A DNA stretch of 64,000 nt from Nannocystis bainbridge (GTDB lineage Bacteria > Myxococcota_A > Polyangia > Nannocystales > Nannocystaceae), in the NCBI RefSeq assembly GCF_028368995.1, contig NZ_JAQNDL010000005.1:480001-544000 (forward strand). Reading direction: 5' to 3'. The notes under the pieces are model-generated. The model searched no databases. It was given only the letters and a program-made list of their open reading frames with translations, and was not told the origin of the DNA. The first letter of the stretch is position 1. Every line of letters starts with the position of its first letter. Shown here one piece after another: positions 1 to 64,000 of this stretch. The translations under genes were made by a program, and so were the position numbers.

Positions 1-839
1 GCTATCGCGGGGACCCCACCGCCTCGAGCCTCGTCGCGGCCGGCGAGGTCGTGCTCGCCAAGCCGCTCCCGGATCTGCTCCTGTCGGGCAACGCCTACCC
101 CTCCGAGCCCGGCGGCACCATGGGACACGTCAGCTTTCGCGTCGGTGCCTGGTCCAAGGATGCGCTGGTCTTCGGCGACCGCACATGGACGCGCGGCGTC
201 ACCGGGCTCCGTCCTGCTGCTCCGCAGCCGTTCGAGACGATGCCGCTGATCTACGAGCGCGCGTTCGGTGGCGCCGACCTCGACGCACGGCCGCCGCTGG
301 AGTGCGCCGAGAACCCGGTCGGCGTCGGTCTCGTCGGTTGCCAGGCCGGAGCGCCGTTGCCCAACCTCGAACACCCGCATCACCGCCTCGAGGCGCCCGG
401 CGATCGCCCACCGCCGCGAGCCTTCGGCCCGATCGCCCCGCACTGGCAGCCGCGGCGGAGCCTCCACGGCACCTTCGATGCGGCGTGGCAGCGCACGCGT
501 CTGCCGCTGCCCCCGCTCGATGGCGATCCGCGCGCGGCCCAGGTCGCGCCGCCCGATCAGGTCTACCCGACGATGTTGCGGGGCGACGAGGAGGTCGAGA
601 TCCGCGGAGCCCAGCCAGGCGGCGCGTGGTTGACGTTTCGCCTGCCTTCGATGCACGTGCAGGTGATCGTCCACGACGGAAAACACCGGCGCGCCTTGCC
701 GACCGCCCTCGACACCCTGCACGTCGACGCCGAGGCGCGCCGCCTCGACCTGACGTGGCGCGCGAGTTTGTCGGTGCACGAGCGATTCGACGAGCTCGCC
801 TGGGTGCTTGTCGACTCCGCGGGAGGACCGAGTGTCTGA
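1..839 (+). CDS. DUF2169 family T6SS accessory/adaptor protein (5' end runs off the window)
   Basis: Frame is open from position 3 (YRGDPTASSLVAAGEVVLAKP). Motifs typical of DUF2169: 'LVFGDRTW', 'PFETMPLIYERAFGG', 'NPVGVG', 'LPNLE', 'FGPIAPHWQPR', 'LDTLHVD..LTWR'. Lies upstream of a thiolase-like gene and a DUF4150 gene. Confidence 0.9.
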   Translation, partial: YRGDPTASSLVAAGEVVLAKPLPDLLLSGNAYPSEPGGTMGHVSFRVGAWSKDALVFGDRTWTRGVTGLRPAAPQPFETMPLIYERAFGGADLDARPPLECAENPVGVGLVGCQAGAPLPNLEHPHHRLEAPGDRPPPRAFGPIAPHWQPRRSLHGTFDAAWQRTRLPLPPLDGDPRAAQVAPPDQVYPTMLRGDEEVEIRGAQPGGAWLTFRLPSMHVQVIVHDGKHRRALPTALDTLHVDAEARRLDLTWRASLSVHERFDELAWVLVDSAGGPSV

Positions 840-1881
840 CGAACGCCTGGTCGTGACCGGGGCGGGCATGCGCACGCCGGTGGGGACCAACGCGCCCGGC
901 ACGTGTGGGGCGCTCCGGGCCGGCATCTCGCGCCTGGCAGCCTGGCCGCACTTCGGCTTCGCCGGCGAGCCCCTGAACGTCGGGGCCGTCGCCGCCGAGC
1001 GGAAGGACGCGCCGTGGGTCGAGAAGGCGGTCCCGATCGTCTCACCGGCGATCCACGAGGCGCTCTGGCAGGCTGGGCTTTATGCGTATACGTGGCACCG
1101 GCGCCGCGTGGGGCTGTTCTTCTCGACGCCGTCGCCGACCCGCCCCGGGGTATTGCCCGAACGACTCGCCAACTTTCGCGCGTATGTCGGCGACCTCTGG
1201 GCCGAGCTCGCGGGCAACGACCTCGTTCACTACGTCGAGCAGGCGCACGTCGGCGGCGCGCTCGCGTTGGCCCACGCGTCCGAGGCCGTGGCGAAGGGCG
1301 AACTCGACGCCGCGGTGGTCGCCGGCTTCGAGTCGTATTTGGACAGCGTCTACCTCGACGAACTCCTGGGCGACGGCCGCCTGCTCACCGCCGATCGCTC
1401 CAGCGGCATCATCCCGGGCGAGGCCGCCGCAGCGCTGGTGATCGAGACGGCGGAGACCGCCCGTCGCCGTCAGGCTCCCGCGCTCGCCACGATCGCCGCC
1501 CTGGCGCTCGAGCAGGAGCCGACCGGCTGGACGCCCATGCGCCCCTCGCAGGCCGAGGCGCTCGCACGCGCGCTGCAGGGCGCCCTCGCGGCGGACCCGG
1601 GCGCCGCGTATCACACGATCATCGTCGACCACACGGGCGAGCGCTGGCGGCCGCGCGAGTGGGCCCTCGTCGAGCCCCGGGCGCTCGGCTCGCTGCCGGA
1701 GGATTGGGCGCTCTGGCACCCCGTCGAGGGCATCGGCGACGTCGGCGCGGCCTTCGTCCCCCTCGCGGTCGGGTGGGCGACCCAGGCGTTCGCCCGCCGC
1801 TACGCCGGCCCGGGAGGTATCCTGGTCGGCGCCATGAACGACACCGGCGAGCGGGCCATCGTCGCGCTCATGCCCCCCTGA
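832..1881 (+). CDS. Thiolase/beta-ketoacyl synthase-like T6SS accessory protein, probably non-catalytic
   Basis: GTG at 832 follows a GGAGG RBS and overlaps the DUF2169 stop. KAS-like motifs 'VVTGAGMRTPVG', 'LRAGISR', 'GIIPGEAAAALV', 'IGDVGAA'. The usual catalytic Cys position reads 'QAHVGG'. Confidence 0.85.
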   Translation: MSDERLVVTGAGMRTPVGTNAPGTCGALRAGISRLAAWPHFGFAGEPLNVGAVAAERKDAPWVEKAVPIVSPAIHEALWQAGLYAYTWHRRRVGLFFSTPSPTRPGVLPERLANFRAYVGDLWAELAGNDLVHYVEQAHVGGALALAHASEAVAKGELDAAVVAGFESYLDSVYLDELLGDGRLLTADRSSGIIPGEAAAALVIETAETARRRQAPALATIAALALEQEPTGWTPMRPSQAEALARALQGALAADPGAAYHTIIVDHTGERWRPREWALVEPRALGSLPEDWALWHPVEGIGDVGAAFVPLAVGWATQAFARRYAGPGGILVGAMNDTGERAIVALMPP

Positions 1882-1890
1882 GAACCACGC

Positions 1891-3309
1891 ATGCCCGCCA
1901 CGGTCATCATCAACAACCTCACCGTCGTTCACAAGCAGAGCGGCGGGACGAGCGTCGCGGCGCCCGACGTGTGCAAGACGCCGACGCCGAGCGGGCCGGT
2001 GCCGCTGCCGTATGCCAACACCGCGCTCTCCCGCGACGTGGCGAAGGGCGGCAAGCGGACCCGCATCGACGGTCAGCCGCCCGCGCTCAAGTCGAGCACG
2101 TTCTCGAGCAGCGCCGGCAACGAGCCGGGCTCGCTCGGCGGAATCATCTCGGGCAAGACGAAGGGCCGGGCGAAGCCGCGGAGCTACTCGCTCGACGTCA
2201 AGGTCGAGAACCAGCCGGTGGTCCGCTTCACCGACGTGATGGTCCAGAACGCCGGCGCCGCTCCGAACGCGACCGGCATCATCAGCCAGCCGAGCGGCGC
2301 GGCGACCGGCCTCGATCCCGACAAGGTCGAGGTCGTCGAGTTGCGCTGGTCCACGACGAAGCTGTGCTGCGGAGACCCCGTCACGCTGCACGTGGCGACC
2401 CAGAACGCCAAGGACGGCCAGCCCGTCCAGGTCTGGGCGCGACGCACCGATCCGAGCCGATGGACGACGATGGAGGGGCTCGCCGTCGAGGTCCACGGCA
2501 ACAAGGCCGAGGTGCCGTGGATCTCGCGCTGGCGCTTCAAGTTCCGCGAGAACATCCCGGCGGTCGCGGCCCAGGAGACGCTCAAGGGCGCGCAGAAGAG
2601 CAGCAACGCCCTGGAATTCCAGAACCCTCCCGCGCAGGCGAAGCAGACGATCCACGCAGCCACGCATTGGGCGTGGAAGTTCGTCTTCGACGACACGCTC
2701 CAGAAGTGGATCAAGAATGGCGAACACTACGCGTGGGAGGTCGCCTTCGACATCGCTATCGCCGACGGCTGGATGATCGTGCGCCGCGAGCTGGACTTCA
2801 ACCTCCGCTCGGGACAGGCGCCGGTAAGTCCGCTGACATGGCGCGCGTGGGCGCAGGAGATCGAGGCGGTGTGGGACCGCAAGTTCTACTTTCACCGCGT
2901 CGACTGCAAGCGAGAGCACCGCTGCGACTGCAGCCTCATAGGCTGCTGCAAGTATCCGCTGCGGATCTTCGCCAAGCAGGGCGCGGCCCACGGCGAGGTC
3001 GATCTGTTCGAGGGCGCGCCGCGGGCGAAGAATTGGGGCAAGCCGGATCTCTGGTGGTACTCGCACACGTGGTGGACGGAGCTCGGCGAAGCCAACGGCT
3101 ACGTGCGAGCGCACGAGTTCGGTCACCTCATCGGCTGCTACGATGAATACAAGGGCGGCGCCTGCCAGACCGGCGGTCATTGGGTCGGGGCCCCCAACAG
3201 CATCATGAACGACGGCAGGACCGTGTTCCCGCGGCACGTGGAGACCTTCCGCAAGATGTTCTCGGCGGCGAGCCCCGTCGTCGGCGCGGTGCGCACGGTA
3301 CGGGTTTAA
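1891..3309 (+). CDS. DUF4150 (PAAR-like, PIPY) spike-tip protein fused to a C-terminal HExxH zinc-metallopeptidase toxin domain
   Basis: N-terminus 'PDVCKTPTPSGPVPLPYAN...SAGNEPGSLGGIISG...SLDVKVENQPVVRFTD' is the DUF4150 signature. C-terminus has 'AHEFGHLIGCYDEY...SIM' (HExxH at about nt 3112). Confidence 0.85.
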   Translation: MPATVIINNLTVVHKQSGGTSVAAPDVCKTPTPSGPVPLPYANTALSRDVAKGGKRTRIDGQPPALKSSTFSSSAGNEPGSLGGIISGKTKGRAKPRSYSLDVKVENQPVVRFTDVMVQNAGAAPNATGIISQPSGAATGLDPDKVEVVELRWSTTKLCCGDPVTLHVATQNAKDGQPVQVWARRTDPSRWTTMEGLAVEVHGNKAEVPWISRWRFKFRENIPAVAAQETLKGAQKSSNALEFQNPPAQAKQTIHAATHWAWKFVFDDTLQKWIKNGEHYAWEVAFDIAIADGWMIVRRELDFNLRSGQAPVSPLTWRAWAQEIEAVWDRKFYFHRVDCKREHRCDCSLIGCCKYPLRIFAKQGAAHGEVDLFEGAPRAKNWGKPDLWWYSHTWWTELGEANGYVRAHEFGHLIGCYDEYKGGACQTGGHWVGAPNSIMNDGRTVFPRHVETFRKMFSAASPVVGAVRTVRV

Positions 3310-3321
3310 AAGGGTATCCCC

Positions 3322-4170
3322 ATGACCGATCTCCTCTGGCCTTTCAAACTTCACCAATCGATCCCCAGCTACTCGCGCGGCGAGCTCGGCGCATCGCTCG
3401 ACGCCGACGGCAGCTTCCATTTCTGGACGCCGGGTGTGATCCGCGGCCGCCCCGAGATCGGCTCCTACGTCCACGAGTTCCCTCCCCAGCGAGCGCTCGA
3501 CTTCCGCGCCATGGTCGAGCAGGCTGGGGTCTGGGACTTGCCGCGGCTCAAGGCCCTGCGGCCGGAGCAGCCGCACGTGTTCATGATGGCAGGCGCTTGG
3601 GAAGGCCCCAAGCGCTCGGTGATGTGGGCGATCGACGCAGTGCCCACCGAGGTCCTGCCGATCATGGACGCGTTTCACAAAATGGTCGACGAGGCGTTCT
3701 CCAGCCCACTCAAGGTGCTCGCGGGCGCCGCTCGCTGGACAGCGCCGAGCTTCTCGGCCCGCGACTTGTTCCAGCTCGAGCTCACCCTGAGCAACAAGGG
3801 GACCCAGCAAATCTCGCTGCAGGACCCGATGGGGCTCGATGCCCGCGGCTCGCTGCTGACCCTGCTCATCTCGCAGGTGCCGACCCGGGAGTTCCCGTCG
3901 CCGACACCGAACCGCGTCACCATCACGCCCCCGATGCTCTCCCGACCCGACCAGGCCCAGCCCCACGCCAAAAAGCCGCCAGGTTCGCGCCTCACGCTCG
4001 CGCCAGGCGAGTCGGTGCGGTTCGCCGTCTCGACCTCGGCTTTCCTGTCGCCAGCCGAGCACCGGGCGGTCCTGCTCCTCGACACGGGGGACAACGCGCA
4101 GACCCCGAAGGACCATGTGCGCGGCGTCCTCGCCATGGACATGCCGTCCGTCCACATTGTCCATCCGTGA
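3322..4170 (+). CDS. Hypothetical protein, putative cognate immunity protein
   Basis: 282-aa ORF starting 12 bp after the effector stop; no recognisable family. The immunity call rests on position only. Confidence 0.55.
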   Translation: MTDLLWPFKLHQSIPSYSRGELGASLDADGSFHFWTPGVIRGRPEIGSYVHEFPPQRALDFRAMVEQAGVWDLPRLKALRPEQPHVFMMAGAWEGPKRSVMWAIDAVPTEVLPIMDAFHKMVDEAFSSPLKVLAGAARWTAPSFSARDLFQLELTLSNKGTQQISLQDPMGLDARGSLLTLLISQVPTREFPSPTPNRVTITPPMLSRPDQAQPHAKKPPGSRLTLAPGESVRFAVSTSAFLSPAEHRAVLLLDTGDNAQTPKDHVRGVLAMDMPSVHIVHP

Positions 4171-4545
4171 GAATGCACGGACGCCCGTTCTCCACGACAG
4201 GTGCCCGCGTGGCGGAGAACTCCATCGGGTGAATCGAAATGCTCCGATCGCGGTGGGAGTGGCCCCTTCACGGGCGATTTCGTTCCCCTTGTGTACTGAA
4301 TGTCTCAAAGGACATGTGTCTCCCGCGACCTCGGCGCCGCGCACACGGCCACGCGCTGCGACCGCCTGTCTCGCTCGTGGAAGTCGCGCATCCGCGACAT
4401 CCGGGGATCGCGCGTCCGCTGACGCGTGGACAGAGGTCCGCCTCGCGCGCTCCGATCCCGATCGTCGGCGCTCGCCTTGTTGAGCGCGGACGCGCTTGCT
4501 AGGGTGGCGCCCGGGCCTCCTCGGCGACGAGGACGGGGGGATGCG

Positions 4546-6720
4546 GTGGAATCAGAGCTGCTGGTAGCGAAGATGATCGGGGGCAACTCGGCCCGCTTCG
4601 AGGTCGAGGGCTCGGTGAACCAGTACTTCGTGATCCGCTTCTCCGGCGTCGAGGCGGTCTCGGAGCTGTACGAGTTCCAGATCGAGGTCACCTCGCGCTT
4701 CGTCAGCGTCGACGAGTTGGTCGGCTCGCTCGCGCGGCTGCGGCTGGCCGGCATCGACCGCGCCCCGCGTGAGCTCCACGGCCTGATCTGCCGCGCCGAA
4801 TACGTCGGCGAGATGCCGCCGCGCTCGCTGTACAGAGTCACCCTCGTCCCCGAGCTGTGGCGCCTCAAGCTGCGCACCAACAGCCGGATCTTCCAGCACA
4901 TGTCGACCCCGGAGATCGTGACGGCGATCCTCGACGAATCGGGCATCCAGCACCAGCCACGCCTCGCGGCCTCGTACGCGCCGCGCGACTTCTGCGTGCA
5001 ATACCGCGAGAGCGACCTCGCCTTCGTCCGCCGTTTGATGGAGGAGGACGGGATCGCCTTCTACTTCGAGCACGGCGCCGAGAACCACACCCTCGTGCTG
5101 TCGGACATCCACACCGGTCACGCCAAGATCGAGGGCGACCCGAAGCTGCCCTTCCGCATCGACGAGCAGGTCCGCGGCGGCGAGCACGTCCGCAAGTTCT
5201 CGCTCGGCCAGCAGATCACCTCCGACGCCACGGCCGTCCGCGACTACGATCTGCACGCCTCGCAGGACATCGAGGCGCGCCAGGGCGCCGGCCGGCTCGA
5301 GCTGTACGACGCCCCGATCGGCGCGCGCGCGCCGGCCCACGCGACGGCGCAGGCGAAGATCCGCCTCGAAGAGGCGCGCGTGCCCGGGGTCGTCGCCACC
5401 GGCACCAGCGACTGCCCGCGGCTCGTCCCCGGCCACGCCTTCACGCTCGAGGGCCACCTCCGCGGCGAGCTCGACGGCGAGTACCACGTCCTGCGCGCGG
5501 TCCACCGCGGCGAGCAGCCGCGGATCGTCTATGCCGACGCCGAGCTGGTGTACGACAACGACTTCGTGGCGGTCCCGGTGGCCACGCCGTACCGCCCGCC
5601 GCGTCTCACGCCGCGGCCGACGATCCGCGGCGTGCAGGTCGCCACCGTCGTCGGCCCCGCCGGCGAGGAGATCTACGTCGACCCGCAAGGCCGCGTGAAG
5701 GTGCAGTTTCACTGGGACCGCAGCGGCCGGTACAGCGAGCTGAGCTCGTGCTGGGTGCGCGTCAGCCAGGCGTGGGCCGGCCCCGCCTACGGCTCGATGT
5801 TCATCCCGCGGATCGGTCACGAGGTGTTGGTCGAGTTCATCGAGGGCGACCCCGATCGACCGATCATCACCGGACGGATCTACGACGGCACCCGCGGCCC
5901 GCCGTACCCGCTGCCGGACGAGAAGACCAAGAGCACGATCAAGTCGGACTCGAGCCCCGGCGGCGGCGGCTTCAACGAGCTGCGCTTCGAGGACGCCAAG
6001 GGCGCCGAGGAGATCTACGTCCACGCCCAGCTCGACATGAACACCGACGTCCTGCGCGACGCCACCCGCGATGTCGGCCGCGACGACCACCTGACCGTCG
6101 CCAACAATCAAACCGAGGCCGTCGGCGTCGACCGCACCGCGTCCGTCGGCAACAACGAGACGATGACGGTCGGCCAGCACCAGACCACCACGATCGGCGG
6201 CGACCAGACCACCGTCATCGACGCCAACCAGACCACCACCGTCACCGGCGGCCAGGACACCGTCGTCGGCGGCGACCAGACCATCAGCGTGTACGGCCAC
6301 ATCCTGACCGCCGCAGCCGCCGACAACGCGCTGGCCGTCGGCGGCGACCAGCACGTGCAGATCCAGGGCCTGCGCACCCTCGAGGTCGGCCTCGACCAGC
6401 GCACCACCGTGCTCGGCAACATCACCTGCGACGTCGGCATGAGCGTCCAGGCCACGATCGGCACCGACGCGGTCGTCAACGTCGGGGCCAACCACTACCT
6501 GATCGTCGGCGGCGAGCGCTATGCAGCCGTCGGCGGCAACGACTCGGTGATCGCCGCCGGCGCCGTGACGATCTCGGCGGCGACCATCACCCTGACCGCC
6601 GGCGGCTCGGCGATCACCCTCTACCCCGGCGGCATCGACATCTCCACCGGGGGCACCGTCTCCATCAACGGCTCACTCGTCACCGTCAACATGGCGGCGA
6701 TGGGTGGCGGCCTGTTCTGA
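4546..6720 (+). CDS. vgrG: Type VI secretion system tip protein VgrG/TssI (start GTG 4546 or ATG 4573)
   Basis: 'FSGVEAVSELYEF', 'SRIFQ', 'FCVQYRESDLAFVRRLMEEDGI', 'GVQVATVVGPAGEEIYVD..GRVKVQFHWDR', 'SCWVRVSQAWAG', 'IPRIGHEV.V.F.EGDPDRP', 'FNELRFEDAKGAEEIYVHAQ', followed by 8-aa gp5-like beta-helix repeats (VGxDQTxT). Confidence 0.97.
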   Translation: MESELLVAKMIGGNSARFEVEGSVNQYFVIRFSGVEAVSELYEFQIEVTSRFVSVDELVGSLARLRLAGIDRAPRELHGLICRAEYVGEMPPRSLYRVTLVPELWRLKLRTNSRIFQHMSTPEIVTAILDESGIQHQPRLAASYAPRDFCVQYRESDLAFVRRLMEEDGIAFYFEHGAENHTLVLSDIHTGHAKIEGDPKLPFRIDEQVRGGEHVRKFSLGQQITSDATAVRDYDLHASQDIEARQGAGRLELYDAPIGARAPAHATAQAKIRLEEARVPGVVATGTSDCPRLVPGHAFTLEGHLRGELDGEYHVLRAVHRGEQPRIVYADAELVYDNDFVAVPVATPYRPPRLTPRPTIRGVQVATVVGPAGEEIYVDPQGRVKVQFHWDRSGRYSELSSCWVRVSQAWAGPAYGSMFIPRIGHEVLVEFIEGDPDRPIITGRIYDGTRGPPYPLPDEKTKSTIKSDSSPGGGGFNELRFEDAKGAEEIYVHAQLDMNTDVLRDATRDVGRDDHLTVANNQTEAVGVDRTASVGNNETMTVGQHQTTTIGGDQTTVIDANQTTTVTGGQDTVVGGDQTISVYGHILTAAAADNALAVGGDQHVQIQGLRTLEVGLDQRTTVLGNITCDVGMSVQATIGTDAVVNVGANHYLIVGGERYAAVGGNDSVIAAGAVTISAATITLTAGGSAITLYPGGIDISTGGTVSINGSLVTVNMAAMGGGLF

Positions 6721-6738
6721 GCATCGACCGGAGGACCC

Positions 6739-8856
6739 GTGCCCAGCAGAATCGACACCTCGGTCAACACCTCCTCCTCCACGGTCGTCGTCGACGTCCC
6801 CAGCACCGACATCCCGACCCGCCCGCGCGCGTCGTCGATGTCCGCGTTCGACCCCAACCGCCCCCCGCCGACGCAACCGCTCGGCGCGCCGACCTCCTCG
6901 CCGTCGCTCGCGCCTCCGCCCGGCGGCGGAACCCTGCCCCCGCTGGTCGGCGCCGGGACGACCGTCACCGTCCCCGCCGGCCCTCCGGCCCCCCGCGCTC
7001 GCGCCCAGAGCTGGTCGATGGGACAGACGGTGGGAGGCGGCGGTGCGCTGATCACCTTCGCGCGAACCCCCGCCCCCAGCGCGACCACCACGAGCTCCAG
7101 CTCCAACTCGACGACGAGCACCTCCAGCTCCTCGAACTCGAACCCCAGTTCGGCCTCGAACACCTCGAGCCCCACGGATTCCAACTCCACGACGAGCAGC
7201 TCCGACTCCACGACCTCCAGCTCGGCGACTACCACGTCCCCCGACCCGACCGTCGACGGTTCGAATCCATCACGACAGCCCCCGACCGTCCTCCTCCCCA
7301 CCACCACCACCACCACCACCACATCCGACCCGCTCCTCGGCGACCCATCGCAGCAGGCCCCGACGGTCGTCGACCCGCTCCCGCCCCCGCCGCAAAAGCT
7401 CCCGCCGAAGCCGTGGCCGAACCCCGACCGCCCGGACAAGCGCCACATCCGGCTGGCGACCGCGGGCATCAATACAAAGGCGAAAGGCGAGGGAACGGCT
7501 CACCGCAACGAGCTCGTCACGAACGCCCTCCAGGACCCCGACGACGTCACCGGACCGACGCGGAGCGACCTCGACTTCGTCGCCACGTCTTTCGAGGTGA
7601 TGCCGAGCCTCAACCTCAGAATGCGCACGGGCGTGCTCGCGGAGGCCCACCAGCGCCTCTTCAAGATCCGCGAAGCCCTGCACGGAAGGCGGCCGATCTC
7701 GGGGCTGGAGGACCTGCATGGATCGACCCTGAAGTGGGCCGACGGCGCGCTCGCCGAGGCCGACGCCACCAAGGATGTCGACCAGCGACTGGCGCAGCTC
7801 CGAGAGGCCTATCACTCGCTCCGCGAAGCCCACGCCCTCACCTTGCACGGAGAAGACCCCGACGCGGTGTGCGACTACCTCGACAAGTGCCTCGCCGAAG
7901 CCGAAGCCGACGCGGCGGCCGACCGCGCCCACTTCTCCGCGGTGTCGAGCAACCAGTCGGTGCAGAAGCTGTACGTCGCGCCCGAGTGGATGTTCCGCCG
8001 CAGCGCCGGCGCCCCCTACTCGACGGCGGAGTTCAAGCGCATCGCCGCGCGGGTCACGGCGATCAGCAACAAGTACCCCGACTGGCTGATCATCCCCGGC
8101 ACCGTCTATTACGGCGAGCCCATCGGCGACGGGAAGTTCTTCGTCCGCAACGAGGCGCTGGTCGCCCACGCCGGGGACCTGCGCGTGGTCAGCAAGCAGC
8201 ACGAGCAGGACGCCATGGCTGCGAACGAGGTGTGGTACCCGCGGCCGAACGAGTCGACGCGCTTCAAGGCCGGCGGCCACACGTACGCCGTCGAGATCTG
8301 CCGCGATCACTACAAGGCCATCGCGGCCGAGGAGTCCGACGACCTCGTCGATTTTCACGTGATCACCTCGAACGGGGTCGCCGTGGCGCCCCACGCGGTC
8401 GCCGCCCGCGACGGCGGCCTCGTCGTGCACGTCGACGGCCAATTCGGCGCGACGACCGTCTATCGCGTCCAGTGGCGCGAGAACCCGAACGCCGGCGAGG
8501 CCAAGGAATTCAGAGAGCGGGCCAGAGCAATGCGGCGAGAGATCACCGCGCTGGACATCGAGTGGACGGCCGGCAACGCCGAGGCGAGCAAGCTCCAGGC
8601 GCAGATCTCGCAGCGGAAGGCGAAGATGCGGCAGCAGGGCAAGTTCAACAAGGACGATGCCACGCTCAAACGGCTGGAGAAGCAACGCGAGGAGCTCGAC
8701 GACGCGGGCTGCAACATCATGCTGCGGCAGAAGGCGGTCAGCAACAAGCTCAACGCGGAGGCCGCGAAGTTCCTCGAGCTCGCGCCTATCTCCGGCGGCG
8801 ACGGGATCCAGATCCCCGAGAATCTCCTCGAGCTGGATCGGGACCGGTACGCCTAG
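6739..8856 (+). CDS. Putative T6SS cargo effector: S/T/P-rich N-terminus, carbon-nitrogen hydrolase (nitrilase-fold) domain, C-terminal coiled coil
   Basis: GTG preceded by a GGAGG RBS, 18 bp after vgrG. Motifs 'LYVAPEWMF' (E416), 'LIIPGT', 'VRNEALV', 'VSKQH' (K486), 'AVEICRDH' (C521) occur in nitrilase triad order and spacing. Confidence 0.7.
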   Translation: MPSRIDTSVNTSSSTVVVDVPSTDIPTRPRASSMSAFDPNRPPPTQPLGAPTSSPSLAPPPGGGTLPPLVGAGTTVTVPAGPPAPRARAQSWSMGQTVGGGGALITFARTPAPSATTTSSSSNSTTSTSSSSNSNPSSASNTSSPTDSNSTTSSSDSTTSSSATTTSPDPTVDGSNPSRQPPTVLLPTTTTTTTTSDPLLGDPSQQAPTVVDPLPPPPQKLPPKPWPNPDRPDKRHIRLATAGINTKAKGEGTAHRNELVTNALQDPDDVTGPTRSDLDFVATSFEVMPSLNLRMRTGVLAEAHQRLFKIREALHGRRPISGLEDLHGSTLKWADGALAEADATKDVDQRLAQLREAYHSLREAHALTLHGEDPDAVCDYLDKCLAEAEADAAADRAHFSAVSSNQSVQKLYVAPEWMFRRSAGAPYSTAEFKRIAARVTAISNKYPDWLIIPGTVYYGEPIGDGKFFVRNEALVAHAGDLRVVSKQHEQDAMAANEVWYPRPNESTRFKAGGHTYAVEICRDHYKAIAAEESDDLVDFHVITSNGVAVAPHAVAARDGGLVVHVDGQFGATTVYRVQWRENPNAGEAKEFRERARAMRREITALDIEWTAGNAEASKLQAQISQRKAKMRQQGKFNKDDATLKRLEKQREELDDAGCNIMLRQKAVSNKLNAEAAKFLELAPISGGDGIQIPENLLELDRDRYA

Positions 8857-8866
8857 TCATCCGGCG

Positions 8867-9838
8867 ATGAGGCTCTTCAACTACACGCCGTACCCGGCCC
8901 ACCTGCACCGCGGCTGCATCGAGGAGCGGCGCATGCTCGCCTGCGCCATGCTGCGCGTCACCTACGACGTCGTCGACGGCCGCCTGCGCCCCGCGGCCGA
9001 GCAGACCTGGCCGGTCTCGCCTGGCCCATGGGACAGCCCGTATGGTCCGCTGCCGGGCGACCAGCGGTACGTCCGCGGCGGCGTCGACGTCATGGTCTTC
9101 GGGTCCGCCCGCGCCGCCGGCGGCCGACCGGTGCCGAGCATCGACGTCGCCGTCGAGGTCGGCCCGCAGTGGCGCGCCCGGCTGGTCGCCTATGGGCCGC
9201 GCGTGTGGCAGCCCGGCCGCGCCGGCCTCGTCCCCGGCGCCCCCGAGCCGGTGCGCGAGGTCCCGCTGACGCTCGCGCGCGCGTATGGCGGCAAGGACAG
9301 GTGGGACGGCCTCGAAGTCCCGTACGTCGACAACCCCGACGGCAAGGGCTTCTACCTCGAGGAGTCGCGCGCCCGCGGCGGCCCGCTGCCCGAGCTCGAG
9401 GACCCCGACTCCCCGATCCGCGCGTGGGACGACCGCCCCGAGCCGGTCGGCGCCGGCGCGTGCCCGCAGCACTTCGGCCCGCGGGTGCGTCGCGGCGTCG
9501 AGCTCGACGACGAGGGCCGGCAGATCCGCCGGCTCCGGCCCGAATTCTTCAACGACGCCTTCCCCAGGATGATCGCGCCGCGCGCCGTGCCCGGCGACCG
9601 CGTCGTGATCACCGGCGTGCGCGAGGACGGCCCGCTCGCGTTCGTGCTCCCCGCCAACGACCTCCGCGTGCGCGTCGAGGTCGGCGACGACATCGGCGAG
9701 CGCACCCCCGCGATCGACCAGATCGGCGTCGAGGCCGACGCCCGCCGCGTCTTCGTCACCTACCGCTATTCCTTCGCCTACCGGCTGACGCCCCACCAGC
9801 GGCGCAGCTGCATGCTCGGGCTGGTCGAACCCGAGTGA
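8867..9838 (+). CDS. DUF2169 family protein (second copy)
   Basis: ATG at 8867 (MRLFNYTPYPA). Motifs 'DVMVFGSA', 'AYGPRVW', 'VPLTLARAYGG', 'NPDGKGF', 'LPELEDP', 'FFNDA'. Confidence 0.85.
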   Translation: MRLFNYTPYPAHLHRGCIEERRMLACAMLRVTYDVVDGRLRPAAEQTWPVSPGPWDSPYGPLPGDQRYVRGGVDVMVFGSARAAGGRPVPSIDVAVEVGPQWRARLVAYGPRVWQPGRAGLVPGAPEPVREVPLTLARAYGGKDRWDGLEVPYVDNPDGKGFYLEESRARGGPLPELEDPDSPIRAWDDRPEPVGAGACPQHFGPRVRRGVELDDEGRQIRRLRPEFFNDAFPRMIAPRAVPGDRVVITGVREDGPLAFVLPANDLRVRVEVGDDIGERTPAIDQIGVEADARRVFVTYRYSFAYRLTPHQRRSCMLGLVEPE

Positions 9839-9848
9839 GGAGCGCGCC

Positions 9849-10910
9849 GTGTTCGCTGTGATGAAGCACTTCGACGTGATGCTCGGCATCGACCTGCACA
9901 TCTGCTGGCCGCCGCCCGCGCCCAAGCCGATCGGCCCCAAGCCGTACCTCACGATCATGCTGCTGCACGGCCTCCAGCCGCTGACGCCGATGATGGCGCC
10001 CTCGTGCCTGACCCTGGCCGGCATGACGATGCAGCGCGGCACCGACATCGGCCCGGGGATCCCGCACATCGGCCCGGCGAGCAAGCTGACCCCGATCGAC
10101 GTGCTGTTCAGCTCGTCGATCTCGTACTTCGGCCCGTCGACGTACGCCGCCGAGGCGATGCCGGTCGCGGCCGCGCTGGCGATGGGGATCAACATCAACG
10201 CCAACTGCTGGCACGTCGGCCCGATCCCCTCCGGGATCGTGATCTGCCCGACGACCCACTTCACAGGCATGACGCCCTTGGACATCCTGTTCGGCGTCGT
10301 CAGCTACGGCGTCGACTTCGCCTTCGAGGCCGCGACCGACAAGCTCGCCGATGTCCTCGGCCCCGCGCTCAGAAAACACGTCATCGGTCCGATCAGCGAC
10401 AAGCTGACGGCCAAGCTGGCCTCGAAGTCCGCCGCCGACGTCGCCGGCGGCGCGTCGGCGAAGACCGCGAGCGAGGCCGCCGGCAAGGCCTCCCCGCAGC
10501 TCGGCGCCCAGCGCCGCACCGGCCCCGCGGCGGGCCCGGCCACAGGCCCACGGCCCCCCGGCAAGACGCCCATGGCACGCCCCGCCGGCGCCCCGACGCT
10601 CGCCGCGCACCGCTCCCCGCCGGCGCGCCCGCGGACGCCTGCGGGGCCGAGCAGGCCGCCTCCGCACGTCTGGAAGCCCGGCAAGCCGAACCCGCAGCAG
10701 CGCCCGACGGGCCGCCCGACGCTCGGCGACCACCGCGTCCCCGACAAGGGCCCGAGCCTGTGGGAGATCTACCGCGACGTCGGCTACGACGCCCTGATCG
10801 AGCTGCTGCTCGAGGTGCCGATGGCGATCCCGCAGCAGTTCGTGGCGGACCTCTTGCCCTTGAGCGGCATCGAGGAGTTCGGCGCCCCGCGCGACGAGCA
10901 GGACGGCTGA
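9849..10910 (+). CDS. Stand-alone PAAR-like spike-tip protein with a Pro-rich tail
   Basis: GTG after a GAGGAG RBS. N-terminus 'KHFDVMLGIDLHICWPPPAPKPIGPKPY...RGTDIGPGIPH' resembles the 'AKHFDPV.GIDIH' PAAR-like N-termini of Rhs proteins. No Rhs core follows. Flanked by two DUF2169 genes. Confidence 0.6.
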   Translation: MFAVMKHFDVMLGIDLHICWPPPAPKPIGPKPYLTIMLLHGLQPLTPMMAPSCLTLAGMTMQRGTDIGPGIPHIGPASKLTPIDVLFSSSISYFGPSTYAAEAMPVAAALAMGININANCWHVGPIPSGIVICPTTHFTGMTPLDILFGVVSYGVDFAFEAATDKLADVLGPALRKHVIGPISDKLTAKLASKSAADVAGGASAKTASEAAGKASPQLGAQRRTGPAAGPATGPRPPGKTPMARPAGAPTLAAHRSPPARPRTPAGPSRPPPHVWKPGKPNPQQRPTGRPTLGDHRVPDKGPSLWEIYRDVGYDALIELLLEVPMAIPQQFVADLLPLSGIEEFGAPRDEQDG

Positions 10911-10913
10911 CCG

Positions 10914-12080
10914 ATGGGACATGTGCTTTCCGCCCCCTGCGACACCGCCGTCCAGCTGTCGGCGCCGCGCCCTGACGGCGAGTGGACGCTGACGCTCCTC
11001 GCCCGGCGCACCTACGAGGTCGACGGCGCCGGCCGTCTCGCGCCCGCGCCCGCGCAGCCCGGCCTGCGACCGACGCCCGAGTGGGACCCCGCCGACCCCG
11101 AGCGGCTGGTCGCCGACATGGACCTCTTCACCCACAAGCTGCGCACCGACCTCGTCGTACGCGGCCACGTCCACGGCGATGGCAAGGCCACGCGGCTGAC
11201 CGCCGAGGTGACGGTCGCCGGCCGCTCGCACCGCCTCTCGGTGTTCGGCGAGCGCCGCTGCACCCTCGACCGCACCGGGCGGATCGTCGTCTCCGAGCCG
11301 ACGCCGATCGAGCGCGTCCCGCTGCGTTACACCCACGCCTACGGCGGGCGCGACGCCACCTACGAGGCGACCCACGGCAACCCGCTGCGCCACGACCCGC
11401 GCTGGGCCGGCATGACCGCGCCGCAGATCGACGCCGCCTCGCCGTACCTGTACCCGCGCAACCCGTGCGGCCGCGGCTACCTGATCGAGGCCACGCGCGA
11501 CGCCGTCGACCGGCTCGCGCTGCCGCAGCTCGAGGATCCCACCGACCTGTTGAGCCCGACTCGCCTCACCGTCGGCGACTTCAAGGCGTGGTACCGCATG
11601 CCGCTGCCCCAGGGCACCGACTGGATCGACTACGGCTGGTACCCGCGCTGCGCCTTCTTCGGCGTGGTCCCGATCTGCAAGCGCTTCACGTCGCCGCCGG
11701 CCGAGGTCGTCCGCCAGCTCGTCCCGCCCGAGCTCGCCCCCGGCGACGGCAAGACGCTGGCGAACTTCCCCTTCGAGGCCGCGAGCGGCGCCTCGCTCCC
11801 CTTGCAGCTGCCGCACCTGCGCGGCGGCGAGCCGGTGGCGCTCGTGCACATCCACCCGCAGCGGCCGCGCTGGGAGCTCACGGTCCCGTTCGCACCCGCG
11901 CTCGCGGTCGACGCTCGTGACGGCACGGTCAGCCCGGTCGAGCCGGTCCTGCACACCCTGGTCCTCGAGCCCGACGTCGGCCGACTGACCGTCATATGGC
12001 GCGGCTCGGCCCCGGCGCTGCGCCGCTACCTGCCGCAAGAGCTGGCCACGATGCCGATGCGCGTCGCCTGGCGCGACTGA
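10914..12080 (+). CDS. DUF2169 family protein (third copy)
   Basis: 'ARRTY', 'HKLRTDLVVRGH', 'VFGERR', 'VPLRYTHAYGG', 'YPRNPCGRGY', 'LPQLEDP', 'LHTLVLEPD..LTVIWRG'. Confidence 0.88.
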   Translation: MGHVLSAPCDTAVQLSAPRPDGEWTLTLLARRTYEVDGAGRLAPAPAQPGLRPTPEWDPADPERLVADMDLFTHKLRTDLVVRGHVHGDGKATRLTAEVTVAGRSHRLSVFGERRCTLDRTGRIVVSEPTPIERVPLRYTHAYGGRDATYEATHGNPLRHDPRWAGMTAPQIDAASPYLYPRNPCGRGYLIEATRDAVDRLALPQLEDPTDLLSPTRLTVGDFKAWYRMPLPQGTDWIDYGWYPRCAFFGVVPICKRFTSPPAEVVRQLVPPELAPGDGKTLANFPFEAASGASLPLQLPHLRGGEPVALVHIHPQRPRWELTVPFAPALAVDARDGTVSPVEPVLHTLVLEPDVGRLTVIWRGSAPALRRYLPQELATMPMRVAWRD

Positions 12081-12145
12081 CCGCCAGCGCGACGCGGGAG
12101 CCCGACGATGCGTCGTGGTCGCGACGGCGATATCGACTGCGATGA

Positions 12146-12604
12146 TTACTGTGCAGCGAGCTCGGCCTGACGCGCCAGGTCCGGGATCGCCTCGAGGTGG
12201 GTCACGCGGTGGCGGCGGTCGAGGAACCACAGGTAATGCGAATAGAAGAGCCCCTGGTAATGCGGCGAGTGCAGGTGGCGGCTGGTGTCGGCGTTGCGGT
12301 GGTGGCGGCGGTGCGTCTCGGCCCACCAGATCACCCCGCCTGCAGGGTCGTGCTGCCGAGCAGCGCCAGCAGGAACTGGAACGGCCGCGACGTCTTGAAC
12401 GCGCGGTGGGCGAAGTAGCGGTGGAACTGACCGTCAGCGCGAACATCCGCGCCGCGAAGCAGGCGGCGAACAGCGCGAACGCCGGCCACGACAGCCCGGT
12501 GACGACCACCCCGAGGCACAGCGCGTGGACCAGCAGGTAGAAGCCCGCCGCCGACCACGAGAGCTGCGCCAGCGCAGCGAACCCTTGCCCCGGTCGTCTC
12601 GCAT
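12146..12604 (-). pseudogene. Acyl-CoA (delta-9) fatty acid desaturase pseudogene (about 3 frameshifts, C-terminal half missing)
   Basis: Joining minus-strand frames gives 'LLVHALCLGVVVTGLSW..RMFALTVS / FHRYFAHRAFKTSRPFQFLLALLG / VIWWAETHRRHHRNADT..HSPHYQGLFYSHYLWF'. His boxes 1 and 2 are present; box 3 is absent. ATG at 12604 has a GAGG upstream. Confidence 0.85.
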
Positions 12605-12691
12605 CACCTCAGCTCCCGGCCGCCTCGAGCGGCCCCGCGTCGCCCGGGCGCACCGCCGGCAGCGGCGCCCCCGGCCGCCACTTGCGGTCGT

Positions 12692-12987
12692 GGCGTTCGC
12701 CAGCCCCCGCAAGGTGCTCGCGGGCGCCGCTCGCTGGACAGCGCCGAGCTTCTCGGCCCGCGACTTGTTCCGGCTCGAGCTCACCCTGAGCAACAAGGGG
12801 ACCCAGCAAATCTCGCTGCAGGACCCGATGGGGCTCAATGCCCGCGACTCGCTGCTGACCCTGCTCATCTCGCAGGTCCCGACTCGGGAGGTCCCGTCGC
12901 CGGCACCGAACCGCGTCACCATCACGCCCCCGATGCTCTCCCGCCCCGACCAGGCCCAGCCCCACGCCAAAAAGCCGCCAGGCTCGC
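12692..12987 (+). repeat. 296-bp near-identical direct copy of 3693-3988 (internal part of the putative immunity gene)
   Basis: Sequences align at a constant offset of 8999 bp with few substitutions. Both translate to 'KVLAGAARWTAPSFSARDLF.LELTLSNKGTQQISLQDPMGL...HAKKPPGS'. Confidence 0.95.
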
Positions 12988-13611
12988 TCAGCGCGCGGGC
13001 AGCGAGGCCACGAGCTCCTGTGTCGTGACGATCGCGTGGGCGTACGTCGGCCCGTTGATCTCGTGGGCCGCGCGCATCGCCTCCTCGGACATCGCCGCGG
13101 TCGCGTCCTTGACGAGGGTCACGTGGTAGCCGAGCTCGACCGCGAACCGGCTCGTGCATTCGATGCACGTGTTGGCGATGAGGCCGACCGCGATCACCCG
13201 CGCGATGCCGTGCTGCTTCAGCAGCATGTCGAGGTCGGTGTTGGCGAACCCGCTCGAGCCCCAGTGCTCCTTGACGACGATGTCGCCCGGCTGCGGCGCG
13301 AAGTCGGGGTGCCACTCGCCGCCCCAGCTGCCCCTGGCGAACACCTGCGTGCGGGCGGCGTTCTGCTGGTACGGGTTCGCGCGCTGCCAGCTCTCGAGGT
13401 CGCCCGGCTCCCAGCGGCGGTGCGGGACGATGAAAACGCGGATCTTCGCGGCACGGACCGCCGCGACCACCGCCCGCAAATTGTCGAGCAGGCCGACCTT
13501 CTCGGCCACGTCGCGGAGACGCGGCCAGACCTTCCCGCCCTCCGAGAGGAAGTCGTTGTACGGATCGACGAACAGGAGCGCGGTTCTTTCGGCGGGGTAC
13601 GAGTCGGTCAT
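12988..13611 (-). CDS. Isochorismatase family cysteine hydrolase
   Basis: 'TALLFVDPYNDF', 'VVKEHWGSSGFANTDLD..LKQHGI', 'GLIANTCIECTSRFAVELGY'. Confidence 0.93.
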   Translation of the reverse strand: MTDSYPAERTALLFVDPYNDFLSEGGKVWPRLRDVAEKVGLLDNLRAVVAAVRAAKIRVFIVPHRRWEPGDLESWQRANPYQQNAARTQVFARGSWGGEWHPDFAPQPGDIVVKEHWGSSGFANTDLDMLLKQHGIARVIAVGLIANTCIECTSRFAVELGYHVTLVKDATAAMSEEAMRAAHEINGPTYAHAIVTTQELVASLPAR

Positions 13612-13859
13612 GTTATTTCTCTTTCGTGCGGGACACTGTCGGCGCGACGGTCCCGGCCGCGCAGCTCCTCAGGTATGGCGCAGCTCCGCAGCGAAGAAAA
13701 CCCGACCAACGTCGGGGCCGGGCGATTTCCACATGTTCACTGCGGCTTGAAAGCGACGTTGCCGCTGTACGCGTCGACAGGTCCGCCGACAGCAGGCGCC
13801 TCGATCTCGATGTCACGTTCAGCCTGGCTCGCTGTCCTTCAGGACAAGTTCCGAACGCC

Positions 13860-14125
13860 ATGTTCTTCGCATCATGTGTTTCCTCGATCCCGCGCGCACC
13901 GAGCACCTCCGCGGTGACCTCGGTCGCGTCACCCCGGAGCCTGCCGACGCCGTCGCTTGCGGGAAGACCCTGATGCGTCACTCTCCGCCGCCGGCCTTCG
14001 CGGTACCGCCGCTGCCGCTCCGCGTGCCGCCTCGCGCCCACGGCGGATTGTTGGTAGCGGCGTCCCGCGAGCCGAAGCGACGCCCTCCGCTGCTCCCGTG
14101 CGCACTCCGGCCCGCAGTACAGCGG
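13860..14125 (-). mobile_element. Truncated relic of the conserved small ORF that precedes istA in some IS21-family elements
   Basis: Minus strand reads '[52 protein letters not shown]', which matches my recollection of this IS21-associated ORF. The 5' part is missing and no istA/istB is present. Confidence 0.5.
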
Positions 14126-14129
14126 GCCG

Positions 14130-15215
14130 AGGCCCAGCTGGCCCGACGCCCTGCCCGACGTCGGTTGGTCCCTCGGCCCTCCGCCGGAGTACCTGCGCGG
14201 GCTGGCGACCTACTGGCGCACCACCTACGACTGGCGCCGGCACGAGGCGCGGCTCAACGCGCACCCGCAGTACACCACCACCATCGACGGCCAGACGATC
14301 CACTTCCTGCACGTGCGCTCGCCCGAGCCGGACGCGCTGCCGCTGATCGTCACCCACGGCTGGCCGAGCAACGTCGTCGAGTACCTCGAAGTCATCGGCC
14401 CGCTCACTGACCCTCGCGCCCATGGCGGCGATCCAGGGGACGCGTTCCACCTCGTCATCCCCTCGCTGCCGGGCTATGGCCTGTCCGGCCCGACGCACGA
14501 GCCCGGGTGGGGCGCCGTCCGGATCGCTCGCGCCTGGTCCGAGCTGATGCGACGCCTCGGCTACGCGCGCTACGGCGCCCAGGGCGGCGACTGGGGCACG
14601 TGGATCTCCCGCGAGCTCGGCCTCCTCGACCCCGCCGTCGTCGGCCTGCACGCCAACGGCTTCATCACCTGGCCGTCGGGTGACCCGGCCGAGCTCGAGG
14701 GCCTCTCGCCCGCCGAGCAGCGGCGGCTCGCCGGCGCCGACTACTACCTGCGCGAGCTCTACGGCTACAAGAAGATCCAGTCGACTCGCCCACAGTCGCT
14801 CGCGTACGCGCTCGCGGACTCGCCGGTCGGCCTGCTCGTCTGGATCGTCGGCGTGCTCAAGGAGTGGACCGACTGCCGCGACTCACCCGAGGACGCGATC
14901 GACCGCGACGCGATCCTGACCAACGTCACGCTGTACTGGCTGACCAACACCGCGGGCTCCGCGGCGCGCTCGTTCCTCGAGACCCCCGACACCCCCGACG
15001 ACGCCGACCTCTCGGCCGTGCAGCGGGCGACGCTGCCAATCGGCGTCGCCGTGTTCCCGCGCGACATCATCGCTCCGATCCGCCGCTTCGCCGAGCGCGA
15101 CAACCACGTCGTGCACTGGACCGAGTTCGAGCGCGGCGGCACCTTCGCCGCGCTCGAGCAGCCCGACCTTTACGTCGCCGACGTGCGCGCGTTCTTCCGC
15201 CGCGTGCGCGCCTGA
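14130..15215 (+). pseudogene. Epoxide hydrolase (EHN + alpha/beta hydrolase), 5'-truncated
   Basis: In frame from about 14139: '[64 protein letters not shown]'. The first ~25 aa and the start codon are missing; an in-frame TAG sits at 14055. Confidence 0.8.
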
Positions 15216-15255
15216 TCGAAAACACGTCCACGAACCCGCCCACCGACGCCTGGCT
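15215..15255 (+). repeat. 41-bp direct repeat, copy 1 (copy 2 at 19514-19554)
   Basis: atcgaaaacacgtccacgaacccgcccaccgacgcctggct vs atcgaaaacgcgtctacgaacccgcccaccgacccctggct: 38/41 identical. Confidence 0.9.
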
Positions 15256-15603
15256 GATGTCTCGGGGGGTCCCTCGTCGCCGGGTGGTTACGCCGCGACG
15301 CCCGGACCCACGGGATCGAGGCGTGGCCTTTGCGAGTGCACAAATAGAAGCTGCAGCGAGATCGATGTACCCGATGTCGACGTGCCAGTGTCGGCGCAGG
15401 CGGTCGGGCTGCCGGGAACTGACCGCTTTTGAGAGGCTCGTAGGTCTGCGATGCTGGGGCTTCACTGGATGTTGCGGCCCGCGTTCTTGCTCCCTCCGCA
15501 GAGGCTCTTGACGCCCGCTCGGGCCGCGGCGATTTCTCGCCGCGCCTGGGGCCTGCGACCGGCCGCGACGGCGCCATCGCCCGCGTCCCCGCGCGGCAGC
15601 GCT

Positions 15604-18600
15604 TCAAACGGCGCGACGGCGCCGGCGCAACGCCAGGAGGGGCAGTGCCAGCCCCGCGAGCCAGCCGCCGCGGGGATCGGCGACGCAGCCGCAGCCGGTC
15701 TCCGCGCCCGCGCTCATGCCTCCGGAGTCGGACTCGTCGCTCGAAGTACCGGTCGGCTCGTCGGGGCCGGTGGTCGGGTCGGCGGGACCGCCCGTCGTGG
15801 GCTCGTCCGGATTGGGCATGCAGACGGCGGCATCGTCGACCCACCGCGGGAAGGGAGCGTCGACGATCCCCTCGAAGCGGAAGTTGTCGAGCGTCCACCC
15901 GGGGGCGCTGAGGACCGTATCGGTGGCGAGCCGGAAGCGAATGCGCATGGTCAGGCCGGCCAGCATCGTGCCGAAGTCGAGGACGACGGGGTTCATCTTC
16001 GGGTAATCCGGGCTGGTCTTGACGAAGGCGTAGCGCTTCACGAGCGGATTATCGCTGGCGACGATCGTGCCGTTGTATCCGATGTCGCCGACGACCTTGG
16101 TAGCGTCTTGCCAGGTCTCGCCGTCGTCGTCGGACAGCTCGATGACGCCGCCGTCCCATGCGTAGCCGCCGTAGGCGTCGAAGGCGTACGCGTGGTCGAA
16201 GGCCAGTGTGAAGTCCTGGTCTTCGGCGACGGTGAAGGCCGGCGAGACGAGGGCGGCGTCGGTCGGCGCGCCGCGGTCCCTGCCGTGCCAGACGTGGCTG
16301 TCGGGCCCGGACTCGCGTGCCCACACCAGCGAGCCGTCGTCGCCGGTGAGCGTCCAGGCAGCGGCTACCTCGACGTCGTCCTCGCTCGCGCCGGTGAGCG
16401 CTGCGTCGGCCTGCACCGTCGCATGCAAGAGCTGCTCGGCCGGCGACTCGCACCCGCCGGGCGTCGTCAGTCGCACGCGCAGCGCCACGGGCGTGGGCTC
16501 GGTCATGCCGGCGTCCAGCGCCACGGGGATCGCCCCCGTGCCGGCCTGCTGCGGCCCGAGCTCGGGCAGGGCGAACACGGGCCCGTCGGGGAACACCAGG
16601 CCCGGCGGCGGATCGACGATCTCGACCGTCGCGCCGGCGAGCGGGACGGTGCCGCCGTTGTAGACCTCGAACGCGAGGCGACCGATCTCGCCGTCGTCGA
16701 GGATGCCGTCCTCGTCGCACGAGAGGATGCTGTCGTCGAGGGTCGCGCCGAGCAGCACGCCGCGGCCGCGCAGCTCGTAGTCCTCGACCACGTGCTCGAG
16801 GGTCGTCGAGAACTTGGGCGGTGACTCGGCGCAGCTGCCCGCGCCGCGGTCGGCGAAGGCCGCGGCGACGGCGAGCATGTCGGCCTCGCTGGTGGCGGCG
16901 ATCGCCATGAGAATCGCGTCTCGCTGCTCGGTGAAGGTCGGCTCGAACGGCGCGAGCATCATGCCGGCGACGACGTAGTCCGACATCCTGCGTCGGACGG
17001 CCTCGAAGCCGAGGTCGTCGGCGTGGAGCTCCTGCAGCGCGACGTAGCTGTCCCACAGCATCTCCGCCCACACCTGCCCGGCGTTGTGCTGCTGACTGTT
17101 GGGGTAGCCGTTCGGGCTGAACAGCGGACCCTCGGGCAGGAGCACGTCGTCGCCGATGTGGCGGAACGTCAGCGGGTTGATGGCGAAGTCGGTCGAATAG
17201 ACGTACTGGCGCCCGTTGAAGAACTGGGTCGGGTCGATCGAGGCCCAGGGCGCGTAGTTGAGGGTCCCGTGGAGGTCGTCGCCCTCGCGGACGCTCATCA
17301 ACATCGCGTTGAAGTCGCCCCAACCCTCGCTCTCGGCCAGGCAGGTCCGGCTGCCGCACTCGACGAGGCGAACATGCAAGAAGTGGCCGAACTCGTGCGC
17401 GATCATCAGCGAATCGAGGCCGGCATCGCGGGTGGGGCCCTGCTCCGCGGCCATGTGCACGGTGAGCTCGGGGCCCGCGAGCGCAGCCTTGAGGGCGTCA
17501 CCGTCGGCGAGGGTGATGCCGACGGTCGGGATGGTGGGGTTCATGATCGAGGGATCTTCGATGGGCACCAGCGGCTCGGCGGCCGCGACGTCGTCGGCGA
17601 TCAGCACCCCGACCGCGCCGGCGGTCCGGGCGCGATGGACCTGGGTCTCGAAGGCGCACTCGCCCCGGTCGACGAGGACGATCTTGCCCTTCACGTCGTT
17701 GACCGGCGCCTCGCAGCCGTCGCTGGTGCTCGCGCCGACACCATCGTCGCAGAGGACCAGCGGCGCGGTGAGGTCGTAGGCCACGGGCCCGAACTCGGCG
17801 ACCTGCCCGTCGAGCGCCAGGCCCAGCGGCTCCACCGACAAATCGCCGAGCGTGCTGAGCCCCTCGAACAGGCGCAGCCGCAAGCGCGGCGACACGCCGT
17901 CGAGCGTGAACGACATGCTGGCGTTGTTGCGCAGGCCGCTCTGCCACCCGTTCAGGTTCTCGACCAGCATCGGATCGCCGTCCTCGCCGCCGCGCCCGTA
18001 GTTGTCGAGCTGCGCGTTGCCGGTCGCCTCGACCAGGCCCGAGTCGTACCACCAGTCGTGCTGCCAATTGGTGACGTAGAAGGCGTGCGTCAGCGCGGCC
18101 ATGAGCTGATCCTCGCTGGCCGTGGCCGCCTGCGTGAAGTCATAGGTGCGATCGAACACGCCTGGGTCCGTGACGGTGGCACGAAAGCGGTTCTCGACCG
18201 GGTCCGGGTCCAGGGAATCGGTGTAGGCGTCGACGTTGTTGCCGACGGTCTGGGTCGCGTTCGCGGGCAGCCACGGATCGGGGACGCCCTCGGGGTTGGT
18301 GTTGAGGCCCTCGACCATGACGAGCGCGGCGTCCGAGTAGCCGTCCGGGACGACGCCGGGGACACCGGTCGGGTGGGGGTTGAAATCGGCGAGCGGACCG
18401 TCGAGCGGCCGACGATCGCCGGGATCGGCGTACACTCGATACTGATGGGCGTGATGGGTGCCGTCGTGGCGCATCAACAGCCGGTCGTCGTCGGCGGCGA
18501 CGACGTATTGAAAGACATCGTCGCGGGCCCCGAGCCGGGTCTGCAGCTCGACGAGGTAGGCGGCGACGAGGACCTCGCCGAGCGGGAAATAGACCGGCCG

Positions 18601-19260
18601 CGCTCGCGCTGGCGCGAGGAATCGCAGGCCCTGGCCCGCGGCGGACTCAGGTTTGCTCGCCGCCGCGAAGCTTCGCCACGGGTGCCGCCCCTCGATCTCG
18701 ACGAGCGGCACGGCGACGCCCTCGCCGTGCAGGTCGCGCAACGCGACAGCGATCGCTGCCGCGGGCGTGGACCCGAACGGGCGCGCCGCGCCAGGGTGCG
18801 CACCGGGGTGCAGCGCCCCGGAGATGGCCACGAGGCGCCGCTCGCGGTCGAGCAGCAGCTTGACGTCCCCGTGGTACAGGTCGACGCCGGCGACGGTCTG
18901 CCGCAGGGCGACGATGATGCCGCCGCGGCCGGTGTCGTGGACGAAGAGGGTCCGTGCCCCGGCGATCACGTGCGGCGTCGCCCCATACGCATCGGCGTGG
19001 CGCCCCAGCTGCGCGCGCGCGGCAGCCTCCGGCGAGCGCGACGCCGGCTGCGGCTCCCCGCGCGGTACCCACATCAAGGAAGGCGCGCCCCGCCCGGGCA
19101 CTCGAGCGACCGCGACGCCACCCTGGACGAGCGTGGGCGCCACCTGGGGTTCGAGCGCCGATGCGTCGAAATTCAACCTCGGACCCGCCGCGTCGACGGC
19201 AGCGACCAGCGCGACGAGCGTGGAGAGCGTGGAGAAGGTAGAAGCCAGGAATAAAGACAT
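15604..19260 (-). CDS. M36 (fungalysin) metallopeptidase with propeptide, PA domain and MYXO-CTERM sorting signal
   Basis: Signal peptide; 'TVGNNVDAY', 'NWQHDWWYDSGLVEATGNAQLDNYGRGG', PA domain 'GKIVLVDRGEC', 'AHEFGH..ESEGWGDF', 'HNAGQVWA'; C-terminal 'GCGC..LLALRRRRR'. Confidence 0.93.
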   Translation of the reverse strand: MSLFLASTFSTLSTLVALVAAVDAAGPRLNFDASALEPQVAPTLVQGGVAVARVPGRGAPSLMWVPRGEPQPASRSPEAAARAQLGRHADAYGATPHVIAGARTLFVHDTGRGGIIVALRQTVAGVDLYHGDVKLLLDRERRLVAISGALHPGAHPGAARPFGSTPAAAIAVALRDLHGEGVAVPLVEIEGRHPWRSFAAASKPESAAGQGLRFLAPARARPVYFPLGEVLVAAYLVELQTRLGARDDVFQYVVAADDDRLLMRHDGTHHAHQYRVYADPGDRRPLDGPLADFNPHPTGVPGVVPDGYSDAALVMVEGLNTNPEGVPDPWLPANATQTVGNNVDAYTDSLDPDPVENRFRATVTDPGVFDRTYDFTQAATASEDQLMAALTHAFYVTNWQHDWWYDSGLVEATGNAQLDNYGRGGEDGDPMLVENLNGWQSGLRNNASMSFTLDGVSPRLRLRLFEGLSTLGDLSVEPLGLALDGQVAEFGPVAYDLTAPLVLCDDGVGASTSDGCEAPVNDVKGKIVLVDRGECAFETQVHRARTAGAVGVLIADDVAAAEPLVPIEDPSIMNPTIPTVGITLADGDALKAALAGPELTVHMAAEQGPTRDAGLDSLMIAHEFGHFLHVRLVECGSRTCLAESEGWGDFNAMLMSVREGDDLHGTLNYAPWASIDPTQFFNGRQYVYSTDFAINPLTFRHIGDDVLLPEGPLFSPNGYPNSQQHNAGQVWAEMLWDSYVALQELHADDLGFEAVRRRMSDYVVAGMMLAPFEPTFTEQRDAILMAIAATSEADMLAVAAAFADRGAGSCAESPPKFSTTLEHVVEDYELRGRGVLLGATLDDSILSCDEDGILDDGEIGRLAFEVYNGGTVPLAGATVEIVDPPPGLVFPDGPVFALPELGPQQAGTGAIPVALDAGMTEPTPVALRVRLTTPGGCESPAEQLLHATVQADAALTGASEDDVEVAAAWTLTGDDGSLVWARESGPDSHVWHGRDRGAPTDAALVSPAFTVAEDQDFTLAFDHAYAFDAYGGYAWDGGVIELSDDDGETWQDATKVVGDIGYNGTIVASDNPLVKRYAFVKTSPDYPKMNPVVLDFGTMLAGLTMRIRFRLATDTVLSAPGWTLDNFRFEGIVDAPFPRWVDDAAVCMPNPDEPTTGGPADPTTGPDEPTGTSSDESDSGGMSAGAETGCGCVADPRGGWLAGLALPLLALRRRRRAV

Positions 19261-19513
19261 GCGCAGCAAGCTATCCGCTGGGGCGCGTCGCAGCCGATCG
19301 TCCCCGACCCATTCACGGCTTCACTGCAGTGACTTGAGGATTCGCGCGCAGGCAACGATTTCTCCGCATCGTGGATAGCGGGCACCTGGACAGCCGCTCC
19401 TCGAATTACGAGCGAACACGCCGCCGGCGCGCGCGGCCCGCACCGGTCGTCGGTGCGACGGGGCGGTCATCGCACGAGCCTGTGTTTGCCCACATGTGGG
19501 TGAAGCCCACGCA

Positions 19514-19554
19514 ATCGAAAACGCGTCTACGAACCCGCCCACCGACCCCTGGCT
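19514..19554 (+). repeat. 41-bp direct repeat, copy 2
   Basis: 38/41 identical to 15215-15255. Confidence 0.9.
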
Positions 19555-19866
19555 CGGTGCTCACGCGCAGTAGCCGGGCGGAAGCTCGGGCGTGGACCGT
19601 CCTTGCCGTAGACGAAGCGATGGAACACGCCGCGGACCATCGACGCCTGCAGCTCGCAGTAGAGGTGCTGCTCGAGCTCCGCGGCGCTGAACAGCCCGCG
19701 CGCGCGGCTCGTAGAAGAGATTGATCCTGTGGCGCGATTCGCCGGGGACGGCGGCGGGTGGAGCGGGGCGACTGCTCCCATCTTCGCGAGAGCAGGATCG
19801 GCGCGCAACCTCGCAACGCCACCTGAATAGGCGCACCATTCGGTCGCGAGAGGCAGACGCGAGGCG

Positions 19867-20850
19867 CTACAGCGGGAACGCGCTGTAGTCGTCGAAGTCA
19901 CGCCAGTTGCAGGCTTCGAGCGGGTCGATCCGGCTGGCCAGCTGGGAAGCGCGCAGACGCGTCGCTACGCGGCAGTTACGCTTCCACGGCGTGGGCCACA
20001 GGCATAGCCGCCGCAGCGCGACGAGCTCCGCGGCGCTGCCGAGAGCGTTCACGGTCGCATCGTCCCAGATGAGGGCTTCCTCGCACCGATCCGAGAGCTG
20101 TCGCGGGGTGCGGGTCTCGTAGCCGAGGTGCAGCTCCGTGAGTCGTGGCAGCTCCGCGCGGGTCAGCGACTGCACGGAGGGCGGCGCCGCACCCATGCGC
20201 GCATCGAGAATGCGCAGAGCAGGGTGGAATGCGGCGACGAAGTAGGGGCAACGAATGCCGAGCCGCTCCAGGCGGGGACACCCCCTGGCCAGCGGCAGCA
20301 GCGAGCCGCAACTGCGCAGGACGAACGACGCGTCGCTGTGCGGATCGGGCAGTCCGCCGATGCACAGCGCGCGCAGGGCCGCGAGCGGCTCCGCCGAAAG
20401 CGCCTCGACGAGCGGCGCGAAGTCCTCCCTGTCGTCCTGCATGTACTGCACGGAGAGTGAGACCAGAAGCCGCGCCGATGGATGCGCGAGGACCAGCCGG
20501 AGCACCTCGGGAGGCCCTGCAAAACGCAGGGTCCGGAAGAAGCCGCCGCGGTAGACCACCTCGCAGCGCGCCGCGGGCTCGGCGTCACGCAGCGAAGCAA
20601 GAGCGCCGGTGAGCTCCGCTGCGTGCGTCGCAAGGAGGGCTCGCTCTTGCTCGCGTAGCGCAGCGTCCTCGTTTTCTTCGAGGGCGAGCTGGACGAGACC
20701 CAGCTCGCCCCGCGGGTCACCTTGGGATCGCAGCCGCTCGGCGTAGGCGACCCATGCTCGGCGCTCGTCGGGGCGGTCGATGATGTCTCGCTCGAGTTGC
20801 AAATTCTCGGGATCGGCTCGCACCGCGACATCGTATCCTCGGCAGACCAC
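19867..20850 (-). CDS. TIGR02996-domain protein with LRR-like repeats (start uncertain)
   Basis: 'LERDIIDRPDERRAWVAYAERLRSQGDPRGELGLVQL', 'YRGGF', and 'LxxLxL' repeats. Confidence 0.75.
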   Translation of the reverse strand: MVCRGYDVAVRADPENLQLERDIIDRPDERRAWVAYAERLRSQGDPRGELGLVQLALEENEDAALREQERALLATHAAELTGALASLRDAEPAARCEVVYRGGFFRTLRFAGPPEVLRLVLAHPSARLLVSLSVQYMQDDREDFAPLVEALSAEPLAALRALCIGGLPDPHSDASFVLRSCGSLLPLARGCPRLERLGIRCPYFVAAFHPALRILDARMGAAPPSVQSLTRAELPRLTELHLGYETRTPRQLSDRCEEALIWDDATVNALGSAAELVALRRLCLWPTPWKRNCRVATRLRASQLASRIDPLEACNWRDFDDYSAFPL

Positions 20851-21079
20851 GCGCCACCTGAAAAGGTGGATTCGCCGGGCCCCGGCGAGGCGGACACGCT
20901 CTACCGCGCACCACGGAGGTTTACCTGCACGGCAGCAAGCGCGGCGCGACGCGATCGCCGAGCTGGTCGCTCACCGAACAAACCTCGCCACCGAGAGTGA
21001 CACAAATCTGACACAGCCCGGGGCGACGCGAGGCGGCCGTGACAAAGGCGCCGCCGGCCTCGCGTCATCACGACGCATT

Positions 21080-21586
21080 TCAGCCGTTGCCGTGCTCGGC
21101 GAGCCACTTGTGCATAAACGGCACGCTCGCCTCCCAGCCCTCGCGCAGCTGCTTCTCGAGCGAGCTCTCGATCAGGCCGCCCACCCCGAACACCTTGGCT
21201 TCGACGACGAGGTCGGCGATTCGGCGCACCTTGTTGTCACCGATCGGCTCGATCCGCAGCGAGCCCTCGTTGCGGACCTTGTCGGCCATCGAGCTCGGGG
21301 TGACCTTCCACGTCCAGAGCTTGCTCGCGCGGTCGAGCTTGCCGTCCTCGACGTAGCTGAAGTTCGCGCCGACGAGCTTGGCGATCGGCCCGGGCAGGTT
21401 CATCTTCGGCGCGCCCTTGACCTTGCGCGTCACCGTCGTGTCGGTCTCGTGCTGCTCGAGGATGTCGTAGGCGTTGAACCCGAGCCCCTCGAGGTAGAGC
21501 TTCTTGTTGTACTCCTGGTCGAGGAACACTCGCCAGAAGGTGTCAGCGTCGCAATTGATCTCGTGGACTAGCGTGAACTTGGACAT
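21080..21586 (-). CDS. DUF2505 family (SRPBCC/START-like) protein
   Basis: 'FTLVHEINCDADTFWRVF', 'EAKVFGVGGLIE..LE'; 168 aa. Confidence 0.75.
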   Translation of the reverse strand: MSKFTLVHEINCDADTFWRVFLDQEYNKKLYLEGLGFNAYDILEQHETDTTVTRKVKGAPKMNLPGPIAKLVGANFSYVEDGKLDRASKLWTWKVTPSSMADKVRNEGSLRIEPIGDNKVRRIADLVVEAKVFGVGGLIESSLEKQLREGWEASVPFMHKWLAEHGNG

Positions 21587-21652
21587 GACGCGCGGACTCT
21601 AGCAGCGCCACGGCCGGGCGGGAAGCGCAGAACGCCGCCAAGTCGAGCGGTC

Positions 21653-24600
21653 TCACGGCTGCGAACGACGGATGAACAGCACTCCGCCGCGCACGCCGAC
21701 GACGTCGGGGCGATCGTCACCGTCGACGTCGGGGAACGCGACCAGGTCGAGCGACTCGTCGGCCAGGGTCACGCGTGCCACACCTTCGTCGCTGCGCAGC
21801 CACACGTACGTGCCCGCGAGGTCGGCGACCGCGAGGTCGTTGTGGCCGTCGCGGTCGACGTCGGCGACGCCCTTCAAGAGGCTCTGCTGCAGCGAGTCGC
21901 TGCGCAGGAGCAGCGACTTGCGGTCGGGCGCGCCGCGGTCGTGGCGGTAGATCGCCGTGCCGTCCTGCGTCACCAGATCGACGCGACCGCGGGCGTCGGG
22001 CGGGCCGAACATCGCCGCGGTGCCCGGCAGGTCGGTCGCCGACCAACTGCCGCCCGCCTCGGCGAGCACCAGCGTGCTGACGCCCGCGTCATGCGATCGC
22101 ACGAGGATGTCGAGGTCGCCGTCGCCGTCGACGTCGCCGAGCTCGAGCGTCGAGCGGGCGGTGGCGGACACCTCGGCGATCGCGACGAGCGACGCGAACT
22201 GCCGCGGCCCGGTCCCGCGGGCCAGCGACACCTTCGCCCCGCCGTCGAGCCGCAGCGCCACGAGGTCCGGGCGCGTTTCACCGTCGAGCTCGCCGACCGC
22301 GAGCGCGCGCACGCCCCCCCCTTCGAACTCGGCGATCACGATCGGCGGATCGCGGCCGTCGGGGCGAAACGGGAACACCGCGACCTCGCCCGACCATTTG
22401 GCGGCGAGGACCTCGGGCGGGCCGTCGCCGTCGATGTCGCCGACGGCCAGCGCGTAGCGGGACGACCCGTCGCTGTGCGACCGCCCGCGCGCGAGCGCGT
22501 CGACCTCCGCGCCCCACAACACCCCGACCCCGCCGACGCTCCCCTGCGACGCGGTCGCCACGTCGTCGTGGCCGTCGGCGTCGAGGTCGGCCACGACCAG
22601 CCCGTCGACCAGCCCGTGGAACGGGCGGATGCTGGTGAGCTGCGGCAGCATCACCGGGCGCACCAGATAGGTGGCGATGCCCAGGCGCCCGAGCGTCACC
22701 ACGTCGAACTGCGCGCCCTGTTCGGCGGCGAACGCCCCGGCAGTGGCGTCGACGAACCGGTAAGACGACCACTGCGGCGCGAACGTCCCGTCGCCGTGGC
22801 CGCGGTGGTACTGATACGCCCCCAGGGCGGAGATCGCCGTGACCGCGTCGACACGACCGTCACCGTCGAGATCGCGGAGCGACCGCGGCGGCAGCACCCC
22901 GGGGCTCGGCACCACCGCCGGCGTCCCGTCGACCAGCCCGAACACGCTCAGGACTCCCGGCATCGTCGCCACCACCACGTCGAGCGCGCCGTCGCCGTCG
23001 AGGTCGCCGACCGCGAAGCCGTCGGCGAGGAACTGCCCGCTCGTCAGCCCCGTCGCCGCGCCGAGGTCGACCGTCGCGGCGGCGACGAAGCCCGAGCCCT
23101 CGGGCACCAGGTACGAGACGAAGCCGGTCTGCTTGTCGCGCCCGTACATCACCAGCTCGTCGACCCCGTCGCCGTCGAGGTCGACCGGCGCCAGCCCGAG
23201 CACGAAGTGCTCCGCTCCGATCACGACCTCCTCGGCGACGCTGCCGTCGGCCGCGAAGCGCAGCAGCGCCGCCCCCGGGCCGTTGTACGCGCCGCCGGTC
23301 TCCTGCGCCGAGATCGCCGCGATCGTCGCCGGCTGGCCGGGCCCGGTCCGCAGCGGCTGCAGCTTGAACGGCAGCGCCGCGGCCTCGTACGGCGGCTGCA
23401 GCTCGAACGACCCGTCCTCGGCCGCGCGCGCCAGCCACACCCGGCTCGCGTCGGACACGAGGATGTCGCCCAGCCCGTCGCCGGTGACGTCGGCGATCGC
23501 CATCCCGCGCGGCTCGACCTCGAGGTCGAGCCCGGCGATCGGCTCGAGGCTGCGATCGGCCCGGCCGCGAAACACCAGCAGCCGATTGTCGGACACCACC
23601 GCGACATCGAGCAGCGGATCGGCGTCGAGGCGCCCCGTCGTCACCGCGCTCTCGTAAAGGCTGCTCTGCAGCGACGGGTCGCGCCAGATCTCCACCGCCG
23701 CCGTGATCGCCTCGTGCACGTGCAGACGTACGAACCCCTCGCCGCCGACCAGCAGGTCGCCGTCCGCGCTCGCCCCGACCCAGCTGCCCGTGCTCGCCAT
23801 CGCCTGCTCGATGCGACCGAGCCACGTCGAGCCCTTACCGAACCACGTCGTGAAGCCGAGGTCGCTCGGCACGCTGACGCCGACCAGGCCGCTCGCCGCC
23901 ACCGGTCCTGCCACCAGCCCCGCGCCGTCGGCCGGCGCCGCGAACGGCAGCGCGATCGGGCTCGAGAACCGGCCGACGCCGTCGTTGCGATGGACCAGCA
24001 CCTGCTCGCGCCCGGCCCGGGTCAGCGCGTCGAGGTCGCCGTCGCCGTCGTGATCGGCGAGGGTCAGCCATTGCATGCGCGCCGCCGCCGGGCTCGCCGC
24101 GCCGGCCCGCAGCGCGCCGTCACCTGTCCCGAGGAACAGCCGCAGCGCCCGCCGGGCGTCGACCACCACCACGTCGAGGTCGGCGTCGCCGTCGACGTCG
24201 CCGACGGCGAGCTGCAGCGGCCGACGGCCGGCCTCGTGCTCCTGCATGGTCGCCTTCGGCGGATCGATCACCGCGAGCAGACCGGCCTCGGGGATCGTGA
24301 CCAGCAGCTCGGGCGCCCCGTCGCCGGCCAGGTCGGCGGCCACCAGCCCCACCGGCGCGTCGCGCAGGAACACCTGGCGGCGGCGCTCGAGCCGGCCGGA
24401 GGCGTCGACGCCGAACATCGCCACCTGCGGCGGTTTCGCCAGCGCCACCCCCACCTCGCCCGCCAGCGCCGCGATCGCCACGGGCCGCTCGTCCAGCAGG
24501 AACTGGACCGATCGCTGACCCTCGGGCCAGGCGACGGCGAGCTGCCCGCCGCTGGCGTCGAGCACCACCATCTCGCGCGCCCCGTCGCCGTCGAGGTCGA

Positions 24601-24793
24601 CCTCCACGACCTGCTCGCCGCGCGGCGTCAGGCTGCGCCACTCGCCGTCCTGCGCGCACAGCCGCGCCAGCGGGCCGCAGCGCCCCTCGTCGCCGCCGCA
24701 CGCGAACATGGTCGCGCCCACCAACGCCGCCGCCACCGAGCCCGCCACGCGCGCGCCGCTGGGGGCCGAAGCAGGTCGAGAGCGCCGCCGCAT
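21653..24793 (-). CDS. Large FG-GAP/VCBS repeat (beta-propeller) lipoprotein
   Basis: More than 10 'D.DGDG..D(L/V)' repeats; lipobox-like 'ATMFAC'. Start uncertain (24793 chosen). Confidence 0.85.
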   Translation of the reverse strand: MRRRSRPASAPSGARVAGSVAAALVGATMFACGGDEGRCGPLARLCAQDGEWRSLTPRGEQVVEVDLDGDGAREMVVLDASGGQLAVAWPEGQRSVQFLLDERPVAIAALAGEVGVALAKPPQVAMFGVDASGRLERRRQVFLRDAPVGLVAADLAGDGAPELLVTIPEAGLLAVIDPPKATMQEHEAGRRPLQLAVGDVDGDADLDVVVVDARRALRLFLGTGDGALRAGAASPAAARMQWLTLADHDGDGDLDALTRAGREQVLVHRNDGVGRFSSPIALPFAAPADGAGLVAGPVAASGLVGVSVPSDLGFTTWFGKGSTWLGRIEQAMASTGSWVGASADGDLLVGGEGFVRLHVHEAITAAVEIWRDPSLQSSLYESAVTTGRLDADPLLDVAVVSDNRLLVFRGRADRSLEPIAGLDLEVEPRGMAIADVTGDGLGDILVSDASRVWLARAAEDGSFELQPPYEAAALPFKLQPLRTGPGQPATIAAISAQETGGAYNGPGAALLRFAADGSVAEEVVIGAEHFVLGLAPVDLDGDGVDELVMYGRDKQTGFVSYLVPEGSGFVAAATVDLGAATGLTSGQFLADGFAVGDLDGDGALDVVVATMPGVLSVFGLVDGTPAVVPSPGVLPPRSLRDLDGDGRVDAVTAISALGAYQYHRGHGDGTFAPQWSSYRFVDATAGAFAAEQGAQFDVVTLGRLGIATYLVRPVMLPQLTSIRPFHGLVDGLVVADLDADGHDDVATASQGSVGGVGVLWGAEVDALARGRSHSDGSSRYALAVGDIDGDGPPEVLAAKWSGEVAVFPFRPDGRDPPIVIAEFEGGGVRALAVGELDGETRPDLVALRLDGGAKVSLARGTGPRQFASLVAIAEVSATARSTLELGDVDGDGDLDILVRSHDAGVSTLVLAEAGGSWSATDLPGTAAMFGPPDARGRVDLVTQDGTAIYRHDRGAPDRKSLLLRSDSLQQSLLKGVADVDRDGHNDLAVADLAGTYVWLRSDEGVARVTLADESLDLVAFPDVDGDDRPDVVGVRGGVLFIRRSQP

Positions 24794-25105
24794 GCGGGCC
24801 CCAGCGTACACCCGCGTCGCCGGACCCGTCGCCTGCGCACGCGCCGCTCGCAGCGAGCGCACGGCAGACCCCCGCCAGCGAGCCCCCGTGCCGCCCAGCC
24901 ACATCGCCCCGACCACCCGCCACATGCTCGCTCGCCCGCCCCCACAATCACTGCCCGCCCGACCTCGTGCCCGCATCGCCGCGACGGCCGGACCCCGCGG
25001 CCATCACGAGCCCCGATCTAACCGGTACTTTCGGACATGCCCCTCGGGACAGCTCATTCCTGATTTTGACCGCGCCCGCCGCGGGCGGTACGCTCGCGCC
25101 CCCGC

Positions 25106-26233
25106 ATGACCGAACCGAACCTGCCCCCCGGACACCGCGTCGTCGTCACCGAGCTGGCCGAGGACCCGGCGACGGCGATCGAGCATCACATGTCCCTGGA
25201 GCCCGTCGACCCGCCCGACCCGCGGCTGCTCGGCGCCACCGACGTGATCGTGCGGATCCGCAGCGCCGCGGTCGGCTGGGTCGACCTGCTCATGACGAGC
25301 GGCCAATATCAACACCAGCCGCCCCTGCCCTACACCCCGGGGCTCGAGTACGCCGGCGAGGTCGCGTGGCTCGGCGCCGAGGTCCCCCCCGAGCAATTGC
25401 GCCTCGGCGATCCGGTGCTCGTCGACGGCCTGCTCAGCGGCCCGCGCTCGGTCGGCGCCTACCAGGCCTACGGCGGCTTCGCCGATTACGCGGTCGCCCC
25501 CGCCGGCGCGGTGCGACGATTGCCGCCCGGCCTCGACTTCGATCAGGCCTGCAACCTGCTCGGCAATTACGAGACCGCCTATCATTGCCTCGTCACCTGC
25601 GGTCAGGTCCAGCCCGGCGAGACCGTGCTGATCCACGGCGCCTCCGGCTCGACCGGCCTGGCCGCCGTGCACGTCGCCAAGCTGCTCGGCGCCACCGTCA
25701 TCGCCACCGGCCGCTCCGACGACAAGCTGGCCGAGGTCCGGGCCCAGGGCGCCGACTACGTGGTCAACACCCGGACCCTCGACGGCAGCCCCGGCGTGCG
25801 CCGCTTCCGGGACGAGGTCAAGGCGCTTACCCGCGGCGCGGGCGTCGACGTCGTCCACGACGGCGTCGGCGGCGACGTCTCGCTCGAGAGCCTGCGCTGC
25901 GTGAAGTTCGGCGCCCGCTTCCTCATCGTCGGCTGGGCCGCCACGCCCGCGGTCGCCCGCGGCAAGGGCCTGCGCGGGGCGCCCAACGCCAACACCCTGC
26001 CGACCAATCTGATCATGATGAAGGGCCTCACCGTGCGCGGCTGCCCGACCGTGCTCTCGACGCTGCACGACCCCTCGATCCGGGCCCCGCGCCTGGCCCG
26101 GATCCTCCAGTGGGTGGACGAGGGCAAGATCCGCCCGCACGTGTCGCGGGTGTTCCCGCTGACCGCGTTCAAGGAGGCCATGCAGGCCAAGTGGCGCGGC
26201 GAGATCGTCGGCGGCTGCGTGCTGCGGCCCTGA
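25106..26233 (+). CDS. NADPH:quinone oxidoreductase (MDR superfamily)
   Basis: 'GQYQHQPPLPYTPGLEYAG', 'GETVLIHGASGSTGLAAV', 'GVDVVHDGVGG'. Confidence 0.92.
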   Translation: MTEPNLPPGHRVVVTELAEDPATAIEHHMSLEPVDPPDPRLLGATDVIVRIRSAAVGWVDLLMTSGQYQHQPPLPYTPGLEYAGEVAWLGAEVPPEQLRLGDPVLVDGLLSGPRSVGAYQAYGGFADYAVAPAGAVRRLPPGLDFDQACNLLGNYETAYHCLVTCGQVQPGETVLIHGASGSTGLAAVHVAKLLGATVIATGRSDDKLAEVRAQGADYVVNTRTLDGSPGVRRFRDEVKALTRGAGVDVVHDGVGGDVSLESLRCVKFGARFLIVGWAATPAVARGKGLRGAPNANTLPTNLIMMKGLTVRGCPTVLSTLHDPSIRAPRLARILQWVDEGKIRPHVSRVFPLTAFKEAMQAKWRGEIVGGCVLRP

Positions 26234-26648
26234 TCGCGCAAGGCCCGCGACGGACACGACCATCCCGTCGTCGTAGTACCAGCGACCTCGACCGTGGCGA
26301 GGGCTCCAAACGCAGCCTGAGCCGCGAATCGGCCGGCCCTCGCGGCTTGCGCGGGATGACCGCGCTGCTACCGTGGAGCCTGAATCATCGCTGTGAATAG
26401 TGGGGGTCGGTGAATCCCCTGGCCTCGCCACATTGGCGCCCGCGCCGCCAGACCGCGTTCTGCGGGCCCGGCCGTGGCTTTGGCGGCTCGTGTGCGCGCG
26501 CGCCGACCGGTCTCGACCGGGCAAATGTGAATCGCTGCGCTTGCACTTCCGGGGATGCGGTGCATGCCCTCAGCGCCGCTTGCCGTGGCGAACCGCCGGG
26601 CGAGCAACGAAAACAAACGCATCACCCGAGAGATACAGGGAGATACCC

Positions 26649-27509
26649 ATGCGACGAGACAAGAATGCCCAAGGTTTGGCCATTGCGGGTGCGGCGCTGA
26701 TCGCCGTGGTCGCCACGAGCGCCTGCAGCAGCGAGCGCGAGCGTGCGGCCGATCGTGCGGCGCAGCAGGCCCCCATGCCGCTTCCGACCGCCAAGGTCGA
26801 CGAGGTCAAGGAGCACCCGGCCTGGTACTACGACAAGGCCGTCCGCGTCACGGGCGCGATCGACGAGGTCTACAGCGACCAGGCGTTCCGCCTCGAGGGC
26901 ACCGGCTGGGCGTTCGACGACGACATCACGGTCCTGCTGAAGAAGCCGGTCGACGCCGGCGCCTCGACCACCTTCGCCAAGGACGACGAGCTGATCGTCA
27001 GCGGCACCGTGCGCCGCTTCGTGGTCGCCGACGTCGAGCGCGACCTCGGCTGGGACCTCAGCCCCGAGATCGAGGTCAAGCTCAAGGAGCGCCCGGTCCT
27101 GATCGCCGACGCCGTCCGCAAGATCACCCCCGAGCAGGCCAAGAACGCCAACGAGGTCGCCAAGGGCGACGTCGAGACCGTCGCTCAGTTGGTCGCCGTC
27201 ACCGACCAGAAGTCGCTCGAGGGCAAGAAGATCGACCTCGACCGCGAGAAGGTCCAGCTGATCGTCGGCAAGGGCATGTGGATCGGCTCCTCCACCACCG
27301 AGAAGGTGTTCGTGGTCCCGAAGGAGATGCCCAAGGAGGTCGTCGCGGGTGATTTCGTGACCGTCTCCGGCACGATGCAGGAGATCCCGGCCAACGCGGT
27401 CGAGAAGTGGGACCTGCCCAAGGAGATGACGAACGAGCTCGGCACCGTCGTGTTCGTCGATGACGCCAAGGTCCGCGAGCTCGACGACGACGACCAGCGC
27501 CGCAACTGA
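26649..27509 (+). CDS. Lipoprotein with two OB-fold-like repeats
   Basis: Lipobox 'ATSAC'; repeated 'V.V.G.V' and 'VSGTV/M' segments. Confidence 0.7.
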   Translation: MRRDKNAQGLAIAGAALIAVVATSACSSERERAADRAAQQAPMPLPTAKVDEVKEHPAWYYDKAVRVTGAIDEVYSDQAFRLEGTGWAFDDDITVLLKKPVDAGASTTFAKDDELIVSGTVRRFVVADVERDLGWDLSPEIEVKLKERPVLIADAVRKITPEQAKNANEVAKGDVETVAQLVAVTDQKSLEGKKIDLDREKVQLIVGKGMWIGSSTTEKVFVVPKEMPKEVVAGDFVTVSGTMQEIPANAVEKWDLPKEMTNELGTVVFVDDAKVRELDDDDQRRN

Positions 27510-27517
27510 GGCCGCCC

Positions 27518-27898
27518 ATGGCGCGCCGCGATTCGCCGCCGCTGCACACCCCCGACGGACGATACATCGTCGTCCGCGGCCGGTTGTGGCGCGCGGCGAA
27601 TCCTTTTTTGGCCGAAGGCGCGCGGGCCGAGCTGGTGCGCGCGCTGATGACGGCCCGCCGCGACGTCCGCCGCGCGGGCGCCGAGGGCGACGACGAGGCG
27701 CTGCGGGCCGCCCGGTCGCGGGTCCACGCCGCCAAGGTCGGCCTCGGCGAGCGCGGGCCCGTGTGGTGGAAGGACGGCGCGCCCGACCTCGGGCGGCGGA
27801 TGATCCAAAATACAGCGTATGCTCAATGGTATCGTGAACGATTATCGTCGCTTGCACGATCGAAAGACCCGCCTATTACTTCGGCAGGAGTCACGTAA
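27518..27898 (+). CDS. Conserved small hypothetical protein
   Basis: 'TPDGRYIVVRGRLWRAANP...LMTARR...AKVGLGERGPVWW.DGAPD' is a motif set I recognise from a widespread family of unknown function. Confidence 0.75.
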   Translation: MARRDSPPLHTPDGRYIVVRGRLWRAANPFLAEGARAELVRALMTARRDVRRAGAEGDDEALRAARSRVHAAKVGLGERGPVWWKDGAPDLGRRMIQNTAYAQWYRERLSSLARSKDPPITSAGVT

Positions 27899-27904
27899 AA
27901 CACC

Positions 27905-28228
27905 ATGAGCAACGTCCTTCACCGTTCCTTCCTCGCGTTCGCCTTCCTCTTCGGCCTCGGCCTGGCCGCCTGCGGCGACGACAGCAGCGGCGCCACCAAC
28001 CTCGAGATCAGCGCCAGCTGCAAGTCGTACTGCGACAAGGCCCGCGAGTGTGACGAAGACGTCTCGGTCGACGAGTGCGTCAACGACTGCAAGGACAAGA
28101 TCGGCAACTGCATGGCCGACGAGCAGCGGGAGACGCTGGACGACCTCGACTCCTGCGCCTCGGACGCCTGCGGCGAGTTCGGGGCCTGCACCATCGGAGC
28201 GGGGCTGCAATGCACGTTCGGTCTGTGA
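27905..28228 (+). CDS. Small Cys-rich lipoprotein
   Basis: GGAG RBS, lipobox 'LAAC', paired Cys (CxxYC, CVNDC). Confidence 0.8.
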   Translation: MSNVLHRSFLAFAFLFGLGLAACGDDSSGATNLEISASCKSYCDKARECDEDVSVDECVNDCKDKIGNCMADEQRETLDDLDSCASDACGEFGACTIGAGLQCTFGL

Positions 28229-28521
28229 GCCCGGGCCCCGGCCCCATCGACCCTGCGGATCCGGGGCTGACCCCGCCTGACCCGCAGGGCCCGCCGGGCC
28301 AGCCGACCCCGCGCGAGGCCCCGCCCCAGCCGGACCCGCGAGGGCCGCGCGAGGACCCGACTCCGCCGCCTCAGCGGGACCCCGAACCGACCCCGCCGCC
28401 GCGCGAGGACCCGACCCCGCCGAGCCCGCCCGAGATCGATCCGCCGCCGAACGAGCCGCCGCGCATCGACCCACCGCCGGGCGACCCGCCGGGCCAGGAA
28501 CCTCCACCCATCATCGCCTGA
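28225..28521 (+). CDS. Pro-rich low-complexity small protein
   Basis: GTG overlaps the previous stop (GTGA). Repeats such as 'PREDPTPPP' and 'IDPPP'. Confidence 0.5.
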   Translation: MSPGPGPIDPADPGLTPPDPQGPPGQPTPREAPPQPDPRGPREDPTPPPQRDPEPTPPPREDPTPPSPPEIDPPPNEPPRIDPPPGDPPGQEPPPIIA

Positions 28522-28531
28522 GGCGACCGAC

Positions 28532-28723
28532 ATGACCGTGCCCGCGCCACCCGACCCTCATGACCCGCTCGCGCCCCGAATCGACGATCCGGGGTTCTAT
28601 CGGCGAGGGTGGTGGCGCGGCGCGCCGCGTTCGGCCTTCCGCCGGCCGCTGCGGCTGACCGCGGCGATGCTGCTGCTCGCCGCGGTCGCGCTCGGAGTCG
28701 TAGTATTGCTGCGGTCGTTGTGA
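28532..28723 (+). CDS. Small membrane protein
   Basis: GAGG RBS; single C-terminal hydrophobic helix. Confidence 0.5.
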   Translation: MTVPAPPDPHDPLAPRIDDPGFYRRGWWRGAPRSAFRRPLRLTAAMLLLAAVALGVVVLLRSL

Positions 28724-28795
28724 TTCGTCGGGCGCCGCGGGCGCTGTTCATAATTGCGCGTGCGGGTGTCACCGAACGGTGACATTCCAGTGCGC

Positions 28796-29686
28796 ATGAC
28801 TCGAGACGATTCCGTCACCGCCGTGGGCCCAATGCCCACACCCACGCGCACCGGCGTCTGTTGGGGCTCGATCTTCGCGGGCACCATGATCGCCGTCGGC
28901 GCGTGGCTCCTCCTCCACCTGCTCGGAATGGGGATCGGCCTCACGGCCATCCATCCCCATCATCCGGGCTCGCTGCGCAGCTTCAGCATCGGCGCGGGGG
29001 TCTGGACGCTCGTCGCCCCGATCCTCGCGCTGTTCGTCGGCGGCCTCGTCGTGGGCAAATTGTCGGGTCCGAGCGACCGCCTCGGCGGCCTCGTTCACGG
29101 CGCCGTGGTGTGGGCGCTCGCCACGGTGGCCTCGATCACCCTGCTCTCGATGGCGCTCACCGCGGTCCTCGGCGGCGCCGTCTCGGCGGGCGCCAGCGTG
29201 GCCACGGCGGCCACCGGCGGCGCCGTCGCGGCCCTCGGTGGGGCCGTCGAGGTCGCCCCGGAGTCGCTGGGCCTGTCGACCGACGACCTGCTGGCGCCGA
29301 TCAATCGCCGCCTGCAGAGCGAGGGCAAGCCGGCGATCACCGGCGAACAAATCATGGCAGCCGCGAAGAAGGCCCTGCGCACTTCGGTGCGCGAGGGCCG
29401 GATCGACCGTCAATCGGCCGTGAACGCCCTGGCCGAGGACACCGCGCTGTCGCCGGCCGAGGCGGCCGACCTCGCCGGGCAGATCGAGCGCGGCTACGAC
29501 GCCCGCGTGCACGAGCTCGCCGAGACGGCCCGGACCCACGCGCTCGAGGCCGCCGAGGGGGCCGGCAAGGCGCTGCTGGGCCTGTCGCTGGCGATGCTGC
29601 TCGGCCTCGCCGCGGCCGTCAGCGGCGCGCTGGTCGGCGTCCACCGCCCGCAGTCCGGCCGGCGCATGCACACGCGGGACGACTGA
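28796..29686 (+). CDS. Multi-pass membrane protein (YrzE/TIGR04086-like)
   Basis: 'WGSIFAG', 'LG.GIGL', 'GLVHGAVVWAL'; 4-5 transmembrane segments. Confidence 0.75.
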   Translation: MTRDDSVTAVGPMPTPTRTGVCWGSIFAGTMIAVGAWLLLHLLGMGIGLTAIHPHHPGSLRSFSIGAGVWTLVAPILALFVGGLVVGKLSGPSDRLGGLVHGAVVWALATVASITLLSMALTAVLGGAVSAGASVATAATGGAVAALGGAVEVAPESLGLSTDDLLAPINRRLQSEGKPAITGEQIMAAAKKALRTSVREGRIDRQSAVNALAEDTALSPAEAADLAGQIERGYDARVHELAETARTHALEAAEGAGKALLGLSLAMLLGLAAAVSGALVGVHRPQSGRRMHTRDD

Positions 29687-29711
29687 CGGCGATCGCGGCG
29701 TGAACCAACGC

Positions 29712-29747
29712 GAAAATCACCGATCGGTCGCCCGATCGGTGATTTTC
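29712..29747. terminator. Perfect 16-bp inverted repeat, likely bidirectional terminator
   Basis: gaaaatcaccgatcgg-tcgc-ccgatcggtgattttc lies between convergent genes ending at 29686 and 29778. Confidence 0.75.
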
Positions 29748-29777
29748 ATGGTGATTGGTACGAGTCGCTAGCGCCCC

Positions 29778-30038
29778 TCACGGAGGGGTCGGTGCCGGCG
29801 GCGGCGTCGGGCTCGGCGACGGATTGGGGCCCTTCGGCTTGGGCGGCTTCGGCTCCGGGGTCGGCTGCGGCTTGGGCTCCGGGGCCGGCGGGGCCGTCGG
29901 CTCGTCGGGCGTCGGCTGGGCGATCTTCTCGGTGGTCTTGCCCTTGTCTCCGGCCGCCGAGGCCTGCGCGGTGGCGACGGTCGTCGTCATCATGGCGATC
30001 CCGAGCAGCGAAGCGAAGATGCGAGTTCGGTGGTGCAT
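29778..30038 (-). CDS. Small secreted Pro-rich protein
   Basis: Signal peptide ending 'AQA'; PEPKP repeats; AAAGGG RBS. Confidence 0.65.
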   Translation of the reverse strand: MHHRTRIFASLLGIAMMTTTVATAQASAAGDKGKTTEKIAQPTPDEPTAPPAPEPKPQPTPEPKPPKPKGPNPSPSPTPPPAPTPP

Positions 30039-30186
30039 GAATGCCCTTTCTCGCCGACGAGCTTAACCGTGACCGGGCAGCGCGCAAACGCGGCGGACCC
30101 GTCTGGAGGGCGAGCCCCCGCCGATCGCGGGGGCTCTGTGCTCGACCTCGCAAGCGGCGGCGACGCCCGAGCGCTGCGGCGGATCG

Positions 30187-30909
30187 CTACGGCACGGCGC
30201 TGCGGCACACGTTGTCGAGGCACACCGCGACGATGCTGCCGTTGTCGGCGGTCGCCTCGCCGTCCTCGGCGTCGGTCTCCTCCGCCACGCAGTCGCAGAA
30301 CGGCTCGAACGTGCACGGCGCCGCCGCCTCGGCGTAGGCCCCCGCCGACGCCTCGCTGATGCCGTACGCGTCGACGGTGCCGCAGCAGTCGGTCATGTGG
30401 AACACGACGATGCAATCCTGATCGACCTCGCACGCGCGCTCGACCCCGGGCGCGTCGAGCGGCGGGTCCTCGCACACCTGGCCGCCGCCGGTCTCGAACC
30501 CGCTGGTGCTCGAGGTGCTGGACACGTCGGTGTCGCTCTCGGCCTCGCTGGTGCTCGAGCTGGAGGCGTCCGTATCGGGCCCAGTCGCGCTGGTCGTGCT
30601 CGAGCTGGAGGCGTCGGTGTCCGGCCCGGTCGCGCTCGAAGTGCTCGAGCTGGAGGCGTCGGTGTCCGGCCCGGTCGCGGTCGCGCTCGAGCTGCTCGAG
30701 GTCGACTCGGGGTCGGTCGCGCTCGAGGTGCTCGAGGTGCTCGAGGCGGATTCGTTCGAGGTCGCCGATTGACCCGAGGTGCTCGAGGTGCTGTCGTCCT
30801 CGCCGTCGGTCGCCGAGTCGTACGGCTCACCGAGCAATTTGGCGTTGAGGGTGCAACCGCCGAGAGTCGTCGCCAGCAGGGGAAGGATAGTCAGAATCTT
30901 CAATGTCAT
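30187..30909 (-). CDS. Lipoprotein with Ser/Thr repeat linker and Cys-rich C-terminal domain
   Basis: GAGG RBS, lipobox 'LGGC', three 'SSSST.SATGPDTDA'-type repeats, C-terminal CC/CxC cluster. Confidence 0.8.
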   Translation of the reverse strand: MTLKILTILPLLATTLGGCTLNAKLLGEPYDSATDGEDDSTSSTSGQSATSNESASSTSSTSSATDPESTSSSSSATATGPDTDASSSSTSSATGPDTDASSSSTTSATGPDTDASSSSTSEAESDTDVSSTSSTSGFETGGGQVCEDPPLDAPGVERACEVDQDCIVVFHMTDCCGTVDAYGISEASAGAYAEAAAPCTFEPFCDCVAEETDAEDGEATADNGSIVAVCLDNVCRSAVP

Positions 30910-30930
30910 GTCGTCCTCAGTGCCCGGTGA

Positions 30931-30959
30931 ATGTCCGGCCCCGCTGGTTTTCGTCGGCC
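30931..30959 (-). promoter_or_regulatory. Putative ECF-sigma promoter GGCCGACGA-N14-GGACAT upstream of the lipoprotein gene
   Basis: The same bipartite motif with identical spacing precedes the ECF sigma gene (32602-32630). Confidence 0.55.
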
Positions 30960-30973
30960 GCTCGCAGCGAATG

Positions 30974-30995
30974 GACATGTCCCTCCGGACATGTC
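30974..30995. repeat. GACATGTC-N6-GACATGTC element
   Basis: gacatgtc-cctccg-gacatgtc; one of about 8 copies in the window. Confidence 0.85.
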
Positions 30996-30997
30996 CT

Positions 30998-32023
30998 TCA
31001 GCGCACGCCGCAGGCCCGGCGCACCCGCTCGGCCGACAGCGAGCCGGGGTGCGCGCCGAGGAACGCCGTCGCCGCGGCCGCGCCATCCTCCCGCCCCGCC
31101 GCGCACAGGGCCACCGCCCGCAGGGCGGCCGCCTCCTCGCGCAGGGCCCCGCCGGGGAAGCGCTGCTGGTAGTCGGCGAGCCGCGTCAACGCCTGCTCGG
31201 GGCTGCCGCCGGCGAGCGCGTCGTTGACGGCCCGCACGAGCGCCAGCTCCTGCGCGAGGCCGTCGGCCCCGGCGACTTCGGCGGCACCACCATGGGGATC
31301 GCCCGTCGCGACGGATTCGTCGCGGCGTCGCCCGCTCGCGGCGCCGCTCTTCGGATTCGCGGGAGCGGGCGAGCCCTCCGCGGAGGCCCGGCCCGCCGCG
31401 CCGTCGCTCGCGGACCGACCGACGCTGCCCACATTCACGGCCGCCCCGGCGCGGCCCACATTACCGATGCTGCCCACATTGACCACCGTGCCGGCGCTGT
31501 CCGCATTTCCGGCGTTGCCCACATCGCCCGCCGCAACGGCGCTGCCCACATTTCGCGCGACGCCGGCGCTTTCCGCATCCGCCGTGCCGGCGCTACCCAC
31601 ATTCCCTGCAACGCCCGCGCCGCCCGCATTCGCATCGGCCGCGCCGCCGTCGCTGTCCTCCGCGCCCGCGCCCCGCAGCGGCGCCCGGCCGCCTGCGCGC
31701 CGCGTCGTCACCGACTCGCTCGTCGTCGCCTCGGCGCCCTGCAGCGCGGCCGCCGAGCGAGCCGCCTCGGCCTCGGCGTCGAGCCGGCGCGGCGCCACCT
31801 GGATGGCCAGCGCCACCGCGGCGGCCACCAGCCCGACGATCGCCACGCCGACCCATTGCGGCGAGACCCGCCGCCGCAGCGGCAGCACCTGCGCCTCCGG
31901 GGCCCCGGCGGCGCTGCGGCGCACCGACGCCAGCAGGCGCTCGGTCGCGGCGGACGACGGCCCGGCGTCGCGGCGATAAGCGGTCAACAGGGCGCGAGCG
32001 CGTGCATCGAGTTCGTCAACCAT
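30998..32023 (-). CDS. Putative membrane-anchored anti-sigma factor with TPR-like C-terminal helices
   Basis: Overlaps the ECF sigma stop. One TM segment ('WVGVAIVGLVAAAVALAI'); C-terminal 'LAQELALV..A..AL..G.P..AL..L..Y..RFP.G.LREE'. Confidence 0.75.
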   Translation of the reverse strand: MVDELDARARALLTAYRRDAGPSSAATERLLASVRRSAAGAPEAQVLPLRRRVSPQWVGVAIVGLVAAAVALAIQVAPRRLDAEAEAARSAAALQGAEATTSESVTTRRAGGRAPLRGAGAEDSDGGAADANAGGAGVAGNVGSAGTADAESAGVARNVGSAVAAGDVGNAGNADSAGTVVNVGSIGNVGRAGAAVNVGSVGRSASDGAAGRASAEGSPAPANPKSGAASGRRRDESVATGDPHGGAAEVAGADGLAQELALVRAVNDALAGGSPEQALTRLADYQQRFPGGALREEAAALRAVALCAAGREDGAAAATAFLGAHPGSLSAERVRRACGVR

Positions 32024-32603
32024 GGGAACCTCCGGCCGCGCCGCCGTGCAAAGCGGCGACGAACGCCGCGAACCGCGACCGCGCCGCCCGCAGGCGGGTG
32101 TACACGGTGTTGACATTGAGATCGAGCGCCGCGCTCACCTCGTGCGCGCGCAGCCCTTCGATCTCGAACAGCTCGAACACGACCCGCTGCTCCGGGGTCA
32201 ACGACGCCAGGAATTGCGCCACCGTCGCGGCGGCCTGCGAGCGCTCGAGCCACTCCGCCGGCCCCTCCGCGGGCCCGGGCTCGGGCACCTCGGCGTGCCG
32301 CCGCTGGCGCCGCTGATCGCCGCGCCGGCGGTTGCTGGCGATCCCGCGCGTGATGGCGTAGAGCCAGGTCGTGATCGCCGCGCTGCCGTCGAACTCCGGC
32401 AGGCGCCGCAGGACCACCAAAAACACCTCGTGCGCGGCGTCCTCGATCTCCGGCTCGGGCACCCCCAGCCGCCGCAGGTTGCGCCACACGAAGCCGACGT
32501 GCTCGCGGTAGACCGCCTCGAACTCGCGATCGGCCGCGGACGCCTGGGCGGAGTCGACGAGCGGGCCTGACAGGGCGGCGGCGATCATGCGCGCCGCGTT
32601 CAT
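32016..32603 (-). CDS. ECF-type RNA polymerase sigma-70 factor (start 32603 or 32588)
   Basis: Region 2 'VYREHVGFVWRNLRRLGV..IEDAAHEVF..TTWLYAI'; region 4 'QRVVFELFEIEGL..EVS..L..NVNTVYTRLRAAR'. Confidence 0.95.
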   Translation of the reverse strand: MNAARMIAAALSGPLVDSAQASAADREFEAVYREHVGFVWRNLRRLGVPEPEIEDAAHEVFLVVLRRLPEFDGSAAITTWLYAITRGIASNRRRGDQRRQRRHAEVPEPGPAEGPAEWLERSQAAATVAQFLASLTPEQRVVFELFEIEGLRAHEVSAALDLNVNTVYTRLRAARSRFAAFVAALHGGAAGGSHG

Positions 32604-32630
32604 GTCCGGGCCCGGCGAGAATCGTTGGCC
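32602..32630 (-). promoter_or_regulatory. Putative autoregulatory ECF promoter GGCCAACGA-N14-GGACAT
   Basis: Matches 30931-30959 at 14 of 15 motif positions with the same 14-bp spacer. Confidence 0.55.
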
Positions 32631-32637
32631 CCCCCGC

Positions 32638-33948
32638 TCACGGCAGCCGGACCTCGACGCCGGCGGTCGCGGTGGCCCCGACGGCGGCGCTGCAGCACAC
32701 GTCGCCGCGCCCGGCGACCTGGAACCGCGGGCGCGTCAGCAGCACCAGCAGGTCGGCGCCGAAGGTCAGCGCGACCCGCGGCGCCACCCGCACGTGCAGG
32801 CCCGGGCCGGCGGTCGCGGCCGCCCACACCGAAGTGGCGCGATAGGAGGTGGCGAGGTCGCCGATGCCCTGGCCACGCAGCGCCCCGACCTCGACGCCGG
32901 CGCACAGCGGGGCCTCCACGCGGCCCTTGCCGACGATCCCGCAGCCGCGCAGGCCGGTCGCCGCCAGCCACATGCGCCCGCCGACGCGCTCGTCCTCGGC
33001 CGCCGGCAGGTCCCGCGGCAGCCAGAAGCTCTGCGTCACCGCGACCGACCAGCGCCGGCCGCGGAGTCCGACCGCGGCCCGCAGCAGCGCCGAGACCCCC
33101 GGCAGCGCCCCCGCGCCGATCCCCGCGCCGAGGCCCAGGGTGGCCCGGCGGGCGGCCTGCGGGCGAGCGGGCGGTTTCGCGCGCGGTTCGACGTCGGGCT
33201 GCGAGCCCGGCAACTCCGGCTCGAGCTCCCCGGGCGCCGGCGGCAGCGGCACGACCGCCGCGGGCTCCGCAGCCGGGCCGTCCACTGGTGACCCCGCGGG
33301 CCCAGCCGGTCCCGCCGGTACCGTCGGCCCTCCCGCTCCTCCGGGCCCCGCCGGCCCCGCCGGGCCAGGCCCCGTCGACCCCGGCCCTCCTGGCCCTCCA
33401 GGTCTTCCAGGACCAGCCGCTCCCGACCCAGCCGGTCCAGTCCCTCCCGACCCTCCCGGCCCTCCTGGCCCTCCAGGACCAGCCGCTCCCGGCCCTCCAG
33501 ACCCGCCTGGCCCAACGGGTCCAGGGCCTCCCGACCCTCCTGGCCCTCCCGACCCCGCCGGCCCTCCTGGAGCTTGCCCGGGCGGCGTCACGGCTCCGGT
33601 CTGCAGCTCCGGCGCCGCCGCGATGGCCGTCAGCAGCGCCGCAGCCTCGGCCAGCGCCTCGCAGCGGTCGGCCTCGAGGGTCCGGCGGCCGTGACCCTCG
33701 CGGCTGGTGATGGACGCCTCGAGCCGCCAGCGCCCGCCTGGCAGCGGCGCCACCCACAGCTCGACCCGCGGCGGCGCGTCGGTCCGCGCCGGCGCGCGTG
33801 CCAGCAGCCCGGCGATCTGCGCCCGCACGGCCGCCTCGCTCGGACACCCCGGCGGCGCCGACCAGCGGACCTCCGGCATCGCCGGGCCCGGTCCGGGCGA
33901 GGGCGCCGGCGCGAGGACCAGCGCGGCGCACGTGATGAGCGCGAGCAT
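32638..33948 (-). CDS. Secreted/outer-membrane protein of the ECF module with a Gly-Pro repeat linker and C-terminal beta-barrel-like region
   Basis: Signal peptide; 'WSAPPGCP', 'RTLEADRCEALAEAAAL'; GPGGSGG repeats; alternating hydrophobic beta strands ending 'GVEVRLP'. Confidence 0.7.
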   Translation of the reverse strand: MLALITCAALVLAPAPSPGPGPAMPEVRWSAPPGCPSEAAVRAQIAGLLARAPARTDAPPRVELWVAPLPGGRWRLEASITSREGHGRRTLEADRCEALAEAAALLTAIAAAPELQTGAVTPPGQAPGGPAGSGGPGGSGGPGPVGPGGSGGPGAAGPGGPGGPGGSGGTGPAGSGAAGPGRPGGPGGPGSTGPGPAGPAGPGGAGGPTVPAGPAGPAGSPVDGPAAEPAAVVPLPPAPGELEPELPGSQPDVEPRAKPPARPQAARRATLGLGAGIGAGALPGVSALLRAAVGLRGRRWSVAVTQSFWLPRDLPAAEDERVGGRMWLAATGLRGCGIVGKGRVEAPLCAGVEVGALRGQGIGDLATSYRATSVWAAATAGPGLHVRVAPRVALTFGADLLVLLTRPRFQVAGRGDVCCSAAVGATATAGVEVRLP

Positions 33949-34331
33949 CGGCGGCGCAGCCTAGCCGGCCTCGGTCGCGAACCCAACCCCGAAGCGCACG
34001 CGACAATTCGCGCGGGCCCTGCCGCCATTGCAGTCCCCGCCTCACGCACCCGGACGATTCACGCACCCGCCGCGGGCCGACCCTCCTCATTGTCGATACC
34101 CCCGATTCTTCACCATCACGGGTATCGCCCCCGCGTCGCTGCGATTCACGGCACTCGCGCTTGCGAATCACGCCGCGCCCCCTGACCCCCTCACCGAACC
34201 TCACCGAATCCACGCACTGCTCGCGGCCCGAGCGACGCGAAAGCCCGCAGCGAAGGATTACGCAGCAGGTCGCAGCCTCGCGCGAGATCCGGGTTGCAAC
34301 GCCCCCGCGACCTCGCCGATGCTCGCGCCCC

Positions 34332-35243
34332 ATGCGCCCGCTCTTCGCCCGCTCCTCGCTCCTCGCTCTCCTGCCCCGCCGCGCTCCGCTCGCGTTGTCG
34401 GCCCTCCTGGCCTGCGGCGGCGCCGGCCAGGCCGCCAGCGACAGCGACACCGACGCCACCACCCAGCCCACCGGCGACACCGACGCCACCACCCAGGGCG
34501 AGGCCGTGTGCGGCGACGGCGAGGTCGCGGGCGCCGAGGTCTGTGACGACGGCGCGGACAACGGCGTCGGCGGCGGGTGCAAGGCCGACTGCAGCGGCCT
34601 CCACGTCGCCACCGTCGAGGGTGACGCGATCCCGTTCGACGCCAGCCCCGACGGTCGCATCGAGGGCGCCGAGGTCGGCATCCTCGAGTTCCCCGACCTC
34701 CGCGTCGTGACCGCGGCCGACGGCCACTTCAAGTTCGAGGGCCTGCCGGTCGGCGCCGACATCACGCTGACGATGCAGCACCCCGACTATCACCCGATCC
34801 AGACCGGCACCCACGTGGTCCCCGCCGAGGGCCTGCAGCGGATCACCTTCCAGGCCGTCACCCACGCCATCTACGACGCCCTCGGCGCCATCGTCATGGT
34901 CACCCCCGACGAGGCCAACCTGTGCCAGATGGTCACCACCGTCACCCGCGTCGGCAAGTCGATCTACGACCCCGGCGCCCACGGCGAGGCCGACGTGATC
35001 GTCACCCTCGACCCGCCGCTGCCCGCCGAGAGCGGCCCGATCTACTTCAACTCGAGCGTAATCCCCGAGCCCGGCCTGACCCAGACCAGCGACGACGGCG
35101 GCGTGCTGTTCGTCCAGGTCCCGCCCGGCGATTACACGTGGACCGCCAGCAAGGCCGGCGCCGAGTTCCGCCAGGTGCGCATGAAGTGCCGCGCCGGCTG
35201 GCTGATCAACGCCGCCCCGCCGTGGGGCCTGCAGCGCCTGTGA
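34332..35243 (+). CDS. Lipoprotein with a myxobacterial Cys-rich repeat and a carboxypeptidase-regulatory-like domain
   Basis: Lipobox 'LLAC', 'CGDGEVAGAEVCDDG', 'T.ADGHFKFEGLP'. Confidence 0.75.
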   Translation: MRPLFARSSLLALLPRRAPLALSALLACGGAGQAASDSDTDATTQPTGDTDATTQGEAVCGDGEVAGAEVCDDGADNGVGGGCKADCSGLHVATVEGDAIPFDASPDGRIEGAEVGILEFPDLRVVTAADGHFKFEGLPVGADITLTMQHPDYHPIQTGTHVVPAEGLQRITFQAVTHAIYDALGAIVMVTPDEANLCQMVTTVTRVGKSIYDPGAHGEADVIVTLDPPLPAESGPIYFNSSVIPEPGLTQTSDDGGVLFVQVPPGDYTWTASKAGAEFRQVRMKCRAGWLINAAPPWGLQRL

Positions 35244-35249
35244 GCCGCG

Positions 35250-35299
35250 GTGATGCTCTAAAGGACATGTCCCGCCAGACATGTCCCACAGAACATCCC
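35250..35299. repeat. GACATGTC 14-bp-period element (2 perfect and 2 degenerate units)
   Basis: gtgatgct-ctaaag-gacatgtc-ccgcca-gacatgtc-ccacag-aacatccc, between convergent genes. Confidence 0.85.
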
Positions 35300-35301
35300 G
35301 A

Positions 35302-36357
35302 TCACGGCGCCGTGCAGCGACCGAGGTGATCCTTGCCCGGCACCTCGCCCGGGGCGAACAGCGCCACGCACTCGAACCCCTGGCCGGGGCAGGTGTTCGG
35401 CGCGTTCACGTCGCAGAACGGGACGCAACAGCCGGTCGAGGCCAGGTCGCAGCCCGGCACCATCTCGCTCTCGACGCAGCCGAGCCCCGGCTTGCAGACG
35501 TTGGCGAACTCGCACGGGTCGAACGCGAAGCCGCTCTCCTCGCTCATGTCGACGGCGCACACGAACTGGGCCGGCATGGGCGACAGGAACACGCAGAGGT
35601 CGTCCCCGGGGCAGCTGTCGGGGTCCAGCGGATCGCAGTCCGGGAGGCACGTGATCAGGTGGTCGCCCCCCAGGTGACACGTGCTGCTCGGCGGGCAGAT
35701 CGGGTCGCGCACGCTGCCGGTGCACATGGCGATGCAGGTGCCGAACAGGCTCACCGGGTCGACGAACCAGCACATCTCGTGCGGCCCGCAGCTGTCCTGC
35801 CCGCTCATCGGCGCGCCGAACACCATGCACTCGTCGCCGACGCCGTCCGGCATGGGCACCAGGTCGACGCAGACGCTGTGGTCCCACCAGATCCCGTCGC
35901 TCGAGGCCGAGGCGCACTTCTTGCCCGGGGGACAATCATTGGTCCACAGGTCGCACTCCGAGGCCGGAGGGCCCGCGTCCAGCACGGGCCCCGAGGTCAT
36001 GCTCGTGACGTCGGCGGTCGTCTGGCCCAGGCTGTCGGTCTCGCCCGGCCCGGTCGTCGAGGTCGTGCCGTCCGGGCCGGTGGTGCCCGGCTCGGGCAGC
36101 GCCGTGGTCCCTGGCATCACCGTGGTCTCCGGCATCACCGTGGTCTCCGGCGTCCCGGTGGTCCCGCCCGGGGGCGGCCCCGAACTCGCGCTGGTGCCGG
36201 GCACGCCGCTGCCCCCCGAGCTGACATCCGCCCCGCTCGAGCCGGTGGACCCCGTGGCGCTCACCGCCGATGGTTCGTCGAGCGATCGCACGGTGCACCC
36301 GGCGAGCAACAGCGCGAGGACGGGGCCGGCCGAGATCGAGGATGTCCGGAGCGACAT
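35302..36357 (-). CDS. Cys-rich lipoprotein (Nannocystis/Plesiocystis-type family) with T/G linker
   Basis: Lipobox 'LAGC'; 'CDLWTNDCPPGKKC', 'CDPLDPDSCP', 'CEFANVCKPGLGC', 'GCCVPFCD'. Confidence 0.85.
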   Translation of the reverse strand: MSLRTSSISAGPVLALLLAGCTVRSLDEPSAVSATGSTGSSGADVSSGGSGVPGTSASSGPPPGGTTGTPETTVMPETTVMPGTTALPEPGTTGPDGTTSTTGPGETDSLGQTTADVTSMTSGPVLDAGPPASECDLWTNDCPPGKKCASASSDGIWWDHSVCVDLVPMPDGVGDECMVFGAPMSGQDSCGPHEMCWFVDPVSLFGTCIAMCTGSVRDPICPPSSTCHLGGDHLITCLPDCDPLDPDSCPGDDLCVFLSPMPAQFVCAVDMSEESGFAFDPCEFANVCKPGLGCVESEMVPGCDLASTGCCVPFCDVNAPNTCPGQGFECVALFAPGEVPGKDHLGRCTAP

Positions 36358-36639
36358 GTCTTTTAAAACCTGTTCTTTGGGATAGCCGCCGACCCACCTC
36401 GTGGCGGACCGCGGCCGTGATGTCGCGGCGGCACGATGGCACCCACGACCCGGGACAGCTTGACAGATGCCCTCGACGGCGCAAAGCCGCGGACATCCCC
36501 CCTGCGCGACTTCGTTCGCGCCGCTGCTCGCGCGAATCCACCGATCGCACCCGCCAGAAACATCGTGCGCCGGCGATCGAGCCGCATCGTCGTGCCCCGT
36601 TGCCGCTCCGCCGGCCCGCGAGCCCCGGCGCGCGCGCGC

Positions 36640-37926
36640 TCAGTCGCCCACGGCCCTTGCCTCGGCCGCGCGCGCGTCGTCCTCTTGCCCGAGCTCGCGG
36701 TACACCTCGGCCAGGTAGCTCCAGCCCTCGCGGTAGTCCGGCATCGCCTCGAGCGAGCGGAGCAGGTGATACAGCGCCAGCCGCGGGCGCCCGAGCCGGC
36801 GCAGCGCGTTGCCGAGGTTGTTGTGCGTCGCCTCGTGGTCGGGATCGATCAGCAGCGCCTCGCAGTACGCGTTCACCACCTCGTGGTCATCCTCGAGCGC
36901 GTAGGCGTACTGAAAATGCACGTCGATGTCCCTGCAGTTGCGCCCGCGCAGCGCGGCGAAGTGCTCGAGCGCGTCCTCCCGGCGCTCCAGCGCGTGCAGC
37001 AGCCGGTGACCGGCGTTGAAGGCCTTGATGTAGGCGCACCGCGGCCCGAACAGCCGCCGCCCCTCGGCCAGCTTGAGCAGCGCCTCGTCGCCCGGCGCGT
37101 CGGGATCGTCGCGGTCGTGGTCGGACATGCCGAACGCGGTCAGCGACGGCCGCCCCGCCACCAGCGCCTGCACCGCGGCGTGGCTCGGGCCCCAGAACCC
37201 GAGCTCGGTCCACTGCGGCGGCAGCGAGGCCACGACCGACGGATCCATCGCGGTCCGGCTCTCCCACGCGACGCGGCGCAGCTGCGGGCAGTGGGCCTGC
37301 GTCAGCGAGCGCAACACCGCTGGGTCACACTCGGCGCCGCTCGCCGTCTCCGCGCACACGGCCAGGCTGGTCAGCTGCGGCAGGTCGAGCCCGGCCAGCG
37401 ACGACGTGGGGTGGAGATAGAGCCCCAGCACCAGCTCGGTCGCGTCGCGCAGCGCGTTGGCGGCGGCGACCACCTCCGTCGAATGGTCGTCCTCGCTGAG
37501 GATCTCGCCGGTGTCCTGGTCGCAGTAGTCGGCGTTGAGGTAGAATCGCGTGACCCGCTGCGGGTGCTGCCTGGCCGCCTCGATCCACGCCTCCAGCCCG
37601 CCGTCGACCACGACCTCGATCTCCTCGACCTGCGCCAGCGCCGGCGCCGTCGCTATCGCGGGCCACAGCCCCGCCGCCTCGCTGCACTTCAGGGTGACCC
37701 GCCGGACCCACCCGTCGATGATCGCCACCGTGGTGTCCTGCGGCAGCGGCCCGAGCAGCTCGGCGCGGGCCTGCTTGAGCAATTGCTGCCAGCGCTTGAT
37801 CTGCTTGGCGTCGAACTCGACCTGACCGCGGGTGGCCAGGAACTCGAGCAGCTTGGCGTGCTTCGGTCCGACCGGATCGGCGACCGTGGCGGCGGAGGAT
37901 TGGGAGGGGTTCGTGGAGCTCGTCAT
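36640..37926 (-). CDS. LRR-like + C-terminal TPR protein
   Basis: 'LPQLTSLAV', 'CPQLRRV'; TPR motif 'AL.IDPDHEATHNNLGNALRRLG...AL..MPDYREGWSYLA'. Confidence 0.75.
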   Translation of the reverse strand: MTSSTNPSQSSAATVADPVGPKHAKLLEFLATRGQVEFDAKQIKRWQQLLKQARAELLGPLPQDTTVAIIDGWVRRVTLKCSEAAGLWPAIATAPALAQVEEIEVVVDGGLEAWIEAARQHPQRVTRFYLNADYCDQDTGEILSEDDHSTEVVAAANALRDATELVLGLYLHPTSSLAGLDLPQLTSLAVCAETASGAECDPAVLRSLTQAHCPQLRRVAWESRTAMDPSVVASLPPQWTELGFWGPSHAAVQALVAGRPSLTAFGMSDHDRDDPDAPGDEALLKLAEGRRLFGPRCAYIKAFNAGHRLLHALERREDALEHFAALRGRNCRDIDVHFQYAYALEDDHEVVNAYCEALLIDPDHEATHNNLGNALRRLGRPRLALYHLLRSLEAMPDYREGWSYLAEVYRELGQEDDARAAEARAVGD

Positions 37927-38170
37927 TGGTTCGCGGGGGGACGCGGGGGACTCGTCACGCCGCGGATGCAGCGCGCGCCGACGCTAACACGGGCTCCCCC
38001 GCACGCCTGGCGGCGATGCAGCCGCGAGGAGGCAAGACTTGCCTCACTCGCGGCTCGGTCCTCGGGGATGCCATGGCCGACGCCTCGCGGGCGCTGCTGC
38101 GGTACGTACGATTGCCCCCGCTTGACAAAATTCGGCCCTCGATTGTCTATGGCGCCAGGAATCATCAGAC

Positions 38171-39721
38171 ATGGCGAAGACGCGTCGCTTCGAGCTCGTC
38201 GAGGGCTCATCGAGCAAGTTCTGGGAGATCGCGGTCGAGGGTGACAGCGTGTCCGTGTCCTACGGACGCATCGGCGCGGCGGGGACCACCAAGGACAAGT
38301 CCTTCGCCTCGACCGACGAGGCCAAGCGCGAGGCCGCGAAGCTCGTCGCCGAGAAGACGAAGAAGGGCTACGCCGAGGTCTCTTCCCCCGCCAAGCCCAA
38401 GCCCGCCGCCGCCGCGAAGCCCGCTGCCGCCGCCGCTACCAAGCCCGCCGCCAAGGCCAAGCCCGCCGCCAAGACCAAGCCCGCCGCGGAGGCGCCGAAG
38501 AAGAGCTCCGTCGCCCCGGCTGCGAAGCCCGCCGCCCTCGCCGAGGCCAAGGCTCGGGCCGCAGCGCCGGCCGCAGAAGCGCCGCGTGCCACCTCGCCGG
38601 CGATCGACGCCCTGCTCACGGCGATCCGCAAGAAGCAGCGCCCCCTCGCCGCGCAGCTGCGGGCCCCGGCCTCTGCGGGCGGGCTCAAGGCCCTCCGCGG
38701 GCTCAAGGCCCCCGCGAGCATGCTGGACCTCTACGCCAGCTTCGACGGCTCGGAGGCCGAGCTGTTCGGCGCGTATCGACTGCTGCCGGTCGCCGACATC
38801 GAGGCGACGCGCGCCCAGATGAACGGCTTGCTGGCCGAGAACCCGAAGTGGGGCACGCGCGCCGGGGCCTGGCGCGCGGAATGGCTGCCTTTCATGGCCG
38901 ACGACGACGGTCAGCTCTATTGCCTCGACCCTGCCGGCTCGCTCGACGACGGCCCGCCCGGCCAGATCCTGGCCTACGACCACGAGACGGGGGCGCAGCG
39001 CGAGTTCACCGCGTTCGACGTGCTGCTCGATCTGCTCACCGCGCTGGCCAAGAAAGGCCTCCTCGATCAGGAGTCGCAGGAAGCGAGCGACGAGGCCCGG
39101 GCCCAATACGAGACCCTCCACGCGACCGCCCGCAACGTCGGCCTGGCGAAGATGCCGCCCAAGGACCTGAAGGCGGCGATCCGCTCGATCCAGAGCCTGA
39201 CCCGGCCTGGCGAGCAGCTCGCCATCGCGTTGCCGCTCGCGCGCAAGTACCCCGCCGAGTGCGACCTCTGGGGCGCCGTCGTCGACGCCTCCTCGGCCCA
39301 GGAGGACTGGGCCCTGGTCGCGCAGGCCGCCGCCAACGCCGAGCGGCTCACGCCGTCGCGCGACCGTCCCCGCTACGCGTCGACCCTCGCCGAGGCGTTG
39401 CACCGGCTCGGCCGCGACGACGAGGCGCTGGCGGTGGTCACGACCGCCATCAAGGCCAAGAAGCACTACCTCGCCAGCGAGATCCCGAGCGACGCCGCCC
39501 CCGCGTTTCGCGTGCGCTGCCTCGAGCGCGCGACGGAGCTCCGGCCCAAGGATTACGAGCTGTGGTTCTTGCTCGGCTCCGAAACCACGGACCGCGAGCA
39601 GCGCAAGGCCGCCCTCGAACGGGTGATCGCGCTGTGCAGCGACAAGGCGCTCATCCGCTTCAACGAGTCGCGCGCCCTGCCTTTCAAGGCCCAGGCCGCG
39701 GCGCTGCTCAAGGCCAAGTGA
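38171..39721 (+). CDS. WGR domain - Ala/Lys/Pro linker - SMI1/KNR4 domain - TPR-like protein
   Basis: WGR: 'FELVEGSSSKFWEI..YGRIGAAG..KTKKGY'. SMI1/KNR4: 'LRAPAS..P..MLDLY..FDG..YRLLP..WRAEWLPFM.DDDG..YCLD'. Confidence 0.85.
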   Translation: MAKTRRFELVEGSSSKFWEIAVEGDSVSVSYGRIGAAGTTKDKSFASTDEAKREAAKLVAEKTKKGYAEVSSPAKPKPAAAAKPAAAAATKPAAKAKPAAKTKPAAEAPKKSSVAPAAKPAALAEAKARAAAPAAEAPRATSPAIDALLTAIRKKQRPLAAQLRAPASAGGLKALRGLKAPASMLDLYASFDGSEAELFGAYRLLPVADIEATRAQMNGLLAENPKWGTRAGAWRAEWLPFMADDDGQLYCLDPAGSLDDGPPGQILAYDHETGAQREFTAFDVLLDLLTALAKKGLLDQESQEASDEARAQYETLHATARNVGLAKMPPKDLKAAIRSIQSLTRPGEQLAIALPLARKYPAECDLWGAVVDASSAQEDWALVAQAAANAERLTPSRDRPRYASTLAEALHRLGRDDEALAVVTTAIKAKKHYLASEIPSDAAPAFRVRCLERATELRPKDYELWFLLGSETTDREQRKAALERVIALCSDKALIRFNESRALPFKAQAAALLKAK

Positions 39722-39782
39722 CCGCCCTCGCGGCCCGCCCCTCGCGCGCCGGCGGGGGGCTCGGTGCTCCCCTGCCGCGGCC

Positions 39783-40697
39783 TCACGACTTCGCCGCCAG
39801 CCCTTTGGCGATCCGCTGGATGTGGGCGCGGGCGAACCGGCACGGTGGGTCGTCGTCGGTCGCGGCCGGCCACAGCAGCTCCATCGTCCCGCTCGGCACC
39901 GCGAACGGCAGCGCCGTCGTGCGCAGGTGCGGCCGCACCTTGCGGATCTGCGCGGCCACCAGCGCCGGCACGGTCGCCAGCATCGCCGTGCCGTCGATCA
40001 GCGCCCCGAGGTTGGCGAACGAAGACACCGAGCAGCGGATGTTCCGCGTCTTGCCGAAGTAGTCCTCGACCACCCCGCGCAGGTCGCCGTTGTACGAGAC
40101 GATGATGTGCTCGCGGGCGAAGTACTCGCGCTCGCTCAGCTTGCGCAGCCGCGCGTGACGCGGGTCGTACAGGCAGGTGAAGCTGCCGGTGATCAGGCGC
40201 TCGCGGCGGATCGACCCCGGCAGCTCGTCGGCGACGGTGACCGCCGCGTCGAGCCCCGCGGCCAGGGCGGCGCCGACGGTGCGGAACTGGACCGGGATGG
40301 CGACCACGCGCATGCGCGGGGCCTCGCTCGCCAGCGCCTGCAACAGCCGCGGCAGCAGCCACAGCTCCGTCGAGTCCGACAGCCCGAGCCGCAGCGTGCG
40401 CTCGCTGGTCGCAGGGTCGAACGTCGGGGCCGTCAGCGCCGCATCGATGAGCGGCTGCAGGTGCGGCCGCACGCCCGCCCGCAGGCGCTCGCCGCGGCTC
40501 GTCAGCACCAGCCCGCGACCGCTGCGCACGAACAGCGGCGCGCCCACGGCGGTCGTCAGCCGGCGCAGCGCGGCGCTGACCGCCGGCTGCGTCAGGTACA
40601 GCCGCGCCGCCGCCTCGGTCACGCTGCCGGCCTCCGCGACCACGGCGAACACCCGCAGCAGGTTGAGGTCGAGGTCCCTTCCATAACTGTTGTTCAT
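39783..40697 (-). CDS. LysR family transcriptional regulator
   Basis: 'LDLNLLRVF..GSVTEAAARLYLTQPAVSAALRRL..LFVR'; divergent from the aldo/keto reductase. Confidence 0.95.
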   Translation of the reverse strand: MNNSYGRDLDLNLLRVFAVVAEAGSVTEAAARLYLTQPAVSAALRRLTTAVGAPLFVRSGRGLVLTSRGERLRAGVRPHLQPLIDAALTAPTFDPATSERTLRLGLSDSTELWLLPRLLQALASEAPRMRVVAIPVQFRTVGAALAAGLDAAVTVADELPGSIRRERLITGSFTCLYDPRHARLRKLSEREYFAREHIIVSYNGDLRGVVEDYFGKTRNIRCSVSSFANLGALIDGTAMLATVPALVAAQIRKVRPHLRTTALPFAVPSGTMELLWPAATDDDPPCRFARAHIQRIAKGLAAKS

Positions 40698-40755
40698 GTC
40701 CAGCATACATCCTATTCACTGGAGCGATGCGACGCCAGGGGCTACGTTACGGCCC

Positions 40756-41757
40756 ATGACGACTCGGACAACCAAGCTCGGCACCCACGGCCCCGCCGTC
40801 TTCCCGCTCGCTCTCGGCTGCATGGGCCTCGGCGCCGGCAGCTGGTACGGCGCCCGCGACGACGCCGAGGGCATCGCCACCATCCACGCCGCCCTCGAGC
40901 GCGGGGTCGACCTGCTCGACACCGGCGATTTCTACGGCATGGGCAAGAACGAGCTGCTGGTCGGCAAGGCGATCGCCGACCGCCGCGACCGCGTCCTGCT
41001 CAGCGTCAAGTACGGCGGCCAGCGCGGGCCCGACGGCGCCTTCCTCGGCTTCGACGCCAGCCCGGCCGCCAGCAAGACCGCGCTCGCCTACAGCCTGACC
41101 CGCCTCGGCGTCGATTACATCGACATCTACCGCCCGGCCCGCCTCGACCCGCGCGTGCCGATCGAGGACACGATCGGCGCGCTGGCCGAGCTGGTGAAGG
41201 CGGGCTACGTCCGCTACATCAGCCTGTCCGAGGTCGGCGCCGAGACGATCGCGCGCGCCGCCGCGGTCCACCCGCTGTGCGACCTGCAGATCGAGTACGG
41301 CCTGACGACCCGCGGGCCCGAGGCGACGATCATCCCGGCGCTGCGCCAGCACGGCATGGCGATGACGGCCTACGGGGTGCTGTCGCGCGGGCTGCTCACC
41401 GGCAGCAAGCCGACCGGCGACGACATGCGGGCCCACCTGCCCCGCTTCACCGGCGACAACGCGGCCAAGAACGAGCCGCTGGTGGCCGCCCTGCACCGCC
41501 TGGCCGAGGCGCGCGGGGTGTCGCCGGCCCAGCTGGCGATCGCGTGGGCGCGGGCCAAGGGCGCCGCGCAAGGCGTGACGGTGATCCCGACGATCGGCTC
41601 GCGCACGCCGCAGCAGATCGAGGACTCGATCGCAGCCCTGGCGCTCGAGCTGACCGCCGCCGAGGTCGCCGCGCTCGAGACCGCGGTGCCGGCCAAGGCC
41701 GTGGCCGGCGACCGCTACCCGGCGCCGATGATGGCCGGCCTCGACAGCGAGCGCTGA
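40756..41757 (+). CDS. Aldo/keto reductase
   Basis: 'LGCMG', 'DTGDFYG..NE', 'SLTRLGVDYIDIY', 'IEDTIGALAELVKAGYVRYISLSE'. Confidence 0.95.
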   Translation: MTTRTTKLGTHGPAVFPLALGCMGLGAGSWYGARDDAEGIATIHAALERGVDLLDTGDFYGMGKNELLVGKAIADRRDRVLLSVKYGGQRGPDGAFLGFDASPAASKTALAYSLTRLGVDYIDIYRPARLDPRVPIEDTIGALAELVKAGYVRYISLSEVGAETIARAAAVHPLCDLQIEYGLTTRGPEATIIPALRQHGMAMTAYGVLSRGLLTGSKPTGDDMRAHLPRFTGDNAAKNEPLVAALHRLAEARGVSPAQLAIAWARAKGAAQGVTVIPTIGSRTPQQIEDSIAALALELTAAEVAALETAVPAKAVAGDRYPAPMMAGLDSER

Positions 41758-41771
41758 GATAAACGTGCTCG

Positions 41772-41801
41772 AAAGGACATGTCGCCGAGGACATGTCCTT
41801 T
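41772..41801. repeat. GACATGTC-N6-GACATGTC element (perfect 12-bp inverted repeat)
   Basis: aaaggacatgtc-gccgag-gacatgtccttt, between convergent genes. Confidence 0.9.
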
Positions 41802-42648
41802 ATTTCTTCGGCGCGGGCTTCTGCCCCGGCGTCAGCTTGATGATGAAGGCCAGCGAGAACAGGTGATTGTTGTTGTCGGGGTCGCGCGGGCGGTGAATAT
41901 ACTGATTGAGGTAGCCGAACTCGACGCGCGCGGCCCGGGTCTCGTACGCCAGGCCGACGAAGATCCGGTTCTGATCGAACCCCGGCTCGGTGTAGGCCGT
42001 GCGGGCCAGGTGAAAGAAGAACTCGTCGTAGACCACCAGCTGCCACGGCGCATCTTTCTTGAAATTGACGGCCACGCGCAGCTGCTGGCGAAACCGGTGG
42101 GCCCAGCGGCCCATCCCGAGCGTCTGCGCCACCCCGTCGACGATGTCGTCGCTGCCGAGCCCGTGGGTGCGGATCCGGTGCTCCACGCGGTTGCGCCAGT
42201 TGATGTCGAGCCGGCCCTCCAGCGCCCAGCGCAGCGTCAACTGCTCGTAGATGCGGTGCTCGTCGACGTTGCGCGCGCGCGCGAACACCGGGTCGTCGAA
42301 GAAATCGGGCAACCAGATGTAACCCACGAACAGCCCGCCCCATTTGGCCCACATATAGCCGATCGCCGGGCGCACGACGGCGAACGTGTTGGGGTTCTGC
42401 CGCGTCTCGATCACATTCCCCGCCATGTCGCGGACGTATTGCAGCGGCGAGTTCATCCGCCGCAGATGAAAATCGAGCACCAGCCGCAGACCCTTGGCCT
42501 TGGCGTCGAGGTTGAGGTCGATCATCACCTGGTTCCAGATGCCCAGGTCCGGCTCGGACGGCGTGGTCGCGCTCGCCCGGCCGCCGCCGAACGCAGCGAC
42601 GCCGACGCCGACGACGAGCGGGAGCAGGCGCGAGGAGCGGCGAATCAT
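41800..42648 (-). CDS. DUF2490 family outer-membrane beta-barrel protein (paralog 1)
   Basis: Signal peptide; 'RPAIGY', 'EHRIYEQ', 'R.R.EHR', 'RFRQQLR', 'YDEFFF', 'FDQNRIFVGL.Y', 'GYLNQY'. Confidence 0.85.
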   Translation of the reverse strand: MIRRSSRLLPLVVGVGVAAFGGGRASATTPSEPDLGIWNQVMIDLNLDAKAKGLRLVLDFHLRRMNSPLQYVRDMAGNVIETRQNPNTFAVVRPAIGYMWAKWGGLFVGYIWLPDFFDDPVFARARNVDEHRIYEQLTLRWALEGRLDINWRNRVEHRIRTHGLGSDDIVDGVAQTLGMGRWAHRFRQQLRVAVNFKKDAPWQLVVYDEFFFHLARTAYTEPGFDQNRIFVGLAYETRAARVEFGYLNQYIHRPRDPDNNNHLFSLAFIIKLTPGQKPAPKK

Positions 42649-42856
42649 GGCAGTCTCGGCGCGTGTCGACCCATAAGGCCCGACCCCGCGGCGACGCTCG
42701 CGGACCTCGCCCGCGCCGCGTCCGCAGCCCCGCCGAACGCAGAGATTGACCGCGCCCCGGACGCTGCGCAGCCACCGCTGGCCGGCCAAGCACGGGCAGA
42801 CGGCCGCACGCCGCCGACCCCGCACACCGGTGATTCACGCGACCGCCGCGGCGGGC

Positions 42857-43741
42857 TCAGCGAGCGGTCGCCGGCGCGACCGCGGGCGGATGCGCCGCGT
42901 GCTTGCCGTGCCCGATCTTGATGATGAAGTTCAGCGCGAACACATGGTTCAGCTGATCCGGATCATGGAAGCGGCGCACGTACTGATTGATATAGCCGAC
43001 CTCGACGCGCACCGGCTTGGTGTCGTAGCCGATGCCGACGAACGCCCGGTTCTGATCGAAGCCCCGCTCGGTCGTGAAGGCCGTGCGGTTGAGGTGAAAG
43101 AAGAACTCGTCCCAGACGATGAGCTGCCACGGCGCGTCTCTCTTGAAATGGACGGCGAACCGGATCTGCTGGCGAAACCGGTGGGCCCAGCGATCCAGCC
43201 CCTTGTGCTGCGGCTCGCCGTCGACGATGTCGTCGCTGCCCGGCCCGTGGGAGCGGATCCGGTGCTCGAGGCGGCTGCGCGCGCCGAGGTCGAAGCGGCC
43301 CTCTCGCTGCCAGCGCAGATTGAGCTGGGTGTAGATCCGGTGCTCGTCGACGTTCTTGACCCGCGCCACCGCGCGGTCGTCGAAGAAATCCGGCTGCCAC
43401 GCGTAGCCGAGGAACAGCCCGCCCCATTTGGCCCACATGTACCCGATCGCCGGTCGCACGATCGCCACCGTGTTCGGGTTCTGCCGCGTCTCCGCCACCG
43501 CCCCCGACGGATCCTTGATGTACTGCAGCGGCGCGTTCATCCGCCGCAGCTGCAGATCGAGCGCCAGCCGCAGCCCCTTCGCCCGCGCGTCGAGGTTGGC
43601 GTCGATGAGCACCTGACTCCACATCTCGAGGTCCGGCTCGGGCGGCGCTGCGGCCCGCGCCGGCACCCCGACGAGGACCGCGGCCAGGCCGATGGCGAGT
43701 TGGAGCGAACGCGAGGACAAGGATCGGCGGCGGCGAATCAT
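42857..43741 (-). CDS. DUF2490 family outer-membrane beta-barrel protein (paralog 2)
   Basis: Same motifs as paralog 1, in tandem with it. Confidence 0.85.
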   Translation of the reverse strand: MIRRRRSLSSRSLQLAIGLAAVLVGVPARAAAPPEPDLEMWSQVLIDANLDARAKGLRLALDLQLRRMNAPLQYIKDPSGAVAETRQNPNTVAIVRPAIGYMWAKWGGLFLGYAWQPDFFDDRAVARVKNVDEHRIYTQLNLRWQREGRFDLGARSRLEHRIRSHGPGSDDIVDGEPQHKGLDRWAHRFRQQIRFAVHFKRDAPWQLIVWDEFFFHLNRTAFTTERGFDQNRAFVGIGYDTKPVRVEVGYINQYVRRFHDPDQLNHVFALNFIIKIGHGKHAAHPPAVAPATAR

Positions 43742-44839
43742 CGGAGTCACGGCGGAGTGCGGCGCTGACGAGACAAGGGCCCGGAGACGCGAGGACGGCG
43801 GTGACGTCGGCCGAGGGAGCCGGAGGAGCCGGCCGAACCGTCCGTTCGGCCCGCCTCCGGCCGGCGCGTCTCCGACTCCGACGCCCGCCTGCGCAGGCGC
43901 CGATCGCCGAAGCCCGTCGCCGCGGAGCGTGTTACGTCCAGGTCACGATCGTCACGGAGCGGGCCCGCGCGAGATCGGGCGAAAGCCCGTCGACGCCGGA
44001 GAATTCCGCCGTCCGACGCCGTCTCGCGGCAGCGGCGTCGGCGCGAAGGTGTCAGGCCGAGTTTGCAGAACGAAGGCTTTCTCGTCACACTTTCGTGACA
44101 AGCGCCGCCGACCACCTTGCCTGGGAGACCCGTGATTACACCCGTGGCATACGCCAATCGGGCCAGAACAGCATTCTGACGCACCGTACAGGTTCGTCAC
44201 ACGAATGACACAATCGCCGGGGCTGGCGGCGCCGCCCCTCGCACCGCCAGACCGCGCAGAACTTCGACGCGCAGGACCCTGCGACGAGCGGCGCATGGCG
44301 GCCGCCGGGCACCTGTGCCCGTGGCCCCCGCGGCCGCCGGTCCCCACCTCCGCGGTCGCGCCCCTCGCCGCCCGTGCCGAGCCCGCGCAGCAACGGTCGC
44401 CGCTTCCCGTCGCCCGCACGCGAATGCGTCGTTCGTCCGACTCCCACCATTCGCCTGACGCGACGCCGTCCGAACACCGCGCGCGACCCAGCGGCGCGCT
44501 CTCGAACAATGCGCATAGCAGCGCAGGCCGCGGCGCGGATCCCCGCCCTGGCGCCCGGCGGGCGCCCATGGGCGCCCGCCGGCCATTTTCGGCGGTGTGG
44601 AGCATCACGCAATCGCCAGAGCGTCGCCCCCCGATGCGTGGTCGCAGCATGATATGCATACCCGCAAGAACGACGCGCCAGCGCTCCGGCGAGGGTGTGC
44701 GCTTTCGTCGGGCCAGGCGCTCCAGCGAGCCTCGCACAGGCCCTTGCGAAGCCGGGTTCGTCCATGCGCAAGGGCGTACTCTTGGGCCCGCCATTTCGTG
44801 AAATCGCCGGTCGCTCCTCACTCGACAGAAAGGTCATCG

Positions 44840-46576
44840 ATGTCCGCGAATCTGATCCTCAAGGCTGCCAGCATCATCACGATGGACCCGGCCAGGCCGC
44901 GCGCCGAGGCCGTCGCCCTCGACACCACGACCGGCACGATCGCGGCCGTCGGCTCGCTCGCAGAAGTCCAGGCCGCGACCCCCGGCGCCCCCGTCGAGGA
45001 CCTGGGCAGGGCGGTGCTGATGCCCGGCTTCATCGATCCGCACAGCCACCCGCTGAACGGCGGCATGGTGACCCAGGCGCCGGCATACTGGATCGCGCCC
45101 TACCACGACGCTCCCAAGTACGCGACCTTCGCCGCCGTCCAGGCGTTCTGGAAGCAACTCGACGCCTCCCTCCCTGCCGATCAGCCGGTCGTCTGCAACG
45201 GCCTCGATCGGCTGCTCCAGGGCGCGCCCGAGCTCGACAACACCGATCTCGACGCTTTCTTCCCCACCCGCCTCGCGGTGGTCCTCGACAACTCCGGACA
45301 CGAGGCCTACTTCAACAGCGCCGTCATTCGCGCCAATTGGCCCGACGGCAAGCCGCCGGCAGATCCGACCGGCGCACGATATGGTCGCAACCAAGACGGC
45401 ACCTCGAACGGCCGCGCCTACGAGACCGCCGCCATCTTCGCGGCCGTCGGCAAGGTGCTCACGCAGGCGATCCCCAACCCGCTGCGATCCGGCGCGCTCT
45501 GGTACAAGCTGATGGCCGAAAATGGCATCACCATGACCACCGAGCACACCTACCAGACGGACCTGCTCAAGGGCTACATCGCCCTGTCCGCGGTGCCCGA
45601 CTCGCCGCTGCGCCTGGCCATGTACCACATGTCGATCGAGGCCGACTGCGGCGATCCGGTCGACACCGCGCCCGCGCCGAAGGATCGGCTGTGGAAGCAG
45701 GGCATCAAGCTCTGGGCCGACGGCTCGCCATGGGTCGGCACCATCGCCTCCTCGTTCCCCTACCTCGACAACGAGACGATCCGGAACGCCAAGATCCCGA
45801 TCGGCCCCGGCGGCGAGTCGATGCTCAACTACTCGCGCGCCGAGCTCGACCAGATCCTCGACCAGTTCACCCCGCTCGGTTGGCAGTTCGCCTTCCACTG
45901 CAACGGCGACGTCGGGCTCGACGTCGTCCTCGACGCCTACGCCCGCGCCCTCGCCAACCACGGCCTGCTCGGCATCGATCATCGCTGGCGCGTCGAGCAC
46001 TGCGGCGGCTGCCGCGGCGATCAGTTCGTGCGCGCCGCGGCGCTCGGCGTCACCATCTCGCTGCCGCCGTTCCAGTTCATCTACTGGGGCGACCTGCTCG
46101 ACGGCACCATGTTCCCGTCCAACATCGGCAGCCAGTGGGTGCGGGCCGGCGACGCGGTCAAGTCGGGCACGCCGGTCACCTTCCACAACGACGGCTGCGT
46201 CAGCCCGCCCGTCCCGCTGCTCAACATCCAGGCCATGGTCACGCGGCGCACCCCCTCCGGCGCCGTGCACGGCCCGGAGCAGGCGGTGAGCCTGCACGAC
46301 GCCCTGAAGGCCCACACCGTGCACGCCGCCTGGCAGCTGCGGCGCGAGCACGACCTCGGCTCGATCGCCGTCGGCAAGCTGGCGGACTTCGTCGAGCTCT
46401 CCGCCGATCCGTACACCGCCGACATCGAAAAACTCACCGATCAGGTCCAGGTGCGCGGCACCTGGTCCGGCGGCAAGAAGGTCGACCTGCGCGCCTTCAT
46501 CCTCCAGATCGAAGCCCTCGAGGCGAGCGAGCACCAGCACCTGGTCCTCCGCGCGGTCCACAAGCGCTGCTGCTGA
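44840..46576 (+). CDS. Amidohydrolase family 3 (YtcJ-like) metal-dependent hydrolase
   Basis: AAAGG RBS; 'ITMDPARPRAEAVA', 'PGFIDPHSH', 'IKLWADGS', 'FHCNGD', 'RVEHC', 'GSIAVGKLADFVEL'. Confidence 0.93.
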   Translation: MSANLILKAASIITMDPARPRAEAVALDTTTGTIAAVGSLAEVQAATPGAPVEDLGRAVLMPGFIDPHSHPLNGGMVTQAPAYWIAPYHDAPKYATFAAVQAFWKQLDASLPADQPVVCNGLDRLLQGAPELDNTDLDAFFPTRLAVVLDNSGHEAYFNSAVIRANWPDGKPPADPTGARYGRNQDGTSNGRAYETAAIFAAVGKVLTQAIPNPLRSGALWYKLMAENGITMTTEHTYQTDLLKGYIALSAVPDSPLRLAMYHMSIEADCGDPVDTAPAPKDRLWKQGIKLWADGSPWVGTIASSFPYLDNETIRNAKIPIGPGGESMLNYSRAELDQILDQFTPLGWQFAFHCNGDVGLDVVLDAYARALANHGLLGIDHRWRVEHCGGCRGDQFVRAAALGVTISLPPFQFIYWGDLLDGTMFPSNIGSQWVRAGDAVKSGTPVTFHNDGCVSPPVPLLNIQAMVTRRTPSGAVHGPEQAVSLHDALKAHTVHAAWQLRREHDLGSIAVGKLADFVELSADPYTADIEKLTDQVQVRGTWSGGKKVDLRAFILQIEALEASEHQHLVLRAVHKRCC

Positions 46577-46799
46577 TCGTCGGCATCGCCAGCCGAGGTC
46601 GTCCGGTTCGTCGTCCGTCCCGACGGCCGCCCTTCGCTGAAGGGAGCTTCGACGGGTCGGTCGGCGGCCGGTTGCTCGCCCGCGTTCGCCCGCGGCCGCC
46701 GGTGCGGCTGCCCCTGCTTCGGGGGCCGCGCAGCGCTCATGGCGAACCCCTGAACGGCGTCTGGGCACCCGCACGCTTGACAGGCCCTGCCCGTCGCCC

Positions 46800-47276
46800 A
46801 TGGTCTTCGACGTGTCACTGCCCCCCGACTCCCAGGAAGCATTGATCACACTGTTTCGCGGCGAGGCCACCGCCGTCGAAGCCTACGCTCGTGCGCTGGA
46901 GAAGTTCGCAGGTCAGCCCGAGGAGCCGACGCTCGGGGAGATCGCGGCCGGGCACCGTGAGGCGGCGGCGCGCCTCGAGACCGAGCTCAAACGCCAAGGC
47001 ATCGTCGTCCCGGAGGGTCCTGGGCCCTGGGGCGTCATATTCAACGCGCTCGGGTCGCTGACCGCCCTGGTCAATGACGAGGTCCCGCTGCAGATGCTGC
47101 AACGCGGCGAGGAGAGCGGGGTCGCCATGCACGAACAGGCCCTCGCGGCGGGCGGGTTCTCGCCCGACCTCCTGCGTCGGATACGCGACGGCATGGACCG
47201 CTGCCAGCGAAACGGCGAGCGCCTCCAGGGCCTGCGCGACGTGATCACCACGCGACCCACGCGCCCGATGATCTGA
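46800..47276 (+). CDS. Ferritin-like DUF2383/PA2169-type four-helix protein
   Basis: 'LFRGEATAVEAY..AL', 'H..AA..L', 'G.WG', 'LQRGEESG'. Confidence 0.75.
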   Translation: MVFDVSLPPDSQEALITLFRGEATAVEAYARALEKFAGQPEEPTLGEIAAGHREAAARLETELKRQGIVVPEGPGPWGVIFNALGSLTALVNDEVPLQMLQRGEESGVAMHEQALAAGGFSPDLLRRIRDGMDRCQRNGERLQGLRDVITTRPTRPMI

Positions 47277-47544
47277 CAGTGACAGTCGCTCTCGGGCGAC
47301 TCGATGGCTCCCCAATGGCCAACGCATGACTTGAACTCCCAATATCAACACTCTGGCCGCTCCGAGCGCCCGGCATCCGGCCAGGGCCGCGCGGCGCCGG
47401 GAGCAGCGAGCGCCTGCCCCGCCTCGGCCTCGGCCGGCCCGCGTGCGCCGACTCGCACGCGGAAAGCCTCGCCGGGCCCCGAATCGGCCCTGCGCCGGGC
47501 CCTGCGGGCTTGAAGCAGGCGGGCCCGCTCGGTACACCAGGATC

Positions 47545-50193
47545 ATGACCGAGGCCAAGCCTGCGCCGCAGCCGATCTTCCGCAAGGACTACCGCCGCCC
47601 CGATTACACCATCGACCGGGTCGACCTGCGGTTCGAGCTCGGCGAGGAGGTCTCGCGCGTGCACGCCACCCTCTCGATGCGGCGCACCGACGCCGCCGCC
47701 GCCGCCGCTCCGCTGGTGCTCGACGGCGAGAACCTCGTGCTCGTGCGCGTCGCCCTCGACGGGCGCGAGCTCTCGGCCGGCGACTACGACCTCGGTCCCA
47801 CCACCCTCACGATCCGCGACCCCGGGGCCGAGTTCACCCTCTCGACCCTCGTCGAGATCCGGCCCCAGGACAACCTCGAGCTCTCGGGCCTCTATCGCTC
47901 GAGCGGCAACTTCTGCACCCAGTGCGAGGCCGAGGGCTTCCGCCGGATCACCTACTTCCTCGATCGCCCCGATGTCATGGCCCGCTACAGCGTCGTCGTC
48001 GAGGCCGACCGCGCCAAGTGTCCCGTCCTGCTCGCCAACGGCAACCGCGTCGCCACCGGCGAGCTGCCTGACGGCCGCCACTTCGCCCGCTGGGACGACC
48101 CGTGGCCCAAGCCCAGCTACTTGTTCGCCCTCGTCGCCGGCGACCTGCGCTGCTTCCCCGGCGACTTCGTGACCCGCTCGGGCCGCACCGTCCGCCTCGA
48201 GATCTGGGTCGAGGCCGAGAACATCGACCGCTGCGCCCACGCCCTGCGCTCGCTGCAGGCCTCGATGCGCTGGGACGAGGAGACCTTCGGCCGCGAGTAC
48301 GACCTCGACATCTACATGATCGTCGCCGTCAGCGACTTCAACATGGGGGCCATGGAGAACAAGGGCCTCAACGTCTTCAACGCCAAGTACGTGCTCGCGC
48401 GGCCCGACACTGCCACCGACGACGACTACGACGGCATCGAGTCGGTCATCGCCCACGAGTATTTCCACAACTGGACCGGCAACCGCGTCACCTGCCGCGA
48501 CTGGTTCCAGCTCACCCTCAAGGAGGGCCTCACCGTCTTCCGCGACCGCCTGTTCAGCGCCGACATGGGCTCGCCCGCGGTCGCGCGGATCGGCGACGTC
48601 CTGGGCCTGCGCACCAATCAGTTCGCCGAGGACAGCGGCCCGATGGCCCACCCGATCCGGCCCGAGTCGTACATCGAGATGAACAACTTCTACACCACCA
48701 CGGTGTACGAGAAGGGCGCCGAGGTCATCGGCATGATGCGCACCCTCCTCGGCGAGGCTGGTTTCCGCCGCGGCATGGACCTCTACTTCGAGCGTCACGA
48801 CGGCCAGGCCGTCACCTGCGACGACTTCCGCGCCGCCCTCGCCGACGCCAACGGCCGCGACCTCGAGCAATTCGGCCGCTGGTACAGCCAGGTCGGCACC
48901 CCGATCGTGCGCGCCCGCGGCGACTACGACGCCGCCGCGCGCAGCTACACCCTCACCCTCGAGCAGGCCCCGCCGCGCGGCAAGCCGGCCGCCGAGCTGC
49001 TGCACATCCCGGTCGCCGTCGGCCTGCTCGGGCCGGACGGTCCGCTCCCGCTCAAGCTGTCCGGAGAGACAGCCGCGAGCGGCGACGGCACCCGCGTGCT
49101 CGAGCTGCGCGAGCGCAGCCAGAGCTTCCGCTTCGAGGAGGTCCTGGCCGCCCCCGTGGCCTCGCTGCTGCGCGGCTTCTCGGCCCCCGTCGAGCTCGAG
49201 GTCGAGCGCAGCGACGCCGACCTCGCCCGCCTCATGGCCGCCGACCCCGACGCCTTCTCGCGCTGGGACGCCGGCCAGGAGCTCGGCCGCCGCGTCCTCC
49301 TGCGGCTCGCCGCCGATGTCGAGGCCGCCCGCCCGCTCGCCCTCGATCCCGCCTTCGTGGCCGCCTGCGCGCAGATCCTCGCCGACCCGAACCTCGACGG
49401 CTCGCTCAAGGCCCTGGCGCTGACCCTGCCCAACGAGCGGCTGCTCGGCCAGCACCAGCAGGTCGTCGCCGTCGACGCCCTCCACGAGGCCCGCGAGTTC
49501 GCCGTCAAGGCCCTCGCCACCGCCCTGCGCGAGCCCCTGCTCGCCATCTATCACAGCAGCGCGCCGCAGGGCGTCTACCGCATCGAGCGCGCCGAGGTCG
49601 ACCGCCGCAAGCTCCGCAACCTCGCGCTCGCCTACCTCGTCACCCTCGGCGAGCCCGAGCTCGTCGGCCTCGCGGTTTCGCAATTCCACCTCGCCGACAA
49701 CATGACCGACAGCGAGGCCGCCCTCGCCTGCCTCATCGATCACGGCGGCCCCGAGCGCGACGCCGTCCTCGCCGAGTTCCACCGCCGCTGGCACAAGGAC
49801 CCGCTCGTGCTCGACAAGTGGTTCGCGCTGCAGGCCGTCTCGAGCCACCCCGACACGCTCGAGCGCGCCATCCTGCTCGCCGACCACCCCGACTTCAACC
49901 TGCTCAACCCCAACCGCGCCCGCTCCCTCATCGGCGTGTTCGGCCTGCGCAACCAGCATCAATTCCATCGCAAGGACGGCCGCGGCCACGCCCTCGTCGC
50001 CGACAAGGTGCTCGCCCTCGACCCGCACAACCCCCAGGTCGCCGCCCGCCTGGTCGCCGCCTTCAACCCCTGGCGCCGCTTCGACGCCGCGCGTCAGCAC
50101 AGCATGCGCGCCCAGCTCGAGCGCATCGCGGCGCAGCCCGGCCTCTCCAAGTCGGTGCGCGAGATCGTCGACCGCGCCCTCGCGCCGGCGTGA
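47545..50193 (+). CDS. pepN: Aminopeptidase N (M1 family)
   Basis: 'TQCEAEGFRRITYFLDRPDV', 'GAMENKGLN', 'HEYFHNWTGNRVTCRDWFQL', 'NFYT.TVYEKGAEV'. Confidence 0.98.
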   Translation: MTEAKPAPQPIFRKDYRRPDYTIDRVDLRFELGEEVSRVHATLSMRRTDAAAAAAPLVLDGENLVLVRVALDGRELSAGDYDLGPTTLTIRDPGAEFTLSTLVEIRPQDNLELSGLYRSSGNFCTQCEAEGFRRITYFLDRPDVMARYSVVVEADRAKCPVLLANGNRVATGELPDGRHFARWDDPWPKPSYLFALVAGDLRCFPGDFVTRSGRTVRLEIWVEAENIDRCAHALRSLQASMRWDEETFGREYDLDIYMIVAVSDFNMGAMENKGLNVFNAKYVLARPDTATDDDYDGIESVIAHEYFHNWTGNRVTCRDWFQLTLKEGLTVFRDRLFSADMGSPAVARIGDVLGLRTNQFAEDSGPMAHPIRPESYIEMNNFYTTTVYEKGAEVIGMMRTLLGEAGFRRGMDLYFERHDGQAVTCDDFRAALADANGRDLEQFGRWYSQVGTPIVRARGDYDAAARSYTLTLEQAPPRGKPAAELLHIPVAVGLLGPDGPLPLKLSGETAASGDGTRVLELRERSQSFRFEEVLAAPVASLLRGFSAPVELEVERSDADLARLMAADPDAFSRWDAGQELGRRVLLRLAADVEAARPLALDPAFVAACAQILADPNLDGSLKALALTLPNERLLGQHQQVVAVDALHEAREFAVKALATALREPLLAIYHSSAPQGVYRIERAEVDRRKLRNLALAYLVTLGEPELVGLAVSQFHLADNMTDSEAALACLIDHGGPERDAVLAEFHRRWHKDPLVLDKWFALQAVSSHPDTLERAILLADHPDFNLLNPNRARSLIGVFGLRNQHQFHRKDGRGHALVADKVLALDPHNPQVAARLVAAFNPWRRFDAARQHSMRAQLERIAAQPGLSKSVREIVDRALAPA

Positions 50194-50318
50194 CGCCGGA
50201 GCGCGTCGCCGCAGCGTGGTGACCCGGCCTCACGCGCGGCGGCCAGCGGCGCCGCGCGATGTCGGGGCGCTTCCGGCAATCACCGGCCTGCCATGATTCG
50301 TAGCGACGGGCCGCGGAT

Positions 50319-51563
50319 TCATGCCTCGCGGGCCGCTGCGTCCCACACGAGCGGCAGGCGCTCGTAGCCTCGCAGGAGGATGAACGCTCGGCGCTCCACC
50401 GGCCGCCTCGGATCGAGGCGCACGCCGGGCAGGCGCTTCAGCAAGCGTTCGAACGCGATACGGCCCTCGAGCCGCGCGAGCGCGTTGCCGACGCAGAAAT
50501 GAATGCCCTTCGAGAACGCCAGGTGCGGGGTCGCGGGGCGGCGCCGGATGTCGAACACGTCCGGGTCGGGGTACACGTCCTCGTCGCGGTTCGCCGAGCC
50601 GTACAGCAGGAACAGCCGCGCCTCGGCCGGCAGCGATACGCCCGCGAACGTGGTGTCGACGCGCACGCGGCGAAACATCCCGCGCACGGGTGCCTCCATG
50701 CGCAAGATCTCGTCGACCGCGTCGGGCACCAGCGACGGGTCGGCGCGCAGGGCCGCCAGCTGCTCGGGGTGCGCGATGAGCAGCGTCATGCCGTGGCCGA
50801 TCATGTCGGTGGTCGTCTCGTGCCCCGCGGCGAGCAGGTCGATCGCGTTGCTCACCGCCTCCTGCATCGTCAGCGGCGCCGTGCCGCCGATGTCGATCGG
50901 CGCGAGCAGGGTCAGCAGGTCCTCGCGCGGCTCGTCGACCCGGGCCTCGATGTGCCCGCCGAAGTAGCGCTGCAGGTCCACGAACTCGCGCGCGCACGCG
51001 GCCAGCAGCGCCGGCGGGGCGGCCCCCGCGAGCAGGATCTGCTTGGCGTTCGACCCACTCTTGAGCCGCGGCAGATCGGACCGTGGGACCCCGAGCAGCT
51101 CGCCGATCACCGCGCCGGGCAGCGGGAACGCAAAGCGCTCGATCAGCTCGACCTCGCCGTCGCCGACGAACCCGTCGATCAGCTCGTCGGCGATCGCGCG
51201 GACCTTCGGCTCGAGCGCCGCGACCCGCTGCGGCGACAGGGCTTTGCCGAAGACGTTGCGCACGCGCGTATGGTCGGGCGGGTCGCTCTGCACCAGCGAC
51301 TGGAACTCCAGATAGCCGGTCCGCAGGATGTCCATCACCTCGTCCGGGAACACCGCCGAGGACTCGAGCGCGCCGGCCGAGGAGAACCGCTCGGTGTCGC
51401 GGGCGACCGCGACGATGTCGGCATGACGGGTCACGACCCACGCGCCGAGGCTCTCGGCGAAGAACACGGGCTGCTCGCGGCGCGCCCGGGCGTACAGGGG
51501 ATACGGATCGACGACCTGATCCGGCGCCATGGGATTGAAGGTTGTGCTGAGCTCCGCGGCCAT
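50319..51563 (-). CDS. Cytochrome P450
   Basis: 'DPPDHTRVR', I-helix 'AGHETT', 'EILR', heme motif 'FSKGIHFCVG'. Confidence 0.96.
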   Translation of the reverse strand: MAAELSTTFNPMAPDQVVDPYPLYARARREQPVFFAESLGAWVVTRHADIVAVARDTERFSSAGALESSAVFPDEVMDILRTGYLEFQSLVQSDPPDHTRVRNVFGKALSPQRVAALEPKVRAIADELIDGFVGDGEVELIERFAFPLPGAVIGELLGVPRSDLPRLKSGSNAKQILLAGAAPPALLAACAREFVDLQRYFGGHIEARVDEPREDLLTLLAPIDIGGTAPLTMQEAVSNAIDLLAAGHETTTDMIGHGMTLLIAHPEQLAALRADPSLVPDAVDEILRMEAPVRGMFRRVRVDTTFAGVSLPAEARLFLLYGSANRDEDVYPDPDVFDIRRRPATPHLAFSKGIHFCVGNALARLEGRIAFERLLKRLPGVRLDPRRPVERRAFILLRGYERLPLVWDAAAREA

Positions 51564-51767
51564 GGTGGCAGACTACCGCCGACGCCGCTCCGAAGGAACG
51601 CGCGGACCTGCGCGCTCCGCCGCGCGCTCCCGGCTGGCCGCAGGGCCTTCAGCCACGGACAGGCGCGCAGACGGCCTTTGAAGTCGTTCGATCGCTCGGC
51701 TATCGTGGCCAGACGACGATCGCCACGCTCCTCTCGAGCCGCGGATTCGTGCGCATTGGATTGTGAC

Positions 51768-52097
51768 ATGGCGAAAAAAGACAAGTGTTGCGTGGACCCG
51801 GACGACGTACGCGTCATCACCTGCGAAGGCCCGTGGCTGTCGCAGCAGACGCCGATCTACGCCGTGCCTGCCGGCAAGCTGTTCGTGCTGACGGCCTGGA
51901 CCGTGCACGCCTGGAGCGTCGGCGACATCAGCCTGTACCGCGGCGGCGCGCTGGTGGCCTTCATGCGGACCGTGGGCGGTGGGTCCGGGCATCAAGTCTA
52001 CCCGGACGGCATCGTCTTCGCCGCGGGGCAGACCATCGCCGGCAACATGGTCAACGGCGGCCTGCACCTGCTCTACGGCCGCGAAATCGACGCCTGA
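51768..52097 (+). CDS. Small hypothetical protein (109 aa)
   Basis: 'MAKKDKCC...IYAVPAGKLFVLT...GIVFAAGQ..LYGREIDA'; GC-rich third codon positions. Confidence 0.65.
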   Translation: MAKKDKCCVDPDDVRVITCEGPWLSQQTPIYAVPAGKLFVLTAWTVHAWSVGDISLYRGGALVAFMRTVGGGSGHQVYPDGIVFAAGQTIAGNMVNGGLHLLYGREIDA

Positions 52098-52160
52098 CCC
52101 GGCAGCGGGCCTGCCGACCGCACCTGTCCCTCCGCCGCGAATTCTGGCACCCTCGTGGCC

Positions 52161-52970
52161 ATGTCGACCGCGACGGAGGCCCACGTTCTCGAGCGCGACG
52201 GCTGCCCGCTGCACTACTGGCTCACTGGCGACCCCGCCGCGCCGCTGGTCTTCCTGACCCACGGCGCCGGCCTCGACCACGGCCTCTGGCGCGACAACCT
52301 CGCCGCGCTCGGCGAGCGTCACCGCGTGCTCACCTGGGACGTGCGCGGCCATGGCCTGTCGCGGCCGATGGGCGCGCCCTTCACCGTCGACACCGTCATC
52401 GCCGACATGGAGGCCCTGCTCGACGCCGTCGGGGCCACCGATGTCGTGCTCGTCGGCCAGAGCATGGGCGGCAACCTCGCCCAGGAGTTCGTGCGCCGGC
52501 GACCTCACCGCGTGCGCGCCCTCGTGCTCGTCGACTGCGCCTGCAACACCGCCTCGCTCACCCGCGCCGAGCGCCTCGGCGTGTGGCTCACCCCCGCCCT
52601 CCTCAAGCTCTACCCCTACCGCGCCCTCCTGCGGACCAGCGCGCGCTCGATCTCGGCCCACGAACACGTGCGCGCCTACTGTCACGAGGCCATGTCGCGC
52701 CTCGCCAAGCCCGAGCTGCTCGCCATCATGCTCGCGACTCTCGGCTGCATGCGCGACGACCCTGACTACCGGATCTCCCGGCCCTTCATCCTCGTCCGCG
52801 GCGCGCTCAGCCGGGCCGGCTCGATCGCCAAACAAGGCCCCGCGTGGGCCCGACGCGAGCCGCAGTGCCGCGCCGACGTCGTCATCCCCGCGGCCGACCA
52901 TTGCGTCAACATGGACGCCCCCGCAGAGTTCGACGCCGCGGTCCTGCGATTCCTCGCCACCCTCGACTGA
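52161..52970 (+). CDS. Alpha/beta fold hydrolase
   Basis: 'LTHGAG', 'WDVRGHGLS', nucleophile motif 'GQSMGG', 'AADHCVNMDAP'. Confidence 0.92.
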   Translation: MSTATEAHVLERDGCPLHYWLTGDPAAPLVFLTHGAGLDHGLWRDNLAALGERHRVLTWDVRGHGLSRPMGAPFTVDTVIADMEALLDAVGATDVVLVGQSMGGNLAQEFVRRRPHRVRALVLVDCACNTASLTRAERLGVWLTPALLKLYPYRALLRTSARSISAHEHVRAYCHEAMSRLAKPELLAIMLATLGCMRDDPDYRISRPFILVRGALSRAGSIAKQGPAWARREPQCRADVVIPAADHCVNMDAPAEFDAAVLRFLATLD

Positions 52971-53024
52971 CCTGCTCCGAAGGACATCGATCAGCCCCTC
53001 GCGCTGGCGTGAAAGCGAAGTCGA

Positions 53025-53790
53025 TCACGGGAGCTCACAGGCGCACTGGCAGACTCCGGGCTCACGGCTGCCATCGCACCAACCATCATAGCCCGTCGGG
53101 TCGTGTTCGCACGGACCGAGGATGAGCTCCGGGCCGAGCGGTCCCTCCCGATGGTAGGCGACCTTCGACCCCTCACAGATGGAGACGCAGCCCTCGCCGT
53201 GGTATTTATAATGCGTGCATCGGTGGATCGTGCGCGCGCCACAACCACCGTCCGGGCAGAACTGGAAGATCTCCGTCCACATGCAGAAATCCCAGGCGTT
53301 CGGGACATGGAGGCTGTTACAGCCGGCCTCGTCATGGAAGGTCGGGCACAGCGCTGCGAGGTCGGACAGCGCGTCAGGCAAACAAGCTCCGACGCCGACG
53401 ACCGGCTCGATGCCGCAGGTGCACGCGTCGTCCTGCCCGGTGCAGACGATCGTGCCTTCCGCGACGGTCGGGTTGCAGAACTCGCCCGCAGCGCAATCGG
53501 CGTCCGTTTGGCAAGCAGGCCGCGGGCAGCCGTGTTCGTCGAATCCCGAGACGTGCGTCCCGCATGGCTTGTCCGTGCAGTCGACCGGAGCAGTGCATGG
53601 CTGACCCGCGACCGGGGGGCAGAGCACAGGTTCGCCAGTGGTGGTGTCGTCGCCGGTCGTGCCGGGGAGGTCACCGGTGCCCACGGTGTCGAAGCAAGAT
53701 GGATCGTCGGCCGTCGTCCGTGGTCGTGGGCGGAGACGCTGGGCCGCAAGCACACGCCCAGATCAGTAAGGAAGGCACGGAGGCTCGCAT
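53025..53790 (-). pseudogene. Cys-rich lipoprotein with an apparent 1-bp frameshift near 53718
   Basis: Signal peptide 'MRASVPSLLIWACAC' (ATG 53790) is in a different frame from the Cys-rich body. Removing one base restores 'PPTTTTTADDPSC'. Confidence 0.6.
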
Positions 53791-54057
53791 CCTCGACATG
53801 TATCACCACGAGGGTCGCCGATCCATACGCCCGATGGGTCTTTGCATGGCCCCCCGTTTCGAAGCAGGCCGCGCTCCTCGGCGGCACGCGCTCGCCTGGC
53901 GGGCGCTCCCGATCGTTCCGATCGGCGCCAAACCCTGCGCGATGTGGGCGCGCAAGCCTGACGCGCGGCGGCGCAGCGGACCCATCGACAGTATCGCGAA
54001 CTGCCACCGCAGAAGCCGCTCGCGCCCGTAGGCCGCGTTCTGCGCTAGCATGTCCGC

Positions 54058-55233
54058 ATGCCTCACCGCGCCGACCTCCCGCCTTCCCGCGCCATCGTGC
54101 CCCGGCGGATGCTCGCCGCGCTCCTGAGCCTCGTCGCATGCGACGGCTCGTCGGGCGACAGCCAGACCGACGGCGCCAGCAGCAGCACCACTACCAGTTC
54201 CACCGGCGACGGCACGACCGGCACCAGCCCCACCAGCGGCGCCGGCACTGGCGACATTCACGGCCCGACCGGCGAATGGGTCTTTCATCCCGTCGCTGGC
54301 ACGATCTGCGCCAACGGCACCCCGACCGGCCTCGGCGTCAATCAGGGCACCGGCGATCGTCTGGTGATCTACATGTCCGGCGGCAGCGCCTGCCTCGACG
54401 CGGGCTGTACGATCGGCACCCCGTCGATGCGCAAGGACGGGGGCTTCGGCGCCGACGAGCTCGCCGCCTGCGTCGCTGGCGATTGCGACGGCAATGTCAC
54501 CTTCCCGGCCGACAGCATCTTCGATCGCGCCGCTGCGGTGAACCCGTTCGCCGACGCCACCTTCGTCTTCATCTCGAACTGCGCCGGTGATTATTACGTC
54601 GGCGACAACGACCACGAGTTCTCGGGCTGGACCGCGCAGTTCCACGGCTCGCGCAACCAGGGCCTGTTCGCCGCCGCGCTCGCCGCCTCGTTCCCCGACG
54701 CCGCGCGCGTGGTCTTGACCGGCGGCAGCGCCGGCTCGGTCGGCGCGACGCTCAACTACTGGCAATGGGTCGAGGCCTTCCCCGGCACCCGGGTCGACCT
54801 CGTCTCCGACTCGTTCGCGCTCGTCTTCGCCGACGGGCCCGAGTGGCGCTACGACCTCCACGCCCCGCAGGTCCCGCCCGGCTGCCCCACCTGCGCCACC
54901 GACTACCGCACGGTCTACGCCTTCAACGCCGGCCTCGCCCCCGGCTCGCGGATCGCCGTGCTCGACTCGGAGAACAACTGGACCCTCGATCTCGCCACCG
55001 GCTATCAATATACACAGGGCCTCGAGGCCCTGCAGCCGCTCCTGGACGACCTGCCCGACCTCCGGTACTACATCGCCAGCGGCAACGTGCACATCCTGAT
55101 GCAGCACCCGCTGGACAGCGCCGCCATCGACGTCGAGCGCGACGGCGAAGCGCCGCAGCGCCTGTCCGATTTCCTCGCGCAGATGCAGGGCGACGATCCC
55201 GCGTGGGCGAGCATGAGCTGCCTCGACCCGTGA
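54058..55233 (+). CDS. Pectinacetylesterase-family hydrolase lipoprotein
   Basis: Lipobox 'LVAC'; 'CANGTPTG', 'LVIYMSGGSAC', 'NPF..ATFVFI.NC.GD..VG', 'TGGSAG'. Confidence 0.85.
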   Translation: MPHRADLPPSRAIVPRRMLAALLSLVACDGSSGDSQTDGASSSTTTSSTGDGTTGTSPTSGAGTGDIHGPTGEWVFHPVAGTICANGTPTGLGVNQGTGDRLVIYMSGGSACLDAGCTIGTPSMRKDGGFGADELAACVAGDCDGNVTFPADSIFDRAAAVNPFADATFVFISNCAGDYYVGDNDHEFSGWTAQFHGSRNQGLFAAALAASFPDAARVVLTGGSAGSVGATLNYWQWVEAFPGTRVDLVSDSFALVFADGPEWRYDLHAPQVPPGCPTCATDYRTVYAFNAGLAPGSRIAVLDSENNWTLDLATGYQYTQGLEALQPLLDDLPDLRYYIASGNVHILMQHPLDSAAIDVERDGEAPQRLSDFLAQMQGDDPAWASMSCLDP

Positions 55234-55820
55234 CCGCCGCCCCGAATCGTCGGTGCTACCAATCGGAGGGGGGCCCTCGCGCTCACCACCCTCCCCGACA
55301 CAAATAACCGACCCGCCTCCCAAAGCGATGATTCGCGGCCCAGTGACGACCCGGCTTTCATCGTGCGAGCTGTCAACGAACCGGCCCCGCCTCGCATGTG
55401 TGCCCATGAAGGCCCTCGCCTGGCCTTTCGCCGGGGATTTTCGCCATGAGCCCCGCCGCCCGCCATCCCGAAGCTCCGGCCGGGGGCTGCCCCGATCGGG
55501 CAAACGCCAGCCTTGCGCGAGCAGGCCCCGCCATTCCGGTCTCCCGCTGCCGACGAATCATCTTTCTTCCATATAAGGAAGGTCCTGCGCCTCCGGCCCC
55601 TTCGCACGGCTCCTCGCCAAATAGCCCATGCGCGCCTTCGCGCCCGCGTTTGCGACGTCTGGAGCCACCCCGCAAATGACCGCAAGACCAGCCCGGGCGC
55701 CCATGGCCAGCCATCCGGCGTTCCGTCACCTGCCCTGCCGACGCAACCGCAACCGCTCGATCTCTTGGCAGAAGCTGTATTCTTTTTTCCGGCCGCGCTA
55801 ACTTGGCCGGTGGAGTAGCG

Positions 55821-57602
55821 ATGATTCGTCTGGTATTGCCGCTGAGCGGCTGTCTCCTCCTCGCGGGCTGCCCGTCCGATCCCATCGCCGACCCGACCGA
55901 CGGCGACACGACGACGGCGACCATGAACACCACCGCCGGACCGGGGCCTGGGCCTGGGCCTGGACCTGGCACTACCGGAGACGATTCGCCCACGACCGGC
56001 GAATCGGCCGGTACCACCGAAGACGGTCAATCGACCACCGGGGGCTCGACCACCGGCGGGGTCGAGGAGCCGTTCGAGCCCGCCCCTGGCGGCATGCGGC
56101 GACTGCTGCGGCACCAGTACGTCGGCTCGATCCGCTACCTCCTCGGTGACGCCGCCGCGGGGGCAGCCGTGCCGCCCGAGGATTACTCGCTGCACGGCTT
56201 CGACGCGATCGGGGCCGCAGAGCTGTCGCTGCAAGAAAGCGCGATCGAGCAGCTCGAGACCTCCTCGCGGGCGATCGCCATCGCCGCGGTCGAGGACCGC
56301 AGCACGCTCGGCGGCCACGTCCCGTGCGTGCTCGAGGCCGAGCCCGACGACAGCTGTTTCGGCATCGTCGCCGTCGACCTCGGCCGCCTCGCCTGGCGCC
56401 GCCCGCTGATCGGGGAGGAGGTCGACGCCATGGTCGCCATCGCCAAGCAGGCGCGCGAGTGGGGCGGCGGCGAGTTCGCGACCGGCCTGCAGTACGAGCT
56501 GATGGCGCTGCTGCAATCGCCCTACTTCGTCTACCTCGTCGAGGTCGGCAAGCCCGACCCCGAGGACCCCGCCACGCGTCTCCTGACCTCGTCCGAGCTC
56601 GCCGCGCGCCTCTCCTTCTTCCTGCTCGGGCGCACCCCTGACGCCGAGTTGCTGGCCGCCGCCGAGGCCGACGCGCTCATCACCGACGACGACGTACGCG
56701 CCGCCGCCGAGGCGATGATCGCCCGCCCCGAGGCGCGCGCCACCCTCTCGATCTTCTACTCCGAGCTGTTCCAGCTGCGCGACCTGGCGACCCTCAACAA
56801 GAACAACCAGCTGTTCCCGCAGTTCACCCACGAGCTCGCGTACGCGATGAAGTACGAGACGCTGCGGCTGATCGAGGACATCGTCTGGGACCAGGACACC
56901 GACTTCCGGACCCTGCTGAGCGCCGACTACACCTTCGTCAACCCCGCGCTCGCCTCGCTCTACGGCCTGCCGCCGCCGCGCGGGCAGGGCTTCGCCAAGG
57001 TCCCGCTCGAGGAGGACCACGGCCGCGCCGGTCTCTTGGGACAGGCCAGCTTCCTGGCCCGCTTCGCCCACCCGGCCGAGACCTCGCCGACGCGCCGCGG
57101 CCAGTTCATCCGCACCAAGCTGCTGTGTGAGACCGTCCCGCCGCCGCCGCCCGGCGTCGACGCCAGCCTGCCGCCCGAGAGCCCCAACGAGCCGCAGACG
57201 ATGAAGCAGAAGCTCGTCCAGCACATGGAGGACCCGAGCTGTAACGGCTGCCACGTCCAGCTCGACCCGCTGGGCTTCGCGCTCGAGAACTACGACCCGA
57301 TCGGCGCCTACCGGACCCTCGACAGCGGCCTGCCGATCGACCCCAGCGCCACCATCCCCGACCTCGGCGAGGTCTTCTCCGCCCGCGACATCGCCGACCT
57401 GCTCGTCGAGGACCCGCGCGTCACCGCTTGCATCGTCAAGAACTTCGTCCGCGGCGCGCTCGGCCACCGCGAGGGTCTCGGAGAGATCCACGCGCTCGAC
57501 GACCTCGAGGCCGAGCTCGAGTCCAACGACCACCGCCTGCAGCACCTGCTCGTCGAGCTGGCCGCCAGCCCCGTCTTCCGCGCCGTCGGTGCGCCCAAGT
57601 GA
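55821..57602 (+). CDS. DUF1587/1595/1592/1588/1585 (PSD/PSCyt) lipoprotein with a CxxCH heme motif
   Basis: 'MRRL.RHQY', 'LLQSPYFVY', 'ELAARLSFFL', 'TSPTRRG', 'CNGCH..LDPLGFALENYD.IG'. Confidence 0.92.
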   Translation: MIRLVLPLSGCLLLAGCPSDPIADPTDGDTTTATMNTTAGPGPGPGPGPGTTGDDSPTTGESAGTTEDGQSTTGGSTTGGVEEPFEPAPGGMRRLLRHQYVGSIRYLLGDAAAGAAVPPEDYSLHGFDAIGAAELSLQESAIEQLETSSRAIAIAAVEDRSTLGGHVPCVLEAEPDDSCFGIVAVDLGRLAWRRPLIGEEVDAMVAIAKQAREWGGGEFATGLQYELMALLQSPYFVYLVEVGKPDPEDPATRLLTSSELAARLSFFLLGRTPDAELLAAAEADALITDDDVRAAAEAMIARPEARATLSIFYSELFQLRDLATLNKNNQLFPQFTHELAYAMKYETLRLIEDIVWDQDTDFRTLLSADYTFVNPALASLYGLPPPRGQGFAKVPLEEDHGRAGLLGQASFLARFAHPAETSPTRRGQFIRTKLLCETVPPPPPGVDASLPPESPNEPQTMKQKLVQHMEDPSCNGCHVQLDPLGFALENYDPIGAYRTLDSGLPIDPSATIPDLGEVFSARDIADLLVEDPRVTACIVKNFVRGALGHREGLGEIHALDDLEAELESNDHRLQHLLVELAASPVFRAVGAPK

Positions 57603-57610
57603 GACCCGTC

Positions 57611-58957
57611 ATGAGCAACCGTCGCACCATCCCCCGTCGCACCCTCCTCCGCGGCCTCCTCGGCGGCTCCGCGGCCGTCGTCGGTCTCCCGCTGCTCGAG
57701 GCCATGCTCGATCGCCACGGCGAAGCGCTCGCCGACGGCTCGCCGCTGCCGACCCGGTTCGTCACCTGGTTCTTCGGCAACGGCGTGATCTTGCCGCGCT
57801 TCGAGCCGGCCGCCACCGGCCCCAATTACCCGCTGAGCGACCAGCTGCAGCCGCTCGCCAACGTGCGCGACTACGTCACCGTGCTGACCGGCATGCGCAA
57901 CCGCTGCGAGGTGACCGTCACCCACCACGAGGGCATGACGGCCTTCAACGGCTTCACGATGACCGAGCTGAGCGGCCTGTTCTCCAAGGCCGGCGGCCCG
58001 ACGATCGACCAGCTGATCGCCGCCAAGATCGGCCAGGACACCCCGGTCGCCTCGATCCACCTCGGCGTGTCCAAGCACCTCAGCGTGATGGACTCCGGCA
58101 CCACCATGCACGCCCTCTCGCACAAGGGCCCCAACGAGCCGCAGTACCCGCAGTTCAACCCGCAGCAGGCGTGGACCGACCTGTTCGGCGCGTTCGCCCC
58201 GACGGCCGACGACCGCCCGTTGCGGGCCAGCATCCTCGACGCCGTCCGCGATCAGACCGCCGCGCTGCGGACCCGCCTCGGCAAGCTCGACAACCAGCGG
58301 CTCGACGCCCACCTCGACGGCGTCAGCGCGCTCGAGAAGAAGATCGAGGCCACCGCGCCGCTGTGCGCCCTGCCCGACAAGCCGACCGAGACCAACACCG
58401 ACATCAACGGCGTCGAGCCGATCACCGCCGTCAACGGCGTCATGAGCGACCTGCTGGTGTACGCCTTCCAGTGCGACATCACCCGCGTCGCCAGCATGCT
58501 GTTCCACGGCGGCGCCGCCGAGACGGTCTTCTCCGAGATCGACATCTGGTCCGGCCACCACAACAACTCGCACAACCCCAACTCCGAGGAGCTGCACACC
58601 GGCATCGTCCACATCATGGGCCGCTTCGCCGACCTGCTCGAGCGGTTCAAGGCCTCCGTCGACATCGACGGCAAGAACTTGCTCGACACCTCGATCATCT
58701 ACTGCAGCAGCGACTGCGCCGAGGGCTGGACCCACTCGATCCAGCGCCAGCCGATCATCCTCGCCGGCCACGGCCGCAACAAGCTCATCTACCCCGGAAT
58801 CCACGTGCAGGCCGCCCCGTACCCGATGAGCGACGGTAACATCTCCGACGTCCTGCTGACCTGCCTGCAGGCGTTCGACCCGAGGGCCACGTCGATCGGC
58901 GGCGGCGCGCCGATGTCGACCACACCGATGCCCGCGATCATGGGCACCGACTTCTGA
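57611..58957 (+). CDS. DUF1552 (HxxSH) Tat-exported protein
   Basis: 'RRTLLRG..GLPLLEAM', 'TIDQLIA', 'RASILD', 'AFQCDITRV', 'HHNNSH', 'LLDTS'. Confidence 0.92.
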   Translation: MSNRRTIPRRTLLRGLLGGSAAVVGLPLLEAMLDRHGEALADGSPLPTRFVTWFFGNGVILPRFEPAATGPNYPLSDQLQPLANVRDYVTVLTGMRNRCEVTVTHHEGMTAFNGFTMTELSGLFSKAGGPTIDQLIAAKIGQDTPVASIHLGVSKHLSVMDSGTTMHALSHKGPNEPQYPQFNPQQAWTDLFGAFAPTADDRPLRASILDAVRDQTAALRTRLGKLDNQRLDAHLDGVSALEKKIEATAPLCALPDKPTETNTDINGVEPITAVNGVMSDLLVYAFQCDITRVASMLFHGGAAETVFSEIDIWSGHHNNSHNPNSEELHTGIVHIMGRFADLLERFKASVDIDGKNLLDTSIIYCSSDCAEGWTHSIQRQPIILAGHGRNKLIYPGIHVQAAPYPMSDGNISDVLLTCLQAFDPRATSIGGGAPMSTTPMPAIMGTDF

Positions 58958-58984
58958 GCCGCGCGGCTGGGCTCCGCGCCGCGA

Positions 58985-59098
58985 CCTCGTCTTCACGGCC
59001 GCTCCCGCTGCACCACGCAGCAGGAGCGGCCGCTGCCACGTCCTCGTCTTCACGGCCGCTCCCGCTGCGCTCACGCAGCAGGAGCGGCCGCTGCCGCG
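58985..59098. repeat. Two tandem ~57-bp REP-like hairpin units between convergent genes
   Basis: cctcgtcttcacggccgctcccgctgc..acgcagcaggagcggccgctgcc occurs twice; each unit has a cggccgctcc/ggagcggccg stem. Confidence 0.85.
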
Positions 59099-59102
59099 CC
59101 GC

Positions 59103-60923
59103 TCACCCGCACATCCCGCAGCCGAATGACTCGACCTCGGCGACGCACTGCCCGTCCCACTCGACGTTGCAGCAGAACCCGTCCTGCGCGCACACGCAGG
59201 CCGAGACCGCCGCGTCGTCGCACGACGGCGAGTCGTGCGGCGCGCAGCAGCCGGTGTCGACCGGCGGCTCGACGCACATGCCGCAGCCGAGCGTCTCGAC
59301 CTCGGACACGCACAGCTCGTCCCACTCGACGTTGCAGCAGAACGGGTCCTGCGCGCACACGCACGCGCTGATCGCCGGGTCCTCGCACGACGGCGTGTCG
59401 AGCGGCTCGCAGCAGAGGTCTTGCGGCGCGCCGCACGTCCCGCAGGCCTGCGACTCGACCAGCGCCACGCAGGCCTCCGTCCACTGCGTGTCGCAGCAGC
59501 TCGCATCGACCTCGCAGACGCACGCCTGCACCTCGGCGTCGACGCACCCCGGGCCCTCGCCCGCCACGCAGCACTCGCCGGGCTGCGCCTCGCATAACCC
59601 GCAGCCGACCGAGTCGACCAGCTCGACGCAGCTCGCGTCCCACTGCTGCTCGCAGCACGCCGGCGCCTGCGCGCACACGCAGGCCTCGACCGCCGGCTCG
59701 TCGCAGCCGGCCCCCGCGTGGGCCTCGCAGCACAGCCCCTGCTCGACCTGACACGCCCCGCACCCTGCCTGGTCGACCATCGCCACGCACGCGTCGCTCC
59801 ACGGGCCGAAGCAGCAGTCCGGCGCCATGTTGCACACGCACGCCTCGACCAGCGGATCGACGCACCCGGGGGTCGGATTGGCCTCGCAGCACTCGCCCTT
59901 CGGCGGCCCCTCGCAGAAGCCGCAGCCGAACGAGTCGACCGCCGCCACACACTCCGGCCCCCACGCGTCGATGCAGCACGTCCCCTGCAGGCCGCACACG
60001 CACGCCTCGACCCCGGGGTCGAGGCACCCGGGGGTCGGGTTCGCCTCGCAGCACTCGCCCTTCGGCGGCCCCTCGCAGAAGCCGCAGCCGAGCGAATCGA
60101 CCGCCGTCACGCACTCGGGCCCCCACGCCCCGTCGCAGCAGCCGGGCAGCTGCTCGCACACGCAGCTCTCGACCGCGCCGTCGAGGCACCCGCCGCCCGC
60201 GTGCGCCTCGCAGCACTCGCCCTTCGGCGGCTCCTGGCAGGTCCCGCACGCCAGCGTATCGACGGCCGCGACGCACTCCGGCCCCCACACGCCCGCGCAG
60301 CAGTCCGGCAGCTGCGCGCACACACAGCTCTCGACAGGGTCCTCGGTGCAGCCCGGCCCGACGCCGACCTCGCAACACGGACCCTCCGGCGGCGGACACG
60401 AGCCGCACCCGAGCTCGCTCACCAGCGCCACGCAAGCGCTCGTCCACTGCCCCTGACAGCACGAAGCGTCGACCGTGCACACGCACGCCTCGATCGCCGG
60501 ATCGCCGCACAGCAGCGGCTTGCAGCAGGGCGACGGCTCGACCATCGTCGTCTCGCTGGCCGAGCCCGGGCTCGTCGTCTCGGTAGTCTCCGTCGTCGTC
60601 GTCGTCGTCGTCGTCGTCTCCGCCGTCGTCGTCGTCGTCGTCGGCACGGTCGTCGTCGGCTCGCCGGTGGTGGTGCCGGGCTCCGTGGTCGATGTCGAGG
60701 TGCCGGGCTCGGTCGCCGCCGATTCGGACGAACCGTCCGACGCGCCGGTGCTCCCTGTCGACTGCGTCGCGTCGTCGGAGCAGGCGGAGAACAGCGGAGA
60801 GAATGCGACGAGCGCGAGGGTGAGCGAAGCAAAACTACGCAAGCGAAGGCTCCTGAACGCGGAGGACGGCGCCGCCGCCGTCGCGCCGCAGCATCGCAGC
60901 GCGCAGGGCAACACCATGGTCAC
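59103..60923 (-). CDS. Lipoprotein with a Thr-rich linker and nine ~53-aa repeats of 10 Cys each (start uncertain)
   Basis: Lipobox 'FSAC'; repeat pattern 'CC.....PGC....(V/I)..CVC.....CC...W...CV..V...(G/A)CG.C'. Confidence 0.85.
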   Translation of the reverse strand: MTMVLPCALRCCGATAAAPSSAFRSLRLRSFASLTLALVAFSPLFSACSDDATQSTGSTGASDGSSESAATEPGTSTSTTEPGTTTGEPTTTVPTTTTTTAETTTTTTTTTETTETTSPGSASETTMVEPSPCCKPLLCGDPAIEACVCTVDASCCQGQWTSACVALVSELGCGSCPPPEGPCCEVGVGPGCTEDPVESCVCAQLPDCCAGVWGPECVAAVDTLACGTCQEPPKGECCEAHAGGGCLDGAVESCVCEQLPGCCDGAWGPECVTAVDSLGCGFCEGPPKGECCEANPTPGCLDPGVEACVCGLQGTCCIDAWGPECVAAVDSFGCGFCEGPPKGECCEANPTPGCVDPLVEACVCNMAPDCCFGPWSDACVAMVDQAGCGACQVEQGLCCEAHAGAGCDEPAVEACVCAQAPACCEQQWDASCVELVDSVGCGLCEAQPGECCVAGEGPGCVDAEVQACVCEVDASCCDTQWTEACVALVESQACGTCGAPQDLCCEPLDTPSCEDPAISACVCAQDPFCCNVEWDELCVSEVETLGCGMCVEPPVDTGCCAPHDSPSCDDAAVSACVCAQDGFCCNVEWDGQCVAEVESFGCGMCG

Positions 60924-61407
60924 CTATACACGAGGACCGCCCCGCATTTTACGGTTCTCGAATCCGCCATGCATCCGGCCCCGCTGCCCGACCAAGTCCC
61001 GCTCTCAGCAATGTGAGATCGCACTCGGCCTCGACCCACCCTGATTCCGCAGTCTGCCCGTCTTCCCATGCGGACCCAAGCCAATCGGATTTCTGCTTCA
61101 AACTGCTCGGACCGATGCCGGCGAATCCTTCATGAATGCTCCCGGCGCGCATCCGACCCGATGCCGACGGGCGAGCGCTCCGCCCCTCGTCGGGCTCGCC
61201 GCACGAGATCGCTGTCGACCCCCAATGATGCGACCGACGAATCGCCTCCGGATCGATGGCACCTCGGCGCGCATACGCAGCGCCTCCGACGAACCGCCGA
61301 TTGCGGAAGACGTCGCCGCCGCCCCGCGCCCCCGCACAGCACCGACGAATCGCCGACTCCGAGGAACTCGCAATCGACGCTTCCCCGCGCGCCGCGGAAT
61401 CACCGCC

Positions 61408-62520
61408 TCACGAACCGCGCCCGAGCGACTTCGGCCCCGCCGACTTCTTCGCCGCCGCGTGCGGCGGACGCTGGGCGCGCTCGACGATCGCCGCCAGGTA
61501 CGAGGCCGCGCTGTCGCGTTCGGTCAGGTGCTCGCGCGCCCGCGCCACCACCGTGTCGAAGTCCGGCCGCGCGGTCGGATTCGCCGGATCGGGGTTTTGC
61601 ACGGCTGCCAGGATGCTGAGCAGCAGCTCCTCGCTGCGCGCCCGCTCGCGGGCCTGGGCCCGGCGGCCGAACAGCTCGCGCACCAGCAGGATGGTGACCA
61701 GCAGCAGCACGACGCCGAGGCCGATCGCCAGCCAACCGAACAGCCCCAGCGACGCCTTCTTGTTGGGGCTGATCGAGATCCCGAGCTCGCTCATGCCATC
61801 ATTGACGCCGAGCACCAATTGCTTGGACAGCGCGCGACCGAACGCGCCCACCGCCCCGCCGTCCTCGCCGCCTGCCACCGCCAGCATCGTCGGCCCCAGG
61901 TCGCGCTCGAGCACCGTGCGCAGCGCCGGGCCGAGGTTGTCCTCGACCACGCGCTGCACCGCCGGCCCGAGATCTTCGGCGACGACGTCGCCGAGCGCCG
62001 GCCCCAGCTCCTCGCGCAGGCCCTGCGCCGTCGATTGCATGAACGCCGACAGCGCGGTGCGCGTGACCCCGTCGACGAACTCGCGGGTGAGGCGGCGATT
62101 CTCCGGCCCGACCGCCCCGGCCATCACCGCCCCGACCAGGTCCTTCACGCTCTTGGTGAGCGCGGGCGACACGTCCTCGCCGACCGCCCGGCCGAGCGCG
62201 CCGCTGATCGTGCGAATGTAGCGATCGCTCGCCTCGCCGATCCGCTGCATCCGCTCCTCGTCGGTGAGGCCGTCCATCGCCCCGCCGGTGATCGACTGCG
62301 TGAGGTCGTGGACGGCCGCCTGGATCTCCGGGTCTCGCAGCAGCCGCCGCAGCCGCGCGCGGTTGTTCTCGTCGTCGAGCGCCTGGAGCGTGCCCTCGAG
62401 CCCGCCCTCGACCCCGCCGCGCGCGATCTCGCGGGCATTGTGGGCGCAGGCGGCCTGAGAGAGCACGAGGGCGCCGACGAGGCACAGGGCGCGGCGTCCA
62501 AATTGAAGGGTGGCGTGCAT
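61408..62520 (-). CDS. Helical lipoprotein/membrane protein of unknown function
   Basis: Lipobox-like 'QAAC'; 12-aa 'E.LGPAL..V' repeats; C-terminal TM segment. Confidence 0.7.
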   Translation of the reverse strand: MHATLQFGRRALCLVGALVLSQAACAHNAREIARGGVEGGLEGTLQALDDENNRARLRRLLRDPEIQAAVHDLTQSITGGAMDGLTDEERMQRIGEASDRYIRTISGALGRAVGEDVSPALTKSVKDLVGAVMAGAVGPENRRLTREFVDGVTRTALSAFMQSTAQGLREELGPALGDVVAEDLGPAVQRVVEDNLGPALRTVLERDLGPTMLAVAGGEDGGAVGAFGRALSKQLVLGVNDGMSELGISISPNKKASLGLFGWLAIGLGVVLLLVTILLVRELFGRRAQARERARSEELLLSILAAVQNPDPANPTARPDFDTVVARAREHLTERDSAASYLAAIVERAQRPPHAAAKKSAGPKSLGRGS

Positions 62521-62894
62521 GCGGGGTCCAGGCTGCGCGTGCGCCCGTGAGGGCCGGGCGGACGAGCATTCTTCCGGTTCGTGCGAGTCGCGTCGGCAGC
62601 GCGCGACGCTGCTCGCCGCTGCCTCCGCCATATGATCGACCCGGCAGCGCGAGCAACCGGGCAAACGGCGACCGGCGCAGGAACCCGCCGCAGAGGCCGG
62701 TTCGCCCGCGCGCTCGCGTCCCCGTCCACCGACGCAGCCCCCGACGTGGCGCAATCCGCACAACCCGCGCGCCTCGGGGGCCCCGGGACCCGCGACGCCG
62801 GCGCGAGCTCGTCGTCCGGGGATCCGGTGCGGCTGGATTTCAGGCCGCGGACGATCCGGGCGCGGGTGGAGCTGCGGCGGAGGAAATGGGGTCC

Positions 62895-63131
62895 ATGACG
62901 ACACAGGAGCGAGCGATGGCAGGCCCACCGGCGTCGAGCAGCCTGTCGTGCAAGGACTTCGCGGCCCGGGCCGGCGTCAACCCGCGGACGCTGACGTGGT
63001 GGAGGTCGAAGCTGGCGAGAATCGGCACGGCCGGGCCTGCGCCGGCCTGCTTCGTCGAGGTGACGGAGCAGCTCGCCGCGCTGGCTGCCGCGCCACCTAT
63101 CGCTATTGCGGCACGCGTGCAACCGCTCTAA
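62895..63131 (+). mobile_element. IS66-family accessory TnpA (OrfA) remnant
   Basis: 'SSLSCKDFAARAGVNPRTLTWWRSKL....FVEV' fits the IS66 OrfA HTH pattern. It is truncated and tnpB/tnpC are absent. Confidence 0.7.
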
Positions 63132-63463
63132 TTGATGCGGATCCGCGAGATCTTGCCGTCCAATCCGTTGTTGCGGATGAAGGTGACCCTCACGTACTCA
63201 TCCTCGTACGTGCGCTCGAACGTGGGAACGATGTACTCCGGGGCCGGTCGCTTGACGTTGATGATGCAGAAATCGTCGGACGTCGACCCGGACGGGTCAT
63301 CGTATAGACGGATCTCTGCCCCCGGCCTGACATTGAAGAATTTGGCCGAGCGGATCTCGTCATTCCTGACCGGCTTGAAGTCTTGACCCGGAGCATCCTC
63401 GACCGTCTGGATGATGTTCTGAGTGGCGTCGTTACCTTCGTAGAATGCGATGATCCCTGACAT
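63128..63463 (-). CDS. Beta/gamma-crystallin-like small protein
   Basis: GAGAGG RBS; 'FYEGN..QN', 'NDEIRSA', 'IRLYDDP', 'GLDGKISRI'. Visibly lower GC than the flanks. Confidence 0.65.
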   Translation of the reverse strand: MSGIIAFYEGNDATQNIIQTVEDAPGQDFKPVRNDEIRSAKFFNVRPGAEIRLYDDPSGSTSDDFCIINVKRPAPEYIVPTFERTYEDEYVRVTFIRNNGLDGKISRIRIN

Positions 63464-63907
63464 GTATCCTCTCTCCCGGGCGTCGTTTGCCCGCCCCGAT
63501 AAAGACCGATCTGCATTCCCCAGTCAATGAGCGATGTCGCCCTATAGAAGTCGGATTCGGGCGTCTTTGAAGCGTTCTGCGCGACATCACGCGAAGCGGC
63601 GGAGGTCCCAATGCGACGGGTCGCACGGGTTGGTGCGTCGCTTCATTCCTGCTCGCCGTGGTTGGGAACCACGATCTCCATCACCGCGCTCGATGTGATG
63701 CAGATCGCAATTCTAGACCGGTGTCTACGGCGCAGCGCGTGCGGGGACGCCCGACCGGCGCCCCGCCGACCCAACGGACCCGTCAGCCACCGTCACCCGC
63801 TGCGGGGCGCAATGCTCGTACATGTCCTTCGGGACATCCTCGGCGCCGCGGGCGACCCGCCGGCACGCGCGCGTCAGATCGGCTCCCCGCCGTGCTACCC
63901 CTCGCGC

Positions 63908-64000
63908 ATGAGCGAAACGACCCCCCACCCCGGTGTCCCCTCGCAGCTGTTCGTCCAGGCCTACGAGGGCACCCCCCCGTGGGACGTCGGCGCCCCGCAG
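63908..64000 (+). CDS. Class I SAM-dependent methyltransferase, N-terminus (runs off the window)
   Basis: 'MSETTPHPGVPSQLFVQAYEGTPPWDVGAPQ'; the Y.G.PPWD.G.PQ motif is typical of TPMT-like methyltransferases. Confidence 0.7.
   Translation, partial: MSETTPHPGVPSQLFVQAYEGTPPWDVGAPQ

Follow-up and report, generated by a model that had tools for sequence, protein, structure and literature searches.

Toxins of T6SS, eCIS and T7SS are a main source of new cell-killing enzyme activities. Some of them attack C–N bonds, such as Tse8 (amidase-signature family), the Tae peptidoglycan amidases and the PF15644 papain-fold glutamine deamidases. These three groups differ in fold and catalytic machinery from the protein reported here, and to our knowledge none of them belongs to the nitrilase superfamily. 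Within that superfamily the residues next to the nucleophile distinguish the enzymes, the C-x-D motif being that of an amidase or deamidase and C-W-E that of a true nitrilase. There are conflict systems in which a nitrilase-superfamily domain is the cell-killing effector, namely the anti-phage systems DRT1 (UG1) and UG5/DRT11. Their nitrilases are fused to a reverse transcriptase and act inside the producer, by abortive infection, whereas our protein is a putative exported cargo. As for the markers of delivery, two papers give DUF4123 and DUF2169 as adaptor markers of T6SS effectors (PMC7714669) and DUF4157/eCIS_core as a signature of eCIS toxins (PMC11297309).

The locus described here lies in a 64,000-nucleotide stretch of Nannocystis bainbridge DNA, hereafter the window. 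One of its genes probably encodes a T6SS cargo effector, made up of a disordered N-terminal module and a C-terminal nitrilase-superfamily toxin domain, whose secretion and toxicity we infer. The gene and its neighbours are as follows.

51-839: DUF2169 gene 5′ of the PAAR-like toxin (DUF2169 1.1e-73)
808-1881: ketoacyl-synthase-like gene 5′ of the PAAR-like toxin (ketoacyl-synt 4.4e-6)
1891..3309, + strand: second effector module, a PAAR-like toxin (DUF4150) whose C-terminal region has an HExxH motif, HEFGH (Tox-PAAR-like 6.2e-32)
3322-4170: 282-aa ORF after the PAAR-like toxin
4426..6720, + strand: vgrG spike gene, longest ORF (Phage_GPD 4.2e-77, Gp5_trimer_C 7.6e-44, Phage_base_V 1.2e-15)
6728..6733, + strand: ribosome-binding site GGAGGA, 5 nt 5′ of the GTG at 6739, read from the sequence
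6739..8856, + strand: putative effector gene, 705 aa plus stop, GTG start, from the ORF list and translation
8867..9838, + strand: DUF2169 adaptor-family gene b (DUF2169 5.5e-53; 70-72% identity in three congeners read whole)
9849..10910, + strand: P0154, a conserved gene between the two DUF2169 genes, with relatives in 5 of the 10 congeners searched
10914..12080, + strand: DUF2169 adaptor-family gene c, operon end (DUF2169 5.9e-51; 55-65% identity in congeners)

A first-pass annotation had placed the effector gene directly behind vgrG and ahead of a DUF2169 gene rather than a small immunity ORF, and both points hold. The upstream product is a VgrG by its domain matches, its stop codon is at 6718-6720 and the effector GTG follows 18 nt downstream; the portion of VgrG that is kept among congeners begins near residue 42 of the longest ORF. 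On the other side the ATG of DUF2169b, at 8867, comes only 10 nt past the effector stop, so a small ORF cannot fit between them. T6SS effectors that act on bacteria usually have an immunity gene beside them, and this one has none. The S/T/P-rich first ~235 amino acids are coding, because GC3 stays at 0.82-1.00 there, as it does over the whole length of the frame, and the gene caller's 411-aa version of the effector probably starts too late. Two other ORFs were rejected as genes: the 1337-aa ORF at 4857-8870 is an Arg-rich off-frame artefact, and the minus-strand ORF at 6621-7472 owes its high GC3 solely to being the mirror of the coding frame.

The effector gene is part of a vgrG/adaptor operon, and the T6SS core genes TssM, TssL, TssF and TssBC lie ~17-30 kb upstream of it on the same contig. 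P0154 found no match in a Pfam search. It was considered as a PAAR-like cap and dropped, as hhalign against the PAAR-like toxin of the window gave 0.3% and its profile matches no PDB sequence. The 357-aa and 353-aa genes that adjoin DUF2169 genes were also compared, and are unrelated. Beyond the operon, no convincing coding signal was found in 12080-12988.

The same locus can be compared in other members of the genus. The vgrG, DUF2169b and DUF2169c genes are kept at a syntenic position in four congeneric genomes (G001, G003, G005 and G007), with VgrG identities of 72-74%. The slot between vgrG and DUF2169b holds an ADPrib_exo_Tox protein in G005, G003 and G007 (E 1.5e-9, 1.4e-5 and 2.1e-8, respectively), and in G001 it is a 46-nt gap. 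Since the slot is empty in one congener and carries an unrelated toxin in three others, the gene described here is dispensable, interchangeable cargo. The ADP-ribosyltransferase cassettes of the three genomes also bring a conserved downstream ORF of 86-101 aa, for which no homologue was found in the N. bainbridge genome. The two kinds of cargo are alike in locus, neighbours and type of N-terminal region, and differ in the warhead and in the small downstream ORF.

The sequence features of the effector gene itself, all on the + strand, are these.

6739..7440: S/T/P/G-rich low-complexity region, residues 1-234, from the translation
6922..7047: conserved stretch in the low-complexity region, residues 62-103, from the alignment with the G005 and G003 toxins
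7012-7026: WSMGQ, residues 92-96, within that stretch
7441..8787: nitrilase-superfamily (CN-hydrolase-like) catalytic domain with two insertions, residues 235-683, from AF2 models, Foldseek, VIA, hhalign and profile matches
7489..7947: helical segment, residues 251-403, inserted after strand 1 and ahead of the strand with E416, from the secondary structure of model 2
7984..7986: codon of E416, predicted catalytic Glu, VAPEW motif, aligned by hhalign with the canonical PE Glu
8194..8196: codon of K486, predicted catalytic Lys, aligned with the canonical YRK Lys
8299..8301: codon of C521, predicted nucleophile, [E/D]-I-C-x-D-H motif, aligned with the canonical ICYD Cys
8494..8763: antiparallel helical (coiled-coil) hairpin ahead of the last strand, residues 586-675, from the model

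The low-complexity N-terminus without a signal peptide, also read from the letters by the first-pass annotation, is borne out: residues 1-234 are coding by GC3, and their translation has no hydrophobic signal-like stretch. The ADP-ribosyltransferase toxins of G005 and G003, both read full length, start with a similar low-complexity region that includes WSMGQ. Aligned with the target they have invariant columns at G62, G64, L69, G71, A80, P83, W92-Q96, G99, G100 and A103, and WSMGQ is the sole 5-mer common to all three N-termini; in a shuffling control, any shared 5-mer arose in 148 of 20000 shuffles. We propose that residues 1-234 are a loading or tether module that the toxins of this slot share, with a loading role for WSMGQ that has these three sequences as its basis. 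A complex prediction with three copies of VgrG 600-764 and effector residues 50-125 scored 0.00 against a mark of 0.32, was run without controls and weighs neither way.

The remainder of the protein was suspected to have a nitrilase-like fold, and an AF2 model searched with Foldseek and VIA agrees, with the triad residues at canonical positions. Each of the top 24 rows of VIA-align is a chain from the nitrilase superfamily (Z 13.1-17.0 over 200-228 aligned residues), and Foldseek returns AmiF, Nit3, amidases and NadE at E 1e-6 to 3e-5 with a probability of 1.00. Together with a pLDDT above 90 in the core of the model, these matches indicate the four-layer alpha-beta-beta-alpha sandwich of the superfamily. 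The family profile matches NAD+ synthetase glutaminase domains (E 4.5e-5 and 1.2e-4), with the Lys and Cys aligned, and hhalign against six canonical CN_hydrolase domains from the same genome gives a probability of 96.5% (E 7e-10) and aligns E, K and C.

The models also redraw the domain. It had been thought to begin near residue 400, but the first strand is already at residues 235-241 (HIRLATA, pLDDT about 90). The segment ahead of the strand with E416 is indeed helical and is recast as an insertion inside the enzyme domain; its pLDDT is mostly 34-69 until about residue 370 and higher beyond. This insertion is clade-specific, being found in P0006-P0008 and missing from short relatives, e.g. 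P0041. Similarly, the coiled coil noted after the Cys is a hairpin with helices at 586-632 and 641-675 (both with pLDDT above 90), common to P0005, P0007 and P0008, but it is not a tail, since the last strand, residues 679-683, comes after it.

The motifs that first suggested a Glu-Lys-Cys triad are VAPEWMF from residue 413, SKQ from 485 and EICRDH from 519. Among the relatives in the alignment E416 is kept in 88 of 90, K486 in 85 of 90 and C521 in all 90, and hhalign puts the three on canonical columns. Around C521, placed by the model at the turn from a strand into a helix, E or D occupies C-2 in 90/90, D occupies C+2 in 87/90 and H occupies C+3 in 80/90. Judged by this conservation, the E-K-C pattern is not chance. 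E497, a candidate for the second catalytic Glu of the superfamily's tetrad, does not vary among the five closest sequences; overall the column is E in 24/90, and hhalign places it one column off the canonical residue.

Compared with canonical C–N hydrolases (Nit2, AmiF, aliphatic amidases and the NAD+ synthetase glutaminase domain; PF00795), the protein is alike in fold and in the positions of Glu, Lys and Cys. It differs in its 150-residue helical insertion, its 90-residue hairpin insertion, the invariant acid at C-2 of its [E/D]-I-C-x-D-H motif, the disordered 235-residue N-terminus attached to it, its T6SS context and a PF00795 score below the cut-off. It is closest to no single branch of the superfamily, with Z 13-17 for all. 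None of the Pfam, NCBIfam and PADLOC models matches the nitrilase-like domain. In particular, PF00795 (cut-off 23.2 bits) has no match in the target and exceeds its cut-off in 0 of 78 relatives scanned (best 21.4 and 15.7 bits), and a genome-wide search with it finds seven other genes, the target being absent. Run over the genome, the family HMM picks up the target and, as its sole other matches, two canonical CN_hydrolases (E 3e-4 and 9e-4). A PDB sequence search with the target gave only weak Fab light-chain matches to the low-complexity part (best E 0.25), and a word-indexed protein search gave the target alone.

With E ≤ 0.001 as the limit, the family comprises at least 282 representatives, and those members whose source name was looked up are all ‘hypothetical’ or named for another domain. 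Related loci were sought with an alignment of 10 sequences, and neighbouring genes were scanned at the loci of 18 relatives other than the four closest (P0005-P0008). The expectation that homologues would lie at secretion loci is supported. There are DUF4123 adaptor genes 1-2 genes upstream of the relative in L008, L009 and L026. The domain is fused to eCIS_core in P0079 and in P0128, and the latter (L011) belongs to an eCIS locus that also has genes for tube, spike, gp25 and baseplate J. Two actinobacterial proteins of 2800 and 2872 aa (P0036 and P0119) carry WXG100_2 and Gln_amidase toxin domains beside the nitrilase-like domain, a DXD glycosyltransferase region also occurs in giant actinobacterial proteins with the domain, and PF15644 is found in the same proteins as a target-type domain in P0009, P0036 and P0119. 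The domain thus occurs with eCIS_core, with WXG100_2 and in DUF4123-linked and vgrG-linked settings, as a polymorphic-toxin domain does. That said, no injection-system gene was found in 14 of the 18 loci, and therefore the family is not exclusively one of secreted toxins.

If the protein is a T6SS effector, its action may be pictured as follows. Residues 62-103, with WSMGQ, would tether it to the VgrG spike or to accessory proteins, and the domain of residues 235-683 would be injected into a target cell and act there as a toxin. Cys521, as the nucleophile, would add to the carbonyl at an amide (C–N) bond of a target-cell molecule, with Glu416 as the base and Lys486 stabilising the intermediate; a thioacyl-enzyme would form and then be resolved by water. 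The C-x-D in place of C-W-E points to an amidase or deamidase rather than a true nitrilase. As to why this would be toxic, our leading guess is that it destroys a metabolite or cofactor that bears an amide and is essential; we rank protein deamidation second and an attack on an amide or acyl group of the envelope third.

Which organism would be attacked bears on the immunity question. There is a fair case, though one that falls short of probable, that eukaryotes, whether predators, prey or fungi, are the effector's sole targets, immunity being needless as the substrate is absent from the producer. The missing adjacent immunity gene fits this, given that the ADP-ribosyltransferase cassette of three congeners brings its conserved small ORF, and so do the eCIS_core fusions, the domain in an eCIS locus and the co-occurrence with glycosyltransferase and glutamine deamidase domains in giant actinobacterial proteins, activities typical of host-directed toxins. 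Against it, the relatives in L004, L005, L006 and L008 have beside them a small helical protein, conserved and coupled to them in translation, that resembles an immunity or chaperone partner and would imply self-toxicity, and DUF4123-linked effectors are mostly antibacterial. We give similar weight, again short of probable, to an antibacterial effector with its immunity gene at another place, or with no need of one because the producer's own target differs. The small helical domain that goes with relatives does occur in five ORFs elsewhere in the genome, on contigs C1 and C2, and the thirteen vgrG and three tssC copies of this genome suggest heavy interbacterial use of T6SS. However, none of the five helical ORFs is in the window, nothing connects them to the effector, and the helical ORF is linked to the nitrilase-like domain in only 4 of 18 loci.

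The chemistry itself could be different. An acyltransferase like the apolipoprotein N-acyltransferase Lnt, which would modify an amine of the target and hydrolyse no amide, would be compatible with the thioacyl-enzyme chemistry that is the same throughout the nitrilase superfamily, and the structure searches do return Lnt (8aq2, Z 13.1; Foldseek E 3.1e-5). We consider it unlikely, as Lnt is the last of the 24 nitrilase-superfamily rows of VIA, the model has no membrane domain, and soluble amidases and Nit proteins outscore Lnt, although the gaps in Z are small. A T6SS accessory enzyme or scaffold (e.g. for the processing of a spike component or co-effector), or a metabolic C–N hydrolase beside vgrG by chance, would agree with the missing immunity gene and with the 14 of 18 relatives' loci that have no recognised secretion context, but is quite improbable given the empty or differently filled slot of the congeners, the N-terminus shared with ADP-ribosyltransferase toxins, the occurrence of the domain in multi-toxin proteins and eCIS_core fusions, and the seven canonical CN_hydrolase genes elsewhere in the genome that serve metabolism.

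Returning to the cargo effector, we tentatively suggest, as a bolder and rather doubtful generalization, that a nitrilase-superfamily amidase is a widespread, undescribed warhead of T6SS, eCIS and WXG100/T7SS-type systems, here on a swappable scaffold with a WSMGQ loading motif and with no immunity gene, owing for example to a eukaryote-specific substrate. A warhead of the nitrilase type would add thiol-dependent cleavage of non-peptide amides, which is not on current effector lists. The suggestion that this is a new effector class is upheld to the extent that we found no nitrilase-fold T6SS, eCIS or polymorphic-toxin effector in the literature; on the other hand, DRT1/UG5 are a precedent for a nitrilase that kills within the cell. 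A link to those defence nitrilases is unsupported at the HMM level: the nitrilase-type PADLOC models match 0 of 21 family members, the target included, no reverse transcriptase is among the scanned neighbours of the target and its relatives, and the PADLOC matches that do appear among the 21 are weak and confined to helical regions (LmuB, ZorG and JetC). The question of the substrate is common to both, and a soluble, single-domain secreted version could ease finding what a ‘killing nitrilase’ attacks. Furthermore, the locus is a natural swap: a single delivery scaffold carries either of two unrelated warheads, of which only the ADP-ribosyltransferase comes with a candidate immunity gene, so that both loading by the N-terminal motif and the requirement for immunity can be tested directly.

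Two minor observations concern the wider distribution of the domain. A metagenome scan for close relatives returned one 3-kb contig, whose context is uninformative. In the ESM Atlas the 30 nearest clusters out of 30 are unnamed, and in the nearest one with a name 15% of the members carry CN_hydrolase (score 0.89), which we take as a lead only.

The most plausible reading of the gene directly behind vgrG is a modular cargo toxin of the T6SS whose warhead is an amidase of the nitrilase superfamily, for which we infer chemistry, substrate, target kingdom and delivery, and which belongs to a broad toxin-domain family without a name. The first-pass annotation had proposed a nitrilase-type T6SS effector, and this interpretation is supported by the fold, by the corresponding slot in congeners and by the contexts of relatives. 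The genes concerned are as follows.

51-839, DUF2169 gene, incomplete, cut at the window start
808-1881, ketoacyl-synthase-like gene (PRK06147-type), between the DUF2169 and PAAR-like genes
1891-3309, PAAR-like (DUF4150) toxin with a C-terminal HExxH (HEFGH, a metalloprotease-like motif)
ending at 4170, 282-aa ORF between the PAAR-like gene and VgrG
4426-6720, VgrG, directly before the target
6739-8856 (+), the target, 705 aa
8867-9838, DUF2169 gene (DUF2169b), directly after the target
9849-10910 (+), P0154, 353 aa, no assigned family, between two DUF2169 genes
10914-12080, DUF2169 gene (DUF2169c), after P0154

The same contig also carries, ~17-30 kb upstream, TssM, TssL, TssF and an ORF for TssB/TssC, and the whole genome has three matches to tssC and 13 to vgrG.

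At a G+C content of ~70% the window holds many spurious ORFs. GC3 is 0.82-1.00 along all of the target ORF, including its S/T/P-rich first third, and the GTG start is 5 nt 3' of a GGAGGA site and 18 nt beyond the vgrG stop. The public gene call has a 411-aa version that is missing the N-terminus; we prefer the 705-aa form because composition and the ribosome-binding site favour it. The motifs VAPEWMF (E416), SKQ (K486) and EICRDH (C521) are found in the 705-aa translation at the positions first reported, and together with GC3 and the ribosome-binding site they confirm the gene as originally described. A 1337-aa, Arg-rich ORF that overlaps the target in another frame was rejected as an artefact.

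The strongest evidence for the putative effector status of the target is comparative. A search of 25 related genomes with P0154 identified relatives in five of ten congeners, usually in two copies each, and we compared the syntenic loci of four of these five. In all four, beside tssC, VgrG is ~70% identical, DUF2169b 68-72% and DUF2169c 55-65%. The slot between vgrG and DUF2169b holds a 474-aa protein with an ADP-ribosyltransferase (ART) exotoxin domain in congener G005 (E 1.5e-9), a 452-aa protein with the same domain in G003 (E 1.4e-5) and a related 287-aa ORF in G007 (E 2.1e-8), the 5' part of which matches in another frame than the C-terminal part; in G001 it is empty, with a 46-nt gap. 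A conserved small ORF (86-101 aa, 51-84% identical), likely an immunity gene, follows each ART gene and has no match in the genome under study. The ART toxins with their small ORFs are at:

L048, 9451-11096
L049, 9391-10970
L050, 6853-8424

The ART proteins of G005 and G003 open with a ~240-residue S/T/P/G/Q-rich region of the same kind as that of the target. Part of it is conserved (residues 62-103 in the target), with WSMGQ towards its end as the sole 5-mer common to all three N-termini; any shared 5-mer occurred in 148 of 20000 shuffles. Given the differing slot contents and the common N-terminal region, the locus therefore carries interchangeable cargo, with one N-terminal module and different warheads.

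The target sequence alone has no match in Pfam, NCBIfam or the PDB. HMMER, run exhaustively with residues 245-705 as query, recovered 282 representatives at E <= 0.001, 23 of them at <= 1e-10, with matches covering target residues ~375-590. Across an alignment of 90 sequences C521 never varies, and E416 and K486 hardly do; features specific to the family are an invariant acid at the second position ahead of the Cys and the D and H that follow it. Two members have CN_hydrolase matches below the Pfam threshold (21.4 and 15.7 bits vs a cut-off of 23.2), and among PDB sequences the family profile picks out two NAD+ synthetases by their glutaminase domains (E 4.5e-5 and 1.2e-4), where the Lys and Cys line up. 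When the family is compared by hhalign with six canonical CN_hydrolase domains of the same genome (96.5%, E 7e-10), E416, K486 and C521 fall on their canonical counterparts E, K and C; by alignment and hhalign the counterpart of the canonical second Glu is uncertain.

An AlphaFold2 model built with the 90-sequence alignment has a core pLDDT >90. As proposed for a nitrilase fold, Foldseek matches it to formamidase AmiF, Nit3, amidases and NadE (E ~1e-6, probability 1.00). In an exhaustive VIA-align comparison the top 24 chains belong to the nitrilase superfamily (Z 13.1-17.0) and the rows after them are helical hairpins only (Z <= 11.4). A second model, from residue 225, runs from a first strand at 235-241 (pLDDT ~90) to a last at 679-683, with a helical insertion at 251-403 and a helical hairpin at 586-675. 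The Glu follows strand 407-413, the Lys strand 480-485, and the Cys sits at the turn after strand 514-520.

We found no description of a T6SS effector with this fold, in keeping with the original claim: freely accessible main-text literature on nitrilases or CN hydrolases with T6SS, polymorphic toxins or contractile injection yielded only genome surveys and unrelated work. Tse8 is an amidase-signature protein and is not known to have a nitrilase fold. None of 21 family members matches the nitrilase-type PADLOC models. In DRT1, an RT-nitrilase defence system, the nitrilase domain is the abortive-infection effector and its substrate is reported as unknown (PMC13275509).

Relatives do occur near secretion loci. 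We scanned a selection of neighbouring ORFs at 18 loci, ORF picking having missed the homologue itself at L012, L022 and L023. A DUF4123 T6SS adaptor is 1-2 genes upstream at three (L008, Polyangiaceae; L009, Byssovorax; L026, a congener, where the domain lies within a 1715-aa Ig-domain protein), and at L011 (Litorilinea) the domain is the C-terminus of an eCIS_core protein within an eCIS locus. No injection-system gene was seen among the neighbours scanned at the other 14, which include L015, adjoined by conjugation genes, and L016, a stand-alone 228-aa archaeal protein.

Among 78 of at least 150 representatives scanned with Pfam, eCIS_core is present in two, P0079 and P0128, the latter apparently the L011 protein. 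Two giant proteins join an N-terminal WXG100-like domain to a papain-fold glutamine deamidase toxin domain, one (P0036) also having a DXD glycosyltransferase region; the deamidase domain recurs in a 4818-aa relative (source names for the three: Krasilnikovia, Streptomyces, Catellatospora). Of eCIS toxins 36% have DUF4157/eCIS_core, compared with 0.06% of other proteins (PMC11297309). By record titles the hosts are Myxococcota, Bacteroidota, Actinomycetota, Chloroflexota, Planctomycetota, Pseudomonadota and one archaeon. The family is sparse, in 4 of 401 genomes of a phylum sample, the genome under study being one of the four, and in 3 of 41 relatives with a single-protein query. At two unrelated loci the gene directly upstream of the nitrilase-like gene encodes a PG_binding_1 protein (L009 8503-8991; L014 2274-3287), which in L014 also has LysM. 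In L007 and L013 (Lewinellaceae) the nitrilase-like gene belongs to a conserved block that also encodes a ricin-lectin protein and a DUF6603 protein of ~1500 aa.

The absence of an adjacent immunity gene also held: none lies beside the target, where DUF2169b is next. A subfamily of relatives has a small helical protein of one shared family, either a candidate immunity protein or a chaperone, translationally coupled to the nitrilase-like genes:

L004, 7741-8100, upstream
L005, 9080-9445, upstream
L006, 9026-9502, upstream
L008, 11151-11504, downstream

This domain (~110 residues) has no Pfam match. It is found, in 1-2 copies per ORF, in five ORFs elsewhere in the genome (contigs C1 and C2) and in none within the window; one, C1:1784405-1785379, is ~1 kb from a vgrG match (C1:1786326-1787234).

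Some other genes deserve mention. Upstream of vgrG, 51-4170 forms a second effector module of DUF2169, the ketoacyl-synthase-like gene, the PAAR-like DUF4150 protein and the 282-aa ORF, which may be the immunity gene of the PAAR-like protein. Liu et al. (PMC7714669) propose that ketoacyl-synthase-like proteins of the PRK06147 class are a fourth type of T6SS adaptor, often encoded beside DUF2169.

P0154 opens with ~190 conserved, His/Cys/Trp-rich N-terminal residues; a linker rich in Ala and Pro comes next, and then a short tail that is again conserved. Neither Pfam nor the PDB yields a match for P0154, and it does not resemble the PAAR-like domain. P0005, closely related to the C-terminal half of the effector, and P0177, a P0154 relative, are of the same source type, and the longest contig listed for each measures 2142 nt; the two may share a contig, in which case the families would be directly linked.

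The SUKH-1 (SMI1/KNR4) family often serves as polymorphic-toxin immunity proteins, and a WGR domain fused to a SUKH-1 domain is encoded at 38171-39721, 30 kb away from the effector gene. The window also encodes two large proteins of secreted type: at 15604-19269 (-) an M36 fungalysin of 1221 aa that includes a PA domain, and at 21653-24976 (-) an FG-GAP repeat protein of 1107 aa.
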